Part shown: positions 1-38,448 of the stretch, piece by piece
Layout: each line of letters opens with the position of its first letter
Numbering within the stretch: the first letter of the stretch is position 1
NCBI GenBank assembly: GCA_964017835.1
Contig: CAXHMP010000004.1
Span: 1 to 38,448 of the forward strand
Origin: an uncultured Alphaproteobacteria bacterium
Lineage (GTDB): Bacteria > Pseudomonadota > Alphaproteobacteria > Rs-D84
Direction of reading: 5' to 3'
DNA: 38,448 nt
The notes under the pieces: generated by a model
What the model was told of the DNA's origin: nothing
The model's input: the letters and a program-made list of their open reading frames with translations, nothing else
The model's database searches: none
Made by a program: the position numbers and the translations under genes

Positions 1-158
1 AAAAAACACCGCCATTGACGAAAGGCGGTTGGAGGTTAGAAACTATTAGTAGTAATAGCGTTGTTTATTTTATATATTCACAACCCTCCAACCATCGTTG
101 GAGTTTTTTAATGACTACTAAGAGGTTTCTAAGCCCCACACCGGGCGTCACCCGGTGC
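1..158 (-). ncRNA. Candidate structured sRNA, copy A of a three-member paralogous family
   Basis: Minus strand has TTGCGA (193-188), a 17-nt spacer and TATAAT (170-165). The transcript has a 5' hairpin CACCGGG/CCCGGTG, a long-range helix TTAGAAAC+TTAGTAGT with ACTACTAA+GTTTCTAA, a hairpin CTCCAAC/GTTGGAG and a small helix GTTG/CAAC. It ends in terminator ACCGCC-N10-GGCGGT plus U6 at 29-1. By eye it is about 85-90% identical to the inverted copy at 21395-21546. Confidence 0.55.
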
Positions 159-198
159 GCCATCATTATATTCTAATTACGGGGGAATCGCAAGCGGG

Positions 199-228
199 AA
201 ATAAAAATCCCGCCATTGTTGGGCGGGG
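199..228 (-). terminator. Intrinsic terminator of the FKBP-like lipoprotein gene
   Basis: Minus-strand hairpin CCCGCC-loop-GGCGGG is followed by AUUUUUAUUU, about 30 nt after the stop codon at 257. Confidence 0.6.
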
Positions 229-256
229 ATTGTGAAATGCCGTGGAACAGGATTTC

Positions 257-586
257 TTATTTTTTAATAATGTCGACGACGGTGACTTTGAACACGACAT
301 CTTTGCCCGCCAATTCGGGGACATATTGGGTCGGGAACGTAATGTTGACGTCACGCTGTTCCCCCTTTTGGGCGCCAATTAATTGTTCTTCGAATCCGGG
401 GACAAATCGACCACTGCCCAGTGTCAACGGAAATCCGTTCGCCGTGCCGCCTGCAAATTGTTCGCCGTTTAAAAATCCGGCAAAGTCAATGACGACCGTG
501 TCGCCGTTCTGCGCGCCCGCATTCCCGTCGCACGCCCCCAGCATCACCGCGCCGCATAATCCCATGGCCGTCATTAATTTTTTCAT
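257..586 (-). CDS. FKBP/trigger-factor-type peptidyl-prolyl isomerase domain lipoprotein
   Basis: The N-terminus MKKLMTAMGLCGAVMLGAC gives a signal peptide plus lipobox. GDTVVIDFAGFLNGEQFAGG..LGSGRFVPGFEEQLIG..LAGKDVVFKVTV matches the FKBP-type PPIase pattern of trigger factor. Confidence 0.75.
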   Translation of the reverse strand: MKKLMTAMGLCGAVMLGACDGNAGAQNGDTVVIDFAGFLNGEQFAGGTANGFPLTLGSGRFVPGFEEQLIGAQKGEQRDVNITFPTQYVPELAGKDVVFKVTVVDIIKK

Positions 587-613
587 GTTTGTTTCCTTTT
601 GGGTTTTTAAAAG

Positions 614-1183
614 TTAATTATTCCGATAAACGCAACGGAATCCGTATTCGCGCATGGTGGCGCCTTCGGCCTCTATCCGATGGTCAAAGAACGGTGTCGG
701 ACGCATGACGTCAAACGACGGATTGTCATAGACCATCACAATGCTGTCGGCGTTGCGGCCACAAACGCGTTTCATTTCATAGTCGGCAACCTTGGCCAAT
801 ATGGTGCGGGCGTCACCGTCGATGTCCATGCCGTCCGCGTTCTGCATCAGCCGCAGGCGCATTTCGCGCAGGTCGGTGTTGCCCAATAAAATCTGGACCC
901 GGACCATGGCGCCACGGTATTCCTGCCACCGGGTTTCCATGCGAGCCGTATTCCAACGGTTGTTGTTTTGTTCCTTTTCCGCGGGGGATTTGGGTTTGTA
1001 TGAATCAATGTTGGCGTATTGGTTATCAGGTTGCATAAATCCGCTGGTGCGTTCATTGTACAGCGGGGCGTCGACGCCACCCTGGGCAAAGTCGGTGGTG
1101 TTGTATTCCCCGTCATCCGTGTTGACACAGCCCCCCAGCGCCAGCACAGCGCCCATAATCCCGCAAATGGTTGATAATTTCAT
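614..1183 (-). CDS. Hypothetical lipoprotein
   Basis: The 208-aa ORF is trimmed to the internal Met giving MKLSTICGIMGAVLALGGC (signal peptide plus lipobox). I recognised no family. Confidence 0.55.
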   Translation of the reverse strand: MKLSTICGIMGAVLALGGCVNTDDGEYNTTDFAQGGVDAPLYNERTSGFMQPDNQYANIDSYKPKSPAEKEQNNNRWNTARMETRWQEYRGAMVRVQILLGNTDLREMRLRLMQNADGMDIDGDARTILAKVADYEMKRVCGRNADSIVMVYDNPSFDVMRPTPFFDHRIEAEGATMREYGFRCVYRNN

Positions 1184-1267
1184 CGATTGGCCCTTTCTTT
1201 CCTTTGATTCAATTCTAGCAAATAAAGAATTTTGATTCAAGTCGCGATTTATGATAAAATCATATCA

Positions 1268-2227
1268 ATGGCAAATGTTGTTTTGGAATCTTTGTTAAAA
1301 CCGTTGGCGGATTTTTATACGCCATCTTTTGTCGAAGAAATCGCCATTAATCATGCCGGTCAGGTGTGGATGCGGCTGCATGGGGCGCGGGTACCATGGG
1401 TGTCGTACGATGCACCCAATTTGTCCCGGCAATATTTGGTCGATTTAATTCATACCGTGGCCAATATCTATGACCGACCGTTTAATCCCACGCACGGGGT
1501 GCCGGTGGTCTATGCCACGTTACCGGGTAATCACCGATTCAGCGCCATTGCCGGTCCCAATGTTCAATATGACGAACGTGACGTCACGGGGGGTGTCGCG
1601 ATGAATATCCGTGGCGGTGGCGCGCCGGATACCAGTTTTGAAAACTATCACCTGCGGCGTGGGGAAAAATTGTTACAGGTCAAAAAACGTAAAACTGACC
1701 GGCCCGACGACCCGTATGAACGCTTGATGGCCGCCATTAATGATGGCAGCCCCATTTTAATCAGTGGCGCCACCGCCACCGGCAAAACGACGTTTTTAAA
1801 TCATCTGTTGACATTAATCGACCAAAATAGCCGCGTTATCACCGTCGAAGATGCGCGCGAAATTCGCGTGCCACAGGAAAACCGTGTTCACTTTGTGTTG
1901 TCGCGGACCGAACAGAACAATGACTTTAATTATGCGCGTCTGTTGGATTTGGTGGTGCGTATGACGCCCGATGTTATCATCGGTGGGGAAATTTCAACCG
2001 ACAATGCATCGGTGTTGTGGGAAATGCTGGGGACGGGGCATGACCATTTTTATACCACCATTCATGCGGAAAGCGCGGATGCAGCATACGCCGCCTTTGC
2101 CGACCGGATTTTGCATACCCAGCCTGCGTACGACCGCGCCCAATTAATTGCCGAAATGCGCCAGAAAATTCGTGTCGTGCAATTGTCGCGCGATGGGGCG
2201 TTGCGTGCGGTGACCGAAGTGGTCTGA
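1268..2227 (+). CDS. virB11: VirB11-type type IV secretion ATPase (T2SS/T4SS GspE-VirB11 family), orphan
   Basis: Walker A is ISGATATGKTTFLNHL, followed by TVEDAREI, IIGGEI and a His box TTIHAES. Length is about 320 aa. Start is placed at MANVV (1268); the ORF opens at 1232. Confidence 0.8.
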   Translation: MANVVLESLLKPLADFYTPSFVEEIAINHAGQVWMRLHGARVPWVSYDAPNLSRQYLVDLIHTVANIYDRPFNPTHGVPVVYATLPGNHRFSAIAGPNVQYDERDVTGGVAMNIRGGGAPDTSFENYHLRRGEKLLQVKKRKTDRPDDPYERLMAAINDGSPILISGATATGKTTFLNHLLTLIDQNSRVITVEDAREIRVPQENRVHFVLSRTEQNNDFNYARLLDLVVRMTPDVIIGGEISTDNASVLWEMLGTGHDHFYTTIHAESADAAYAAFADRILHTQPAYDRAQLIAEMRQKIRVVQLSRDGALRAVTEVV

Positions 2228-2285
2228 TGTTTTTTAGTCATAAAAAACGCCCGCCGGTTTGGCGGGCGAATTTGTTTGATGGTCA

Positions 2286-3290
2286 TTATTTTTCAATTAA
2301 TTTACCCATCGCCACCGCGGTGTCGCCCATGCGGTTGGAAAAGCCCCATTCGTTATCGTACCATGCCGTCACATGCACCAGATTGTCCCCCAGGACCTTG
2401 GTCTGGGACGCGTCGAAAATCGAACTGTGTGCGTCGCCGGTAAAGTCGACCGAAACCAACGGTTTGTCGTTATAGCCGAATGTTTTGGACTGGGCCGCGC
2501 GCATTGCATCGTTGACCGCGTTGACGGTGGCCGGTTTTTCCAAATTCACGACCAATTCAACAACCGATACGTCCGGCGTCGGAACGCGAATCGCCATGCC
2601 GTCCAATTTTCCTGCCAATTTCGGCAGAACCAGGCCGATGGCCTTGGCGGCGCCGGTGCTGGTCGGAATCATGGACAGGGCCGCCGCGCGGGCGCGACGG
2701 AAATCTTTGTGGTTTTTATCCAGTAACTGTTGGTCACCAGTATAGGCATGGACCGTTGTCATCCAACCGCTGAGGATACCAAAGGTGTCGTCCAAAACCG
2801 CCGCCACCGGCGCCAGGCAGTTTGTTGTGCATGACGCATTTGATACAATCAAATCTGTCGGTTTCAGGGTGTCTTGGTTCACGCCATAGACAATTGTGGC
2901 GTCTGCGCCCGCCGACGGCGCCGAAACCAAGACGCGTTTCGCGCCGGCGTCCAGGTGAACGCGTGCCTTGTCCGCGGCGGTGAAAATACCCGTGCATTCC
3001 ATGACAACGTCGATGTTCATTTCACCCCAGGGCAGTTTTGTCGGGTCTTTTTCCGCGATACATTTAATCCGTTGGTTTCCCACAACAATCGTGTCACCAT
3101 CCAATGTCACATCCATTGGCAATTTGCCATGTACGGAATCATATTCCAATAAATAAGCGTTTTGTTCCGCAGGGGCCAAATCGTTGACCGCCACAAATTC
3201 AATGTCGTCACGTCCAGATACCAGTGCCGCACGCAAGACCAAGCGACCAATACGGCCGAATCCATTAATTGCAACCCTTACTTTTGCCAT
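2286..3290 (-). CDS. gap: Glyceraldehyde-3-phosphate dehydrogenase
   Basis: MAKVRVAINGFGRIGRLVLRA supplies the NAD-binding motif and SNASCTTNCLAP the active site. WYDNEWGFSNR lies near the C-terminus. Confidence 0.97.
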   Translation of the reverse strand: MAKVRVAINGFGRIGRLVLRAALVSGRDDIEFVAVNDLAPAEQNAYLLEYDSVHGKLPMDVTLDGDTIVVGNQRIKCIAEKDPTKLPWGEMNIDVVMECTGIFTAADKARVHLDAGAKRVLVSAPSAGADATIVYGVNQDTLKPTDLIVSNASCTTNCLAPVAAVLDDTFGILSGWMTTVHAYTGDQQLLDKNHKDFRRARAAALSMIPTSTGAAKAIGLVLPKLAGKLDGMAIRVPTPDVSVVELVVNLEKPATVNAVNDAMRAAQSKTFGYNDKPLVSVDFTGDAHSSIFDASQTKVLGDNLVHVTAWYDNEWGFSNRMGDTAVAMGKLIEK

Positions 3291-3392
3291 TTTTTTTCCT
3301 TTCCTTATGTTTTGTAATCCAGGGGGTATTTTGCATCAAATATTACCATATTACAATTGAATTTTATGTGGGACGCATTTATAATTGGCAAT

Positions 3393-4283
3393 ATGAAAAC
3401 CAATGCTGTTATTATCGCCGGACCGACCGCATCGGGCAAGTCTGATTTTGCCCACCGGTTGGCCATGGCCACAGGTGGGGTCATCATTAACTGTGACAGT
3501 GTGCAAATTTACCGCGGTATCGAAAATATTTCGGCCAGTCCCATGGCTGGACGTGAAGTTGCGCCGAACATTGACGGTGTGCCGTATCGGCTGTTTTCCA
3601 TTTTGGATTTGGGGCAACAAATCAGTGTGGCCGATTATCTGGGATTGGCGCGGGGGGAATATGATGCCGCCGTGGCGGCCGGCCGGCCGGCGATTTTTGT
3701 GGGCGGGACCGGATTTTATATCGATGCAATTTGCCGGGGACTGGCGCAGATGCCGGAAATTACGCCCGATGTTCGGCGCCGCGCGCGTGACATGGTGGCG
3801 ACCGACCCAAAACGGGTGACCGAAATGTTGGGGGAAAATGCCCCATTGGATTCCCAGCGGCGCGCCCGCGCGTTAGAGGTATTATTGCAAACCGGTCATC
3901 CAATGGCGTATTGGTGGGACCGGCCACGTGTTGGCGCCATTGTGCCGACGCCGGTCCGGGTTTTGCTCAATCCCCCGCGTGACGTATTATTGAAACGCAT
4001 TGCGGCGCGCATTCCGGAAATGATTTCGGGCGGCGCCATGGCAGAGGCCCAGCGCATTATCAAAAACGGATGGAATGAAAATCGCGCCATTGGCGCGACC
4101 CAGTTATGTCGGTATCTGCGCGGGGAAATTGACCGGGATGCGGTCATCGAAAATTGGACGGTACGCACCAATCAATATGCCAAGCGGCAACGCACATGGT
4201 TTAAAACGCAATATGTGCCGGACGTGACCATTGATTCCACGGACGGTGCGGCGTTCGCGCGTGTCATGGAATTAATTGCCTAG
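3393..4283 (+). CDS. miaA: tRNA dimethylallyltransferase
   Basis: P-loop IIAGPTASGKS is followed by INCDSVQIYRG, GGTGFY and YAKRQRTWF. Start is placed at MKTNAV; the ORF opens at 3357. Confidence 0.92.
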   Translation: MKTNAVIIAGPTASGKSDFAHRLAMATGGVIINCDSVQIYRGIENISASPMAGREVAPNIDGVPYRLFSILDLGQQISVADYLGLARGEYDAAVAAGRPAIFVGGTGFYIDAICRGLAQMPEITPDVRRRARDMVATDPKRVTEMLGENAPLDSQRRARALEVLLQTGHPMAYWWDRPRVGAIVPTPVRVLLNPPRDVLLKRIAARIPEMISGGAMAEAQRIIKNGWNENRAIGATQLCRYLRGEIDRDAVIENWTVRTNQYAKRQRTWFKTQYVPDVTIDSTDGAAFARVMELIA

Positions 4284-4288
4284 GTGCA

Positions 4289-4729
4289 TTATCGGGCGTC
4301 ACGGGCGTCTTTTTGGGCGGCCAACATTTTTTGAATATAACTGTTTTTATGAAACAATTGATTTTCAATTTTTGTGGTGGCTGATTTGCGCGTCTGGGGA
4401 TTGGGCGCCTGGATTGAAAACTTGGCCAGGTATTCCGCAATCATTTGGGTCAGTGCCTTTAAAAACTGGGGATTGGTCGAGTTCGAAGATTTCGAATCCA
4501 GCATGATGATAAATAAACGCGATTGGAAAATCGCATAATCTTCGATTTCCTGGGACCAGGTGATTTTCGTGCGCCATGCGTTACCAAAATCTGTAACCCT
4601 GGAATACGACGGGCCATAATAACTGACCACTTTGTCCTGGATAAACGGTGTATATTCCTGGGTGAAAACGCGGGCCGCGGCCGATGGTTTCGTGCGATTG
4701 AATTTCAATTTTGACATATGCATCCCCAT
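4289..4729 (-). CDS. Hypothetical protein
   Basis: This is a 146-aa ORF with several possible starts (MGMHMSK). A -35/-10-like pair (TTGACA .. TATAAT, long spacer) lies upstream on the minus strand at about 4750-4790. I recognised no family. Confidence 0.45.
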   Translation of the reverse strand: MGMHMSKLKFNRTKPSAAARVFTQEYTPFIQDKVVSYYGPSYSRVTDFGNAWRTKITWSQEIEDYAIFQSRLFIIMLDSKSSNSTNPQFLKALTQMIAEYLAKFSIQAPNPQTRKSATTKIENQLFHKNSYIQKMLAAQKDARDAR

Positions 4730-4797
4730 AGGTGGTGGTTAGAAATAATACCTATGGGATTATATGGTACAATTTTTTTGATTTGTCAAGATTAAAA

Positions 4798-5568
4798 TTA
4801 CTTTTTTGCTTTGTGTTTTTTATTATGTTCGCGCTGTAATGAATAGTATTGCCACATTGCCAACGGTCCGATATCGGTTTGGCGCATTTTGCGGCGTACG
4901 CGGAAAATGCCGATAAATTCGTTCTTTAATGACGTATAACCCGCGTATTCCCAATCAATAATGCCAACCACGTCCATGGTGTCGGGGTTGACGATAATAT
5001 TGCTGCACATGTCGCCATGGGTCAGGCCGATGTCGTCCGCCGGCAAATTCCATTGGGCGATGCGTTCCGCCCGCAGGTCCGCCAATTGCGGAAAGTCCGT
5101 ATTAAACAGCGTATAAATAACGCTACCCAATTGGCGGCCAATCTTTTCCCGATGTTCACGAATTCGCGTCAATGGCAAATCAACCAGGACACGCCCGGGG
5201 ATAAAGGTTGTTTTATAAAATAAATAAGGATTGGTTTGAATCAATTCAACGTGCGGCACGCGGATGGGCAGAACGGGCGCAATGGCGTCGGTTATCCGTT
5301 TTTCATATTCAAATTTTTCCACAGAATTGTCACGTTCGTAATATTTGCGCACCTTGTACACGCATTGATTATCAAAGATAAACGCCAGGCTGCCCCCGCC
5401 CTTGGCCAGGCGCATGTGTCGCCAATTTAATTCCGGGCATGCGGCGCGCAGGGCGTCCCGCTTTTTCCCATAATCAAACAATTTTTCACGCCGAAACCAA
5501 TTGCGCGCACGGGGCATCGGAATCAAATACGACAAAAAATAAAGTGTTTCAAAAAAAGTTTTCCACAT
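4798..5568 (-). CDS. Aminoglycoside/choline-kinase-like phosphotransferase (APH family)
   Basis: LTHGDMCSNIIVNP...VGIIDWEYAGY matches the HGDxxxxN catalytic loop plus the IDWE motif typical of APH-type kinases. Confidence 0.7.
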   Translation of the reverse strand: MWKTFFETLYFLSYLIPMPRARNWFRREKLFDYGKKRDALRAACPELNWRHMRLAKGGGSLAFIFDNQCVYKVRKYYERDNSVEKFEYEKRITDAIAPVLPIRVPHVELIQTNPYLFYKTTFIPGRVLVDLPLTRIREHREKIGRQLGSVIYTLFNTDFPQLADLRAERIAQWNLPADDIGLTHGDMCSNIIVNPDTMDVVGIIDWEYAGYTSLKNEFIGIFRVRRKMRQTDIGPLAMWQYYSLQREHNKKHKAKK

Positions 5569-5600
5569 TGGCCTGGTCCCTGGGATTTAAATTCAAATAA

Positions 5601-7844
5601 ATGGTATTGAAAAAAAAGAAAAAAACAAGTACTTTGTCCTGTATGTTCCATGATGGCGATATTGTCAAAGTTTTAATCCCCAACGTTATTAACGCCGGGT
5701 ACGATTACCGGTTGCGCGGCGATGCCCAAATTGGCGACATGGTGCGCGTGACGGTGATGATGCGGCCCTATGTCGGTGTTATTGTTGGTCCCGGGGACAG
5801 TGGATTGCCGTTTGACAAGATTAAGTCTGTGTCCGAAGTTTTGTCCATGCGACTGAATCCGACCGATTTGCGATGGATTATGAAAATGGCCGAATGGACC
5901 ATGATGGCGCCCGGTGCGGTGTTACGGTTAATCTTTAATGTGCCGGACGCGTTTTTGCCGCCACGGATGGAGCAACTCTATGCGCTGGATTTAAGCGGGG
6001 GCGGGCGCATGACCGACGCGCGCCAGGCGGTGGCGGATGCCTTTGCATCCAATGCAGGCGAAGCGTTGTCGGCGGCCGATATTGTGCATATTGCCCGGGT
6101 CAGTTCCGCCGTCGTGCGGACCATGATAAAATCGGGCATGTTGGTGCCGGTTGTGCAACAGGCGGTTCAATCAAAAACAATCATTCCCACATATCATGAC
6201 ACGGGCGCCATTGAATTAAATGCCGAACAATCCGCCGCCGCGGCCGCCATTGGGGACGCAGTTCATCAGGGTGGCTTTTCGGTCCATCTGTTGGATGGGG
6301 TAACCGGCAGTGGCAAGACCCAGGTCTATTTTGATGCCGTATGGCGTGCCTATGCCGCGGGGAAATCGGTTTTACTGATGATGCCTGAAATCGCGTTGAC
6401 GGCGCAATTTATGTCGCGGTTTGCCGCGCGCTTTGGCGCGGCCCCCGTTGTGTGGCATTCCAATTTGACCGCGGCGCGGCGGCGTGATATTTGGCGCGCG
6501 GTGGCGTCGGGCGACGTGCGCATTGTGGTTGGCACGCGCAGCGCGCTGTTTTTACCGTGGCAAAACTTGGGCCTGGTGGTGATTGATGAAGAGCATGACA
6601 CGTCGTACAAGCAGGAAGATATGGGCAATTACCATGCGCGCGATATGGCGATTTTACGCGCGTCGATTGCCGGTTTTCCCGTTGTCTTGGCCAGTGCGAC
6701 GCCGTCGGCGGAAACGATTGAAAACGTGGCGCGCGGTCGGTATCAGCGGTTGCGGTTGACATCGCGGTTCGGCGGTGCGCAAATGCCCCAGATATCAACC
6801 ATTGATATGCGGACCCAACGGGCCGAAGAATACACCAAGCCGGATGATGCGACGCAAATGTGTCCGGGTGCCTTGTCGCCCGAACTGTGTGCCGCAATCG
6901 ATGAAACGGTCCGGTCCGGGCGCCAGGCAATGCTGTTTATCAACCGGCGCGGTTTTGCCCCGATTGTTCAATGTCGCAAATGCGGATATGTCGCGCAATG
7001 TCCCGATTGCAGTGTTGGAATGACGTATCACAAACGCATGGGGAAATTATTGTGTCATATCTGCGGGCGGACGGCGCCCATGGCCGATGTCTGTCCCGAT
7101 TGTGGCGGGGCGGTGACATTGCGCGGCACGGGGCTGGAAAAAGTGCAGGAAGAAATCACCGCCAAGTTCCCGGGCGTCCGTACCGCGTTGGTGTCCAGTG
7201 ACACGATGATGTCGCGAATGGCATTGGAACGCCTGGTTACCCAGATGGAGCAGGGCGATATCGATATTGTCATCGGGACCCAGATTCTGGCCAAGGGGCA
7301 TCATTTTCCCAATCTGACATTGGTGGGGGTGGTGGATGCCGACATGGGGTTGTTCGGGACCGACTTTCGCGCCGCCGAACACACGTTTCAACAATTGTTC
7401 CAGGTGGCCGGGCGCGCGGGGCGTGGTGCATTGCCCGGGCGCGTGTTGATGCAGACGTACCAACCCGACCACCCGGTGATGCAGGCAATATGTGCCGGCG
7501 ACCGTGATAATTTTATGGCCATTGATATGGCGGCGCGCCGCGCCGCGCGCATGCCCCCGTATGGTCAATTAATCGCATTGATTGTCGAAGGGCAGAAGGA
7601 AAGCATCCTGCAAAAATTCTGTGCCGATTTGGCCAATGCGGCCCCGCAATTACAGGGGGCGAAAATCATGGGACCCATCGCCGCCCAGGTCTATCAAATT
7701 CGAAATTGGTACCGGATGCGGTTTTTGATTTCCGGCGATGCCCGCGCGAATTTGCAGCCGGCGGTCAAGCATTGGCTGGATAAAGTCAAGGCACCCGCGA
7801 ATATTCGTGTTAAAATTGATGTTAATCCACAAAACTTTATGTAA
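5601..7844 (+). CDS. priA: Primosomal protein N' (replication restart helicase PriA)
   Basis: Walker A is GVTGSGKTQVY and the DEAH-type box is VIDEEHD. Cys-rich zinc motifs CRKCGY..CPDC..CHICG..CPDCG are present, as is GRAGRG. An alternative start is MFHDGD at 5643. Confidence 0.93.
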   Translation: MVLKKKKKTSTLSCMFHDGDIVKVLIPNVINAGYDYRLRGDAQIGDMVRVTVMMRPYVGVIVGPGDSGLPFDKIKSVSEVLSMRLNPTDLRWIMKMAEWTMMAPGAVLRLIFNVPDAFLPPRMEQLYALDLSGGGRMTDARQAVADAFASNAGEALSAADIVHIARVSSAVVRTMIKSGMLVPVVQQAVQSKTIIPTYHDTGAIELNAEQSAAAAAIGDAVHQGGFSVHLLDGVTGSGKTQVYFDAVWRAYAAGKSVLLMMPEIALTAQFMSRFAARFGAAPVVWHSNLTAARRRDIWRAVASGDVRIVVGTRSALFLPWQNLGLVVIDEEHDTSYKQEDMGNYHARDMAILRASIAGFPVVLASATPSAETIENVARGRYQRLRLTSRFGGAQMPQISTIDMRTQRAEEYTKPDDATQMCPGALSPELCAAIDETVRSGRQAMLFINRRGFAPIVQCRKCGYVAQCPDCSVGMTYHKRMGKLLCHICGRTAPMADVCPDCGGAVTLRGTGLEKVQEEITAKFPGVRTALVSSDTMMSRMALERLVTQMEQGDIDIVIGTQILAKGHHFPNLTLVGVVDADMGLFGTDFRAAEHTFQQLFQVAGRAGRGALPGRVLMQTYQPDHPVMQAICAGDRDNFMAIDMAARRAARMPPYGQLIALIVEGQKESILQKFCADLANAAPQLQGAKIMGPIAAQVYQIRNWYRMRFLISGDARANLQPAVKHWLDKVKAPANIRVKIDVNPQNFM

Positions 7845-7849
7845 TCGGT

Positions 7850-8058
7850 GAAAACGGGCGGGCCTTGGTAAAATAAAGGCCCACCTTGACCAGAAGGAGG
7901 GCTGGAGGTTAGAAACTACCAGTAGATAGTGCGGCGCCTTGGGGCATGGGCCTGTATAGCAACCGCCCTCCAACCCAAATTGTTGGAGGCTTTTATCGTC
8001 ACCTGGGACGCTACTGGCGGGGTTTCTATACCCCATGACAGTGGTCATGTCTGTCACG
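7850..8058 (-). ncRNA. Candidate structured sRNA, divergent copy B of the family
   Basis: Minus strand has TTGAAA (8093-8088), a 17-nt spacer and TATAAT (8070-8065). The architecture matches copies A and C with different sequence in the paired positions: 5' hairpin TGACAG/CTGTCA, helix TAGAAAC+CCAGTAG with CTACTGG+GTTTCTA, and hairpin CCTCCAAC/GTTGGAGG. The 3' hairpin GGGCCTT/AAGGCCC has a weak U-run, so the 3' end is uncertain. Confidence 0.5.
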
Positions 8059-8128
8059 TCGAATATTATAACGTATTTAATTTGGGCTTTCAACCCGTAT
8101 CAGGGGAATTTTCCACCAGAATGCGAAT

Positions 8129-8530
8129 TTATTTTTGTTTCTGGGGGTCGGTGGATTTCATTTTTTGCCACCGCTGTTCAAATTCCAGGTTTCGCCCCAG
8201 ACCCCGCAGGTGCGGGTAGCGGTCAAAAATGGGGTCGGTGTCCCACAGGCTGATGACGGGGCGGCCGACTTCGCGTTCCAGGCGCAGAACATCTTGCTTG
8301 TTACGTTCGAAAAATGCATCCCCCAACAGCACGTGCAGCACTGTTTCAAAATCCGCCGGGCGTGTGAACATGCGGCTTAGCCATATTGCCGTTTGTTGAC
8401 GCATGGTGGGATTAAGGCTGATTAACCCCTGGCGGCGCAGTGTGTCCGTCAGCAGCAATATCCATGTATGCATGGCCGGCGCAAACCCAAGGATATAATA
8501 ACAAAAAATGGCACGGCGATAGCGTAACAT
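8129..8530 (-). CDS. Hypothetical protein (133 aa)
   Basis: The 189-aa ORF is trimmed to Met57 (MLRYRR) because its upstream part overlaps tRNA-Asp on the other strand. I recognised no family. Confidence 0.45.
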   Translation of the reverse strand: MLRYRRAIFCYYILGFAPAMHTWILLLTDTLRRQGLISLNPTMRQQTAIWLSRMFTRPADFETVLHVLLGDAFFERNKQDVLRLEREVGRPVISLWDTDPIFDRYPHLRGLGRNLEFEQRWQKMKSTDPQKQK

Positions 8531-8589
8531 GGCCAAACCATAACATAAACGCCAAAAAATGGGAAATTTAATTTTTATAAAAAAAGGAC

Positions 8590-8618
8590 TTGCATTTATT
8601 TTCCCAACAGGATAATAT
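8590..8618 (+). promoter_or_regulatory. Sigma70-like promoter of tRNA-Asp
   Basis: TTGCAT, a 17-nt spacer and TAATAT end about 12 nt before the mature tRNA 5' end. Confidence 0.5.
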
Positions 8619-8629
8619 ACGAACGCTCT

Positions 8630-8706
8630 GGGGTTGTAGCTCAGCTGGTTAGAGCGTCTGCCTGTCACGCAGAAGGTCGCGGGTTCGAGCCCCGTCAATC
8701 CCGCCA
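8630..8706 (+). tRNA. tRNA-Asp (anticodon GTC)
   Basis: A cloverleaf can be drawn by eye. The acceptor is GGGGTTG/CAATCCC (one G-U), the anticodon stem is TCTGC/GCAGA with loop CTGTCAC, the T-arm is GCGGGTTCGAGCCCCGT, and CCA is encoded. Confidence 0.95.
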
Positions 8707-8714
8707 GAGATTTT

Positions 8715-8737
8715 CACCGCCGTACGGCGGTGTTTTT
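8715..8737 (+). terminator. Intrinsic terminator after tRNA-Asp
   Basis: CACCGCC-GTAC-GGCGGTG is followed by TTTTT. Confidence 0.7.
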
Positions 8738-8798
8738 CATTTGATGTCATTTTTTTCTGTTGTTATTTTTTTTCAAATGTTTTAAATTTTTCGATGTC

Positions 8799-11030
8799 AT
8801 GAGTAAAGAAATTATCGAAAACATTGATTCACAACAGTTGGCCGACGCGTTGTCGGAACGTTATCTGTCTTACGCGGTCAGCACCATTGTATCGCGTGCG
8901 TTGCCCGATGTACGCGACGGGCTAAAGCCGGTGCATCGCCGTATCCTGTATTCCATGTTGCGCCAGAAATTGTCCCCGGCGGCCGCGTTTCGCAAATGCG
9001 CCACAGTCGTTGGTGACGTGTTGGGGCATTATCACCCCCATGGTGACAGTTCGGTCTATGACGCGATGGTGAGACTTGCCCAGGATTTTTCCGTGCGCTA
9101 TCCGTTGATTGACGGCCAGGGGAACTTTGGAAACATAGACGGTGACCCCCAGGCGGCATATCGTTATACCGAATCCAAAATGACCGATGCCGCCATGTTG
9201 ATTATGGAGGGATTGGACGAAGACAGTGTCGATATGATGCCGAACTTTGACGGCACCACGGTTGAACCCATGGTTATGCCGGGGGCGTTCCCGAATCTGT
9301 TGGCCAATGGGGGAATGGGTATCGCCGTGGGGATGGCAACGAATATTCCGACGCACAATGTGGCGGAAATTTGCGATGCGCTGAATCTGATTATCGACCG
9401 GCCGGATGCCACAACCGCCCAGATTATGAAAAAGTTAATTGGGCCGGATTTCCCGACGGGCGGTATTTTAATCGACAGTTTTGATACAATTGTTAAAAAT
9501 TACGAAACCGGACGCGGCGCGTTTCGTGTGCGGGCAAAATGGGAAGTCGAAGACCTGGACCGCGGCGCGCAACAGGCGGTCATTACTGAAATTCCCTATG
9601 GCATCGTCAAATCCAAACTGGTGGAACAAATCGCCGGGTTGATTGATGCAAAAAAATTGCCGCTGGTGGATGACATTATTGATGAATCCACGACCGATGT
9701 GCGTATTGTCATCACACCCAAAAGCCGTAATGTCCCCATGGATAAAATGATGGCGCATTTGTTCGCCATGACGGATTTGGAATCGCGGTTCAATATGAAC
9801 ATGAACGTGATTGATTCCAATGGGGCGCCCCGGGTCATGGGGATTGGCGATGTACTGCGCGAATTTGTCGCGCACCAGAAAAACGTCTTGCTGCGGCGGA
9901 CGAATTGGCGGCTGGGCAATATTGCGCGGCGGTTGGAAATTTTGGACGGGTTGCTGATTGTGTATCTGAATCTGGACCGCGTGATTGAAATTATCCGCAA
10001 CGAGGATGATGCCAAGGCTGCACTGGTTGCCGAATTCAAACTGACCGATGTCCAGGTCGAAGCGATTTTGAACACACGCCTGCGCAGTTTGCGCAAGTTA
10101 GAGGAAATGGAAATTCGACGCGAAGATGCCGAATTGCGTGCCGAACAGAAACAGTTAACGGATTTGTTAAACAGCGAGGCCATGCAAAACGACCAATTGC
10201 GTGCGTGGTTTGCTGATATTAAAAAGCGGTACGATAAAAAAACAAATCTGGGGCGGCGTCGCACTGCCTGGGCCGAAGATACCCAAGAAATTGTCGTCAA
10301 CGCGGACGAATTTATTGAAAAAGAACCCTTGACGGTAATCTTGTCCACGATGGGATGGGTTCGCGCGGCCAAGGGACACCTGGATTTGAACAGTTTGGAT
10401 TTAAAGTTCAAAGAAGGCGATGAATTGCAATCTGCGTTCCATGCCATGTCGACTGATAAAATCAACCTGTTTACGTCGGGCGGAAAAATGTTCACGTTGG
10501 GGGCAAACGATTTGCCGTCGGCGCGCGGATTTGGTGAATCGGTGCGTATGATGGCCGATATCGGGGCGGACGAAAATATTGTGCGTGCGTTCGTGCTGGA
10601 TACGGGGGCAAAGTATCTGTTGGTGGGACGGCACGGAAACGGATTTATCGTGTCCGGTGAAAATTGCGTCGCCCAGACCCGAAACGGTAAACAGGTTATG
10701 AATGTCGATGCCGCCAACCCCGCATTGATGTGCGTGCCGGTGACCGGTGACACGGTGGCGATGTCCGGGTCGAATGATAAACTGTTGATATTCGCAACCG
10801 CGGAAATTCCGGAAATGACCCGGGGCAAGGGTGTCATTTTACAAAAATACAATGCCGACCGGACATACGTGTTGGATGTCATGTTCTTTGACGCGGCGGA
10901 CGGATTCGGATGGACCACGGGGCGCGGCACAACCAAATTGGATGACTGGGCGCCATGGCGGGGCAAGCGTGCATCCCAGGGCCGCACCATCCCGGTCGGT
11001 TTCCCACGCAGTGGAAAATTTGGCAAATAA
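8799..11030 (+). CDS. parC: DNA topoisomerase IV subunit A
   Basis: [26 protein letters not shown] and QAAYRYTE (the family's active-site Tyr motif) match GyrA/ParC. A length of about 743 aa without a long GyrA-type tail favours ParC. Start is at MSKEI. Confidence 0.88.
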
Positions 11031-11035
11031 TAAAT

Positions 11036-11057
11036 CCGCCCAATCGGGCGGTTTTTT
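11036..11057 (+). terminator. Intrinsic terminator of parC
   Basis: CCGCCC-AATC-GGGCGG is followed by TTTTTT. Confidence 0.75.
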
Positions 11058-11067
11058 CTTAACCTCT

Positions 11068-11591
11068 TTAACCCAGCAGGCGGACAGTAGTGGGGATGCG
11101 GCCAGTGCAGCGACGTTGTGTTTACAGTTACCCTTGGTATTAGAGGGTGTAGGCGGGATAGAGAACTATAGCGGGGGCCGCCGAACATCATATGATCCGT
11201 ATTCAGTTGCGCGTGTAATAGGTTGGAGTGCATCGAATGACGATTTGACAAGTCTGATGGACAAGCGTACCGAGATAAAAAAGGATGATATGTTAACGCG
11301 CACAGTATGGGCGGCATGGTCAGCAGAAGATAGAATTTGTCATGTATATGGAATAGATAAATATTGCGGCAAGGATTCCGAAGTCGCAAAACGGATGAAG
11401 GTTGATAGGGAATATAATAACGCCAGAAAAGAAGCAATACGTACAAATTCCCTGGTTGGACGATTGGTGGGTGGGCCGATTGGTTCTGCAATCGGGGCGC
11501 TGCAATTGGCGCGCTGGTCGGTGCCTTGCGCAAGCCAGAAGATTCCTATGTTTGCCGTCAAGAGGAATGGAAGAACGAAGTACCGATGTGA
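11068..11591 (+). pseudogene. Promoterless, start-less, frameshifted inverted copy of the 3' end of the Cys-rich gene at 12333-14924
   Basis: It translates to LTQQADSSGDAASAATLCLQLPLVLEGVGG..RTVWAAWSAEDRICHVYGIDKYCGKDSEVAKRM. The parent has LTQQADSSGDASSAATLCLQMPLVIEGVGG..DKICHVYGIDKYCGKDSEVAKRM. Positions 11068-11422 are about 90% identical at DNA level to the reverse complement of 12986-12632. The tail (GAAIGALVGALRKPEDSYVCRQEEWKNEVPM*) continues in another frame and lacks most of the Gly/Ala-rich anchor. Confidence 0.7.
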
Positions 11592-11636
11592 TACAGCAAC
11601 GTGAAAATCCGTTTTAATTATGATATAATTTCATTT

Positions 11637-11945
11637 ATGAAAAAATATCAATTTTATGTTTATATTATGTTTAATAAACGTAACGGAACCTTGTATATCG
11701 GCGTTACAAACGATATCGTTCGACGGGTTTATGAGCATAAAAATAAAATCATCCCAAATTCTTTTACCGCGCAACATAATTGCAGTAAATTGGCATGGTT
11801 CACAGATTTTCAATATGTAAATGATGCATTGGAATATGAAAAAAAATTGAAAGCCAGTAATCGCGCGCGAAAAATTTCTTTGATTGAATCTATCAATCCA
11901 GAATGGTTGGATTTGTCTCAAGAAAATATGTTTTGGGTTAGATAA
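11637..11945 (+). CDS. GIY-YIG nuclease family protein (UPF0213-like)
   Basis: YVYIMFNKRNGTLYIGVTNDIVRRVYEHK is the GIY-YIG motif block. EYEKKLKASNRARKISLIESINPEWLDL is the typical C-terminal part. Start is at MKKYQF; the ORF opens at GTG 11601. Confidence 0.85.
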   Translation: MKKYQFYVYIMFNKRNGTLYIGVTNDIVRRVYEHKNKIIPNSFTAQHNCSKLAWFTDFQYVNDALEYEKKLKASNRARKISLIESINPEWLDLSQENMFWVR

Positions 11946-11988
11946 AAAACTATTATATTATTAAATAAGGAGTTTATACATTATATTA

Positions 11989-12141
11989 ACTGGATTGCCA
12001 CGGGTGCCGGCCCCGCTTTGCTCTGCCGTCACCCTCGCAATGACAACAGTGCTTTATTTCCTGGAATATTAAGCCTCTGTGTCATCGCACACCAGGTCGT
12101 CCATCACCAGTGTGATGGCGACCGCAGCGTGGCAATCCAGT
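11989..12141. repeat. Imperfect 153-bp palindromic element made of two inverted TGGATTGCCACG...GC(A/G)ATGAC units
   Basis: The 14-bp termini ACTGGATTGCCACG (11989-12002) and CGTGGCAATCCAGT (12128-12141) are perfect inverted repeats. An inner hairpin is CCATCAC-CAGT-GTGATGG. A third degenerate unit ending GTGCAATGACAAC sits at about 12175-12232. Confidence 0.6.
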
Positions 12142-12255
12142 GAATAAAAAAGGATACATCATATTTAATATTAATTGTATTGCATTGCCTGCCTGTACGG
12201 TTGTAATAAACGGTATTGTGTGCAATGACAACATAAATTGAGAACCAAAAAATTC

Positions 12256-12296
12256 AAAAAAAGGGCGAGTGGGTCGCCGATGGAACCCGCCCGCCC
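12256..12296 (-). terminator. Intrinsic terminator of the Cys-rich protein gene
   Basis: A GC-rich minus-strand hairpin (GGGCGGGCGGGT...ACCCACTCGCCC) is followed by U7. Confidence 0.7.
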
Positions 12297-12332
12297 ATCC
12301 CGACTGTATATGGTCTCAGCCGGGAACGTAGT

Positions 12333-14924
12333 CTAGCCCTGGTTATCACCCATTTGTGTTTCGGTATGCCATTCGCGTTCACGACAAACATACGGGTCTT
12401 TCTTTTTTGTAAATATTGCCGCCAATGCCGAACCAATAACAAGAGCGCCAGCCGCGGCCCAGCCTGCAACAGGGATTGCCGATAGAAATGGTGCGGCGGC
12501 TAATGCGGCATACCCAGCACCCCAGGCGGCCCCCGTTGATGCTAGTACAGCGGTACCAATCGCGCCTGTTGTGACTGCGGCGCCAATTCCCGCCCCGACC
12601 GCGGCATTAGTTGCGAAATTTTTTCGATAGTTATCATCATATTCTTTATCAACTTGCATCCGTTTGGCGACTTCGGAATCCTTGCCGCAATATTTATCTA
12701 TCCCATACACGTGACAGATTTTATCTTCTGCTGACCAGGCCGCCCATACTGTGCGCGTTAACATATCATCCTTTTTTATCTCGGTACGCTTGTCCATCAA
12801 ACTCGTCAATTCATCATTCGATGCACTCCACCCTATGACACGCGCAACTGAATACGGATCATATGATGTTCGGCGGCCCCCACTATAGTTCTCTACCCCG
12901 CCTACACCCTCTATCACCAACGGCATCTGAAGGCACAACGTCGCCGCGCTGGACGCGTCCCCACTACTGTCCGCCTGCTGGGTTAATTCTGTTAAGCGAC
13001 CATTATAGTGGCGTTGCGCACGTAACAATCCGCTTTGGGTAATCACCAGACGATACGGATTCATGACCGTCGGATAACGCGCGTCGGTTTGTTCGTCGCG
13101 GCCGGTAATCTGGCTAAGGTCACGACCGCGGGTACACATCTGTAATTGCGGGTCGGACGTGTAAATGTTCAACACCGCGTCAATGGATGCCTGGATGGTT
13201 TCCAGTTCATCACGCACGCGGTCGATGATGCCCGAAACGTTGCCATACTTGGTATCATTCGGGGCCTGGCGCACGCGGTCGATATATCCGTCAATATCAA
13301 TTTTTCCCGCCTGGGGGTATTTGGCGTCACAGTCTTCGTTGCCGGCCTGCATACATTTGGCCCATTCTTCGCCGCCGCTGATTTTCAACAGGTCAAAATT
13401 AATCAAGCCCGATATGATATGTTGATTTCCGACTTTTTGATAGGCCAATGAATTCGCACCGACATATTCCTGGGTATCATAAGCGGCACAGGTTTGCGTA
13501 TCGCCGCAGATTTCAATCATGTAATCGCGCGCGCGGTTCAGGCAAAAATCCCGTTGTTCATTATCAATGTTCATATACACCGACATGGTAATGTCATCCA
13601 AATCTTCGATTGAAAAATTCGGATTTCCCTGGCGGCAGACGACCAATTTTTCCAGCGGACACATTTTGTGTAATGCGTCCAAATCCAGACCCAAACAGGC
13701 CCCAAAGTCCGCCCCGCACGCGTTGTCCGCGGTTAGGCAATTGTGAACTTCGGATGTGCAGGCATCGGGAAACATCCCCGCCAATTTACGGCGCGCTTCG
13801 TCCCAAATATTGGGAACAACGCTTTCACAGCGTTCGATTTCGATTTTACAAAAACTGCGTGCCATGTCCGGATACGCCAGGCATGAATCCATTGTCGCCG
13901 TGCCGGTTCCGGCGATGTCATCGCGACAGGCACGGACAATGCACTGGGTAACACTGTCCCAGCAGCCGGTGCGGAAATCTGATTCATGGTGTGTTTGTGC
14001 AACGGTCAGTTCGTTTTTAATACTGGCCAAAAAGGCGGGATAAACCTGGTCCCGGACATCAGTACAACTGTCCAGAACCGATGCGCACATGTCGGATTTG
14101 CGCGCCATGATTTCATCTGTCGTTTCCGATGCCGTCGGCATACATTCACCCCAATCCGCCCCGCAGACACCGTCGGATACAAAGCATTCATGATAGGCGA
14201 TGATACATTGGCCCAAATCATATTTGTTTGCCGCGCGATAGGCATCCAGGGCCGCCCCTTCTATTTCAGAACGTGCCGCCGTTCGTGCGTTGGCCAATTC
14301 TGTGCGCCGGGCCTTGATACTGTTTTGATAGGCCAAGCAATCGGATTTTATCGTTTGATTGTACAGCAGCGTCAGCATGTCCATATTGGCGTCACATTTG
14401 GCATCCAGACGGTCGCGGCACAATTCATAGGCCGCGTTTAATTTACGCCGGCCCGTCAAATCGCCAATTAATATTTCATCATCCCCGTCGTCGTCAGATG
14501 TTGTTGGTGTGTTAAAGACATCCAATGACACGCGGGATTTTTTTTGTAATGGTTCAGATTTCTGGGACGCCAATTTTTCAACGGCTGGCGTGGTTTCAAT
14601 TGCATTGATGGTGGCCATGGTGCGGGATTCTAAACGCTGAATCTGGTCATCAATTTCACGCCATTGGGTATCGTATTTTTCGCCGTCGTCCGAACAGGTA
14701 CAGCGCCCGCCGTTGGCATTGTCCATTAAACAAAAGGTGTCCAAGCATCCAAAAAGTTGTTCCTGGCAGTCCGAAGGGACAGTGGATTGCGTGCTTTTTT
14801 TTGCGATGGTTGTTCCCGCATTGATAGCCGAAACGGTGTTTTTGGTCGCGGCCGCCGCCCAAGCAACGTCTTGGACAAATATGATGCCAATCAAAAGGCG
14901 TGCAACAATGCGCAGCAAAGACAT
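12333..14924 (-). CDS. Large secreted Cys-rich protein with a C-terminal Gly/Ala-rich membrane anchor; family unknown
   Basis: The signal peptide is MSLLRIVARLLIGIIFVQDVAWAAAA. I counted about three dozen Cys, including the twice-repeated motif CGADWGEC / CGADFGAC. The C-terminal segment GAGIGAAVTTGAIGTAVLASTGAAWGAGYAALAAAPFLSAIPVAGWAAAGALVIGSALAAIF is glycine-zipper-like and hydrophobic. Confidence 0.75.
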   Translation of the reverse strand: MSLLRIVARLLIGIIFVQDVAWAAAATKNTVSAINAGTTIAKKSTQSTVPSDCQEQLFGCLDTFCLMDNANGGRCTCSDDGEKYDTQWREIDDQIQRLESRTMATINAIETTPAVEKLASQKSEPLQKKSRVSLDVFNTPTTSDDDGDDEILIGDLTGRRKLNAAYELCRDRLDAKCDANMDMLTLLYNQTIKSDCLAYQNSIKARRTELANARTAARSEIEGAALDAYRAANKYDLGQCIIAYHECFVSDGVCGADWGECMPTASETTDEIMARKSDMCASVLDSCTDVRDQVYPAFLASIKNELTVAQTHHESDFRTGCWDSVTQCIVRACRDDIAGTGTATMDSCLAYPDMARSFCKIEIERCESVVPNIWDEARRKLAGMFPDACTSEVHNCLTADNACGADFGACLGLDLDALHKMCPLEKLVVCRQGNPNFSIEDLDDITMSVYMNIDNEQRDFCLNRARDYMIEICGDTQTCAAYDTQEYVGANSLAYQKVGNQHIISGLINFDLLKISGGEEWAKCMQAGNEDCDAKYPQAGKIDIDGYIDRVRQAPNDTKYGNVSGIIDRVRDELETIQASIDAVLNIYTSDPQLQMCTRGRDLSQITGRDEQTDARYPTVMNPYRLVITQSGLLRAQRHYNGRLTELTQQADSSGDASSAATLCLQMPLVIEGVGGVENYSGGRRTSYDPYSVARVIGWSASNDELTSLMDKRTEIKKDDMLTRTVWAAWSAEDKICHVYGIDKYCGKDSEVAKRMQVDKEYDDNYRKNFATNAAVGAGIGAAVTTGAIGTAVLASTGAAWGAGYAALAAAPFLSAIPVAGWAAAGALVIGSALAAIFTKKKDPYVCREREWHTETQMGDNQG

Positions 14925-14990
14925 TCTTTTCCCCCCGAAATGAATTCGTTACGTGCATGATGGCGCAAATGGTCATATAAATCAACAGAT

Positions 14991-15017
14991 AAAAATGCCC
15001 CCGATTGGTCGGGGGCA
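14991..15017 (-). terminator. Intrinsic terminator of the oleate hydratase gene
   Basis: Minus strand TGCCCCC-loop-GGGGGCA is followed by UUUUU. Confidence 0.7.
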
Positions 15018-15023
15018 ATGACA

Positions 15024-16796
15024 TCACACCAGATGCGCGTCGTGCAGTAATTGCGCCAGATAGGTGTCACTGATTTTGCGCAGGCCGTATTTGCCCAATG
15101 TTTCAACCAGCCACGGGAATTTCATTTCTGACAACTTCTTTTTATCCGTCAGGAAATACAGGCTCCGCAGCAAAACGCGTACGTCAAAGCACGAGCCGAA
15201 TACTTCGGGAACGCCGCGGTTGATGTTCAGCAGGGTATAGACGGCCTCCATCGCGGTGCGTACGGAATATTCGGTGGTGAACACCGTGTCGCGCACCGTT
15301 TCGGCATAGTTACCGATAAACGCCAGGTTGACCGAACCGTTTGGCACAACCAACGGCCGGTCGCCCAATGCACGCGGCATAAAGTATGTCGTGATAAACG
15401 GCATATGGCACGGCACGGTATTGGCGTGCGTGGTTGCGATTTCCATAATCTGGGATTCGGGAACGCCGATATGATACAGCCATTCGGCGCACAGTTCCGC
15501 GCCGGTGCATTCGGTAATTTTCTTGTTAATATAATTGCCGGGTTTGTCCGAAAACAGACCGTATGTCCAGACAATTAACTGATTCTTTTTCTGTTTCTTG
15601 AAATGTGGTTGGCGCGAAATGCTGAACCCGTAAAGCCAATTGGAATCCTTGATCGTGACGGGACCGCTGCTGACTATCGAACCGCTGTGCGGGTCTTTTT
15701 TGCAGATTTTTTCAATGTACGGGACCACGCTGTCGTCCAGCAGAGTTATCGTTGCCGACATAACCCAATTGGCCGCCGGGATGCGTTCGCAGAACTTTTC
15801 CGGGTGACCAAATTCCGGTGATTGGGCCGCGATTTTCTTCCACAGTTCCCATGACCCGCCCAGGCCAGTTGGTGTCGGCGCCGGGGTGTCGTTGGTACCG
15901 TATGTGCTGTTTTCCGTAATGGACCCGTTGGTTACAAAAACAAGGTCGTTTTCGGTCAGGTTAATCGTTTTTTTCCGGCCGCCGGTGATGGTTTCGATTT
16001 TTTTGGCGACTTTGCGTTTGGCGGCGCGGTCGATGACAATATTTGTCACCTGGGTATCATAATGAAATTGGACACCGCGTTCGGTCAGGTACCGCACCAA
16101 GGGCATAATCAGCGATTCATACTGATTATATTTTGTGAATTTCAATGCCGACATATCCGCCAATGTTCCCACGTGGTGGATAAAGCGCAGGATATAGCGC
16201 CGCATTTCCATTGCCGATGACCATGGTTCGAACGCAAACATTGTCGCCCAGTACAGCCAGAAATTCGATTCAAAGAATTCGTCGGTGAAAACCTGGTCTA
16301 TGGTTTTGTCCTGCAGGTCTTCTTCGCGCATCATCGCCAGGTTAATCAATTCCCGAATGGCGGTCGGCGTCAGGGTTAATTTACCGTCGGTCGGCAAACG
16401 TTTGCCCCGTTTTTCAATCACGCGGCAGTGCGAGAAAGACGGGTCGTCCTGGTTCAGCCAATAGAATTCGTCCAGGACCGAAATGTCGGGGTTTTCCAAT
16501 GACGGAATCGACCGAAACAGGTCCCACAGGGTTTCAAAGTGGGCCTCCATCTCGCGGCCGCCACGGATGATAAAGCCGCGTTGCGGGTTCCAGATGCCGT
16601 CCATGCTGCCGCCGGGGACGGACAGTTCTTCGAAAATATGAATCTTGTTTCCTTTCATGCCGCCGTCGCGAATCATAAAGACCGCGGCCGCCAACGACGC
16701 CAGGCCAGACCCCACCAAATACGCCGACTTTTTCACGGCGTCTTTGTTGGGGCGCGGCCGGGCAAATGCCTCGTAATTTCCACTGCTGTAATACAT
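15024..16796 (-). CDS. ohyA: Oleate hydratase (MCRA family, FAD-dependent)
   Basis: [15 protein letters not shown]...[21 protein letters not shown]...IHIFEE..PGGSMDG is the characteristic N-terminal FAD-binding region of MCRA/oleate hydratases. Length is 590 aa after trimming to the Met preceded by AAGGAG. Confidence 0.9.
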
Positions 16797-16917
16797 GTTC
16801 AACTCCTTTGGTTTATATCGATAAAACGATAATTCATTAGAGTAAGAGAATGTACAGGAGTGATTTCCCCGTTGCCGATGGTTGACATCGTATTGGCCAT
16901 GCTTTATAATTTCAAAT

Positions 16918-17037
16918 ATGAAGAAATTATTTTTGGGATTTTTATTGATGGCGGTGTTGGGCGTTGCGGCGTGCGGCGTCAAATCTGATTTAAGCCGGCC
17001 CGACGGCGCATTCCCCCGCAATTATCCAATTTATTGA
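16918..17037 (+). CDS. Small lipoprotein ORF (39 aa, LptM/YifL-like pattern); not in the ORF track
   Basis: [39 protein letters not shown] has a signal peptide, a lipobox AAC and the CG.K..L..P pattern. Its last 48 nt overlap the convergent gene 16990-18021. Confidence 0.4.
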
Positions 17038-18021
17038 TTTTAATTTTATGTCGTATTTGTCCCGTGACACGGCCGTGTATATGGCGGTATAACCGCGGAC
17101 GTACGATACTTCGAACAAATCTGCGACGTCGAATTTCATCATGGCCTGGAATACGGCCTGTTCGGTGGAAACCAGACCGTGTTTTTTCATAACCCGCCGC
17201 GTGCGTTCGAATTCGGCATAGAATTCATGTACGCGGTCGCGCGGCGCCATAAAGCAGGCGGCCGGAACATCATAGTCTGCATTTATCATTGCAATGTCGG
17301 TCAAATTCTGGCGAATTATGGATTGCGGGGTGACGTCACGAATAGGGCCGCGTGCCTTGCGATAAAGGCTGTAAATAAACTTTGGCACAAAATGCGGGTG
17401 TGATTTGCCCAGTGTCGGTGCCACCGTTATCCGCACGCCGTGCGGGCGGGCCGCAATGCGCCTGGGCCAGTTTAACCAGCAATTGTTATAAGTCGGCGCC
17501 ATTGCCCCCGCATCCAGCCACATGAAATAATCGGATTTAAATTTATTATTTTCAGCGGCCCAATTCATAACAGCGGGCTTGGCCATAATCAGGGTCATGT
17601 AATTCAACCACTGTTGGGGTGTTTTTTTATGTAACAAATACCCCACATTTTTCCGCATCGATTCCAAAATATTCTGCCATTGCGATTGTTCCGCATAGTG
17701 GGGCAGGTCGGAAAATTTCATCACGCGCATATTGATTTTGTCGGCCAAGCCCGCCGCGCGTAAAAAATCGGCCGTTTCCCGGTCGCACCACAGGGCAACC
17801 CGTACAAATGTCTGGATTAATTCACGCAATGACGCCAAATAAAAATCTTGGAATTTGCGGGATGAAAATTTGCCCAGCTTTTTTTGCCCCGGCACATTAA
17901 ACAATATTGTGCAGAATGTGATGTCAGTCCGTTTTTTGTCATACGCGATTTTTCCCGCGCAGGGACATTGCAAAGAATTTATGTTTGTATTTATTGCGTT
18001 TTTTTGTGTTTTGCGCGTCAT
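16990..18021 (-). CDS. Putative glycosyltransferase-like protein (WlaTC/HtrL-like, tentative)
   Basis: The 365-aa ORF is trimmed to MTRKTQ because its upstream part overlaps tRNA-Leu. The motif [10 protein letters not shown] resembles the (W/F)xDxG motif of HtrL/capsule-type transferases. The family assignment is weak. Confidence 0.45.
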
Positions 18022-18045
18022 TGTTTCCCCAACCAAATATAATTT

Positions 18046-18130
18046 TGGTGGGCGTAAGGAGAATCGAACTCCTATGGGTTGCCCCACTGGAACCTAAATC
18101 CAGCGCGTCTGCCAGTTCCGCCATACGCCC
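18046..18130 (-). tRNA. tRNA-Leu (anticodon TAG)
   Basis: The reverse complement reads GGGCGTA..CTGGA-TTTAGGT-TCCAG, then a long variable arm TGGGGCAACCCATA, then AGGAGTTCGATTCTCCT..TACGCCC-A-CCA. This is a class II tRNA with encoded CCA. Confidence 0.93.
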
Positions 18131-18158
18131 ATTAAATTTATTCTATGATAAAAAAGAC

Positions 18159-18187
18159 TTGATTTCCAGTAAAATTTACCCTATTAT
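18159..18187 (+). promoter_or_regulatory. Sigma70-like promoter of rpmG
   Basis: TTGATT, a 17-nt spacer and TATTAT lie about 30 nt upstream of the rpmG start. Confidence 0.45.
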
Positions 18188-18217
18188 CTAGGGCAGAATA
18201 ATAAAAGGCAGATTAAA

Positions 18218-18397
18218 ATGGCATCTAAAAAAGGCAGCAAAGAAGTTGTAAAGCTGGAAAACAAAGAAACCGGCTACTTCTATACCACAACTAAAAATAC
18301 CAAGTCCGAAAATACCCAGGGCAAAATGAAATTTCGCAAGTATGACCCGAAACTGCGCAAGCATGTGACGTTCACCGAAGCGAAAATGCCTCACTAA
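18218..18397 (+). CDS. rpmG: 50S ribosomal protein L33 (59 aa; not in the ORF track)
   Basis: MASKKGSKEVVKLENKETGYFYTTTKNTKSENTQGKMKFRKYDPKLRKHVTFTEAKMPH contains the L33 signature G.FYTT.KN ... KYDP..RKHV.F.E.K. Confidence 0.9.
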   Translation: MASKKGSKEVVKLENKETGYFYTTTKNTKSENTQGKMKFRKYDPKLRKHVTFTEAKMPH

Positions 18398-18405
18398 ATA
18401 AAAAT

Positions 18406-18427
18406 CCCGCCGTTTGGCGGGTTTTTT
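18406..18427 (+). terminator. Intrinsic terminator of rpmG
   Basis: CCCGCC-GTTT-GGCGGG is followed by TTTTTT. Confidence 0.75.
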
Positions 18428-18470
18428 ATTAGGTATAAGTTATAAAATGTAAATTACAAGTGATTGTGTC

Positions 18471-19022
18471 TTATTTACACACAATCACCATTGCGGTGCG
18501 CAGAACACTGTCGCCGAACATGTATCCCGCCTGCAGTTCCGATACAATCGTATTTGGCGCCGGTGCCGGGTCGCAATCGGCGGGGGCATCGGTCACCTGA
18601 ATCGCGTTGTGAAACATCGGATTTAAAATTTCGCCAACACTTTCAATGCGTGTGATGCCGATTTGGGCAAACGCGGCGTCCATCGCGCGGGCCATTGCCG
18701 CAATTCCGGCATCGTCGGGCGCGTGCGCTTGGGCCGCCGTAATCGCGTCCATGACCGGTAAAAAATGCCCCGCGACCGACATGGCGCGCGTGCGCGCCGC
18801 CGATTCCGTGTCCAGGGACGCGCGACGCCGCGTGTTTTCCAATTCCGCCGCCAAACGCAGATATTTGTCGTTCAGGTCCCGGATTTCATTGGTCAGGGCG
18901 TCAACGCGCGTATCGCAATCGGCATCGGGCGATTGGCTGGCCGGGGTGTCCGTCGCGGTGTCGGCCGGGGTGTCAATTGAAACTTCGTCAATTTTTACGT
19001 CTTTGTTTTCCATTTTCGGCAT
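18471..19022 (-). CDS. grpE: Nucleotide exchange factor GrpE
   Basis: The coiled-coil LNDKYLRLAAELENTRRRA is the GrpE signature. A C-terminal beta domain (..FHNAIQ..G.V..V.Q.GY) is present. Confidence 0.9.
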   Translation of the reverse strand: MPKMENKDVKIDEVSIDTPADTATDTPASQSPDADCDTRVDALTNEIRDLNDKYLRLAAELENTRRRASLDTESAARTRAMSVAGHFLPVMDAITAAQAHAPDDAGIAAMARAMDAAFAQIGITRIESVGEILNPMFHNAIQVTDAPADCDPAPAPNTIVSELQAGYMFGDSVLRTAMVIVCK

Positions 19023-19051
19023 CCATTTTGAAAGTTATATTTACTATATAT

Positions 19052-19753
19052 TTATTCAACACTGGTTATTATAGGTATGAAATCGTCCGGTTTCAAGGAC
19101 GCGCCGCCGACCAGCACACCGTCCACATGCGGAATCGACATAATTTCAGCCGCGTTTGACCCCTTGACACTGGCGCCGTATAAAATGGGTGTGGCGGGTC
19201 GTCCCATTTCGGTTAATGTTTTGGCAATCAGTTCATGCGCGGCCGAAATTTCGTCGCGGGTTGGGGTGATGCCCGCCCCAATGGCCCAGCGTGGTTCGTA
19301 CGCGATAATCACGTCGCCCGGCATGTCGGGCGTGCATTCACGCACGCCGTCGGCGATGATGTCCATGGTTTTGCCGGTGTCGCGTTCGGCCGATGTTTCG
19401 CCCACACAGATAATGGGGGTTAATCCTGCGTTCATGGCTGCGGTGGCCTTGTCCCGGACAATATCATTTGTTTCATCGTGGTACTGGCGGCGTTCACTGT
19501 GGCCCACAATAACATACGATGCCCCCGCGTCGCGCAGCATTTGGCCCGAAATGTCACCCGTAAAGGCGCCATGGTCGTGTTCGCTGATGTCTTGGGCGCC
19601 AATATTGACGCGCGTGGTGCCACGAGTCAGCATTGTGAACGGCGGACAGATGATAACGGTGTTGTTGGTTTCAACCGTATCCAGCGCCGCAACCATGTCA
19701 CCCAACAGGGCGGATGTACCATTCATCTTCCAATTTCCAGCGATTATTTTCAT
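19052..19753 (-). CDS. tpiA: Triosephosphate isomerase
   Basis: MKIIAGNWKMNGT, VIVGHSERR, ICVGE, IAYEPRWAIGAG and GGASL are all present. Confidence 0.95.
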   Translation of the reverse strand: MKIIAGNWKMNGTSALLGDMVAALDTVETNNTVIICPPFTMLTRGTTRVNIGAQDISEHDHGAFTGDISGQMLRDAGASYVIVGHSERRQYHDETNDIVRDKATAAMNAGLTPIICVGETSAERDTGKTMDIIADGVRECTPDMPGDVIIAYEPRWAIGAGITPTRDEISAAHELIAKTLTEMGRPATPILYGASVKGSNAAEIMSIPHVDGVLVGGASLKPDDFIPIITSVE

Positions 19754-19823
19754 GATATTTCGTTCCTTTTTTTAATTGATTTGCGTAATCTGGTTTTGCT
19801 ATGGTAACGCAAAAGGGGATAAA

Positions 19824-21233
19824 ATGCTAGAATATTTACGTAATGCGGCGGAAAAACCGGTCGCAAAAATTCTTATTGGAATCTTGGCGTTTTCGTTCGT
19901 TGGATGGGGCGTGGCGGAATGGATTTTCGGTAACGTGGTCCAGAGCAATTCGATTATGTCCGTCGGCGGTGACGCCATCACGGTCGAAGAATTTAATATG
20001 GAAAAATCGCGCCAGATGGCGGCGATGACACGCGACCAACAAAAACAGATTTATGCCAATGCATCCGCAGCCCAGGCCTTTGGTAATGGGGTGTTGGCGA
20101 CACTGATGAATAATAAATTGGTGTTGCGGCGCGCCGATGATTTGGGCTTTGTGGTGACCGACCGACGCATTGCGCGCGAAATTCGCGAATTCCCCGAATT
20201 TCAAATGAATGGACAATTTTCAACGTATCTGTTTGATGCGGTTTTAAACGCGTCGGGATATACCGAAGATAGTTTTGCCGCTTTCCTGCGCGGCCAGGTG
20301 TTGCGCGCCATGACGCTGGGGTCAATGTCGATACCGGTTGCGACGCCGAAATATGCGTTGAATGCGGTCTATAATGCCCGCAATGGCAAGCGCAAGATTG
20401 ACTATGTCACCGTGAAGTATTCAGATGTCAAGACGGCCAATCCGACCGATGACGAGTTACGTGAATTTTACGCCGCCAATCCAAAAATGATTGCGGAAAC
20501 GCGCGATGTGTCCTATGTCTTGGTGCCGGCGGAAATGTCCCGCCCCGACAGTTATGATGCCGCGTTTAAAACCGCCCAAAAAATCGAAGATGATATTATC
20601 GGCGGGGAATCATTTGCCGATACGGCCAAAAAGCATGGCGCCCGATATGCGGCCCATCGCGCTGTCCGGGCCGGGGCAACGCCGGATGATACGCTGAACG
20701 CCGAAATTGTGGCGCGGGCGTTTGATATGGAACCGGGATTGGAAAGTGAATTGATTGAAACACCGCGGGGCTTTGTCATTATGCGCGTGGACAATGTGGT
20801 GTCTGCGCATGCCGCCGAATTTGATGATGTTAAAAAATCACTGGTTTCGGATTGGAAAATGGTCCAGGCGCGGCGTGACGCGTATCTGCGGGCGAATGAA
20901 TTATTGGTGGATTTAAACGCTGGCAAGGCATTGCCAAATAAAAAATCCGCCACGGTTACACGCACCACGGGCGCGCCAACCGATGTGTTGGTTGCGGCAT
21001 TTGCCGGGGCGCCGGGCGGAAATTCAATCGTGTCGGGAACAGATGCGTTTTATGTTTTACATATCGGCGATGCCGTAATGGCCGATGCGGATGCGAAAAA
21101 ATTGGATGCATTGAAACCTGAATTACAGAATATGATGACGCGGACGCTGATGGATGACTATAACGCGTTCTTGCTGCGTCAATATCCGATTAAGGTAAAT
21201 AACAAAACAATGGGCAAAATATTTGGAAATTAA
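19824..21233 (+). CDS. ppiD: Periplasmic chaperone / PPIase PpiD-like (SurA N-terminal domain protein)
   Basis: MLEYLRNAAEKPVAKILIGILAFSFVGWGV is the typical PpiD N-terminal anchor. A parvulin-like region (ETPRGFVIMRV) is present. The position after tpiA is as in many alphaproteobacteria. Confidence 0.8.
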   Translation: MLEYLRNAAEKPVAKILIGILAFSFVGWGVAEWIFGNVVQSNSIMSVGGDAITVEEFNMEKSRQMAAMTRDQQKQIYANASAAQAFGNGVLATLMNNKLVLRRADDLGFVVTDRRIAREIREFPEFQMNGQFSTYLFDAVLNASGYTEDSFAAFLRGQVLRAMTLGSMSIPVATPKYALNAVYNARNGKRKIDYVTVKYSDVKTANPTDDELREFYAANPKMIAETRDVSYVLVPAEMSRPDSYDAAFKTAQKIEDDIIGGESFADTAKKHGARYAAHRAVRAGATPDDTLNAEIVARAFDMEPGLESELIETPRGFVIMRVDNVVSAHAAEFDDVKKSLVSDWKMVQARRDAYLRANELLVDLNAGKALPNKKSATVTRTTGAPTDVLVAAFAGAPGGNSIVSGTDAFYVLHIGDAVMADADAKKLDALKPELQNMMTRTLMDDYNAFLLRQYPIKVNNKTMGKIFGN

Positions 21234-21394
21234 AAAATCCCCCCACCGCCCAGGGGCGCGATGAAAGCCACCGCGTTTTCATTGTCCATTCCCCCGTTGT
21301 CTGCCCACATTAATACATCATTGCTGTGGGAATGGACACGGGGGATTTTTATTTCCCGCTTGCGATTCCCCCGCAATTAGAATATAATAATGAT

Positions 21395-21546
21395 GCACCG
21401 GGTGATACCCGATGTGGGGTGTAAAGGCCTCCTTAGTAACAAAAAACTCCAACACGGGTTGGAGGGTCGTGATATATTAAAATAAACGACACTATTACTA
21501 AGTAGTCTTTAACCTCCAACCGCCCTTCATCACGGCGGATTTTTTA
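21395..21546 (+). ncRNA. Candidate structured sRNA, copy C of the family (inverted relative to copy A)
   Basis: TTGCGA (21360-21365), a 17-nt spacer and TATAAT (21383-21388) precede it. Helices are TAAAGGC+CTTAGTAA with TTACTAAG+GTCTTTA, hairpin CTCCAAC-ACGG-GTTGGAG and GTCG/CGAC. Terminator CCGCC-N9-GGCGG plus T6 lies at 21520-21545. Confidence 0.55.
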
Positions 21547-21565
21547 ATTTGGGGGTAAATGAAAG

Positions 21566-21790
21566 ATGCCAGTAATTTCGAATGAAACGCGGCTTATCGG
21601 TGGCGCGATGCGGCACGGCCGCCGCATGAACCGCATCAGCCGCACGGCCGCGGCACGGGCGCTGCGGGTTAGTTTGGAGGAACTCGGCCGTATCGAGGGT
21701 GGCCGCATGGTCATCCCGCGCCGGGTGCTAAACAGCCTGATGTACCACGCGATACGGAATAAATGTAGAAAGGATGAGGATATTAATTAA
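21566..21790 (+). CDS. Small XRE-like HTH protein (74 aa)
   Basis: RISRTAAARALRVSLEELGRIEGG resembles a helix-turn-helix of the XRE type. The start is uncertain, since several Met codons are available. Confidence 0.45.
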   Translation: MPVISNETRLIGGAMRHGRRMNRISRTAAARALRVSLEELGRIEGGRMVIPRRVLNSLMYHAIRNKCRKDEDIN

Positions 21791-21938
21791 CCTGGATCCC
21801 GAGGTCAGCATCACCCACAAAAATCTGACGATTTTTGCGGGGGGCGATACGCCACGGAATGACAGGGGAGTGTTTAAGAGCCTGGAAAAATAAGGACAAT
21901 GCCAACTAAATCAGAAATCAGAAATAAAAAAGTCCGAC

Positions 21939-22892
21939 TTACCTGGTGCAGGGGTGGGCAACGGGGTGGGCCGGTTTTTCAAAAACCGCAAACAGTTCCC
22001 AGTGCGCGGCGCCCACAAATTGGTCAACGGGAATCAATTCGCAAAGGGTATAGCCGCCCTGGGTCAATGTGTGACAATCGCGTTTAAATGTTTCGGGATT
22101 GCATGACACATAAATAACACGCGGAACGTTTGATTTGGCTAATTCGCGACACTGGGCGTCTGCGCCGGCACGTGGGGGATCCATGACAACGCAATCGTAC
22201 AGGTTTAATTGTCCCACGCGCAGCGGATTTTTAAACAAGTCGCGCGCGGTGCCGGTACCGGAAATATCAAAGCCGTCGGCGCGCAGCACAAAGGTGAAAT
22301 TCCCCAGGCCACAAAATAAATCTGCGACATGCCGTGCGCCATTGGCGCGGGAAACAACCATGTCACGCAGGGTGTCCGCCCCGGCAATGCCCGGTTGTAA
22401 AAATGCGCCAGCGGGATACGGGACAGATGTGTCACCAAAACTGACCGTCGGGGTGGCGCGTTGGCACACAGTTTTGCCATTCCATGTCACACGCATCAGG
22501 TTTAGTTTTTCCGCCGCAGCCTTGAAATCAGCCGAAAAATAAGGTGTTGGCGATGTTACCGCCAAATCAATTCCATTGTCGCACAGGGTTATCAATGCGC
22601 CGCCCGCCGTATTCCACGGCAGTGCCGCAATCGCCGGCAGCGCGGCGTTAATTTCCGGCATTAATCCCGGGCAATGGGTGACGGGTACAATGTCTTTGGA
22701 TTTTGGTGCGTAAAAGCCGAATCCCATTGGGGAAAATGAAAAGTCGGCGCGACGGCGCAATGCATTTGTCCAAACGGGGGCGGATGTCGACGGGATGTCA
22801 CACAACAATTGTGACTTGTTATCACGATAATCGGCGGCGGTAAAATCAAATTTACAGCCGCCACATTTTCCAAACAAAGGGCAGGCGCACAT
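21939..22892 (-). CDS. SAM-dependent RNA (uracil-5-)-methyltransferase, TrmA/RlmD (RumA) family, without TRAM domain
   Basis: The N-terminal Cys cluster is CPLFGKCGGCKF. The SAM motif is DLFCGLGNFT, followed by MDPPRAGA and the catalytic region YVSCNPETFKRD. Confidence 0.85.
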   Translation of the reverse strand: MCACPLFGKCGGCKFDFTAADYRDNKSQLLCDIPSTSAPVWTNALRRRADFSFSPMGFGFYAPKSKDIVPVTHCPGLMPEINAALPAIAALPWNTAGGALITLCDNGIDLAVTSPTPYFSADFKAAAEKLNLMRVTWNGKTVCQRATPTVSFGDTSVPYPAGAFLQPGIAGADTLRDMVVSRANGARHVADLFCGLGNFTFVLRADGFDISGTGTARDLFKNPLRVGQLNLYDCVVMDPPRAGADAQCRELAKSNVPRVIYVSCNPETFKRDCHTLTQGGYTLCELIPVDQFVGAAHWELFAVFEKPAHPVAHPCTR

Positions 22893-22894
22893 GA

Positions 22895-23536
22895 CTAGAA
22901 ATTAATTCGCGCCCCGGCACGCAGTTGGTGTGCGTTGGGCGACAGGTTTTCCATAATATTAAATTTCGGTTTGGCAATATACAGATATCGATATCCAATA
23001 TCCAATGTGAACCACGGTCCCAGTTCAAAGCCAACGCCCACCATTGCGGTGCCGGCCATGGTGGTGCTGTTTTCAATATCGGCATTGTCGGCCGAGTTAA
23101 ATGATACACCAACACCGCCGCCAACATAGGGGACAATCCGCTGGGAATGAAACAGGCGGTACATGGCGTCAATCCGCGCATCCACAATCGCGTTCAGCAT
23201 GATGATGTCGCCTGTCATTGAAAAATGATTCCAGGATGCGTCGGCGCGGATATAGTTCGCTTCGAACCGCAGGGTGTCCAAGGCACGCATCCCCGCGCTG
23301 AGGTCAAATGATGATGTGGTGCGCCCGTTCGAGTTCATCAGATTATCGGCCACGTCCGACCACATGGATAAATTATACGACGCGCCAATATAAAACCGAT
23401 TGGCACGGGCAAATTCCGTGTTGTTGGCGTGCGATGTCTGGGATTCAGGACCATTGTATTGAACCCGATAGGGAACCGCGGCCGATGCCATGGCCGGCGT
23501 CAAAATCATTAAGGTGGCAATCAGTTTCATTTTCAT
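22895..23536 (-). CDS. Outer-membrane beta-barrel protein (OmpA-like/Opa-porin type barrel)
   Basis: The signal peptide is MKMKLIATLMILTPAMASA. It has alternating amphipathic strands and a C-terminal aromatic residue (..GARINF). Confidence 0.7.
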   Translation of the reverse strand: MKMKLIATLMILTPAMASAAVPYRVQYNGPESQTSHANNTEFARANRFYIGASYNLSMWSDVADNLMNSNGRTTSSFDLSAGMRALDTLRFEANYIRADASWNHFSMTGDIIMLNAIVDARIDAMYRLFHSQRIVPYVGGGVGVSFNSADNADIENSTTMAGTAMVGVGFELGPWFTLDIGYRYLYIAKPKFNIMENLSPNAHQLRAGARINF

Positions 23537-23568
23537 TTTTGTATCCTTGTGCCTGGTTCACAGTTGGG

Positions 23569-24345
23569 TTAGAAGTTTGTCCGTATGCTAAGCATTACTG
23601 TGTTCATGTTATCAACACCGTCGCGCCCAACGTGCCAGCCAAAGCCGTTGCCGATGCGCATCTGATACTGCCACGCCAAATCAACGCCAATAATGTCGGT
23701 TAACATGATGTTCAGACCAGCAATCGCGCGCGGGGCGACCATAAAGCCGTCGGCGCCGTCGGGACCCTGGAATTCATAGGTGCCGGCGCCAACCCCAATT
23801 CCCATAAACGGCACAATGGTGCGTCGGTGCGTCACGTCGCCGGTACGGACCCAGCGGCGCAGAAAATCAAAATACAATGTGGCGCCGATTTGACGGGACT
23901 GGGCGCTGAGGTCATCCAGGTCCGAAAAGGCAAAATTTGTTGTCTGGAAATCAATTTCACCACGCACGTATGACGACAGGTTCCACCCCAGACCCAATTG
24001 CACGTTCCATGTGTCCGATAATTCGTATTCCGCATTGTTCCATCCCATGCGCGCCCGGTCGGATGCAAACCCCAGTGTCAGGCCCGCGCCGCCACGCACG
24101 TACATGGATGTTGGAATGAATACAGTCGTGTCATCGTCGCGTGCGGCGGTGCGGCCCGAATATATTTCACCCCCCAGGGCGCCGGCCGGAACATCATCGA
24201 TGACATCCACGTTCACGCGGGCGACGTTGACATCAACCCCTTCTTGGATTTCGGCACGCAGACGGCGCGCGTCATAGGATGCATTTGCATCCGAAATGCA
24301 CGCAAAAATGCCTGCAAATAAACAAAAACACGATAGATATTTCAT
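23569..24345 (-). CDS. Outer-membrane beta-barrel protein, second tandem gene
   Basis: The signal peptide is MKYLSCFCLFAGIFACISDANA. A beta-strand pattern is present and the C-terminus is ..LSIRTNF. The ORF opens at 24357. Confidence 0.65.
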   Translation of the reverse strand: MKYLSCFCLFAGIFACISDANASYDARRLRAEIQEGVDVNVARVNVDVIDDVPAGALGGEIYSGRTAARDDDTTVFIPTSMYVRGGAGLTLGFASDRARMGWNNAEYELSDTWNVQLGLGWNLSSYVRGEIDFQTTNFAFSDLDDLSAQSRQIGATLYFDFLRRWVRTGDVTHRRTIVPFMGIGVGAGTYEFQGPDGADGFMVAPRAIAGLNIMLTDIIGVDLAWQYQMRIGNGFGWHVGRDGVDNMNTVMLSIRTNF

Positions 24346-24425
24346 TTCTTGGACCACTTGTTCTGATACTTGGTAAAAAGTTTAACATAAAATGAAACTT
24401 GATTCCAGCCCGATTTATGCGTACC

Positions 24426-25259
24426 ATGGCATATATGCACAACGACCAAGATAAAAAAATTGCATTGGTGGCGGGGGCGCTGGACCTGCCGTTTTATACG
24501 CGTGACGCGCTGCGCGCCGCGGGGTGGGATGTTTATGTCGTGGGACTGAAAAACTTTTATGACCCGCGGTTGAAACCCGATATTGTCGTGCGGTTGGGCG
24601 GCGGCGGCCGTGCGGTGCGGGAATTTCGCCGGCGCGGGATTCATAAATTGACCTTTGTCGGCGCGCTGGGGCATCCGGATTTGTCCGACATTCGTCCCGA
24701 TTTGTGGTCGTTGGGGGTTTTTATTAGTATTCTAAGACATCAACAAGGATATGATTCCATGGCAGTGGCATTGACGCGCGCCCTTGAAAAACGGGGGCTG
24801 GAGGTATTGGCGGCCCAGGATTTGGCCCCAGAATTGGCATTTCAAAAATCAGGGCCCCAAACCCGGGTCAAACCGACCGGTGCGGATAAACGAAACATTG
24901 ACCGCGCGGTTGAAGTGTCCCACACCATTGGTGCGGCCGATATTGGGGCCTCGGTCGTTGTGGACAAGCAGGTTATCGCGGTCGAGGCCGCCGAAGGTAC
25001 GGCCAAAATGCTGGAACGCGTGGTGGCCATGCGGGCGGGGCGGCGGCGCAAAAGTGGTGTCTTTGCCAAAATGACCAAGCCCGGTCAGGATTTGCGTATC
25101 GATATTCCGGCCATCGGCGTGGACACGGTGCGGGCGGTTGCGGCGGCAAACCTGAGGGGGATTGTGGTTAACACCAAGACATGTTTTGTTGTTGATAAAC
25201 CGGCCGTCATCCGCGAGGCCGATGCCGCCGGCATATTTATCGTTGCGGTGGATGAGTAG
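24426..25259 (+). CDS. lpxI: UDP-2,3-diacylglucosamine diphosphatase LpxI (DUF1009 family)
   Basis: KIALVAGALDLP, GAADIGASVVVDKQVIAVEAAEGTAKMLERV and KPGQDLRIDIPAIGVDTV match the LpxI pattern. The ORF opens at 24399. Confidence 0.82.
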   Translation: MAYMHNDQDKKIALVAGALDLPFYTRDALRAAGWDVYVVGLKNFYDPRLKPDIVVRLGGGGRAVREFRRRGIHKLTFVGALGHPDLSDIRPDLWSLGVFISILRHQQGYDSMAVALTRALEKRGLEVLAAQDLAPELAFQKSGPQTRVKPTGADKRNIDRAVEVSHTIGAADIGASVVVDKQVIAVEAAEGTAKMLERVVAMRAGRRRKSGVFAKMTKPGQDLRIDIPAIGVDTVRAVAAANLRGIVVNTKTCFVVDKPAVIREADAAGIFIVAVDE

Positions 25260-25373
25260 AAAATATACTTTATCAAATAAAATACCTGCAATAGTTCGGA
25301 AAAAATTACACAAATCCGATACATTGCAGGTTTTATATTTCTGTATAGCCAAGCGGTATCTGTGAGTCTGATA

Positions 25374-25560
25374 AACAAAAACGCCGCCGGTCGCCCGGCG
25401 GTGTTTCCGAATGCCCCGAAAGGAAGGAAAGGAGAAAAAGAAATGGGCATTCTAAACTTTGTCGGGGCCCACAGTCCAGAGGAGAGAGAATGTAGGAGGG
25501 AGTCTGAAACCCTGGACCCCGCGAACGCGGTTGCGTTCGGATGATAGAAAAGTATCTGTT
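25374..25560 (-). ncRNA. Candidate trans-acting sRNA with CU-rich (anti-Shine-Dalgarno-like) hairpin loops
   Basis: Three consecutive hairpins form on the minus strand in a 540-bp region without credible ORFs. Plus-strand coordinates are 25522-25540, 25463-25521 (loop ..CUCCCUCCUACAUUCUCUCUCCU..) and 25409-25452 (8-bp stem GAAUGCCC/GGGCAUUC, loop AUUUCUUUUUCUCCUUUCCUUCCUUUCG). A strong terminator follows: CACCGCCGGGCGACCGGCGGCG plus UUUUUGUUU at 25402-25374. The 5' end and promoter are not resolved. Confidence 0.45.
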
Positions 25561-25818
25561 CCCTATCAACGAATCGAAATGTAATACAATTTATTTCATT
25601 TGTCAAGATAAATTGTCAAAAAATATTTTTGGTCAAAAATAAGCGCGATTCCATAAATAAAACACAGGCGCATGTTTTCGGGATTTTTCCCTGATTTTTG
25701 CCCGTTTTTTGTGGGAATATTCTTAGGAAATGGTACTTATGATTTTTTCCAATGTTTTGATTCATAATTTAGAACGCAGTCCTAGGATTGCGGATAGAAA
25801 ACAAAGGAGGAGAGTAAG

Positions 25819-26064
25819 ATGACGCATGAAGATGTATGGCGTGCAATCGAACGCTTTGCCAAAGAACATAAAATGACCTGTTCCGGTTTAGCAAAGTGCA
25901 GCGGCCTGGACGCGACCACTTTTAATAAAAGCAAAAGATGGTCCAAAGAAGGACAGCCAAGATGGCCGTCGACAAACAGTATTTCCAAAATACTGTCCGC
26001 GACGGGCGCCAAAATTGTTGACTTTACCAAGTTTATTGATAACGAAGGTCAGCAAGCGGCATGA
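25819..26064 (+). CDS. HTH protein resembling the N-terminal DNA-binding domain of alphaproteobacterial S24-type (phage CI/LexA-like) repressors
   Basis: VWRAIERFAKEHKMTCSGLAKCSGLDATTFNKSKRWSKEGQPRWPSTNSISKIL matches the conserved pattern of these repressors, but the S24 peptidase domain is absent. An AAGGAGG SD is present. Confidence 0.65.
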   Translation: MTHEDVWRAIERFAKEHKMTCSGLAKCSGLDATTFNKSKRWSKEGQPRWPSTNSISKILSATGAKIVDFTKFIDNEGQQAA

Positions 26065-26089
26065 TTAACGTCATCAAATGCCAGAAGAA

Positions 26090-26126
26090 CACCGCCCCGA
26101 ATCCTTTCCCATCGGGGCGGTGTTTT
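26090..26126 (+). terminator. Intrinsic terminator
   Basis: CACCGCCCCGA-N11-TCGGGGCGGTG is followed by TTTT. Confidence 0.7.
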
Positions 26127-26192
26127 AAACTTGCGCACGGGGGATTTATCGACTAGCCTGGGGAATATAAACAATCATGAACAAGGAACGGC

Positions 26193-26615
26193 ATGCTGGA
26201 TGGCATTCGCGTTTTTACCAAGGATGAATTATGGCGCCGGATTTTGGGCGAACTGGGCGCCGTGGTGTCCGATGTGCAATCCGGAACCGATATCGATTTT
26301 GATGCCATTAATCTGGCAAATGCCCCGATGTCGCCCGTGGAAATCAAAGCGGCACTGTTGTCGGCCCAGGGAAATGATAAAATTTTAAAGCAAATTTTCG
26401 GGCGGCCTGTGGCATTGCCCGGGGTTCAGGCGCGTATTGTCGTGGCCTTGGCCAAAAGCGGCGGAATGCGCGGCGCGGATTTGAAAGAGGCGCTGGGCTA
26501 TTCGCGCGATGCAGCAACCCATACCATCGATACGGCCATTTACCAATTGCGTCGAACATATGGGCGGGACTTTATCCAAAATGACCGTGGGGTGTATCGA
26601 ATTGGAAAAATATAA
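26193..26615 (+). CDS. Protein with a C-terminal BirA-type winged-helix (HTH_11-like) domain
   Basis: ARIVVALAKSGGMRGADLKEALGYSRDAATHTIDTAIYQLRRTYGRDFIQNDRGVYRI parallels the E. coli BirA N-domain LKLIALLANGEFHSGEQLGETLGMSRAAINKHIQTLRDWGVDVFTVPGKGYSL. It overlaps the birA catalytic ORF in another frame. Confidence 0.6.
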   Translation: MLDGIRVFTKDELWRRILGELGAVVSDVQSGTDIDFDAINLANAPMSPVEIKAALLSAQGNDKILKQIFGRPVALPGVQARIVVALAKSGGMRGADLKEALGYSRDAATHTIDTAIYQLRRTYGRDFIQNDRGVYRIGKI

Positions 26616-27270
26616 AATCATATCCTTGGGCGATGTGTCCAGCACCCAAACGTATGCCCACGATTTAATCGAACAGGGACATGTTGTCGCGCCATGTGTC
26701 GTGACCGCCGAAACCCAGACCGCCGGGCGTGGTCGATTTAGTCGCGTGTGGGTGTCAAAACCGGGAAACCTGTACGCCAGCTTTGTTTGGCAATGCCCGC
26801 GTGCCGAGCCGCGGTTGTCCTATGCGGTGGCGGTTGCCGTGGCCGAGGCATTGATGGCGTTTGATGTGCCGGCAAAAATCAAATGGCCCAATGATATTTT
26901 GGCCGATGGTAAAAAAATATGCGGGATTCTGATTGAATACCACAGTAATTTTGTTGTGGTCGGAATTGGCATTAATGTTCAATCAAATCCCGATGGGGTC
27001 GGATATGAAACTGCGCGCGTTGCCCAATACGCCAATGGCGTCATGCCCCAGGATGTAATGCGGGTGTTGGCGCGTGCGCTGGACAAATGGCGGGGGATGG
27101 ATTTTGAATCGGTGCGCGCACGATGGATGCAATTGGCGACGGGGATTAACACCATGGTGACATACCGCGGCGCCCGTGCAGAATTAATCGGTATTGATGA
27201 AAACGGGGCGTTAGTTTTACGTCGCGATGGACGTAATATATTGGCCTGGGGCGATGAAATTATTATTTAA
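26581..27270 (+). CDS. birA: Biotin--[acetyl-CoA-carboxylase] ligase, catalytic part
   Basis: The biotin-binding loop is QTAGRGRFSRVWVSKPGNLYASF. KWPNDILADGKKICGILIE is present. The start is uncertain (ATG 26581, GTG 26587 or TTG 26602). Confidence 0.88.
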   Translation: MTVGCIELEKYKIISLGDVSSTQTYAHDLIEQGHVVAPCVVTAETQTAGRGRFSRVWVSKPGNLYASFVWQCPRAEPRLSYAVAVAVAEALMAFDVPAKIKWPNDILADGKKICGILIEYHSNFVVVGIGINVQSNPDGVGYETARVAQYANGVMPQDVMRVLARALDKWRGMDFESVRARWMQLATGINTMVTYRGARAELIGIDENGALVLRRDGRNILAWGDEIII

Positions 27271-27296
27271 ATATAATCAGATTAGAATTTTTTTTG

Positions 27297-27325
27297 TTGA
27301 CTTTTATCATAAATTATGATATTAT
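27297..27325 (+). promoter_or_regulatory. Near-consensus sigma70 promoter upstream of the phage-like gene block
   Basis: TTGACT (27297-27302), a 17-nt spacer and TATTAT (27320-27325). Confidence 0.5.
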
Positions 27326-27351
27326 ACCCATCAAGAAAAGTGAAGAATTTG

Positions 27352-27378
27352 TCCGCATCATCAGATGCGGATTTTTTT
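27352..27378 (+). terminator. Intrinsic terminator 1, about 20 nt after the predicted TSS
   Basis: TCCGCATC-ATCA-GATGCGGA is followed by TTTTTTT. Confidence 0.7.
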
Positions 27379-27408
27379 ATTCGCTTTTTAAAATAACATT
27401 TTTTCCAG

Positions 27409-27430
27409 CCGCACATTCGTGCGGTTTTTT
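27409..27430 (+). terminator. Intrinsic terminator 2
   Basis: CCGCAC-ATTC-GTGCGG is followed by TTTTTT, 24 nt before the hydrolase start codon. Confidence 0.65.
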
Positions 27431-27453
27431 CTGGCACAACAAGGATTGTTTCA

Positions 27454-27864
27454 ATGCAATTAAGACTGATAAAAAATACCGAACCGGCACGTGCGGCCCT
27501 GTATAAACTGGCGCGTATTATTTATGCGGAAACACGCGGACTGTCCCTGGCCGAGGCCGAGGCCTTGGCGTCGATGGTGGGAAACCTGTGCGCGCAGACG
27601 GGACGTGACATGAATGATATTGTGGCCGATGCGGATTTATTTGAATCTTTACGGCCACAATCAGACCGGCATTCATATTTAAATGTCAGTGTGGATGCGC
27701 GGGCCTTTCAAATGTGTTTGCGCGTGGTCCAGAAATTAATCAAGGGAAATCTGCCGGACAGGGCGCGTGGTGCCACGCGGTTTCATCGGGTGGAATTTCT
27801 GCCCGATTGGGCCGTGGCGCGCGGATATATCAAAGAAACGCCGCAACTGATGTTTTATCTGTGA
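27454..27864 (+). CDS. Cell wall hydrolase, SleB-like (Hydrolase_2 family); probable endolysin
   Basis: LARIIYAETRGLSLAEAEALASMVGN and ATRFHRVEFLPDWA...MFY match the SleB-type cell wall hydrolase pattern (ARxIYGEARGE ... FH....P.W ... FY). Confidence 0.75.
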   Translation: MQLRLIKNTEPARAALYKLARIIYAETRGLSLAEAEALASMVGNLCAQTGRDMNDIVADADLFESLRPQSDRHSYLNVSVDARAFQMCLRVVQKLIKGNLPDRARGATRFHRVEFLPDWAVARGYIKETPQLMFYL

Positions 27865-27884
27865 CGCAAAAAAAAGGAAAAATT

Positions 27885-28106
27885 GTGAACAAGTTTATCA
27901 AGGGTGGGTTCTTGGCCGGAAAAAGGACATACATTGTTTCCGGTATTGGAATTTTATCAGCCGTTGGGGCGTATTTGGTGGGCGATGCCGATATATTTGG
28001 CATGTTACAGACTATCTTTACGCTGGGCGGTATTTATTTCTTGCGCAAGGCAAGTGAAAACAAAGGGGAAGAAAATGGAAAACATTCCAGAAAAATTTCT
28101 GAATGA
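27885..28106 (+). CDS. Small membrane protein, holin-like (GTG start)
   Basis: VNKFIKGGFLAGKRTYIVSGIGILSAVGAYLVGDADIFGMLQTIFTLGGIYFLRKASENKGEE has two hydrophobic segments and a charged tail. AAGGAAA precedes the GTG. It lies directly after the hydrolase. Confidence 0.45.
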   Translation: MNKFIKGGFLAGKRTYIVSGIGILSAVGAYLVGDADIFGMLQTIFTLGGIYFLRKASENKGEENGKHSRKISE

Positions 28107-28731
28107 AGATGGAACGCTGAACACGGATGCGCTGATGAAATCGTATTCGGAATTGGAAAAGAAAATGGGGGCAATGATTTCGGTGCCGGCCGATGATGCA
28201 GACGCGGCCGCGCGTGAAAAATTCAATCGTGCCATCGGTGTTCCCGGCAGTGCCGATGATTATCCAAAAGATTCGATATTTGATGATGAAAATGTGCGTG
28301 CGAAATTTCTGGAAATTGGTTTGACATCAAAACAGGTGGAAAAAATTTATAAAATTGCCGAAGAATTTTTGTCGCCGGTCTTGGGACAAATTTTACAATC
28401 CCAGGATGAAGCCCAGGCGATGGCGGAATTGGAAAAGTTTTTTGGCGGTACGGATAAAATGAACGATGCATTAAATGCAATTAACACGTTCGGTGAAAAA
28501 TTTTTACCGGCCGATGCGTTTGATGCGCTGTGCGCCACACCCCAAGGAATCCAAAGCATGTACAAGATGATGCAATCAATGGAACCGGATGTTAAAACGG
28601 ATAAAAGCGCCATTGAAAATTTAAGTGATGCAGATTTGCGACGCATGATGCGTGACCCAAAATATTGGCGTGAACACGATGCGGAATACGTGCGAAAAAT
28701 TGAAAACGGTTTTAAAAAATTATATTCATAA
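28075..28731 (+). CDS. Putative capsid scaffolding/assembly protein
   Basis: MENIPEKFLNEDGTLNTDALMKSYSELEKKMG...DDYPKD is acidic and helical, a pattern I associate with podovirus scaffold proteins. It lies upstream of the capsid gene. The ORF opens at 27904; it is trimmed to the Met after AAAGGGGAAG. Confidence 0.5.
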   Translation: MENIPEKFLNEDGTLNTDALMKSYSELEKKMGAMISVPADDADAAAREKFNRAIGVPGSADDYPKDSIFDDENVRAKFLEIGLTSKQVEKIYKIAEEFLSPVLGQILQSQDEAQAMAELEKFFGGTDKMNDALNAINTFGEKFLPADAFDALCATPQGIQSMYKMMQSMEPDVKTDKSAIENLSDADLRRMMRDPKYWREHDAEYVRKIENGFKKLYS

Positions 28732-28845
28732 GAAAAATCGTGCGAAAAAATCACTTTCTTCTTTACTAATTTTTCTGTTTTAGATAAAATATAAATCAAG
28801 AACAAAAAAATTTGTTCTATCCAAAAACAGGAAAAGGAGAGAAGA

Positions 28846-29195
28846 ATGGCATTCACATTCTTGAAACCGGCCGCCAAGAAAGTCGCTGCGAAACCCGCCG
28901 CGAAACCGGCCGCAAAGAAAGTTGCTGCGAAACCCGCTGCGAAAAAAACCGTCGCGAAAAAAGCCGCGGTGAAACCGGCGGCGAAAAAAGTTGCCGCGAA
29001 ACCGGCCCGCGGAAAACAGTGCGGTGAAACGGCAGCGAAAAAACCGGTCGCCAAGAAAAGTCCCGCGACCGGCCGCCAAAGAAACCGGTCGCCGAAATAA
29101 AGCCCGGCGAAAAAAAACGGTGCGAAGAAGCCCCGGCCAAGAAACCTGTTGCGAAAAAAGCCCCGGCGAAAAAACCGGTCGCGAAAAAAAGATAA
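28846..29195 (+). CDS. Lys/Ala/Pro-repeat (histone H1-like) basic protein; repeat coding switches frame near 29060
   Basis: The first frame gives MAFTFLKPAAKKVAAKPAAKPAAKKVAAKPAAKKTVAKKAAVKPAAKKVAAKPA.. and stops at 29100. The same repeat type (PPKKPVAEIKPGEKK..APAKKPVAKKAPAKKPVAKKR*) continues in another frame to 29195. An AAGGAGAG SD and a terminator at 29198 are present. Confidence 0.5.
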
Positions 29196-29197
29196 TT

Positions 29198-29226
29198 AAA
29201 TCCCCGCGTTTGCGGGGATTTAATTT
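29198..29226 (+). terminator. Intrinsic terminator after the KAP-repeat gene
   Basis: AAATCCCCGC-GTTT-GCGGGGATTT is followed by a T-rich tail. Confidence 0.65.
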
Positions 29227-29510
29227 AGGGGAAATACATGTGCCGTTTTTTATCAGCATCGATTTGTAAATTAAATTGATATACATGTCGGTCATTAATC
29301 ATGTATGTCACATTGATTTGTTGGGTATAGATTGTTCAAAGTTATAAATTGAATTGTTTTTTTTGATAAAGCCTTCAGTCATATTGGTGCAATGTCGGTG
29401 TGACTGAATTTTTTATTATAAAAAAAATTAATGGAAAATCCCATCGCGGACCCATATTTGGATTTGTCCATCGGGCGCGAGCAAACCGCATAACCCGTCG
29501 ACAGATTTTT

Positions 29511-29538
29511 GCGCCACTTGTATGGGGCGCTTTTTTTT
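29511..29538 (+). terminator. Terminator-like hairpin immediately upstream of the capsid gene RBS
   Basis: GCGCC..GGCGC is followed by T8. A further hairpin TTCAGTCA/TGACTGAA plus T6 lies at 29374-29414. Confidence 0.45.
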
Positions 29539-29560
29539 AACAACAAAAAAAGGAATGTTT

Positions 29561-30382
29561 ATGTCTGTTTCAATAGACCAAGTCTTCGTAAAGCAATTCG
29601 AAGCGGATGTCCATTTGGCTTATCAGCAGATGGGTACCAAGTTGCGTGCAACTGTGCGCAGCAAATCTGGTGTTGTCGGTGCATCGACAACTTTCCAAAA
29701 AGTAGGCAAGGGCGTTGCCAGCACCAAGTCTCGCCATGGGATTGTGCCGGTGATGAACCTGAATCATGAACCGGTGGAATGTCTGTTACAGGATTATTAC
29801 GCCGGTGACTGGGTCGATGCGTTGGATGAATTGAAAATCAATATCGATGAACGTCGTGTTGTGGCGTCGGCCGGCGCGTATGCGTTGGGACGCAAAACCG
29901 ATGAACTGATTATCAAGGCCATGGGCCAGGCCACCGTTGATGCCGGTGATTATTCAACAAAACTGACCAAGGACTTGATTCTGACGGCGGTTGAAAAGTT
30001 GAATGAAAAAGATGTTCCCGATGATGGACGTCGTTTCGCAGTTGTCGGTGTTCAGCAGTGGAACCAATTGTTGGAAATGAGTGAATTTGTCTCCGCCGAC
30101 TTTGTGGGTGATGCCAATCCGTTGGTGAACGGGTTTGAATCCAGAAAATGGTTGGGCATTACATGGGTGTTGCACAATGGTTTGCCGGTTGATGGGGCGA
30201 ACCGCGACTGTTTTGTCTATCACGCGTCGGCTATCGGTCATGCGTGTGGCCAAGAAGTCAAATCGGACATCACATGGCATGGTGAACGTGCGGCACACTT
30301 TATCAGTAACAGTATGTCCCAGGGCGCTGTTTTAATCGATGGCGATGGTATTGTGCGCGTCAAATGCAAAGAAAATGCATAA
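29561..30382 (+). CDS. Putative phage major capsid protein
   Basis: It is about 273 aa. FVKQFEADVHLAYQQMGTKLRATV...AYALGRKTDELIIKAM resembles capsid proteins of small podoviruses as I remember them. It lies between scaffold-like and tail genes, and an AAAGGAA SD is present. Confidence 0.65.
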   Translation: MSVSIDQVFVKQFEADVHLAYQQMGTKLRATVRSKSGVVGASTTFQKVGKGVASTKSRHGIVPVMNLNHEPVECLLQDYYAGDWVDALDELKINIDERRVVASAGAYALGRKTDELIIKAMGQATVDAGDYSTKLTKDLILTAVEKLNEKDVPDDGRRFAVVGVQQWNQLLEMSEFVSADFVGDANPLVNGFESRKWLGITWVLHNGLPVDGANRDCFVYHASAIGHACGQEVKSDITWHGERAAHFISNSMSQGAVLIDGDGIVRVKCKENA

Positions 30383-30407
30383 GGCAAGATAACAAAAGGA
30401 AATATAA

Positions 30408-30662
30408 ATGGCTTTTCAAAATAAAAATTTGTCTGTTATCGCGTATGCTAATGGTTTCACGCTGTGGCATTACAGCGCGGACGAAAAATTATCGGTTATC
30501 GAAGCGCATGGATATTTTAATAATGTCAAAACGCTGATGAACATCGGTGACATTATTATCATCAATGGGTCTGATAATACCGCGATTAAAAAAATCAATA
30601 TTACCGAACCGGGTAATGTGACGACACAGGGACTGGCGGCCGGCACGGCGGCGGCTGAATAA
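30408..30662 (+). CDS. Small phage structural-module protein (84 aa), unknown function
   Basis: MAFQNKNLSVIAYANGFTLWHYSADE... follows tightly after the capsid gene, with an AAAGGAAA SD. Confidence 0.55.
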   Translation: MAFQNKNLSVIAYANGFTLWHYSADEKLSVIEAHGYFNNVKTLMNIGDIIIINGSDNTAIKKINITEPGNVTTQGLAAGTAAAE

Positions 30663-30687
30663 TCCAGGCGTCATGTAATCGCATGGT

Positions 30688-30717
30688 GGGGCGGTGTTTT
30701 TCATCGCCCCGTTTTTT
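30688..30717 (+). terminator. Intrinsic terminator
   Basis: GGGGCG-N11-CGCCCC is followed by GTTTTTT. Confidence 0.6.
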
Positions 30718-30740
30718 ACAAAAATATACAGGATTTTTTC

Positions 30741-31259
30741 ATGCTTACCAAAATTGATTTATGTTCAATGGCATTGTTGAAACTGGGCGAGGCACCCATT
30801 CAATCAATGACCGATGATACCGCGGCCGCACAATTGGCGCGAACATTGTTTGATCCAACAATTGAAACTTTGTTGGCCATGCATCCGTGGCGGTTTGCAT
30901 GTCGTATGTTTGAACTGAACAAAAATACAGACCAAAATTTTCAAATTCCGGCCGAAGTGCTGCGCGTGTTGAAATGCGACGGCCAGGTTATCGGGGACCG
31001 TGTTATCGCGCCGGGAAAAACGCTGCGGATGTGGGCGATTGTTCGCCAGAATGTTGAAAACTTCCCCAGTTATTTCGTGTCACTGGCGGTGACCAAGTTG
31101 GCGATGGAATTTTGTATCCCGTTGGTGGGGGAACAGAATATTTTGCGCATGCTGATTGCGCTGTATGAATCCGAAATGCAGGCCGCCAAGTTTATCGACA
31201 GCACCATTTCAATTAATCCAAAAATTGATGATTTTTCATTAATCAGTTCGCGTTTCTAA
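30741..31259 (+). CDS. Tail tubular protein A (T7 gp11)-like adaptor
   Basis: DLCSMALLKLGEAPIQSMTDDTAAAQLARTLFDPTIETLLAMHPWRFA parallels T7 gp11 VNDILASIGEPPVSTLEGD..A..A...L......IQSRGWTFN. Confidence 0.55.
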   Translation: MLTKIDLCSMALLKLGEAPIQSMTDDTAAAQLARTLFDPTIETLLAMHPWRFACRMFELNKNTDQNFQIPAEVLRVLKCDGQVIGDRVIAPGKTLRMWAIVRQNVENFPSYFVSLAVTKLAMEFCIPLVGEQNILRMLIALYESEMQAAKFIDSTISINPKIDDFSLISSRF

Positions 31260-31276
31260 AAATAAAGGATGACATA

Positions 31277-32989
31277 ATGGGGAATTTTATCAAAACGCAA
31301 AATTCATTTGCAAATGGTGAAGTCGCGCCAGAATTCTTTGCACGCGAAGATATTAACGGCATGTCGCGATTGGAAAACATGGATGTGTTGACCGGGGGTG
31401 GTTTGGCACGTCGGCGCGGGTTGGCGACGGTCGCAAATCTGGGGCGGGATGCGCGGTTGATTCCGATGACGGTTGCGGAAAATGAAAATTATCTGTTGGC
31501 GGTGGCGGCGGGTCATATATACATCTTTAAAAACGGCCAGAAAATCCAAGATTTAATTGCGCCGTGGTCGGTCGACGCGTTACAGAAATTGCAATATGCC
31601 CAACGGTTCGACACAATTATATTTGTTCATCCCGATTACCAGCCCCAGGTGTTGTCCAAAAATGGTGCGATGTTCAAACTGAATGTATTCAATTTTACCG
31701 TCAGTGATGATATGGATGTTTATATTCCGTTTATGAAGTTTGACGACGCCAGTGGTATCAAAATTTCCGTCACAACCCATTCCAATGGAAACAATTACGC
31801 GACATTTACAACCAGTTCGGCGTTTTGGACGCCTGAAAATGTCTTGGGGCGTGTCTTTTTATTAGGACGCCAGTGGCGGATTGCCGAATATGTCAGTCCG
31901 ACTGTTGTTGTCGCAATGACCAATGGTCAATGGAATTTGCCGTCGGGGCCGGTGTCCGACTGGTCCGAAGCCGCGTTCGGAACACGACGCGGGTGGCCGT
32001 GCAGTATTTCATTCCACCAGGACCGATTGGTGTTCGGCGGGTCGCGGTCATGGCCCAGTGGGGTGTGGATGTCCAAAGTTGGCCAGCACCACAACTTTGA
32101 TGCAGGTACCGGATTGGATGACGAGGCCATCTTTTTAACCCTGTTGTCCGAACAGCGTCAGCAAATCTGTACCGTGGTCAGCAGTGATAATCTGCAAATT
32201 CTGACGTCGGTGGGTGAATGGGCGATTTCCAGCAAGCCGCTGACGCCGTCCGCGGTTGATATCAAACAGCATACCGCCGTCGGCAGTGTGGCATCGCGAT
32301 ATTTGCCGCCGCAAAAAATCGAAGGCTGTACCGTCTTTATTTCCAGCAGCAAGAAAGATATTCGCGAATTGGCGCTGGACGAATTGGGGGTCAATTACAA
32401 TGCCAATGATTTGTGCGCATTGTCCAAACATTTGATGCAAGGGCCGGTGGATGTGGCCTATAACGAAGAAACGCATCAATTGTTTGTGGTGTTGGAAACG
32501 GGGGATATTGCCGTTCTGAATAAAAATTCGGCGTTGGGTATTGCTGCGTGGGGATTGTACAAAACCCAGGGAACGTTCAAGTCTGTGGCGGTTATGGACG
32601 GCGAAACGTATGTTGTCGTTGAACGTGGAAACGCAATCGGGATTGAAAAATTTTCGGACCAGGCATTAAATGATGCCGGCTCATACGGATTTTCGTACAC
32701 GGCGTCCGCGTTACCAATGTTAAGTGGCAAGCATACGCCCAAAAGAATTCGAATTCGTAAAATTACCGCGCGCGTGTTAAAGACAAAATCTGTCTTTATC
32801 AATGGTGTGCGCGCCCCCATTCCCAACGATGTCCAATTGCCAGATTCACCAGGCTTTACCGGCGACGTGACAATCAATTTGTTGGGGACGGCAATCAATA
32901 CCATTGACCCCATGTGGACAATTCACGGCAGTGAACAAATGCCTGCAACAGTCTTATCCGTCACCATGTACGGGTGGTATTTAATCTAG
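31277..32989 (+). CDS. Tail tubular protein B / nozzle-like protein
   Basis: The N-terminal pattern QNSFANGEVAPEFFAREDINGMSRLENMDVLTGGGLARRRG is typical of podovirus nozzle/stabilisation proteins as I remember them. It is 570 aa and lies directly after the gp11-like gene. Confidence 0.5.
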   Translation: MGNFIKTQNSFANGEVAPEFFAREDINGMSRLENMDVLTGGGLARRRGLATVANLGRDARLIPMTVAENENYLLAVAAGHIYIFKNGQKIQDLIAPWSVDALQKLQYAQRFDTIIFVHPDYQPQVLSKNGAMFKLNVFNFTVSDDMDVYIPFMKFDDASGIKISVTTHSNGNNYATFTTSSAFWTPENVLGRVFLLGRQWRIAEYVSPTVVVAMTNGQWNLPSGPVSDWSEAAFGTRRGWPCSISFHQDRLVFGGSRSWPSGVWMSKVGQHHNFDAGTGLDDEAIFLTLLSEQRQQICTVVSSDNLQILTSVGEWAISSKPLTPSAVDIKQHTAVGSVASRYLPPQKIEGCTVFISSSKKDIRELALDELGVNYNANDLCALSKHLMQGPVDVAYNEETHQLFVVLETGDIAVLNKNSALGIAAWGLYKTQGTFKSVAVMDGETYVVVERGNAIGIEKFSDQALNDAGSYGFSYTASALPMLSGKHTPKRIRIRKITARVLKTKSVFINGVRAPIPNDVQLPDSPGFTGDVTINLLGTAINTIDPMWTIHGSEQMPATVLSVTMYGWYLI

Positions 32990-33011
32990 GTTTGAATCAA
33001 AGGAGAAAAAA

Positions 33012-33359
33012 ATGGGACAAGCATTGACCGAAGTGACAAGTATTTTGGATTACAAAAAAGCCAAATCAGAGGCGAAAAAAGAAAAAAACAAAATTATGGA
33101 ACAAATTGCCGCTGATGAAAAATCCAAAACAAATCTGGTGAAAAAAACTTTGGCCGCCCAGCGCGCAAAGTACGGCGCCGCGGGAATGACCGGGCGCGGT
33201 ATGACCGAAGACGCGGTCTTAAAGCGTCTGAGAGAGGAAACCGAAGAACCATTTAACCAGAAAAAACAAGCCAATCTGGAAAAATTAAGTAAAATCAAAG
33301 TTCAAAAGCCAAATATATTGAAATCGTTATTGGCCAGATTTGACGAATTAATTGGTTAA
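33012..33359 (+). CDS. Small Lys-rich coiled-coil phage protein
   Basis: This is a 115-aa ORF with an AAAGGAGAAA SD. I recognised no family. Confidence 0.5.
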   Translation: MGQALTEVTSILDYKKAKSEAKKEKNKIMEQIAADEKSKTNLVKKTLAAQRAKYGAAGMTGRGMTEDAVLKRLREETEEPFNQKKQANLEKLSKIKVQKPNILKSLLARFDELIG

Positions 33360-33383
33360 TGTCGGCAACAAAACAAGGGGACA

Positions 33384-33935
33384 GTGATGTATAAAATTTC
33401 ATATACTGGGGACGGGGAAACAACCGAGTTTTTGTTTTCCTTTCCGTTTTTCCAGGATGCCGATATTCGTGTTGCGATTGACGACACGATTTTGGACCCG
33501 GACCAATACGGTGTGATTGCCAATGATGAGTTTGACGGTGGGCGGGTCGTGTTGGCCACGGTGCCATCCGTGGGTGAACGCGTCGATATATTCCGCCAAA
33601 TCGCATTGGCGCGCATTATCGATTACCAGCCAACCGCCAAAATTGACCCGGAACATTTGAACGCCGATTTTAATTTTTTATTAGAAGCGTTTCGTGACCT
33701 GCGTAATGTTGAAGTGGATTTATCACAATGGAACAACACGTTCGACAATGTGATGGAATTTTTGAACTATACAATGGAAATAATCAAAGACAAATTATCC
33801 GGGGGCGGGGTATTGGGGTTGTACATGAATCTGTTGACGGTGTTGGACGGGGCGTTGCCCAAACTAATCAATGATTACGGCAGCATTACCGAACCCGCCA
33901 ATAATGAAAATGGCGATGATTACGGATTACTATAA
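33384..33935 (+). CDS. Tail fibre protein, T7 gp17 N-terminal (tail-attachment) domain only
   Basis: YTGDGETTEFLFSFPFFQDADIRVAIDD..YGV....GGRVVLATVPSVGERVDIFRQ..LARIIDY...I..EHLNADFNFLL parallels T7 gp17 Y.LDGSNRDFNIPFEYL...V.V......Y.......I.L......G..I.I.R.T...R.VDF.DGS.L....LN. No receptor-binding C-terminal domain follows. Confidence 0.6.
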   Translation: MMYKISYTGDGETTEFLFSFPFFQDADIRVAIDDTILDPDQYGVIANDEFDGGRVVLATVPSVGERVDIFRQIALARIIDYQPTAKIDPEHLNADFNFLLEAFRDLRNVEVDLSQWNNTFDNVMEFLNYTMEIIKDKLSGGGVLGLYMNLLTVLDGALPKLINDYGSITEPANNENGDDYGLL

Positions 33936-34530
33936 TTTTTTGGATGAATGGAACCAGTTGTTGAACTTTCAAACGCCGGCACATCATAAAAAAATTATGG
34001 CGTTTTTGGTTGATGTATTGAACGGAACGCCACGGCGTGGATTACTGATGGCGTTTCGGCATTCGGGAAAATCAACCGTTGTCGGGATTTTTGCCGCATG
34101 TTTGTTATATCTGCGGCCCCAGACGCGCATTCTGATTTTATCCGCCGAAAGCGCATTGGCATCGCGGATGGTGGCGCATGTGCGGCATATCCTGGAAAAC
34201 CATCCACGGTGCAGCGATATGATTCCGGCGGTGAAAAAAGAATGGGGAACACATAAAATAACCATCAATCGTCCCATCGGTATTCGTGAACCGTCCGTCA
34301 TCTGCCAGGGGGTACATGGAAACATTACCGGATTGCGTGCGGATTTAATTATCTGTGACGATGTCGAGGTTCCAAATACCAGCAACACCGCCGCCAAGCG
34401 CAGCGCATTGCGGGAACGATTACGGGAATTGGATTTTATTTTGTCCCCGACCGGCACCATGATTTATGTCGGCACGCCGCATGCCATGGACACCATCTAT
34501 CGGGTCCAGGACGAGGATGAAGATGAGTAA
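33904..34530 (+). CDS. terL: Terminase large subunit, N-terminal ATPase half only
   Basis: Walker A is AFRHSGKST, Walker B is DLIICDDVE and the coupling motif is YVGTPH. The ORF ends at ..RVQDEDEDE*. The start is uncertain (33871, 33904, 33910 or 33916) and overlaps the end of the fibre gene. Confidence 0.72.
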   Translation: MKMAMITDYYNFLDEWNQLLNFQTPAHHKKIMAFLVDVLNGTPRRGLLMAFRHSGKSTVVGIFAACLLYLRPQTRILILSAESALASRMVAHVRHILENHPRCSDMIPAVKKEWGTHKITINRPIGIREPSVICQGVHGNITGLRADLIICDDVEVPNTSNTAAKRSALRERLRELDFILSPTGTMIYVGTPHAMDTIYRVQDEDEDE

Positions 34531-34546
34531 ATGCCCGCCGCGCGCC

Positions 34547-35218
34547 TTAGTTCGTGGTGGCGGGACGATTGTCGGCGGCGTCCTTGATGCTGCTGACAAA
34601 GATGCGCAGCCGCGACAGTAATTCCAGGCCGGCGTCCCCGAACATCGGTAAATACGTTTCGTATTCGGGCATGTCCGCCTGCAACTGGGCGCGTGACCGT
34701 TCGGACAACGGGGCATCCAACAGGTCGTTTGCCACCTTCCATAAAAAATAGGCGCGGGCGGTCTTGGTCACCGTCGCCCATTTTTCTAACAACTGGGGCT
34801 TGCCATTCAAGGCCGCGCGAATGCCGACCAGCCATTCGTCGCCAAATTTTTTCACCACACCCAACGATTGCAGCCGTGCCAGGCCGTCTTGGTCCGGGGT
34901 GAAATCATTAATCCCCGATTCCAATTCCCGCCATTCGGACGGCGTCAGCGGTATGGTTGCAACCGTGTCCGCCATCATCCCGCCATAGGGCAGTAAATCG
35001 TGGTCAATCGAATCCATGGGGGTGTGGCCCGTGCGCAGATTTTCAATATGCCGCGCCAGCAATTTGCCCGTCGGCAAGTTTTGCAGTTCGGCCATTACAT
35101 CCGGGGTGGCATCGGCAATGAACACTTTGTTCACCGCCGCCCATCCCCCAAAAATCACGTGTTGTTGACGATACAGGTTCAACAAACGTTGGGCAATGAT
35201 ATTTATTTTTTGATTCAT
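34547..35218 (-). CDS. Hypothetical protein (223 aa), last gene of the antisense module
   Basis: This is an intact ORF whose stop lies 16 bp from the terL-N stop. I recognised no motif. Confidence 0.6.
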   Translation of the reverse strand: MNQKINIIAQRLLNLYRQQHVIFGGWAAVNKVFIADATPDVMAELQNLPTGKLLARHIENLRTGHTPMDSIDHDLLPYGGMMADTVATIPLTPSEWRELESGINDFTPDQDGLARLQSLGVVKKFGDEWLVGIRAALNGKPQLLEKWATVTKTARAYFLWKVANDLLDAPLSERSRAQLQADMPEYETYLPMFGDAGLELLSRLRIFVSSIKDAADNRPATTN

Positions 35219-35242
35219 TCCGGTCCCCCCATCGCGGAAATG

Positions 35243-36250
35243 TTATTCCATAACAATCATGACGACTTTGTGCATGGTCTTGGGCATAATCTTTTCATCG
35301 GGATTTCCAACATGTCCCACCAATTTGCCGCGGGCGTCGGTTTGGACCATGGCGATTTGCGCGGTTGCCGCCGCTTCGGGGGCCAATGTCGCAAAGTCCG
35401 TATCAATGCAGACCGCCATGTCACCCGCCGTGGCCGGAATATCCGCATCGGCAAAAACATAACATTTTTCCGGCAACATCCCACCCAACCGCTTGGTATT
35501 GGGGACAACGGCATAGATGCTCTTGCGGCCTTCGAGTGTCATGGGCGCAACAATCATTGTCTTGTCGGATTTTTTAAAGGCAATGGCCTTGGGCGATGGT
35601 GTGCCGAAAACCGGGACCAATTTTTTGCGCGCACTGTCGTACAGTTTGGCGCCGTACAGACTGCTGTGCATGTCCAGTGCGGACATCGGATTGCCTGGAA
35701 CCAGGACGGATTTAACGCGTTCTTTGACCTTGCTGATTTGTTTGTTTAATTCGCCGGCCTTGTACAGGTTGGAAATTTCATCAAACATGTCACCGACGGT
35801 GTAACCAAATGACTTCGCCAAGGGTTCAATTTCATCCTGATAGATTTCACGTTGGCCCACTTCGATTTTATGATACACCGACAGGGTCATGCCCGCGTCC
35901 TTGGCCGCCTGGGCAATGGTCTTGCCACTTTTTTGACGGATTTTGCGCAGGCCACTGCCGAAGACTTTCAGACCGCTGCCTTCGTTATCGGTCAGGCGGC
36001 GTTTGATTTCGTTTTGCCAGGCATCGGCAACTTCGTCCGATTCCTTGATAAAGATATCCGATAATTTGCATCCCAAAATGGTGCAGATATTCAGCAACTG
36101 TTTCTGGTTCAGGCGACGGACACCCTTTTCAATCTTGGACACAGCGGACAAAGACAGATGCGATTGACGCGCCAATTCGGTCATTTTCATCCCAGATGCC
36201 AGGCGGATATTGCGAATATTGTTCGGAAAAATTATTTCTTCTTGGGCCAT
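35243..36250 (-). CDS. Repressor-like protein with two XRE-type HTH domains and a C-terminal S24 (LexA/CI)-like domain
   Basis: HTH 1 is IRNIRLASGMKMTELARQSHLSLSAVSKIEKGVRRLNQKQLLNICTILGCKLSDIF. HTH 2 is LRKIRQKSGKTIAQAAKDAGMTLSVYHKIEVGQREIYQDEIEPLAKSFGYTVGDMF. The C-terminal region VPVFG...LGGMLPEKCYVFADADIPATAGDMAVCI is S24-like, but GGM replaces the G(N/M)SM nucleophile motif. Confidence 0.78.
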   Translation of the reverse strand: MAQEEIIFPNNIRNIRLASGMKMTELARQSHLSLSAVSKIEKGVRRLNQKQLLNICTILGCKLSDIFIKESDEVADAWQNEIKRRLTDNEGSGLKVFGSGLRKIRQKSGKTIAQAAKDAGMTLSVYHKIEVGQREIYQDEIEPLAKSFGYTVGDMFDEISNLYKAGELNKQISKVKERVKSVLVPGNPMSALDMHSSLYGAKLYDSARKKLVPVFGTPSPKAIAFKKSDKTMIVAPMTLEGRKSIYAVVPNTKRLGGMLPEKCYVFADADIPATAGDMAVCIDTDFATLAPEAAATAQIAMVQTDARGKLVGHVGNPDEKIMPKTMHKVVMIVME

Positions 36251-36272
36251 GGATAAACTCCTGCGTAATTTC

Positions 36273-36291
36273 TTGACAAAATAATAGTCAA
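36273..36291. promoter_or_regulatory. Palindromic operator-like site between dnaB and the repressor gene
   Basis: TTGAC-AAAATAATA-GTCAA lies 23-41 bp upstream of the repressor start codon and overlaps a TTGAC -35-like box on either strand. Confidence 0.3.
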
Positions 36292-36318
36292 TTTTTCAGA
36301 AGTTGGCAAGTGAAATAA

Positions 36319-37878
36319 TTATAAATCGTCGGGAATATCGTCCAAATCCGGCATCGCGTCGGGCGTGGGCGCTTCGTATGACGTCATGGTCGGGGCCGGT
36401 GTCGCGGGGGACGAATCAAATGAATTGGCGGCGCGTGCCTCGAACTCATCCAGGTTGTCGAACAAGCTGTAATCACCCTGGAAAGCCAAATGGACGGTTT
36501 CAGGACGACCATGACGGTTTTTGCCGATAATCACGTCGGCCTTGCCCCGGGCGCGTTCCAGACGCTTTTGCCAGTTTTCGACCATGTTGGAATTGGATGT
36601 GTTGGAAATGCGTTCGGATGGGTCGCGGTTCGCCAAATAGTATTCTTCGCGGTACGTGAACATGACCAAGTCAGCGTCCTGTTCAATGGACCCCGATTCA
36701 CGCAAGTCCGCCAATTGCGGCCGTTTGTCGTCACGTGATTCAACGCTGCGCGATAATTGGGACAGGGCGATAACCGGGACATCCAATTCCTTGGCCAGCA
36801 TTTTAAGTCCGCGCGTGATTTCGGAAATTTCCTGGACGCGGTTATCATTGCGCCGGCCGCCAGGCGACGTCATTAACTGTAAATAATCGATGACAATCAG
36901 CGCAATCCCGCCGCATTTGCGGGCCAGACGCCGCGCGCGGGTGCGCATCATCGGCACCGACATGCCCGGCGTATCGTCAATAAACAGTGGCACGCGACCG
37001 ATGGCCGCACTGTATTGCGACATCTTTAAAAAATCTTCGTCCGATAAAGTTCCTTCGCGCATGGCGGATGCGGGAACCTTGGACTGGGATGACAAAACAC
37101 GCGCCGCCAATTGGGATGCCGACATTTCCAAACTAAAGAATGCAACGGCCCCCTTGTATGCGGGATTGGCGCGTTCACTAAGAATGGCGTTGGCGGCATT
37201 AAAGGCAATGTTCATCGCCAGGGTTGTTTTACCCATGGCGGGACGGCCCGCGATGATAATCAAATCGCTGTGGTGCAGGCCGCTGATGGATTTGTCCAGC
37301 GCGTCCAGACCCGTCGTCAGACCCGACAGTTTACCGTCGGCCTTGTAGGCAACCTCGGCCTCGGCCAGGGCGGATTGCAACGCGGTGGCGATGGATGAAA
37401 CCTCGCGTTCGGCGTCCCCACTGGTCGACAGGTCAAACAGTTTTTGTTCGGCAATTTCAATCTGGCGCGAAACGGGATTGTCCAGGTCTTCGACAAAGGC
37501 CGCGTCTGTAATCGTTTGGCCAATGTTAATCAGTTCGCGGCGCATGGCGTTGTCATAGACAATCCGGCCGTATTGGTCGACGTTGACAACCGTCGCCCCG
37601 GCGCCCGCCAGTTGCGTCAGGTAATCGACCCCGCCCACGCTGTCCAGCGTTCCCTGTTGTTCCAGGTAATTTTTCGCCGTGATGATGTCAAACGGAATGC
37701 CGGCCGCAAACTGACGCTGGGCCAGTTTGTAGATTTCCTGGTGCGCGGGGTGGGAAAAATGTTCGGGCTTTAAAAATTCCGCCACACGTTCCAGCGCCCG
37801 ATTGTTCATCAGGACCGCCGCCAAGACGGCCTGTTCGGCCTCTAGGTTAGTTGGCAAAGTTTTGGGAGTAAAGTCCAT
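36319..37878 (-). CDS. dnaB: Replicative DNA helicase, DnaB family (phage-borne)
   Basis: The N-terminus is LPTNLEAEQAVLAAVLMNN. Walker A is IIAGRPAMGKTTLAMNIAFNAA, Walker B is IVIDYLQLM, and ALSQLSR and SGSIEQDADLVMF are present. The ORF is trimmed from 38148 to MDFTPK. It has an acidic C-terminal tail. Confidence 0.88.
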   Translation of the reverse strand: MDFTPKTLPTNLEAEQAVLAAVLMNNRALERVAEFLKPEHFSHPAHQEIYKLAQRQFAAGIPFDIITAKNYLEQQGTLDSVGGVDYLTQLAGAGATVVNVDQYGRIVYDNAMRRELINIGQTITDAAFVEDLDNPVSRQIEIAEQKLFDLSTSGDAEREVSSIATALQSALAEAEVAYKADGKLSGLTTGLDALDKSISGLHHSDLIIIAGRPAMGKTTLAMNIAFNAANAILSERANPAYKGAVAFFSLEMSASQLAARVLSSQSKVPASAMREGTLSDEDFLKMSQYSAAIGRVPLFIDDTPGMSVPMMRTRARRLARKCGGIALIVIDYLQLMTSPGGRRNDNRVQEISEITRGLKMLAKELDVPVIALSQLSRSVESRDDKRPQLADLRESGSIEQDADLVMFTYREEYYLANRDPSERISNTSNSNMVENWQKRLERARGKADVIIGKNRHGRPETVHLAFQGDYSLFDNLDEFEARAANSFDSSPATPAPTMTSYEAPTPDAMPDLDDIPDDL

Positions 37879-38448
37879 GTCCGATATGGTATATAAAAAA
37901 TTTTCGATTTCAACGCCTTTTTTGCGCGGGTACAAACAATTGCGAATTCCCATTGTCGATGATGGCGGGAATCCGGAATGGCCGTCGGTTTTTCCGCTGG
38001 AAAAAATTGATGAAATGCGCATCGCCGTCGGCGCCCGGCATTTTGCCGCCCAAATGATGCTGCGCCCCATGAACGATGAACAGGCGCGTCTGGATGCGGC
38101 GGCACTGCATCTGTACACGGCGGAATTCGATCCGCGGACCGCGCGCATCGGTGAATTTGTAATTACCGGGGCGGCCGCGTATTGGGACCCGTCGGGCGGG
38201 CGTCATAAATCCGACGGCAGCGTGTGCGTCCTGGTCTACCGCGATGATAAAAATCGCCGCGTGTTTGTGCATGATGTGCGTTATCTGATTGTCGATGACA
38301 ATGACCTGCATCCGTTGGCGCGGCAATGTGAAATGGTATTGGATTTTATGACGTGTCACGGCCTGCGCGCGATTGGTATTGAAACCAACGGGATTGGTAA
38401 CGCATTGCCCGAAATTATGCGCGATGCCGCCGCCCGTCGCGGCACCCC
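37877..38448 (+). CDS. terL: Terminase large subunit, C-terminal nuclease half (partial, runs off the window; not in the ORF track)
   Basis: My translation is MSDMVYKKFSISTPFLRGYKQLRIPIVDDGGNPEWPSVFPLEKIDEMRIAVGARHFAAQMMLRP...ITGAAAYWDPSGGRHKSDGSVCVLVYRDD...GIETNGIGNALPE. It shows the TerL linker (WP..F....I...R...G...F..Q..L.P) and the first nuclease Asp motif (DPS.G...D.S). A GGGAG SD lies 8 nt upstream. Confidence 0.72.
   Translation, partial: MSDMVYKKFSISTPFLRGYKQLRIPIVDDGGNPEWPSVFPLEKIDEMRIAVGARHFAAQMMLRPMNDEQARLDAAALHLYTAEFDPRTARIGEFVITGAAAYWDPSGGRHKSDGSVCVLVYRDDKNRRVFVHDVRYLIVDDNDLHPLARQCEMVLDFMTCHGLRAIGIETNGIGNALPEIMRDAAARRGT

Follow-up and report, generated by a model that had tools for sequence, protein, structure and literature searches.

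A gene whose 3' end recurs nearby, inverted and cut off from any start codon or promoter, raises the question of whether the copy is the scar of an old duplication or a silent cassette, i.e., a partner with which the expressed gene can recombine to renew or replace its own terminus. Such a pair is found downstream of parC in a window (the whole stretch of DNA analysed here, 38,448 nucleotides) from an uncultured bacterium of the Alphaproteobacteria, where the two copies enclose a spacer carrying a small nuclease gene.

The expressed gene and its product

The expressed gene (12333..14924, minus strand) encodes a Cys-rich protein of 863 aa with a signal peptide, and its product belongs to an uncharacterised family of ~820-920 aa proteins from MAGs labelled as Alphaproteobacteria or Rickettsiales. 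The protein matched no family in Pfam or NCBIfam and its AlphaFold model (pLDDT 72, < 50 for residues 778-826, with a helix at 822-838) matched no fold in the PDB. The product is predicted to carry a signal peptide of the Sec type and, at the C-terminus, a membrane anchor, and would probably be a Sec-exported, Cys-rich, mostly helical envelope protein anchored in the membrane. Of the surface protein proposed by a previous, sequence-only reading of this DNA, the export signal and the anchor are retained, and the placement at the surface is putative. Its C-terminal part would open with a conserved domain of small size, the block, which a low-complexity linker whose length varies connects to a single membrane helix; a short cytoplasmic tail containing Cys would follow. 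What follows the block is referred to as the long tail (12333..12635, minus strand), namely an Ala/Gly/Ser/Thr-rich low-complexity linker, the membrane helix and a terminus reading ..KKKDPYVCREREWHTETQMGDNQG*, and it is both length-polymorphic and mosaic among strains (L016, L018). Downstream of the gene, a terminator-like hairpin with a T run (12255..12296, minus strand) is kept in the related contig L005 (1347-1400). A degenerate MLTRTVWAAWSA pattern found no match in the JGI metagenome and GTDB genome collections, nor did a search for related loci with the whole 863-aa protein; a homologue search with the C-terminal 343 aa of the parent returned zero relatives, the candidates being swamped by the low-complexity tail.

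Anatomy of the inverted copy

A repeat search revealed an ungapped inverted repeat with arms of 361 nt at 11058-11418 (plus strand) and 12636-12996 (minus strand), 90% complementary and 1217 nt apart; around the locus, no other long repeat of this type was detected. Aligned pairwise by blastn, the arms share 325 of 361 positions without gaps (E = 4e-120). The repeat had already been described, with arms a few bases off (11068-11422 and 12632-12986), and is confirmed. The second arm, delimited by both the repeat search and blastn, is the block as it stands within the expressed gene (12636..12996, minus strand). The first belongs to the orphan cassette, where the shared block (11058..11421, plus strand), truncated at its 5' end, corresponds to codons 644-764 of the 863-aa gene and can be read in frame, without a stop, over 120 codons. 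It begins at the base directly 3' of the intrinsic terminator of parC (11036..11057, plus strand), composed of the hairpin CCGCCCAATCGGGCGG (11036-11051) and a T run. In agreement with the earlier description of a copy lacking both start codon and promoter, no promoter-like site was found between parC and 11337, and the cassette has neither a conserved start codon nor a conserved ribosome-binding site, the called start codons varying between strains. That read-through or a frameshift might fuse the cassette to ParC was rejected on account of a double stop and the terminator; in L005, an in-frame stop precedes the cassette.

Beyond the block, the cassette carries a short tail (11422..11591, plus strand), i.e., a single hydrophobic helix followed by ..YVCRQEEWKNEVPM*, and this unique part of 51 aa has no counterpart in the expressed gene. 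In the window strain it is frameshifted and terminates as ..RKPEDSYVCRQEEWKNEVPM* (stop at 11589-11591). Such a shorter tail in a shifted frame was correctly recognised before; alignment with related strains now attributes the shift to a 14-nt insertion (~11497-11510) private to the window.

Only a single extra copy was recovered when the protein was searched against the window by tblastn. In a second species (L011), an orphan fragment of the same block is present. P0129, considered as a further orphan copy, was rejected as a partial gene at a contig edge.

Constraint on the cassette across strains

The related contigs used for comparison are short, stem from short-read metagenome assemblies, several at 1-4x coverage, and were produced by three assemblers from independent samples. 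Together with the breaking of contigs at the repeat, this is what could make the inverted repeat or its mosaic variants appear as creations of metagenome assembly. Yet the junctions of parC with the cassette and of the cassette with the short tail recur in independent samples and with the three different assemblers, the arms of the window differ about every 10 nt and are resolvable, and L006 is collinear with the window over 10923-12230, so that an assembly artefact can hardly be entertained.

Every one of the five independent contigs extending to parC shows the order of parC terminator, block and short tail, and the junction of terminator and cassette is kept in L002-L006, with three loop/linker haplotypes. 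The 5' edge of the cassette differs among strains, with three versions, as expected of an unconstrained end. Within the block, by contrast with neutral expectation (binomial p = 5e-8), 24 of the 36 sites at which copy and parent differ are third-codon positions (dN = 0.047, dS = 0.38, dN/dS = 0.125), and the differences at the protein level, 11 of 120 residues, are all conservative. Block dN/dS amounts to 0.03-0.17. Of 14 related contigs, 12 keep the short tail intact, in seven distinct intact haplotypes, with pairwise dN/dS of 0.06-0.31 and variable sites distributed 9/2/16 over the three codon positions (p = 0.007). Low dN/dS, the same site after parC across strains and a mostly intact short tail lead us to conclude, from these alignments, that the orphan cassette is not a decaying scar. 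As such, the proposal of a silent 3' cassette with a shorter C-terminal anchor, conserved, constrained and variable at its terminus between strains, has held up; the strain comparison for alternative tails, set beforehand, found a terminus that varies and a cassette showing no random decay.

The same constraint could be explained if the cassette were an independent small gene for a tail-anchored protein of 147-162 aa, purifying selection then reflecting a function of its own. Gene callers did predict ORFs there in related contigs (P0121-P0124), the frame is intact with a low dN/dS, and an in-frame ATG stands at the 5' edge in L002 and L003. However, the called starts shift from strain to strain, selection is detectable upstream of the first conserved in-frame ATG, and the position directly after a strong terminator offers no promoter-like site; moreover, the cassette lacks a signal peptide, and its Cys-containing domain, exported as part of the full protein, would stay cytoplasmic. 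An independent gene is therefore considered improbable.

Sequence exchange between the copies

From strain to strain, the flanks are near-identical (98.7-100% for the parC 3' end, 98.8-100% for the GIY-YIG nuclease gene of the spacer, 98.9% upstream in the parent), but in the same strains the block is just 90-96% identical and the tail shows 5-15 mismatches in ~156 nt, which indicates that the diversity of the cassette was imported by recombination rather than accumulated in place. Parent-type states form clusters in the cassettes of L005 (runs test, p = 0.016) and L006 (p = 0.0004). Each block-end type is found with each tail type, giving all four possible combinations, and thus the two copies recombine; the recombinant junctions of L004 (P-type end with short tail) and L016 (c-type end with long tail) each fall inside one 31-mer, and the junctions lie at different places in the block. 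This mosaic evidence comes from short-read contigs, where bulge-popping by the assembler could create some mosaic consensus. At positions 11184 and 11196, the two window copies share a state absent from all other cassettes, which points to homogenisation within the genome. As for the 14-nt insertion of the window, the tail, at sites that distinguish the haplotypes, matches the L006 type 5' of it and the L002/L005 type 3' of it, and GGGGCGCTG is present in both tail types 14 nt out of register, which suggests a misaligned exchange.

Possible inversion of the spacer

Recombination between the blocks had been expected to flip the spacer; the exchange of sequence is borne out, inversion is not. 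In all phaseable contigs (the window, L002/3 and L005), the short tail is on the parC side, and L020 alone has the flipped linkage, the block, short tail and GIY-YIG gene being attached there to sequence unique to the gene body (13086-12997). However, L020, L019 and L016 represent one strain, whose two blocks share stretches of at least 30 nt at both block boundaries; as these blocks appear near-identical, an assembly with k=31 cannot phase them and L020 may be an arbitrary assembler path. With the repeat of this strain unphaseable from short reads, L020 was downgraded as proof of inversion. An isoform with the long tail next to parC was seen in none of the related contigs, and an exact look-up of partial proteins found no further flipped contigs in the collection.

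An alternative explanation is that the cassette is a tolerated, old partial inverted duplication without adaptive role, its short tail never expressed and its block merely appearing purified through gene conversion from the expressed copy and through import of homologous sequence from elsewhere in the population of strains. The copies do show evident gene conversion between them, the 5' boundary has eroded differently in each strain, the window cassette is frameshifted, the long tail has not been seen beside parC, and distant members of the family (P0003, P0010, P0127) have no cassette within 10 kb. Against such a passive relic, the short tail has no homologue to refresh it and is nonetheless intact in most contigs with changes mainly at third-codon positions, and a dS of the magnitude observed between copy and parent block, at so low a dN/dS, is beyond the reach of conversion from the parent. 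We regard the passive relic as unlikely.

We are evenly divided for and against the reading we put forward, that the cassette is a recombination partner, or switch, of the expressed gene, the blocks acting as homology arms and a crossover inversion giving the expressed gene the short tail. A promoterless, start-less copy of the block with a linker-less short tail sits ~1.2 kb downstream of the gene, tail to tail with it, and general homologous recombination between the blocks would have two outcomes, i.e., without crossover, patches of sequence would move between the copies; with crossover, the 1.2-kb spacer would invert, the expressed gene gaining the short tail and the orphan the long one. 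Occasional expression of the short tail would keep it under purifying selection. That crossover inversion occurs and puts the short tail in the expression site, and that the swap changes the length of the stalk or anchor, are both presumed in this scheme. Since the differences in the block are mostly synonymous, a block swap would barely alter the protein; just a tail swap would matter, and this needs crossover. Several features weigh against a switch: the 10% divergence between the arms of the window speaks against frequent recombination in the window strain, the cassette tail is frameshifted there, just one cassette can be seen, and a recombinase is missing. On the last point, a Pfam scan of the spacer gene and 24 other large ORFs in the 38-kb window yielded no tyrosine or serine recombinase and no transposase-like domain, GIY-YIG being the sole domain encoded in the spacer.

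The spacer nuclease and its hairpins

The spacer holds a single-domain, Ssn-like GIY-YIG nuclease gene of 102 aa (11637..11945, plus strand), preceded by a promoter-like site (11601-11629). The match to PF01541 (E = 4e-15) spans residues 18-91 of the scanned 114-aa ORF, i.e., 6-79 of the 102-aa protein, which has no other domain; no NCBIfam family covers it and no related solved structure was found by sequence. Next to the gene lie two inverted hairpin units (11981-12046, minus strand; 12081-12149, plus strand) of the form GTCATYGCGAG...GGCRATCCAGT, and the palindromic elements of the spacer fold strongly (z = -6.7).

The Ssn family consists of single-stranded-DNA nucleases associated with SRM/NTS hairpin repeats, SsnA being a protein of 94 aa (Chenal et al., 2025; PMC11893778). 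Like these, the window locus combines a ~100-aa single-domain GIY-YIG protein with flanking hairpin repeats that have GTCAT...ATCCAG-like ends; unlike them, its repeats depart from the published SRM pattern, with much longer stems, and the likeness is known here from sequence. The window units look like Ssn-related motifs with lengthened stems and recur on either side of the GIY-YIG gene of L001, and the published pattern has two exact matches flanking the second type of GIY-YIG gene in L005 and zero in the window. Homing endonucleases such as I-TevI and Seg join a DNA-binding domain to the catalytic one, unlike the spacer protein, which is a catalytic domain only. By these comparisons, the spacer nuclease probably fits the Ssn family better than the homing enzymes.

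The copy might alternatively be a by-product of this gene, the duplication resulting from insertion of the nuclease gene or from co-conversion during homing, and the diversity from homing-driven import of flanks. A small GIY-YIG gene does adjoin the 3' end of the expressed gene in all strains and also in L001, a species at 58% identity, two GIY-YIG types occur in the same spacer, and the tail haplotype (IGSAIG or WGAAIG) partly follows the GIY-YIG type. A scar of GIY-YIG insertion had likewise been suggested by the sequence-only reading, but this was abandoned: in L002/3/5 the spacer holds another GIY-YIG gene, 44% identical and on the opposite strand, though the strains are near-identical. 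In nine further contigs, the window protein recurs at 100% identity. Two versions in opposite orientations share the spacer site in different strains, and the gene is a mobile lodger rather than an integral part, and not the cause of the duplication. Besides, the catalytic domain stands alone and better resembles Ssn enzymes, scoring 20.8 bits against the intron-endonuclease model TIGR01453 (cut-off 56); the gene is 98.8-100% identical where the adjacent cassette differs by 5-10%, and the two were therefore not imported together. Nor would this origin account for the constraint on the cassette. An origin as by-product is thus given very little credence.

Within the switch reading, the Ssn-like nuclease and the hairpins, which are not conserved parts, may raise local recombination. 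A stronger version, which we deem quite unlikely, makes them the local initiator, nicks at extruded hairpins triggering repair between the blocks in a programmed hotspot of stalk-length diversity, where the membrane stalk would toggle or vary between 0, ~45 and ~80 linker residues.

Comparison with known systems

Switching of C-termini by DNA inversion is known from the R64 shufflon (Rci), the G segment of phage Mu (Gin) and the Moraxella pilin (Piv), which rely on a dedicated invertase acting at short specific crossover sites, and in which both orientations are readily seen. The present locus resembles them in joining a constant N-terminal gene body to alternative 3' ends in opposite orientation. 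It differs in that its arms consist of diverged coding sequence, homologous over 361 bp, and not of short crossover sites, no invertase is present and the flipped linkage appears just in the unphaseable L020; the initial likening to a shufflon fails on the missing recombinase. Nor is the likening to orphan modules of polymorphic toxins such as Rhs and CdiA, as the orphan here has neither toxin domain nor immunity gene and the next gene encodes the GIY-YIG nuclease.

Silent cassettes that act by segmental gene conversion are exemplified by Neisseria pilE/pilS and Anaplasma msp2. In Borrelia, the vls cassettes are ~90% identical to the vlsE expression site (PMC11499132). Shared with these systems are a promoterless, 5'-truncated, ~90%-identical copy close by and mosaic tracts common to cassette and expression copy; the comparison with pilS proposed earlier is valid to that extent, but fails for the rest, these systems having many cassettes and amino-acid changes in exposed loops, unlike the one cassette and mainly synonymous block variation seen here.

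A parallel in layout may be drawn with the cod/SpnIII type I R-M locus of Streptococcus pneumoniae, where hsdS genes are shuffled by inversion between repeats inside coding sequence, up to long ones (298 bp), with an enzyme gene within the locus; the tyrosine recombinase PsrA is behind most events, and low-frequency recombinase-independent inversions were reported (PMC7096588). Both loci have an expressed gene beside silent inverted partial copies, repeats within coding sequence and an enzyme gene, but hsdS shuffling swaps DNA-recognition domains, mostly via PsrA, unlike the locus described here, with no recombinase, one cassette and a membrane anchor and linker as what would be swapped.

Significance

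In terms of method, strain-level metagenome contigs can distinguish a silent cassette under selection from a duplicate in decay. The locus is also a natural test bed for whether Ssn-type nucleases and hairpin repeats promote local recombination and, if they are the initiator, the Ssn/SRM system, a recent discovery, would gain a part in the targeted diversification of genes, with no dedicated recombinase involved. If the cassette swaps into the expression site, it would represent a recombinase-free, single-cassette switch in gut Alphaproteobacteria of a little-known group, one that would change the membrane tethering of an abundant, uncharacterised envelope protein rather than an exposed epitope.

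The inverted repeat and its orphan cassette

The sequence-only reading had described an inverted partial copy of the 3' region of the gene for an 863-aa Cys-rich protein (12333-14924, minus strand), starting after the parC terminator without a start codon or promoter and ending in a shorter tail in a shifted frame, and in all these respects it proved accurate. Pairwise comparison delimits two arms of 361 nt, namely the cassette arm (11058-11418, plus strand) and the gene arm (12636-12996, minus strand; codons 644-764 of the gene), which match at 325 of 361 bases without gaps (E = 4e-120) and lie 1217 nt apart. On inspection of the window, the first base of the cassette arm sits directly 3' of the parC terminator (hairpin 11036-11051 and T run), the frame of the shared block is open over 120 codons, and neither a start codon nor a promoter-like site was found ahead of the plus arm. 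Past the block, the cassette continues into a short alternative tail ending in ..YVCRQEEWKNEVPM* in a shifted frame. Between the arms lie a GIY-YIG gene (11637-11945; PF01541) and palindromic units that fold strongly (z = -6.7). An antisense open frame of 645 aa (9596-11533, minus strand), spanning parC and the cassette and without family evidence, is most likely spurious.

Conservation of the cassette among strains

A search with the repaired cassette retrieved a small cluster of proteins (P0121-P0124), encoded on five short contigs that each come from a different sample (L002-L006), and exact look-up of the GIY-YIG protein gave eight further contigs (L015-L022), all from the same species as the window. 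Samples in which the locus is present include SRR24951065/70/77, SRR32520789/50, SRR20718658 and SRR25391112, together with those assembled as ERZ13632111, ERZ18773726, ERZ18774279, ERZ14230271, ERZ27269810 and ERZ13404920. Identity across the related contigs reaches 98.7-100% for the 3' end of parC, 98.8-100% for the GIY-YIG gene and 98.9% for the part of the gene body that precedes the block, and the cassette follows the parC terminator in every one that extends to parC. The short tail is unbroken in 12 of 14 contigs, with seven distinct intact haplotypes among them; the only breaks are in the window, from a private 14-nt insertion (about 11497-11510), and in L004, a contig of 1.2x coverage with a T-rich stretch resembling poor sequence. 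The 5' edge of the cassette exists in three versions, reaching 18 nt deeper into gene-body homology in L004 and lacking the first ~45 nt in L002 and L003; the ancestral cassette was therefore longer and its 5' edge is unconstrained. The linker between parC stop and terminator, together with the hairpin loop (window 11031-11057, compared with L002-L006), likewise shows three haplotypes with the stem kept, so that the hypervariable zone starts at the parC stop codon.

Of the 36 sites at which the two window copies differ, 24 are third-codon positions (dN 0.047, dS 0.38, dN/dS 0.125; p = 5e-8 against neutrality). Comparison of the cassettes with one another gives a dN/dS of 0.03-0.17 for the block and of 0.06-0.31 for the short tail, whose variable sites are distributed 9/2/16 over the three codon positions (p = 0.007), a pattern for which a stretch never translated cannot account. 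On this evidence, the cassette is not a decaying duplicate. That it is an independent small gene, with a constrained open frame in its favour and the missing start codon and promoter-like site against it, is improbable.

Beyond the species, distant family members P0003, P0010 and P0127, all single-copy, have no orphan cassette within 10 kb. An exhaustive representative search gave one further orphan, in another species (L011, 943-1290), i.e., a 115-aa fragment of the block that starts at PLLLEG, ~25 codons into it, and is preceded by an unrelated divergent gene on a short contig.

Elsewhere in the window, an inverted repeat of ~200 nt, made up of three segments with 77-87% identity (3-211 and 21342-21545, 21 kb apart), contains terminator-like hairpins (AAAAAACTCCAAC..GTTGGAGG) and may be a dispersed intergenic element. 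Phage-like genes stand among housekeeping genes at 27904-32989 (PF05396, T7 capsid assembly; PF19821, Phage_capsid_2), and the same pair directly adjoins the family gene in a distant relative (L013, 7331-9289; L014, 308-907), which suggests a conserved capsid module, possibly domesticated. Just past the capsid-assembly-like ORF, nine overlapping Lys/Ala/Pro-rich coding repeats of GCNAARAARCCNGCN type occupy 28867-29189.

The 863-aa protein and its tails

The protein possesses a signal peptide and many invariant cysteines, and matches no Pfam or NCBIfam family. Its relatives are hypothetical proteins of about 820-920 aa, the few named ones mostly labelled Alphaproteobacteria or Rickettsiales MAGs; the nearest, P0002, is 58% identical. 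Long helices dominate its AlphaFold model (33-sequence alignment, mean pLDDT 72), which has no fold match in the PDB. In the model, the shared block runs from the end of one helix (622-671) through a small beta domain at 694-748 into the beginning of another helix (749-783), followed by a low-confidence stretch rich in Ala, Gly, Ser and Thr (residues 778-826), a hydrophobic helix (822-838) and a small Cys-containing hairpin at the C-terminal end. The layout we infer from it is an ectodomain, a variable linker, a single membrane anchor and a short cytoplasmic tail, and the earlier label of surface protein is not established.

The long tail (window 12333-12635, minus strand) occurs in all inspected full-length relatives that keep a membrane-anchor tail (P0002, P0003, P0010, P0032, P0125, P0127); many other family members lack such a tail altogether, and the short tail is confined to cassettes. 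The long tail is itself variable between strains, as it carries ~33 additional Ala/Ser/Thr-rich codons in L016 (939-1379, minus strand) and is a mosaic of both long-tail types in L018 (956-1303, minus strand).

Exchange between cassette and expressed gene

Between strains, the block diverges by 4-10% and the short tail by 5-15 mismatches per ~156 nt, while the flanks differ by ~1% or less; synonymous divergence of the cassette is at least 10 times that of adjoining parC. Such variation was therefore imported by recombination rather than built up in place. At the sites separating the window copies, parent-type states are clustered in other strains' cassettes (L006, p = 0.0004; L005, p = 0.016), and the L004 cassette block is nearer to the window parent (95.6%; 1 nonsynonymous and 16 synonymous differences) than to the window cassette. 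All four combinations of block end and tail exist, namely copy-type end with short tail (window cassette and others), parent-type end with long tail (window gene, L017, L018), parent-type end with short tail (L004) and copy-type end with long tail (L016); the last two junctions are not assembly chimeras, because each sits in a single 31-mer. At the population level, gene conversion between the cassette and the expressed gene is shown.

Positions 11184 and 11196 carry a base common to both window copies and absent from the cassettes of the four other strains compared, indicating homogenisation inside the genome. At the sites that distinguish the tail haplotypes, the window short tail is of L006 type 5' of the 14-nt insertion and of L002/L005 type 3' of it, and the 9-mer GGGGCGCTG is present in both tail types 14 nt out of register, suggesting that a misaligned exchange took place. 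The main rival, a tolerated relic homogenised by conversion, would draw on this same exchange and would have to meet the codon pattern of the short tail; it is unlikely, albeit the most serious of the alternatives.

Proposed inversion of the spacer

In bacteria, general recombination between near-identical inverted arms of ~350 bp would be expected to flip a 1.2-kb spacer lying between them. The flip predicted to give the expressed gene the other tail has its exact linkage in L020 (1015 nt), where unique gene-body sequence of 90 nt (window 13086-12997) runs into the block, the short tail and the GIY-YIG gene. L020, L019 and L016 are 100% identical in their overlaps and thus represent one strain from three runs. 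L019 starts exactly at 11068, where both upstream contexts converge, and L016 stops 30 nt into both arms, so that the blocks of this strain share identical stretches of at least 30 nt at both boundaries. Since a k=31 assembler cannot phase such blocks, L020 fits inversion without proving it. No flip is seen in the strains whose arms have clearly diverged (window, L002/3, L005). Tail swapping via inversion is inferred. That the locus is an assembly artefact, for which contig breaks at the repeat speak and against which stands the recurrence of the cassette in independent samples, is extremely improbable.

The GIY-YIG gene as spacer resident

The GIY-YIG protein (102 aa) consists of the catalytic domain alone, scores 20.8 bits against an intron-endonuclease model with a cut-off of 56, and has no solved structure related by sequence. 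In L002, L003 and L005, the spacer holds a different GIY-YIG gene with just 44% identity, which is encoded on the other strand and abuts the cassette stop codon (L005, 781-1098, minus strand); strains whose flanks are almost identical house one type or the other in this spacer, in opposite orientations. Downstream of its orthologue, the 58%-identical species (L001) carries a 71%-identical gene whose orientation relative to the long tail is reversed. The Ssn family comprises site-specific ssDNA nucleases of ~94 aa that consist of a single GIY-YIG domain and are bordered by hairpin SRM/NTS repeats (PMC11893778), and the predicted properties of the window nuclease fit this family. The published SRM pattern has two exact matches beside the type-2 gene of L005 (1195-1222, 1287-1314); the window units have longer stems and similar GTCAT...ATCCAGT ends and do not match it. 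Given two types in one spacer and Ssn-like properties, the predicted nuclease gene is a mobile resident, neither a conserved part of a switch nor the cause of the duplication. The duplication as a by-product of the GIY-YIG element, as suggested earlier, is highly improbable. Any stimulating effect of the nuclease on recombination at the locus is speculative. Among the window ORFs that were scanned, none has a recombinase domain.

Relation to known switching systems

The likeness to shufflons or to orphan modules of polymorphic toxins did not hold, as defining features are lacking in both cases, with no recombinase in the ORFs scanned and no pair of toxin and immunity genes. Its nearest functioning analogues are inversion-based hsdS switching (PMC7096588), for which some recombinase-independent inversions are reported and which resembles the locus in its silent partial genes, long coding inverted repeats and enzyme gene, and vls gene conversion with its silent cassettes, ~90% identical to the expression site (PMC11499132). 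The locus belongs to neither: no recombinase was found in the ORFs scanned, the window shows a single cassette, and the variation of the block is mostly synonymous. The preferred reading, about evenly poised between right and wrong, sees the cassette as a conserved, silent store of an alternative tail, recombining with the expressed gene. The two alternative tails differ in linker and anchor rather than in an exposed loop, and the simplest account of the constraint on the short tail would be that this tail is now and then expressed.

Follow-up and report, generated by a model that had tools for sequence, protein, structure and literature searches.

The repeated element described here is a strongly structured, previously undescribed RNA family, and it probably acts in cis as a leader RNA, a riboswitch-like attenuator governing read-through of its own terminator into the downstream gene (we put the probability of this reading at roughly 70%). 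A termination switch of this kind is indicated by the combination of three-way covariation among repeated sequence words and the overlap of the last of these words with the terminator. Three copies (A, B and C) lie within the window, the 38,448-nucleotide stretch of alphaproteobacterial DNA that was analysed, and covariance-model searches found at least 232 (two genome scans; 1.7 Mb of fetched loci). The order Rs-D84, which comprises Candidatus Enterousia and its relatives, is made up of gut bacteria that are uncultured, mostly have genomes smaller than 1 Mb and are almost unknown in their biology (PMC12306168).

The original prediction, which is partly supported as a whole, saw in this window three sRNA genes that are paralogues of one another and stand alone. 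All three loci are present, copy A at 1-193 (minus strand), copy B at 7870-8093 (minus) and copy C at 21360-21545 (plus), and the pattern that they share, GGTTGGAGGG and TAACCTCCA separated by 35-65 nt, occurs three times in the window against 0.00 expected from 100 shuffles. The claim that every copy carries a promoter and an intrinsic terminator of its own is borne out. A promoter scan recovered TTGCGA and TATAAT with a 17-nt spacer at 193-165 (minus) and 21360-21388 (plus), as well as TTGAAA-17-TATAAT at 8093-8065 (minus), and MFE folds reproduced the architecture that had been drawn, with a 5' hairpin, a GGGG tract, a two-part long-range helix, a CUCCAAC/GUUGGAG hairpin, a fourth helix and the terminator. 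The MFE z-scores of the three copies are -4.0, -6.3 and -4.0. With the covariance model the copies score 109 (A), 91.6 (C) and 79.3 (B) bits; no fourth copy was found in the window, where the reverse strand reached at most 22.5 bits. Over the element, identity between copies A and C is about 78%, lower than the 85-90% that had been estimated, and copy B is, as described, strongly diverged (45-50% identity to A or C) with its pairings kept by compensated helices. Each copy had also been said to follow the terminator of an upstream gene; a terminator-like hairpin does lie just 5' of A and C, and none was detected before B. The upstream genes named as folding catalysts are indeed an FKBP_C protein and a PpiD-like SurA_N/rotamase protein. 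The neighbour that matters, as it turns out, is the co-directional open reading frame downstream, and the family numbers hundreds of members rather than three.

The layout is best followed in copy C. P0, a hairpin at the inferred transcript start (21395-21415 in the MFE fold), is followed by Pa (21416-21431), a local hairpin in which GGGG (21416-21419) pairs with CCUC (21428-21431) and whose loop holds UAAAGG (21422-21427), the 5' strand of P1b. Strand X (21432-21439) pairs in the MFE fold with X' (21495-21502) to form P2. Next come CUCCAAC (21447-21453), the 5' strand of P3 and a proposed anti-antiterminator, and a middle strand, GGUUGGAGG (21457-21465), whose columns covary with this 5' copy as P3 and also with a 3' copy as P5. 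The P4 hairpin (21466-21490) has a GUCGU/ACGAC stem and a conserved A/U-rich loop (family consensus GAAUAUAUUGAAUAAG); the P6 hairpin (21492-21505) pairs CUAU with GUAG and carries X' as its loop; and UCUUUA (21506-21511), the 3' strand of P1b, returns to 21422-21427. The 3' copy, CCUCCAACC (21513-21521), is the 3' strand of P5 and a proposed antiterminator, and its final two nucleotides, 21520-21521, belong also to the intrinsic terminator predicted by the MFE fold (21520-21545), which consists of a CCGCC/GGCGG stem, a 9-nt loop and six U residues.

Twenty nucleotides beyond this U-run begins a 74-aa XRE-type helix-turn-helix open reading frame (21566-21790, plus strand), the presumed target of copy C, with GGGGG 10 nt 5' of its ATG. 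Its match to Pfam HTH_31 (E = 2e-5, 25.2 bits) falls slightly below the cut-off of 27, and a PDB search gave only a weak, ClgR-like match; the protein can be aligned with the small helix-turn-helix proteins that lie 3' of other copies and make up the commonest downstream family.

The two minus-strand copies repeat this plan with differences. The core of copy A spans 27-139, with the 5' copy at 97-103, the middle strand at 85-93 and the 3' copy at 27-35, and its ACCGCC/GGCGGU terminator (1-29) has a U-run that extends up to the window edge; the downstream gene lies beyond the window. All four public contigs that contain the neighbouring FKBP gene likewise end at the element. In copy B the core (7900-8036) includes the 5' copy CCUCCAAC at 7982-7989, the middle strand at 7967-7975 and the 3' copy CCUCCAGCC at 7900-7908, where an A-to-G change retains a U-G pair; it has an additional P2a hairpin, a diverged and extended P4, and a terminator-like hairpin with an interrupted U-run (7870-7901). 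The sequence downstream of copy B holds no co-directional open reading frame, and priA (5601-7844, plus strand; Pfam PriA domains) converges on it. Copy B is thus a rare orphan, the one copy in the window that fits a free-standing sRNA.

The listed copies come almost without exception from Alphaproteobacteria of the gut or rumen that belong to order Rs-D84 (Candidatus Enterousia and its relatives); all hosts are uncultured MAGs, and the background density is about 8-9 copies per Mb of fetched sequence. Tandem arrangements of the element exist at L044, L133 and L180. Viral contigs, searched for a phage origin, gave no match. The loci were gathered by sequence patterns and by the model derived from them, so the family counts given here are samples among the matches listed, and invariance is partly by construction for GGTTGGAGGG and TAACCTCCA in A2/A5 and for the P4 loop and P6 in A6. 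When RNAalifold was run on the raw MAFFT alignment it recovered P5 only, because variable regions misalign, and column-wise counts and covariance-model alignment were therefore used.

Every helix is supported by covariation across the family, those drawn in the original prediction included. A P0 hairpin of -5 kcal/mol or lower is present in 96% of 229 listed copies (226 distinct sequences), compared with 18% of shuffles. One pair of Pa occurs as GC 43, GU 34 and AU 21. P1b is 99-100% paired, with two-sided changes in 4-6 of its 6 pairs and all four Watson-Crick types at single positions, and P2 (X with X') has a median of 7 contiguous pairs family-wide against 4 in a cross-sequence control. 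All five P4 pairs have changed two-sidedly, and the stem is compensated between copy A (GUUGU/ACAAC) and copy C (GUCGU/ACGAC), while P6 appears as CUAU/AUAG, CAAU/AUUG and CUAC/GUAG. The observed covariation scores were reached by 0 of 500 shuffles; kinship alone can lift sequences above shuffle controls without any structure, but controls in which strands were slid were only 30-59% paired, which speaks against that explanation here.

The middle strand has two partners. P3, its pairing with the upstream CUCCAAC, is 95.4% paired with two-sided changes in 7 of 8 pairs; P5, its pairing with the tail CCUCCAACC, is 97.9% paired with such changes in 6 of 9, in an alignment that was not fitted to P5. 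When the middle strand changes, both partners change along with it, as in CUCCUGAC / GUCAGGAGG / CCUCCUGAC, and the triple words fall into discrete classes, which in a sample seeded without the word include AAC/GUU/AAC, UGAC/GUCA/UGAC, ACUCC/GGAGU/ACUCC, CCAGC/GCUGG/CCAGC and CCCAAC/GUUGGG/CCCAAC. Mean contiguous helices measure 7.6 bp for P3 and 8.9 bp for P5, against 5.8-5.9 bp when strands are combined across classes. At the level of sequence comparison, this proves that selection maintains each of two helices that exclude one another. The description of the ACCUCCA(A/G)CC tail as single-stranded was accordingly too simple; the tail is the partner strand of an alternative helix.

When P5 is enforced, the fold shows Pa, P4 and P6, precisely the covariation-backed helices that are missing from the MFE fold. 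The outer helix of the MFE fold, a pairing of GGGG with the CCUCC tail, is disfavoured, for the GGGG strand covaries locally within Pa (GAAG/CUUC, GUGG/CCAC, CAGG/CCUG, GGAG/CUCC) and the tail remains CCUCC. Nearest-neighbour energies, with pseudoknots uncounted, favour the P3 fold by 5-8 kcal/mol in all three window copies, and the P5 fold, as the proposed ON fold, would therefore require help or kinetic control.

A rival explanation is a selfish repeat, a mobile promoter cassette of MITE-like type whose RNA has no function. It is multi-copy and breaks short-read assemblies, the similarity of A and C begins about 20 nt 5' of the -35 box, and at the four closest ppiD loci no leader follows the ppiD orthologue, so its position is not conserved between species. 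Against these points stand massive compensatory change in at least seven helices, G-U pairs that occur on the transcribed strand only (on the reverse strand the score drops by about 85 bits), an orientation that is uniform relative to the downstream open reading frame, and an A/C flank alignment devoid of terminal inverted repeats. The mobile-repeat alternative, raised originally as a possible refutation, is contradicted on these grounds and has hardly any probability left, and the claim of a genuine structured RNA family stands.

A TATAAT-like -10 sequence, often TGnTATAAT, peaks family-wide at -31/-32 from the core start, and a terminator (hairpin of -5 kcal/mol or lower followed by at least four U residues) is present in 199 of 232 listed copies. 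At least two of the last four tail nucleotides serve as the foot of the terminator stem in 191 of those 199. A Shine-Dalgarno sequence and co-directional open reading frame follow within 200 nt in 189 of 208 listed copies by a strict rule (within 75 nt in 174), and for most of the remaining 19 inspection revealed an open reading frame too, so that the proportion is at least 91%. The median distance from the CCUCCAACC tail to the start is 50 nt, and the roughly 20 nt between U-run and start codon leave no space for a separate promoter. The element is thus a structured domain supported by covariation that forms a same-strand 5' leader with no promoter intervening before the gene, copy B excepted. 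The downstream genes encode small XRE helix-turn-helix proteins (Pfam HTH_31 or HTH_3 in 19 of 40 small downstream proteins) and proteins with signal peptides. An internal sigma-70 promoter, formed by TTGAAT in the P4 loop and TATAGT in the P6 3' strand, was considered as a reason for the conservation of these sequences. Inspection by eye spoke against it, since CAAU/AUUG variants, which are common, ruin the -10 motif and the resulting transcript would hold the terminator alone.

In the attenuation model, transcription would begin at the element's own sigma-70 promoter and yield an RNA bearing three copies of a word of about 9 nt, namely CUCCAAC, the complementary GGUUGGAGG and CCUCCAACC. In the putative OFF state, the middle strand would pair with the 5' copy as P3, the long-range helices P1b and P2 would close the domain, and the 3' copy would be left unpaired; its last 2-4 nt would then build the base of the terminator stem and transcription would stop. 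In the ON state, the middle strand would instead pair with the 3' copy as P5, closing a three-way junction with the P4 and P6 hairpins, so that the base of the terminator stem would be sequestered and RNA polymerase would continue into the downstream gene, presumably the XRE helix-turn-helix protein at copy C and elsewhere often a secreted or surface protein. The terminator and candidate antiterminator pairings exclude each other, and their overlap would be the functional joint of the switch. We infer that the choice is made during transcription, that the P5 fold is the ON fold, and that the outcome depends on a ligand, protein or RNA. Our guess at this effector would be a small molecule or protein for which the conserved P4 loop or the junction is the recognition site; no known aptamer motif was recognised in the element. 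Two further observations count against the switch: the P5/terminator overlap is just 2-4 nt, and copy B retains every feature with no gene downstream.

Copy B brings up a possible though rather unlikely reading, in which the terminated transcript of about 150-190 nt is itself the functional product, a stand-alone trans-acting sRNA whose exposed CCUCC strands pair with Shine-Dalgarno regions or other targets and whose downstream genes are mere neighbours. Each copy has its own promoter and strong terminator, the terminated fold is the default prediction, and every RNA has one surplus anti-Shine-Dalgarno-like strand (two CCUCC-containing strands to one GGAGG). Moreover, copy B, which precedes no gene, keeps its compensated helices at such low identity to A and C. 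That said, more than 90% of listed copies lie at a fixed, promoter-less distance 5' of a co-directional open reading frame, so that position is tied to the downstream gene rather than independent of flanking genes; a plain sRNA has no need of selection on a second, exclusive helix that encroaches on the foot of its terminator; and downstream leaders, inspected by eye, show no target complementarity past GGAGG. The trans reading can stand beside the cis model rather than take its place. Terminated riboswitches that act in trans as well are known from Listeria (SreA and SreB), and by analogy orphan copy B and the abundant terminated leaders may also act in trans.

A different route to the same alternation of helices is leader-peptide attenuation of the trp or his type, where a short reading frame would cross the 5' copy and a stalled ribosome would free the middle strand to form the antiterminator. 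The 1:2 / 2:3 / 3:4 helix logic is formally that of trpL, and GGAGG lies within the middle strand. The reading frame itself, however, is not conserved; an ATG frame with a Shine-Dalgarno-like site runs through the 5' copy in just 6 of 227 listed copies, 121 have none at all, and the short-type leaders, A and C included, have no candidate. The leader-peptide mechanism is effectively refuted and scarcely tenable.

The original prediction could not assign the element to a named RNA family, and no Rfam family claims it: Rfam 15 at gathering threshold reports two tRNAs only in the window, and permissive scans of copies B and C and 12 other loci gave no consistent family. The literature search found no RNA paper for the element's motif strings and nothing joining Rs-D84 with a riboswitch. 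One permissive hit deserves comment, a match of the copy B 3' domain (7892-7975) to sRNA-Xcc1 (RF02221; a 351-nt search gave 31.1 bits with E = 0.0011), a Xanthomonas sRNA in which a closing stem surrounds two hairpins. The weak alignment covers the copy B three-way junction only, and the aligned fold is that of P5, P4 and P6. Yet the score is far under the gathering score of 53, copy C has no match at E <= 10 and none of the 12 other loci matches at E <= 5, and the element has a different host clade, a different 5' half and a different context (it lies 5' of genes, whereas sRNA-Xcc1 is associated with integrons; PMC2996969). Membership of a divergent sRNA-Xcc1 branch is very improbable.

Closer parallels are functional. 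Three-helix attenuators built from anti-antiterminator, antiterminator and terminator include the PyrR-controlled pyr leaders of Bacillus and many riboswitch and T-box expression platforms. Like them, the element has its own promoter, a structured 5' leader and a central strand that can pair either way, its downstream partner overlapping the 5' arm of an intrinsic terminator just before the regulated open reading frame. Unlike them, it is related to no curated family by sequence or fold, it has a second coupled exclusive pair (P2 versus P6), and its switching word occurs in a few discrete classes instead of drifting freely. The second-messenger riboswitches c-di-GMP-I/II (GEMM) also occur in many copies per genome, placed before genes whose products are secreted, lie at the surface or act as small regulators; the likeness is one of gene association only (many copies, similar gene types, tandem arrangements), and the element has no Rfam match to GEMM or any other riboswitch. 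Multi-copy alphaproteobacterial sRNAs of the CcsR or 'cuckoo' alpha-r14 type carry CCUCC(UCCC) anti-Shine-Dalgarno motifs in the hairpin loops of short RNAs. The present element shares their alphaproteobacterial hosts, multiple copies, exposed CCUCC motifs and own terminators, but those RNAs are not known to have a complementary GGAGG strand or a gene-proximal terminator switch, and the element gives no Rfam match to them.

A single genome can hold several of the discrete word classes (AAC, UGAC, GU/AA and others), the Enterousia MAG JAZNAO01 having three, and class tracks gene type, in that the UGAC class never precedes helix-turn-helix genes among the listed copies. A speculative and rather doubtful extension is an RNA-level regulon with addressable channels, in which the words would be recognition codes for class-specific trans factors. 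These might be diffusible RNAs, the surplus CCUCC-type strand of terminated leaders or of orphans such as copy B invading or mimicking the antiterminators or anti-antiterminators of other nascent leaders, or they might be dedicated RNA-binding proteins. Less exotically, though this too would be new, the element may be a riboswitch of a class not yet discovered, with a small molecule or second messenger as its ligand. Were the channel idea true, the secreted and surface proteome and an XRE regulator family would come under the master control of this switch in bacteria with genomes smaller than 1 Mb.

For RNA biology, the family is a well-populated orphan switch and an unusually clean example of three-way covariation. 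The repeat accounts for the short-read assembly breaks at element sites, and the covariance model is usable now to annotate these MAGs and flag the regulon. If the attenuation model is true, the leader RNA would be a major regulatory device of Rs-D84 and would offer a handle on how these bacteria communicate with host or partner cells.

The original prediction read three paralogous loci in the window as stand-alone structured sRNA genes, each with its own promoter and terminator. All three were found: copy A (1-193, minus strand), copy B (7870-8093, minus strand) and copy C (21360-21545, plus strand). A promoter scan recovered the 17-nt-spaced promoters claimed for each, TTGCGA-17-TATAAT in copies A (193-165, minus strand) and C (21360-21388, plus strand) and TTGAAA-17-TATAAT in copy B (8093-8065, minus strand), and single-sequence folds reproduced the architecture that had been drawn (z-score -6.3 for copy A, -4.0 for B and -4.0 for C). 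The window contains the motif pair GGTTGGAGGG...TAACCTCCA three times, and 100 shuffles yielded none. Identity between A and C, put at 85-90%, was measured at 78% over the element, and copy B shares 45-50% with either; some A/C differences are compensatory, as in the P4 hairpin stem (GUUGU/ACAAC in A, GUCGU/ACGAC in C). As to function, we give roughly 70% probability to a cis-acting termination switch, in which one helix (P3) would serve as anti-antiterminator and another (P5) as antiterminator opposing the terminator.

A motif-pair scan of one genome per species returned at least 120 matches, and a covariance model, R1, was built from 103 cores. In the window R1 matches the three copies and nothing else; it scores about 85 bits lower on the reverse strand, and recovers copies in fetched public loci that the motif pattern overlooked. 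Scanning again with an anchor on the P4 loop and hairpin P6, and hence without regard to the switching word, added at least 103 R1 matches. The 232 copies analysed (of at least 232 in all) come from pattern-seeded scans, and part of their invariance is built in; from secondary, unseeded matches the background density is estimated at roughly 8-9 copies per Mb.

The conserved helices are supported by covariation. P1b, which joins UAGAAA in the Pa loop to UUUCUA, is 99-100% paired in column-wise counts, with single positions occupied by AU in 42, GC in 23, CG in 22 and UA in 16 sequences and zero mismatches. Pa itself, a local hairpin (GGGG/CCYC), also covaries (GC 43, GU 34, AU 21; variants include GAAG/CUUC and GUGG/CCAC), and together the two suggest an H-type pseudoknot. 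All five pairs of P4 change on both sides, and P4 closes a conserved A/U-rich loop, GAAUAUAUUGAAUAAG, into which some members have a hairpin inserted. P6 covaries between CUAU/AUAG, CAAU/AUUG and CUAC/GUAG. Its 8-nt loop pairs with the strand after Pa to form P2; the median is 7 contiguous pairs, and exchanging loops among sequences reduces it to 4. Because P2 takes up essentially the entire loop, P2 and P6 could hardly coexist in full. The 5' hairpin P0 is present in 96% of 229 copies and 18% of shuffles. Observed scores for whole structures were matched by 0 of 500 shuffles, and sliding the 3' partners leaves 30-59% paired, down from 94-98%. This strand-specific covariation, together with the uniform orientation of the copies, contradicts a MITE-like repeat.

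The RNA carries three copies of one word: a 5' copy, a complementary middle strand and a 3' copy. The word falls into discrete classes, and in a sample not selected on it all three strands change together in each class: CUCCAAC / GGUUGGAGG / CCUCCAACC, CUCCUGAC / GUCAGGAGG / CCUCCUGAC, ACUCCAACC / GGUUGGAGU / AACUCCAACC, CCAGC / GGCUGG / CCAGCC, CCCAAC / GGUUGGG / CCCAACC, and CUCCAAAC / GUUUGGAG / CUCCAAAC. P3 joins the 5' copy to the middle strand; its pairing reaches 95.4%, and 7 of 8 pairs show two-sided changes. P5 joins the middle strand to the 3' copy; its pairing reaches 97.9%, with two-sided changes at 6 of 9 pairs, counted in an alignment from a model without P5. The tail once taken as merely single-stranded is this 3' copy, which instead covaries with the middle strand, and columns 216-218, in the middle strand, covary with the 5' copy and with the 3' copy alike. 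Contiguous complementarity averages 7.6 bp in P3 and 8.9 bp in P5; matching strands across classes lowers it to 5.8-5.9 bp. Since P3 and P5 share one strand they are mutually exclusive, and both folds are accordingly under selection. One weak copy in a closed MAG (OZ007020.1, L141:7416-7532; 53.8 bits, GC 0.26) has an unrelated hairpin, UGCAAGG/UCUUGCA, in place of the 5' copy and middle strand and retains the 3' copy AACUCCAACC; this variant could be locked or degenerate.

Of 232 copies, 199 end in a hairpin (-5 kcal/mol or better) and a run of at least four U residues. Two or more of the last four nucleotides of the 3' copy form the hairpin base in 191 of these 199, so that formation of P5 would remove the pairs next to the U-tract and favor antitermination. 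When P5 is enforced, the predicted folds of A, B and C all contain Pa, P4 and P6, exactly the covariation-supported helices missing from the minimum free energy structure. In these copies the P3 fold is predicted to be more stable than the P5 fold by 5-8 kcal/mol (pseudoknots ignored), and the default state is therefore probably termination. Another exchange, between P2 and P6, would be coupled to the P3/P5 switch. The data show the helices and their exclusivity, the terminator overlap, the promoter and the link to genes; we infer that the switch operates co-transcriptionally, which fold is ON and which OFF, and that an effector exists. The conserved P4 loop or junction is a likely recognition site. 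Leader-peptide attenuation, which fits only 6 of 227 copies, is rejected.

Position relative to genes also points to action in cis. Downstream sequence is long enough to judge in 208 copies. Of these, 189 are followed by a Shine-Dalgarno sequence and an ORF (50 aa or longer) that begins no farther than 200 nt away; the start lies no more than 75 nt away in 174 (median 50 nt past the tail, about 20-25 nt past the U-run), and on inspection most of the other 19 also lead into an ORF or into another leader in tandem. A TATAAT-like -10 element, often TGnTATAAT, peaks 31-32 nt upstream of the core. These positions define a unit of promoter, leader, terminator and ORF that has no room for a second promoter. 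Downstream genes encode small XRE-type HTH proteins (of 40 small proteins, 19 match Pfam HTH_31, 13 HTH_3 and 14 HTH_19), members of another family of small proteins, and proteins with a signal peptide, most of which lack a Pfam family (7 have Flg_new); among the copies classed, the UGAC word class never precedes an HTH gene. Signal-peptide proteins of about 60-78 aa with the motif IPSTEYVQQQ...KVDTSA.ANQTMAGTYT...PTP.LP recur after leaders in L126, L140, L155 and L043. Same-strand pairs of complete leaders, in which both leaders have a promoter-like region and a terminator of their own, occur at L044:753-880 and 1013-1147 (plus), L133:6907-7038 and 7133-7273 (minus) and L180:2806-2936 and 2980-3089 (minus), a layout that recalls tandem riboswitches. 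About 20-90 nt past the leader at L046:1599-1718 (plus), beyond its terminator, lies an apparent partial second 3' domain (GGTTGGAAGGTGTCGGAATATAACTGAATACGGCGC...) whose 5' half is not recognisable.

In the window, a 74-aa ORF (21566-21790) begins 20 nt past the U-run of copy C and aligns with the HTH family (HTH_31, E = 2e-5, just below the Pfam cut-off). Whatever follows copy A is beyond the window edge; all four public contigs (L121-L124) with the FKBP gene adjoining this copy (window 1-260 for copy A) stop at or near the element, whose repeat appears to break short-read assemblies. The genes upstream of A and C do encode folding catalysts, an FKBP_C and a PpiD-like protein; upstream of copy B is an ORF without assignment. 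Copy B lies opposite the convergent priA with no ORF to control, which would suit a purely trans-acting sRNA, as would the surplus CCUCC strand; that account, compatible with a cis switch, is unlikely, as it leaves unexplained the fixed position before ORFs and the selected terminator overlap. Three large ORFs without a Pfam match at E <= 1e-5 (12333-14924, minus, 863 aa; 9596-11533, minus, 645 aa; 31277-32989, plus, 570 aa) have no leader before them.

All host genomes are MAGs, and those of the matches listed are almost all labelled Alphaproteobacteria, Candidatus Enterousia or 'Rickettsiales', from gut, rumen and faeces. The MAGs with listed motif-pair matches belong to order Rs-D84, whose genomes are mostly under 1 Mb (PMC12306168). 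The nearest relative of the window (GC about 0.50) is the 'Mgla' gut MAG JAAVBR01, with 71% PpiD identity. A bona fide copy (83 bits) on a contig binned as Muribaculaceae, a Bacteroidota MAG (L017), is probably a binning error and not a real case beyond the Alphaproteobacteria, and the viral contigs searched gave no match. The leader and HTH cassette behind ppiD is missing at the orthologous site in four related genomes (L234-L237); cassette positions are thus not conserved between species.

At the gathering threshold, Rfam 15 finds only two tRNAs in the window. In a permissive scan copy C had no match, and the 3' domain of copy B scored 31.1 bits against sRNA-Xcc1 (cut-off 53), a membership rejected on score and by the failure of the match to recur in other family members; at L167:3403-3486 an 84-nt perfect palindromic hairpin, unrelated to the leader, scored with several microRNA models. 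The motif strings were not found in an RNA context in the literature. Because the leader shows none of the sequence or structure features that define the curated families, it is filed as a new one, of an already known general kind, the transcription-attenuating leader RNA. Three-helix attenuators include PyrR-type pyr leaders and many riboswitch and T-box platforms, and the logic of the leader appears to work alike; by regulon it seems similar to the multi-copy second-messenger riboswitches before surface-protein genes. What is unusual is a triple word held in a few discrete classes, the coupling of two pairs of mutually exclusive helices, and the dominance of the leader in ultra-reduced genomes.

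Follow-up and report, generated by a model that had tools for sequence, protein, structure and literature searches.

Large terminases (TerL) of the T7 type (T7 gp19, PhiV-1 TerL; NF033889; PHROG 38) carry Walker A, Walker B, motif III and the lid in this order, followed by an RNase H-like nuclease with a C-terminal DDGLDA. Gene transfer agents (the viriforms RcGTA, CcGTA and BaGTA, and also FpGTA) are clusters of head, tail, terminase and lysis genes without replication or integration genes; vertical inheritance at a fixed site under purifying selection is described for GTAs of Alphaproteobacteria, including those with reduced genomes. FpGTA of Faecalibacterium is podovirus-like, and FpGTA I measures 10.5 kb (PMC12946183). 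Here, a locus was analyzed that resembles both kinds of system and in which the large terminase is encoded by two separate open reading frames. It is located in a 38,448-nt stretch (the window, positions 1-38,448) of the chromosome of a Candidatus Enterousia-like bacterium (order Rs-D84, gut Alphaproteobacteria); Candidatus Enterousia host genomes are smaller than 1 Mb (PMC12306168). Full-text literature searches turned up no paper on this element family.

The N-terminal half (TerL-N, 33904-34530, plus strand) encodes the ATPase core with FRHSGKST, DLIICDDVE and YVGTPH (Walker A, Walker B and motif III) and has an acidic, non-conserved stretch at its end; position 33871 offers an alternative ATG. 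Coordinates and motifs are as claimed in the first-pass annotation, and so is the second half (TerL-C), which starts at ATG 37877 on the same strand and runs past the window end. The first 190 of 281 codons (37877-38448) lie within the window, the full length of 281 aa being found in the same organism (P0273, L085). TerL-N scored 221 bits against NCBIfam termin_lrg_T7 (cutoff 150) at positions 2-192 of 500, and TerL-C covered positions 334-499. On PHROG 38 the coverage was adjacent (TerL-N 268-461, TerL-C 466-630). TerL-N aligned to residues ~18-215 of PhiV-1 and T7 TerL, with 34-36% identity to TerL of T7-group phages, while Foldseek matched TerL-C to PhiV-1 TerL and to the nuclease domains of P22, Sf6, SPP1 and gp17; a structure match to the T7-type TerL 8dgc_E was also obtained. 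The halves had been described as co-oriented and in the correct order, which is borne out by unsplit relatives, where TerL-N and TerL-C align to residues 1-196 and 197-393 of P0125 and to residues 9-196 and 198-385 of P0124. Added up, the halves (208 + 281 aa) are as long as the unsplit relatives (480-510 aa). By these alignments, the two ORFs are pieces of a single large terminase of the T7 type that directly adjoin each other. TerL-N also matched PHROG 4758 ('terminase large subunit', 243 positions) end to end, a match which hints that N-half-only terminase ORFs exist in phage databases.

The first-pass annotation had proposed that the halves should cover one TerL model adjacently and without overlap, with the break at the ATPase/nuclease linker. 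The former was found (PHROG 38, termin_lrg_T7), but the latter was not. The cut falls within what solved TerLs define as the ATPase domain, in a variable loop that directly follows motif III, and maps to about residue 215 of T7-type TerL; in unsplit relatives the loop at this site is length-variable and acidic. TerL-C probably comprises the lid/linker part of the ATPase (~70-95 residues), the RNase H-like nuclease domain and the C-terminal tail. In AF2 models, residues 71-270 of TerL-C form a confident RNase H fold, whereas residues 1-70 are of low confidence, and in TerL-N confidence drops after residue 155. These are the regions where each chain would need its partner.

The 3346 bp between the halves are filled by three minus-strand genes, as described in the first-pass annotation. 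Convergent with TerL-N lies a gene for a 223-aa lineage-specific protein (34547-35218), whose stop is separated from that of TerL-N by 16 bp; in 37 of 75 loci the two stops overlap by 4 nt. This protein is without match in Pfam, PHROG and NCBIfam and has 1265 homologues, of which the 120 listed span 207-233 aa and the few named ones are hypothetical (dN/dS 0.21). It is followed by a gene for a 335-aa XRE-family regulator (35243-36250; dN/dS 0.08) with two HTH domains (Pfam HTH_3, E 2.1e-20, two stretches) and a 170-aa C-terminal domain, which may be a regulator of the cluster. The third gene, dnaB (36319-37878), encodes a replicative DNA helicase of 519 aa that scores as cellular type (NCBIfam equivalog NF006606: 623 bits, cutoff 540; TIGR00665: 511 bits, cutoff 385) and falls below the phage_DnaB cutoff (411 vs 499). 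No other gene of the locus is as conserved (dN/dS 0.06). Among the sigma-70-like promoter matches of the region, the best one (36281-36309, minus strand; TTGCCA-17-TATTAT, 10 of 12 positions, a consensus match only) falls into the 68 bp that separate dnaB from the XRE gene. The ATGs of dnaB and terL-C overlap by 2 nt, and no terL-C promoter is evident in the upstream region, which is dnaB coding sequence. No recombinase was detected in the segment (Pfam, NCBIfam), and direct or inverted repeats at its edges were limited to short matches at chance level. The 3.3-kb middle bears no mark of a mobile cassette; dnaB, the XRE gene and the lineage-specific gene are packed base to base against the two terminase halves.

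Developmentally excised elements are known in other bacterial genes, and the correct order, common orientation and clean junction of the halves would fit an excisable 3.3-kb element, or protein or RNA trans-splicing, that restores a full-length TerL. However, apart from the lack of a recombinase and of edge repeats, excision would remove a cellular-type, essential-type dnaB; every species examined carries the insert, and TerL-C has its own conserved ATG. Intron and intein had been dismissed from the start. With coding sequence of the opposite strand in the flanks, no space is left for intron halves, while ~7 non-conserved residues after the last aligned TerL-N residue and ≤17 before the first conserved TerL-C residue leave no room for intein halves. 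Restoration of a continuous TerL is hardly conceivable, and the excisable element of the first-pass annotation finds no support.

The halves belong to a phage-derived cluster of 10 genes, which are of the head, tail, lysis and terminase classes only. Directly after the host gene lipB (26509-27270), the cluster begins on the plus strand with a 136-aa putative cell-wall hydrolase (27454-27864), an endolysin candidate whose orthologues match Pfam Hydrolase_2 faintly and whose homologues stand after terL in unsplit relatives (dN/dS 0.31, ORF intact in 61 loci). The next gene (27904-28731) encodes a scaffolding protein of the T7 capsid-assembly type (Pfam Phage_T7_Capsid, E 4.5e-10). Its real start is probably ~57 codons downstream of 27904, as it is called as 218 aa in L085 and L001 and stops in its orthologues are confined to the over-extended N-terminus of the query used. 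The major capsid protein (29522-30382; Pfam Phage_capsid_2, E 9.5e-73) shows 78-89% identity between species (dN/dS 0.08). It is followed by a 172-aa conserved structural protein (30741-31259; dN/dS 0.18) without family match, placed by position only: in split and unsplit elements it lies between the capsid and the 570-aa tail protein, which is the position of tail tubular protein A in T7-type phages. For the 570-aa tail protein (31277-32989; PHROG 376 'tail protein', E 1.9e-79; dN/dS 0.20), 74 loci have an intact ORF. Downstream, a 115-aa coiled, charged protein (33012-33359) is conserved in 77 loci (dN/dS 0.21) and gave no family match in Pfam and PHROG searches. A 183-aa protein with a T7 tail-fibre N-terminal (tail-attachment) domain (33384-33935; PHROG 1640 'tail protein', E 8.8e-11; Pfam Phage_T7_tail weak, E 0.0034) overlaps the start of TerL-N and was not found in 13 of 80 species loci. 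A portal (Head-tail_con) and a few small proteins are also encoded. Neither a small terminase (TerS) nor T7-type internal core proteins were recognised at the locus (Pfam, PHROG). Given the apparent lack of core proteins and a fibre of only 183 aa, the particle may be incomplete.

The chromosomal site of the cluster is fixed, as lipB is located upstream in 63 of 63 Enterousia loci. GAPDH, miaA, priA, the DNA gyrase/topoisomerase IV subunit A gene, grpE and lipB are the flanking housekeeping genes, and rpsF-rpsR-rplI form the downstream flank. No integrase was found within ±10 kb of the Enterousia cluster (Pfam), and no replication, integration or other phage genes beyond the cluster within at least 10 kb. 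These data bear on whether the split terL is part of a mobile genome, namely that of an active temperate phage or satellite with its other genes outside the window or at another place. Unsplit relatives show circular permutations that differ by lineage, suggesting independent past integrations of a circular form. In the Enterousia loci, however, host genes stand on both sides of one and the same site, both terminase halves co-diverge with dnaB (Spearman 0.69-0.84), and the ends of the 38,448-nt window do not join into a circle. We consider an active phage or satellite highly improbable, and the label 'prophage' in the first-pass annotation is misleading for this locus.

At least 569 species-level genomes contain a relative; to follow the split across species, 80 of them were fetched. 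The identical layout was present in all 80 fetched genomes whose contig spans the locus, while unsplit terL versions occur in more than 500 other alphaproteobacterial species. Since the same junctions were recovered in independent assemblies of 80 species, misassembly, which had been named as a way in which the claim would fail, is excluded in practice. The best 120 TerL-N homologues all measure 196-221 aa; among the best 120 TerL-C homologues 116 measure 278-284 aa, three 261-267 aa and one 402 aa. The TerL-N ORF is intact in 86 of 86 loci and TerL-C, where the contig allows, in all but one. No variation occurs in Walker A, Walker B, GTPH or the acidic residues of the nuclease, nor in YWDPS, ETNG and DDGLDA of TerL-C. 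With synonymous sites saturated (pS ~0.73-0.75), dN/dS was 0.10 for TerL-N and 0.16 for TerL-C, and the other cluster genes are intact with values of 0.07-0.31 (~70-85 independent species genomes).

The exception is one species (L060), in which most structural genes and half of TerL-C are lost; the deletions remove the TerL-C nuclease, the portal, most of the capsid and the tail genes, whereas TerL-N is intact and dnaB is kept. Because of these deletions, the cluster is dispensable at least in L060. Along with the split terL, the compact, remnant-like size and the lack of replication and integration genes, they would agree with a defective, decaying prophage in which an insertion or rearrangement destroyed terL. 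Yet both halves and the structural genes have stayed intact and under purifying selection while synonymous sites became saturated, the chromosomal site is fixed, and strongly reduced host genomes are expected to shed neutral DNA. That a ~10 kb cluster is kept in genomes smaller than 1 Mb argues for function. No closely related active phage was found that could have kept dN/dS low by recent gene conversion. Decay is very unlikely and close to refuted. The earlier suggestion of a prophage inactivated by a replication/immunity cassette is not supported either: the cluster is chromosomally fixed, structural-only and under purifying selection, and the dnaB scores as cellular type.

Of the options raised in the first-pass annotation, the naturally two-chain terminase is the one that the conserved split, the intact ORFs, the invariant catalytic residues and the dN/dS values support. 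We favor as the probable explanation a two-chain terminase in a domesticated, gene-transfer-agent-like element of the T7 type. The cluster downstream of lipB is phage-derived, of T7-like ancestry and vertically inherited. In this reading, TerL-N (~205 aa) contributes the P-loop ATPase core as far as motif III, and TerL-C (~281 aa) the remaining ATPase domain, read as lid/linker subdomain, together with the nuclease and the C-terminal tail. The two chains would associate non-covalently and rebuild a working packaging motor, the ATPase site being completed across both polypeptides, and the whole cluster would work like a gene transfer agent or a similar domesticated particle. The anatomy, its conservation, the purifying selection, the cellular-type score of dnaB and the lack of splicing or excision signatures are observed, while association of the chains, packaging activity and particle production, like a regulatory role of the XRE gene, are inferred.

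Alternatively, the halves could be kept for roles other than a joint packaging motor in a cluster that no longer packages DNA, with the ATPase core or the nuclease acting alone or the ORFs retained via overlapping signals of essential neighbours. Since terL-C must contain the 5' region and promoter of dnaB, and the 223-aa gene reaches into TerL-N with its 3' end, neighbours could supply some constraint; the intact TerL-N of L060 and the lack of a recognisable TerS and internal core proteins point in the same direction. However, the overlap with neighbours comprises a few bases only, yet purifying selection acts on the full lengths and the catalytic residues are invariant. Moreover, capsid, portal, scaffold and tail are conserved equally or more, a pattern that is understandable only with particles being produced. 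Other roles are therefore considered unlikely, and the two-chain packaging motor is retained as the preferred reading.

Unsplit sisters of the cluster were found in Rhodospirillales and other gut Alphaproteobacteria (e.g. L205, L180, Caenispirillum L176, Thalassospira L238). They carry homologous portal, scaffold, capsid, 172-aa protein, tail protein, terL and hydrolase genes, with 55-68% identity in the capsid and 45-51% in TerL, and form similar structural-only clusters flanked by host genes, as seen in the two that were annotated. They differ in a single terL of 470-510 aa, in other gene permutations and in a divergent HTH + peptidase S24 CI-like repressor at the edge in 22 of 80 loci, instead of which Enterousia harbors the XRE/dnaB module inside terL. 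The C-terminal domain of the XRE protein resembles the S24 domain of these repressors only weakly (hhalign probability 12%).

In contrast to T7-type TerL of phages, the Enterousia terminase resides in a bacterial chromosome and consists of two polypeptides, cut inside the ATPase domain between catalytic core and lid, with 3.3 kb of opposite-strand cellular genes in between. Discontinuous coding is likewise known from phages, either as terL genes with introns, inteins or homing-endonuclease genes in them or as terminase ATPase and nuclease annotated as separate genes; these cases are self-splicing or adjacent on the same strand. The Enterousia split, however, has nothing to splice, cellular genes in antisense orientation lie between its halves, and its cut is upstream of the lid instead of at the interdomain linker. 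With GTAs, the Enterousia cluster shares gene content, vertical inheritance at a fixed site and purifying selection, and its structural genes (~10 kb) are similar in extent to FpGTA I. It differs from GTAs in its split terminase, and from the HK97/siphovirus-like RcGTA in its T7-like ancestry (Phage_T7_Capsid scaffold, Head-tail_con portal).

The large terminase of the window is encoded on the plus strand by two open reading frames. TerL-N (33904-34530, alternative ATG at 33871) encodes a P-loop ATPase, recognised by Walker A (FRHSGKST), Walker B (DLIICDDVE) and motif III (YVGTPH), and ends after these motifs. The second terminase frame, TerL-C, starts at ATG 37877, continues beyond the window end and encodes the C-terminal RNase H-like nuclease with its conserved acidic residues. 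ATPase and nuclease, which a T7-type TerL carries on one polypeptide, are thus placed on two frames 3346 bp apart. Between them, on the minus strand, lie a 223-aa gene (34547-35218), a 335-aa gene with two HTH domains (35243-36250) and dnaB (36319-37878). The convergent stops of TerL-N and the 223-aa gene are 16 bp apart, and the start codons of dnaB and terL-C share 2 nt (CATG). Coordinates, motifs, antisense genes, 16-bp gap and start overlap had been described in the first-pass annotation and agree with the frames and translations of the window. A GGGAG motif resembling a Shine-Dalgarno sequence precedes the terL-C start (37861-37879) and, read on the complementary strand, forms dnaB codons 5-6 (Pro-Lys), so that the same bases serve both divergent genes. 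Motifs of the searched kinds were retained before terL-C in only 27 of 75 loci, and a consensus scan for promoters and terminators gave nothing convincing as a terL-C promoter. A circular contig was considered as well and rejected, since joining the window end to its start yielded no continuation of TerL-C.

Both halves were compared with TerL profiles, a check proposed by the first-pass annotation, and were found to cover adjacent, non-overlapping parts of one model. In the profile search, TerL-N covered positions 268-461 of PHROG 38 and TerL-C positions 466-630; for NCBIfam termin_lrg_T7 the ranges were 2-192 and 334-499. Unsplit relatives were divided in the same way, P0125 into residues 1-196 and 197-393 and P0124 into residues 9-196 and 198-385. 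Against NCBIfam NF033889, TerL-N scored 221 bits (cutoff 150), and TerL-C alone reached 101.5 bits, which is under this 150-bit cutoff for the whole protein. A search across the window for duplicated remnants of either half found none. The adjacent coverage of single models and of unsplit relatives demonstrates one terminase with a clean cut, from which nothing is missing or duplicated.

The break had been expected at the linker between ATPase and nuclease; the alignment instead suggests a place between the ATPase core and the lid. TerL-N aligned to about residues 18-215 of T7 and PhiV-1 TerL and, with 208 residues, is shorter than the isolated TerL ATPase domains in the PDB (250-360 residues). 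Sixteen aligned unsplit relatives contain a loop of variable length, often acidic, between GTPH..IY and a conserved FL.GF..L.LP motif, and the end of Enterousia TerL-N and the start of TerL-C coincide exactly with this loop. AlphaFold2 modelled residues 71-270 of TerL-C as a confident RNase H-like domain (block-mean pLDDT mostly about 81-96), which matched TerL nuclease domains in Foldseek; residues 1-70 were of low confidence, and in TerL-N the confidence dropped past residue 155. In solved terminases the lid (or linker) subdomain is the C-terminal part of the ATPase domain, where it caps the active site; it was proposed to act as a lever and is connected to the nuclease through a flexible linker (PMC5389665). 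From the alignment, the ATPase-domain lengths, the models and these structures, TerL-C is read as lid plus nuclease, and its residues 1-70, judged by their position in the alignment, would form the lid.

Uninterrupted alleles, which the first-pass annotation had suggested looking for in related genomes and viromes, were detected in the genomes of at least 554 species from Rhodospirillales and elsewhere in the Alphaproteobacteria, among them Magnetospirillum, Thalassospira, Terasakiella, Caenispirillum, Roseomonas, Micavibrio and other gut lineages, as well as in proviral IMG/VR contigs of 10-20 kb. They were found with an alignment of unsplit relatives as query; the single protein P0124 returned none. 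The nearest full-length TerLs are 480-510 aa long and 45-51% identical. In the phage collection the N half had distant T7-group matches (≤36% identity) and the C half almost none, and no close phage relative was found. Genomes with unsplit terL share the structural genes of the cluster, in several circular permutations between lineages (loci L168-L247, L088-L167). Two annotated loci from gut genomes (e.g. L205:1618-12119, L180:8005-19392) are structural-only, span about 10 kb and are flanked by host genes, Lnt and ATP synthase in one and YhdP and hydrolases in the other. At the edge of both lies a divergent HTH plus peptidase S24 repressor; such a repressor occurs about 1.4 kb upstream in 22 of 80 unsplit loci. 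In the vicinity of the unsplit loci examined, neither dnaB nor the XRE gene nor the 223-aa gene was seen. These T7-like clusters look like an undescribed GTA-like family.

Relatives of TerL-N were sought in one genome per species and were found in at least 569 genomes. The best 80 of these are gut MAGs labelled Candidatus Enterousia, Alphaproteobacteria or Rickettsiales and include a circular genome of 958,618 bp (MAG OZ007020.1). Identically split alleles, also suggested as a check, were present throughout: every spanning contig among the 80 species loci showed the order TerL-N, 223-aa gene (-), XRE gene (-), dnaB (-), TerL-C. In 75 loci the halves are 3177-3662 bp apart; in 45 of them dnaB and terL-C share 2 nt of their start codons, and in 37 the stop codons of TerL-N and the 223-aa gene show a 4-nt overlap. 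The best 120 TerL-N homologues all measure 196-221 aa, and of the best 120 TerL-C homologues 116 measure 278-284 aa, three 261-267 aa and one 402 aa. This last protein, P0272, contains an exact tandem duplication of ~120 nuclease-domain residues (HITGSVLYWDPSSG...EPVL), probably an assembly artefact and possibly a real duplication. PHROG 4758, a family of 243 positions annotated as terminase large subunit, matches TerL-N over nearly its whole length. Several proteins of ~200-215 aa with 34-42% identity (P0150, P0210 and P0265 among them) cover the N half alone; they may represent split terminases of independent origin or else fragments from the ends of contigs.

TerL-N was unbroken in 86 of 86 loci, and TerL-C wherever the contig was long enough, with the exception of L060, a species with a partly deleted cluster. 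Synonymous sites are saturated between species (pS about 0.73-0.75), and dN/dS was taken as the median over pairs with dS <1.5. It amounted to 0.10 for TerL-N, 0.16 for TerL-C, 0.21 for the 223-aa gene, 0.08 for XRE and 0.06 for DnaB. Across 83 sequences, Walker A, Walker B and GTPH were invariant or nearly so, as were the nuclease signatures YWDPS, ETNG and DDGLDA; D104, E169, D246, D247 and D250 of TerL-C did not vary. These selection data contradict decay of a defective prophage and do not support the earlier proposal of a prophage inactivated by insertion of a cassette. The terL split is ancestral and under selection, and its conservation agrees with a naturally divided gene, another possibility raised in the first-pass annotation, whose two products would act as a joint motor.

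Excision or splicing that restores a continuous TerL is contradicted by the anatomy of the locus. A split intein would add ~100 aa after the N-extein and ~35 aa before the C-extein, and trans-splicing would require flanking intron halves. Aligned to unsplit homologues, the halves abut at 196|197 with short, non-conserved tails remaining, and coding sequence of the opposite strand comes as close as 16 bp and 0 bp to them. The exclusion of an intron or intein, already argued in the first-pass annotation, therefore holds, as no splice machinery is present and opposite-strand coding extends up to the halves. An excisable element of the skin-like or active-lysogeny type would be recognised by its own recombinase, flanking att-like repeats and presence/absence polymorphism. 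None of the three insert genes, which encode an HTH protein, DnaB and a protein without family, is a recombinase; a repeat search at the insert edges gave short matches at chance level and none at the junctions; and the insert was present in every spanning species locus that was fetched. The suggested excisable intervening element is thus not in agreement with the data.

Among the intervening genes, DnaB is the best conserved gene at the locus. It scored over the cutoffs of the cellular equivalog models NF006606 (623.2 bits, cutoff 540) and TIGR00665 (511.1 bits, cutoff 385.25) and under that of the phage model TIGR03600 phage_DnaB (410.8 bits, cutoff 498.65). It is therefore probably the cell's replicative helicase, and the genome sizes below 1 Mb, the dN/dS of 0.06 and its retention in L060 suggest that it is the sole copy in the genome. 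In the 335-aa XRE protein, two HTH domains are clear. A CI/LexA-like repressor would in addition carry a peptidase S24 domain with a Ser/Lys dyad; the C-terminal domain of the XRE protein matched the S24 region of the sister-element repressors too weakly for an assignment (hhalign probability 12%); in this alignment an Asn stands opposite the Ser of the repressors' GDSM motif, and GDSM itself is not kept. The family of the 223-aa protein was not recognised in Pfam, PHROG or NCBIfam, and the homologues listed for it are unannotated and lineage-specific.

The insert lies within a cluster of structural genes. In the window and its relatives, the plus strand encodes, in order, a 136-aa hydrolase-like protein, scaffold (Phage_T7_Capsid), major capsid (Phage_capsid_2), a 172-aa protein, a 570-aa tail protein (PHROG 376), a 115-aa protein, a 183-aa protein with a T7 tail-fibre N-terminal domain and TerL-N; past the insert, TerL-C is followed by portal (Head-tail_con, 407 aa), a Bbp19-like protein and an 85-aa protein. 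All cluster genes are intact (dN/dS 0.07-0.31). Apparent stops in the scaffold and capsid genes were traced to over-extended N-termini of the queries and dismissed. Of 80 species loci, 13 (e.g. L010, L027, L042, L051, L053) yielded no counterpart of the fibre-like gene (33384-33935); in many of these, TerL-N comes almost immediately after the 115-aa gene, so that this tail component is variable among species. Within one species (L001:17200-19088, L003:17062-19044), strain-variable genes (178 + 429 aa, 660 aa, or none) sit between the 78-85-aa gene and the host genes, and a 158-aa protein with an Mtd_N domain (BPP-1 tropism determinant) is encoded close by (L001-L004). The strain-variable and Mtd_N genes may encode exchangeable receptor-binding proteins. 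In L060 (7500-14600, Ca. Enterousia sp. SGB_4572), two deletions took out most of the capsid through to the fibre gene, and the TerL-C nuclease through to portal. One fusion links capsid residues 10-82 to the vicinity of fibre residues 113-183, and in a second, TerL-C residues 4-89 continue into Bbp19; tail genes, portal and nuclease are lost, with TerL-N, the 223-aa gene, XRE and DnaB left intact. Either the loss is real or the MAG assembly has collapsed.

The first 27 kb of the window encode housekeeping proteins, namely GAPDH, MiaA, PriA, a homologue of DNA gyrase/topoisomerase IV subunit A, GrpE, a SurA-like chaperone and LipB. An 863-aa frame without Pfam match (12333-14924, -) was observed among them, and this reduced genome also encodes a VirB11/T2SSE-type secretion ATPase (1232-2227, +) and a fatty-acid hydratase-like protein of the MCRA family (15024-17021, -). 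Enterousia belongs to the uncultured order Rs-D84, with genomes generally below 1 Mb (PMC12306168). The cluster borders directly on host genes: lipB is located upstream of it in all 63 loci with enough sequence, and the downstream flank varies, with rpsF-rpsR-rplI in the window's own species and UPF0102 in others. In the own-species locus (L085:12626-14985), a 206-aa minus-strand gene follows the cluster, and rpsF-rpsR-rplI comes next. The rpsF-rpsR-rplI operon adjoins dnaB in many bacteria, and its position here may be a trace of how dnaB entered terL; other species differ in this context. An origin by two nested inversions around the rplI-dnaB neighbourhood was set aside because the downstream context differs among species. 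Pairwise distances of the terminase halves track those of DnaB (Spearman 0.69-0.84). Pfam searches of called genes and the main window frames revealed no integrase, polymerase or other phage genes within ±10 kb, where the flanks hold housekeeping genes only. The fixed site and the missing genes contradict an active phage.

Taken together, a clean, ancient and selected split of a T7-type terL lies in a chromosomally fixed, structural-only cluster, with a cellular-type dnaB between the halves. As in gene transfer agents and other viriforms, structural and packaging genes occur within ±10 kb without phage genes for replication, integration or the lysogeny switch, and are inherited vertically at a fixed locus under purifying selection. 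TerL-N and TerL-C would assemble into a working motor, and the cluster would make particles, most simply gene-transfer-agent-like ones; GTA particles enclose largely random host DNA, in fragments too short to hold the cluster, and transfer it. The main remaining rival is a function other than packaging for the halves or the whole cluster; it is left room by a small terminase that was not recognised, by T7-type internal core proteins that appear to be missing and by a short fibre. Given the overlap between the starts of dnaB and terL-C, the terL-C/portal operon would have to be transcribed head-on through dnaB. We consider it rather unlikely that the full picture applies, namely an undescribed T7-like GTA family across Alphaproteobacteria whose motor in Rs-D84/Enterousia is obligately two-chain (ATPase core; lid plus nuclease), with the essential dnaB and a regulator wedged between and head-on transcription through dnaB that could couple particle production to the replication state of the cell.

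From the locus it is apparent that more than 500 species of Alphaproteobacteria carry a T7-type cluster of structural genes only, fixed in the chromosome; these include bacteria with genomes below 1 Mb, which are not expected to retain useless DNA. Automated annotation would label such loci 'broken prophage', an error that is averted by knowing that the split is ancestral and selected. If the clusters make particles, the range of GTAs would come to include a new viral ancestry as well as gut bacteria that are abundant and uncultured.

In textbooks, large terminases are motors with two domains on a single chain, and force generation is modelled as a movement of the lid relative to the ATPase core within that chain. 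The TerL fold appears to tolerate a break between core and lid, and a natural cut at this position, selected over hundreds of species, offers a ready tool for separating the roles of both. In full-text literature searches, neither the element nor a T7-like GTA from Alphaproteobacteria nor a terminase divided by an intervening dnaB was found described. Phages are known to carry discontinuous terL genes, with introns or inteins or as adjacent half-genes; for this reason, and given the end-to-end match to PHROG 4758, a two-chain terminase is a variant and not a new category. What is new is where the cut lies, how old it is and that an essential gene is embedded in it. Membership of the alphaproteobacterial RcGTA-type family would require homology to the RcGTA head-tail cluster; scaffold, portal and TerL match T7-type families (Phage_T7_Capsid, Head-tail_con, termin_lrg_T7), which points to an ancestry other than that of RcGTA.
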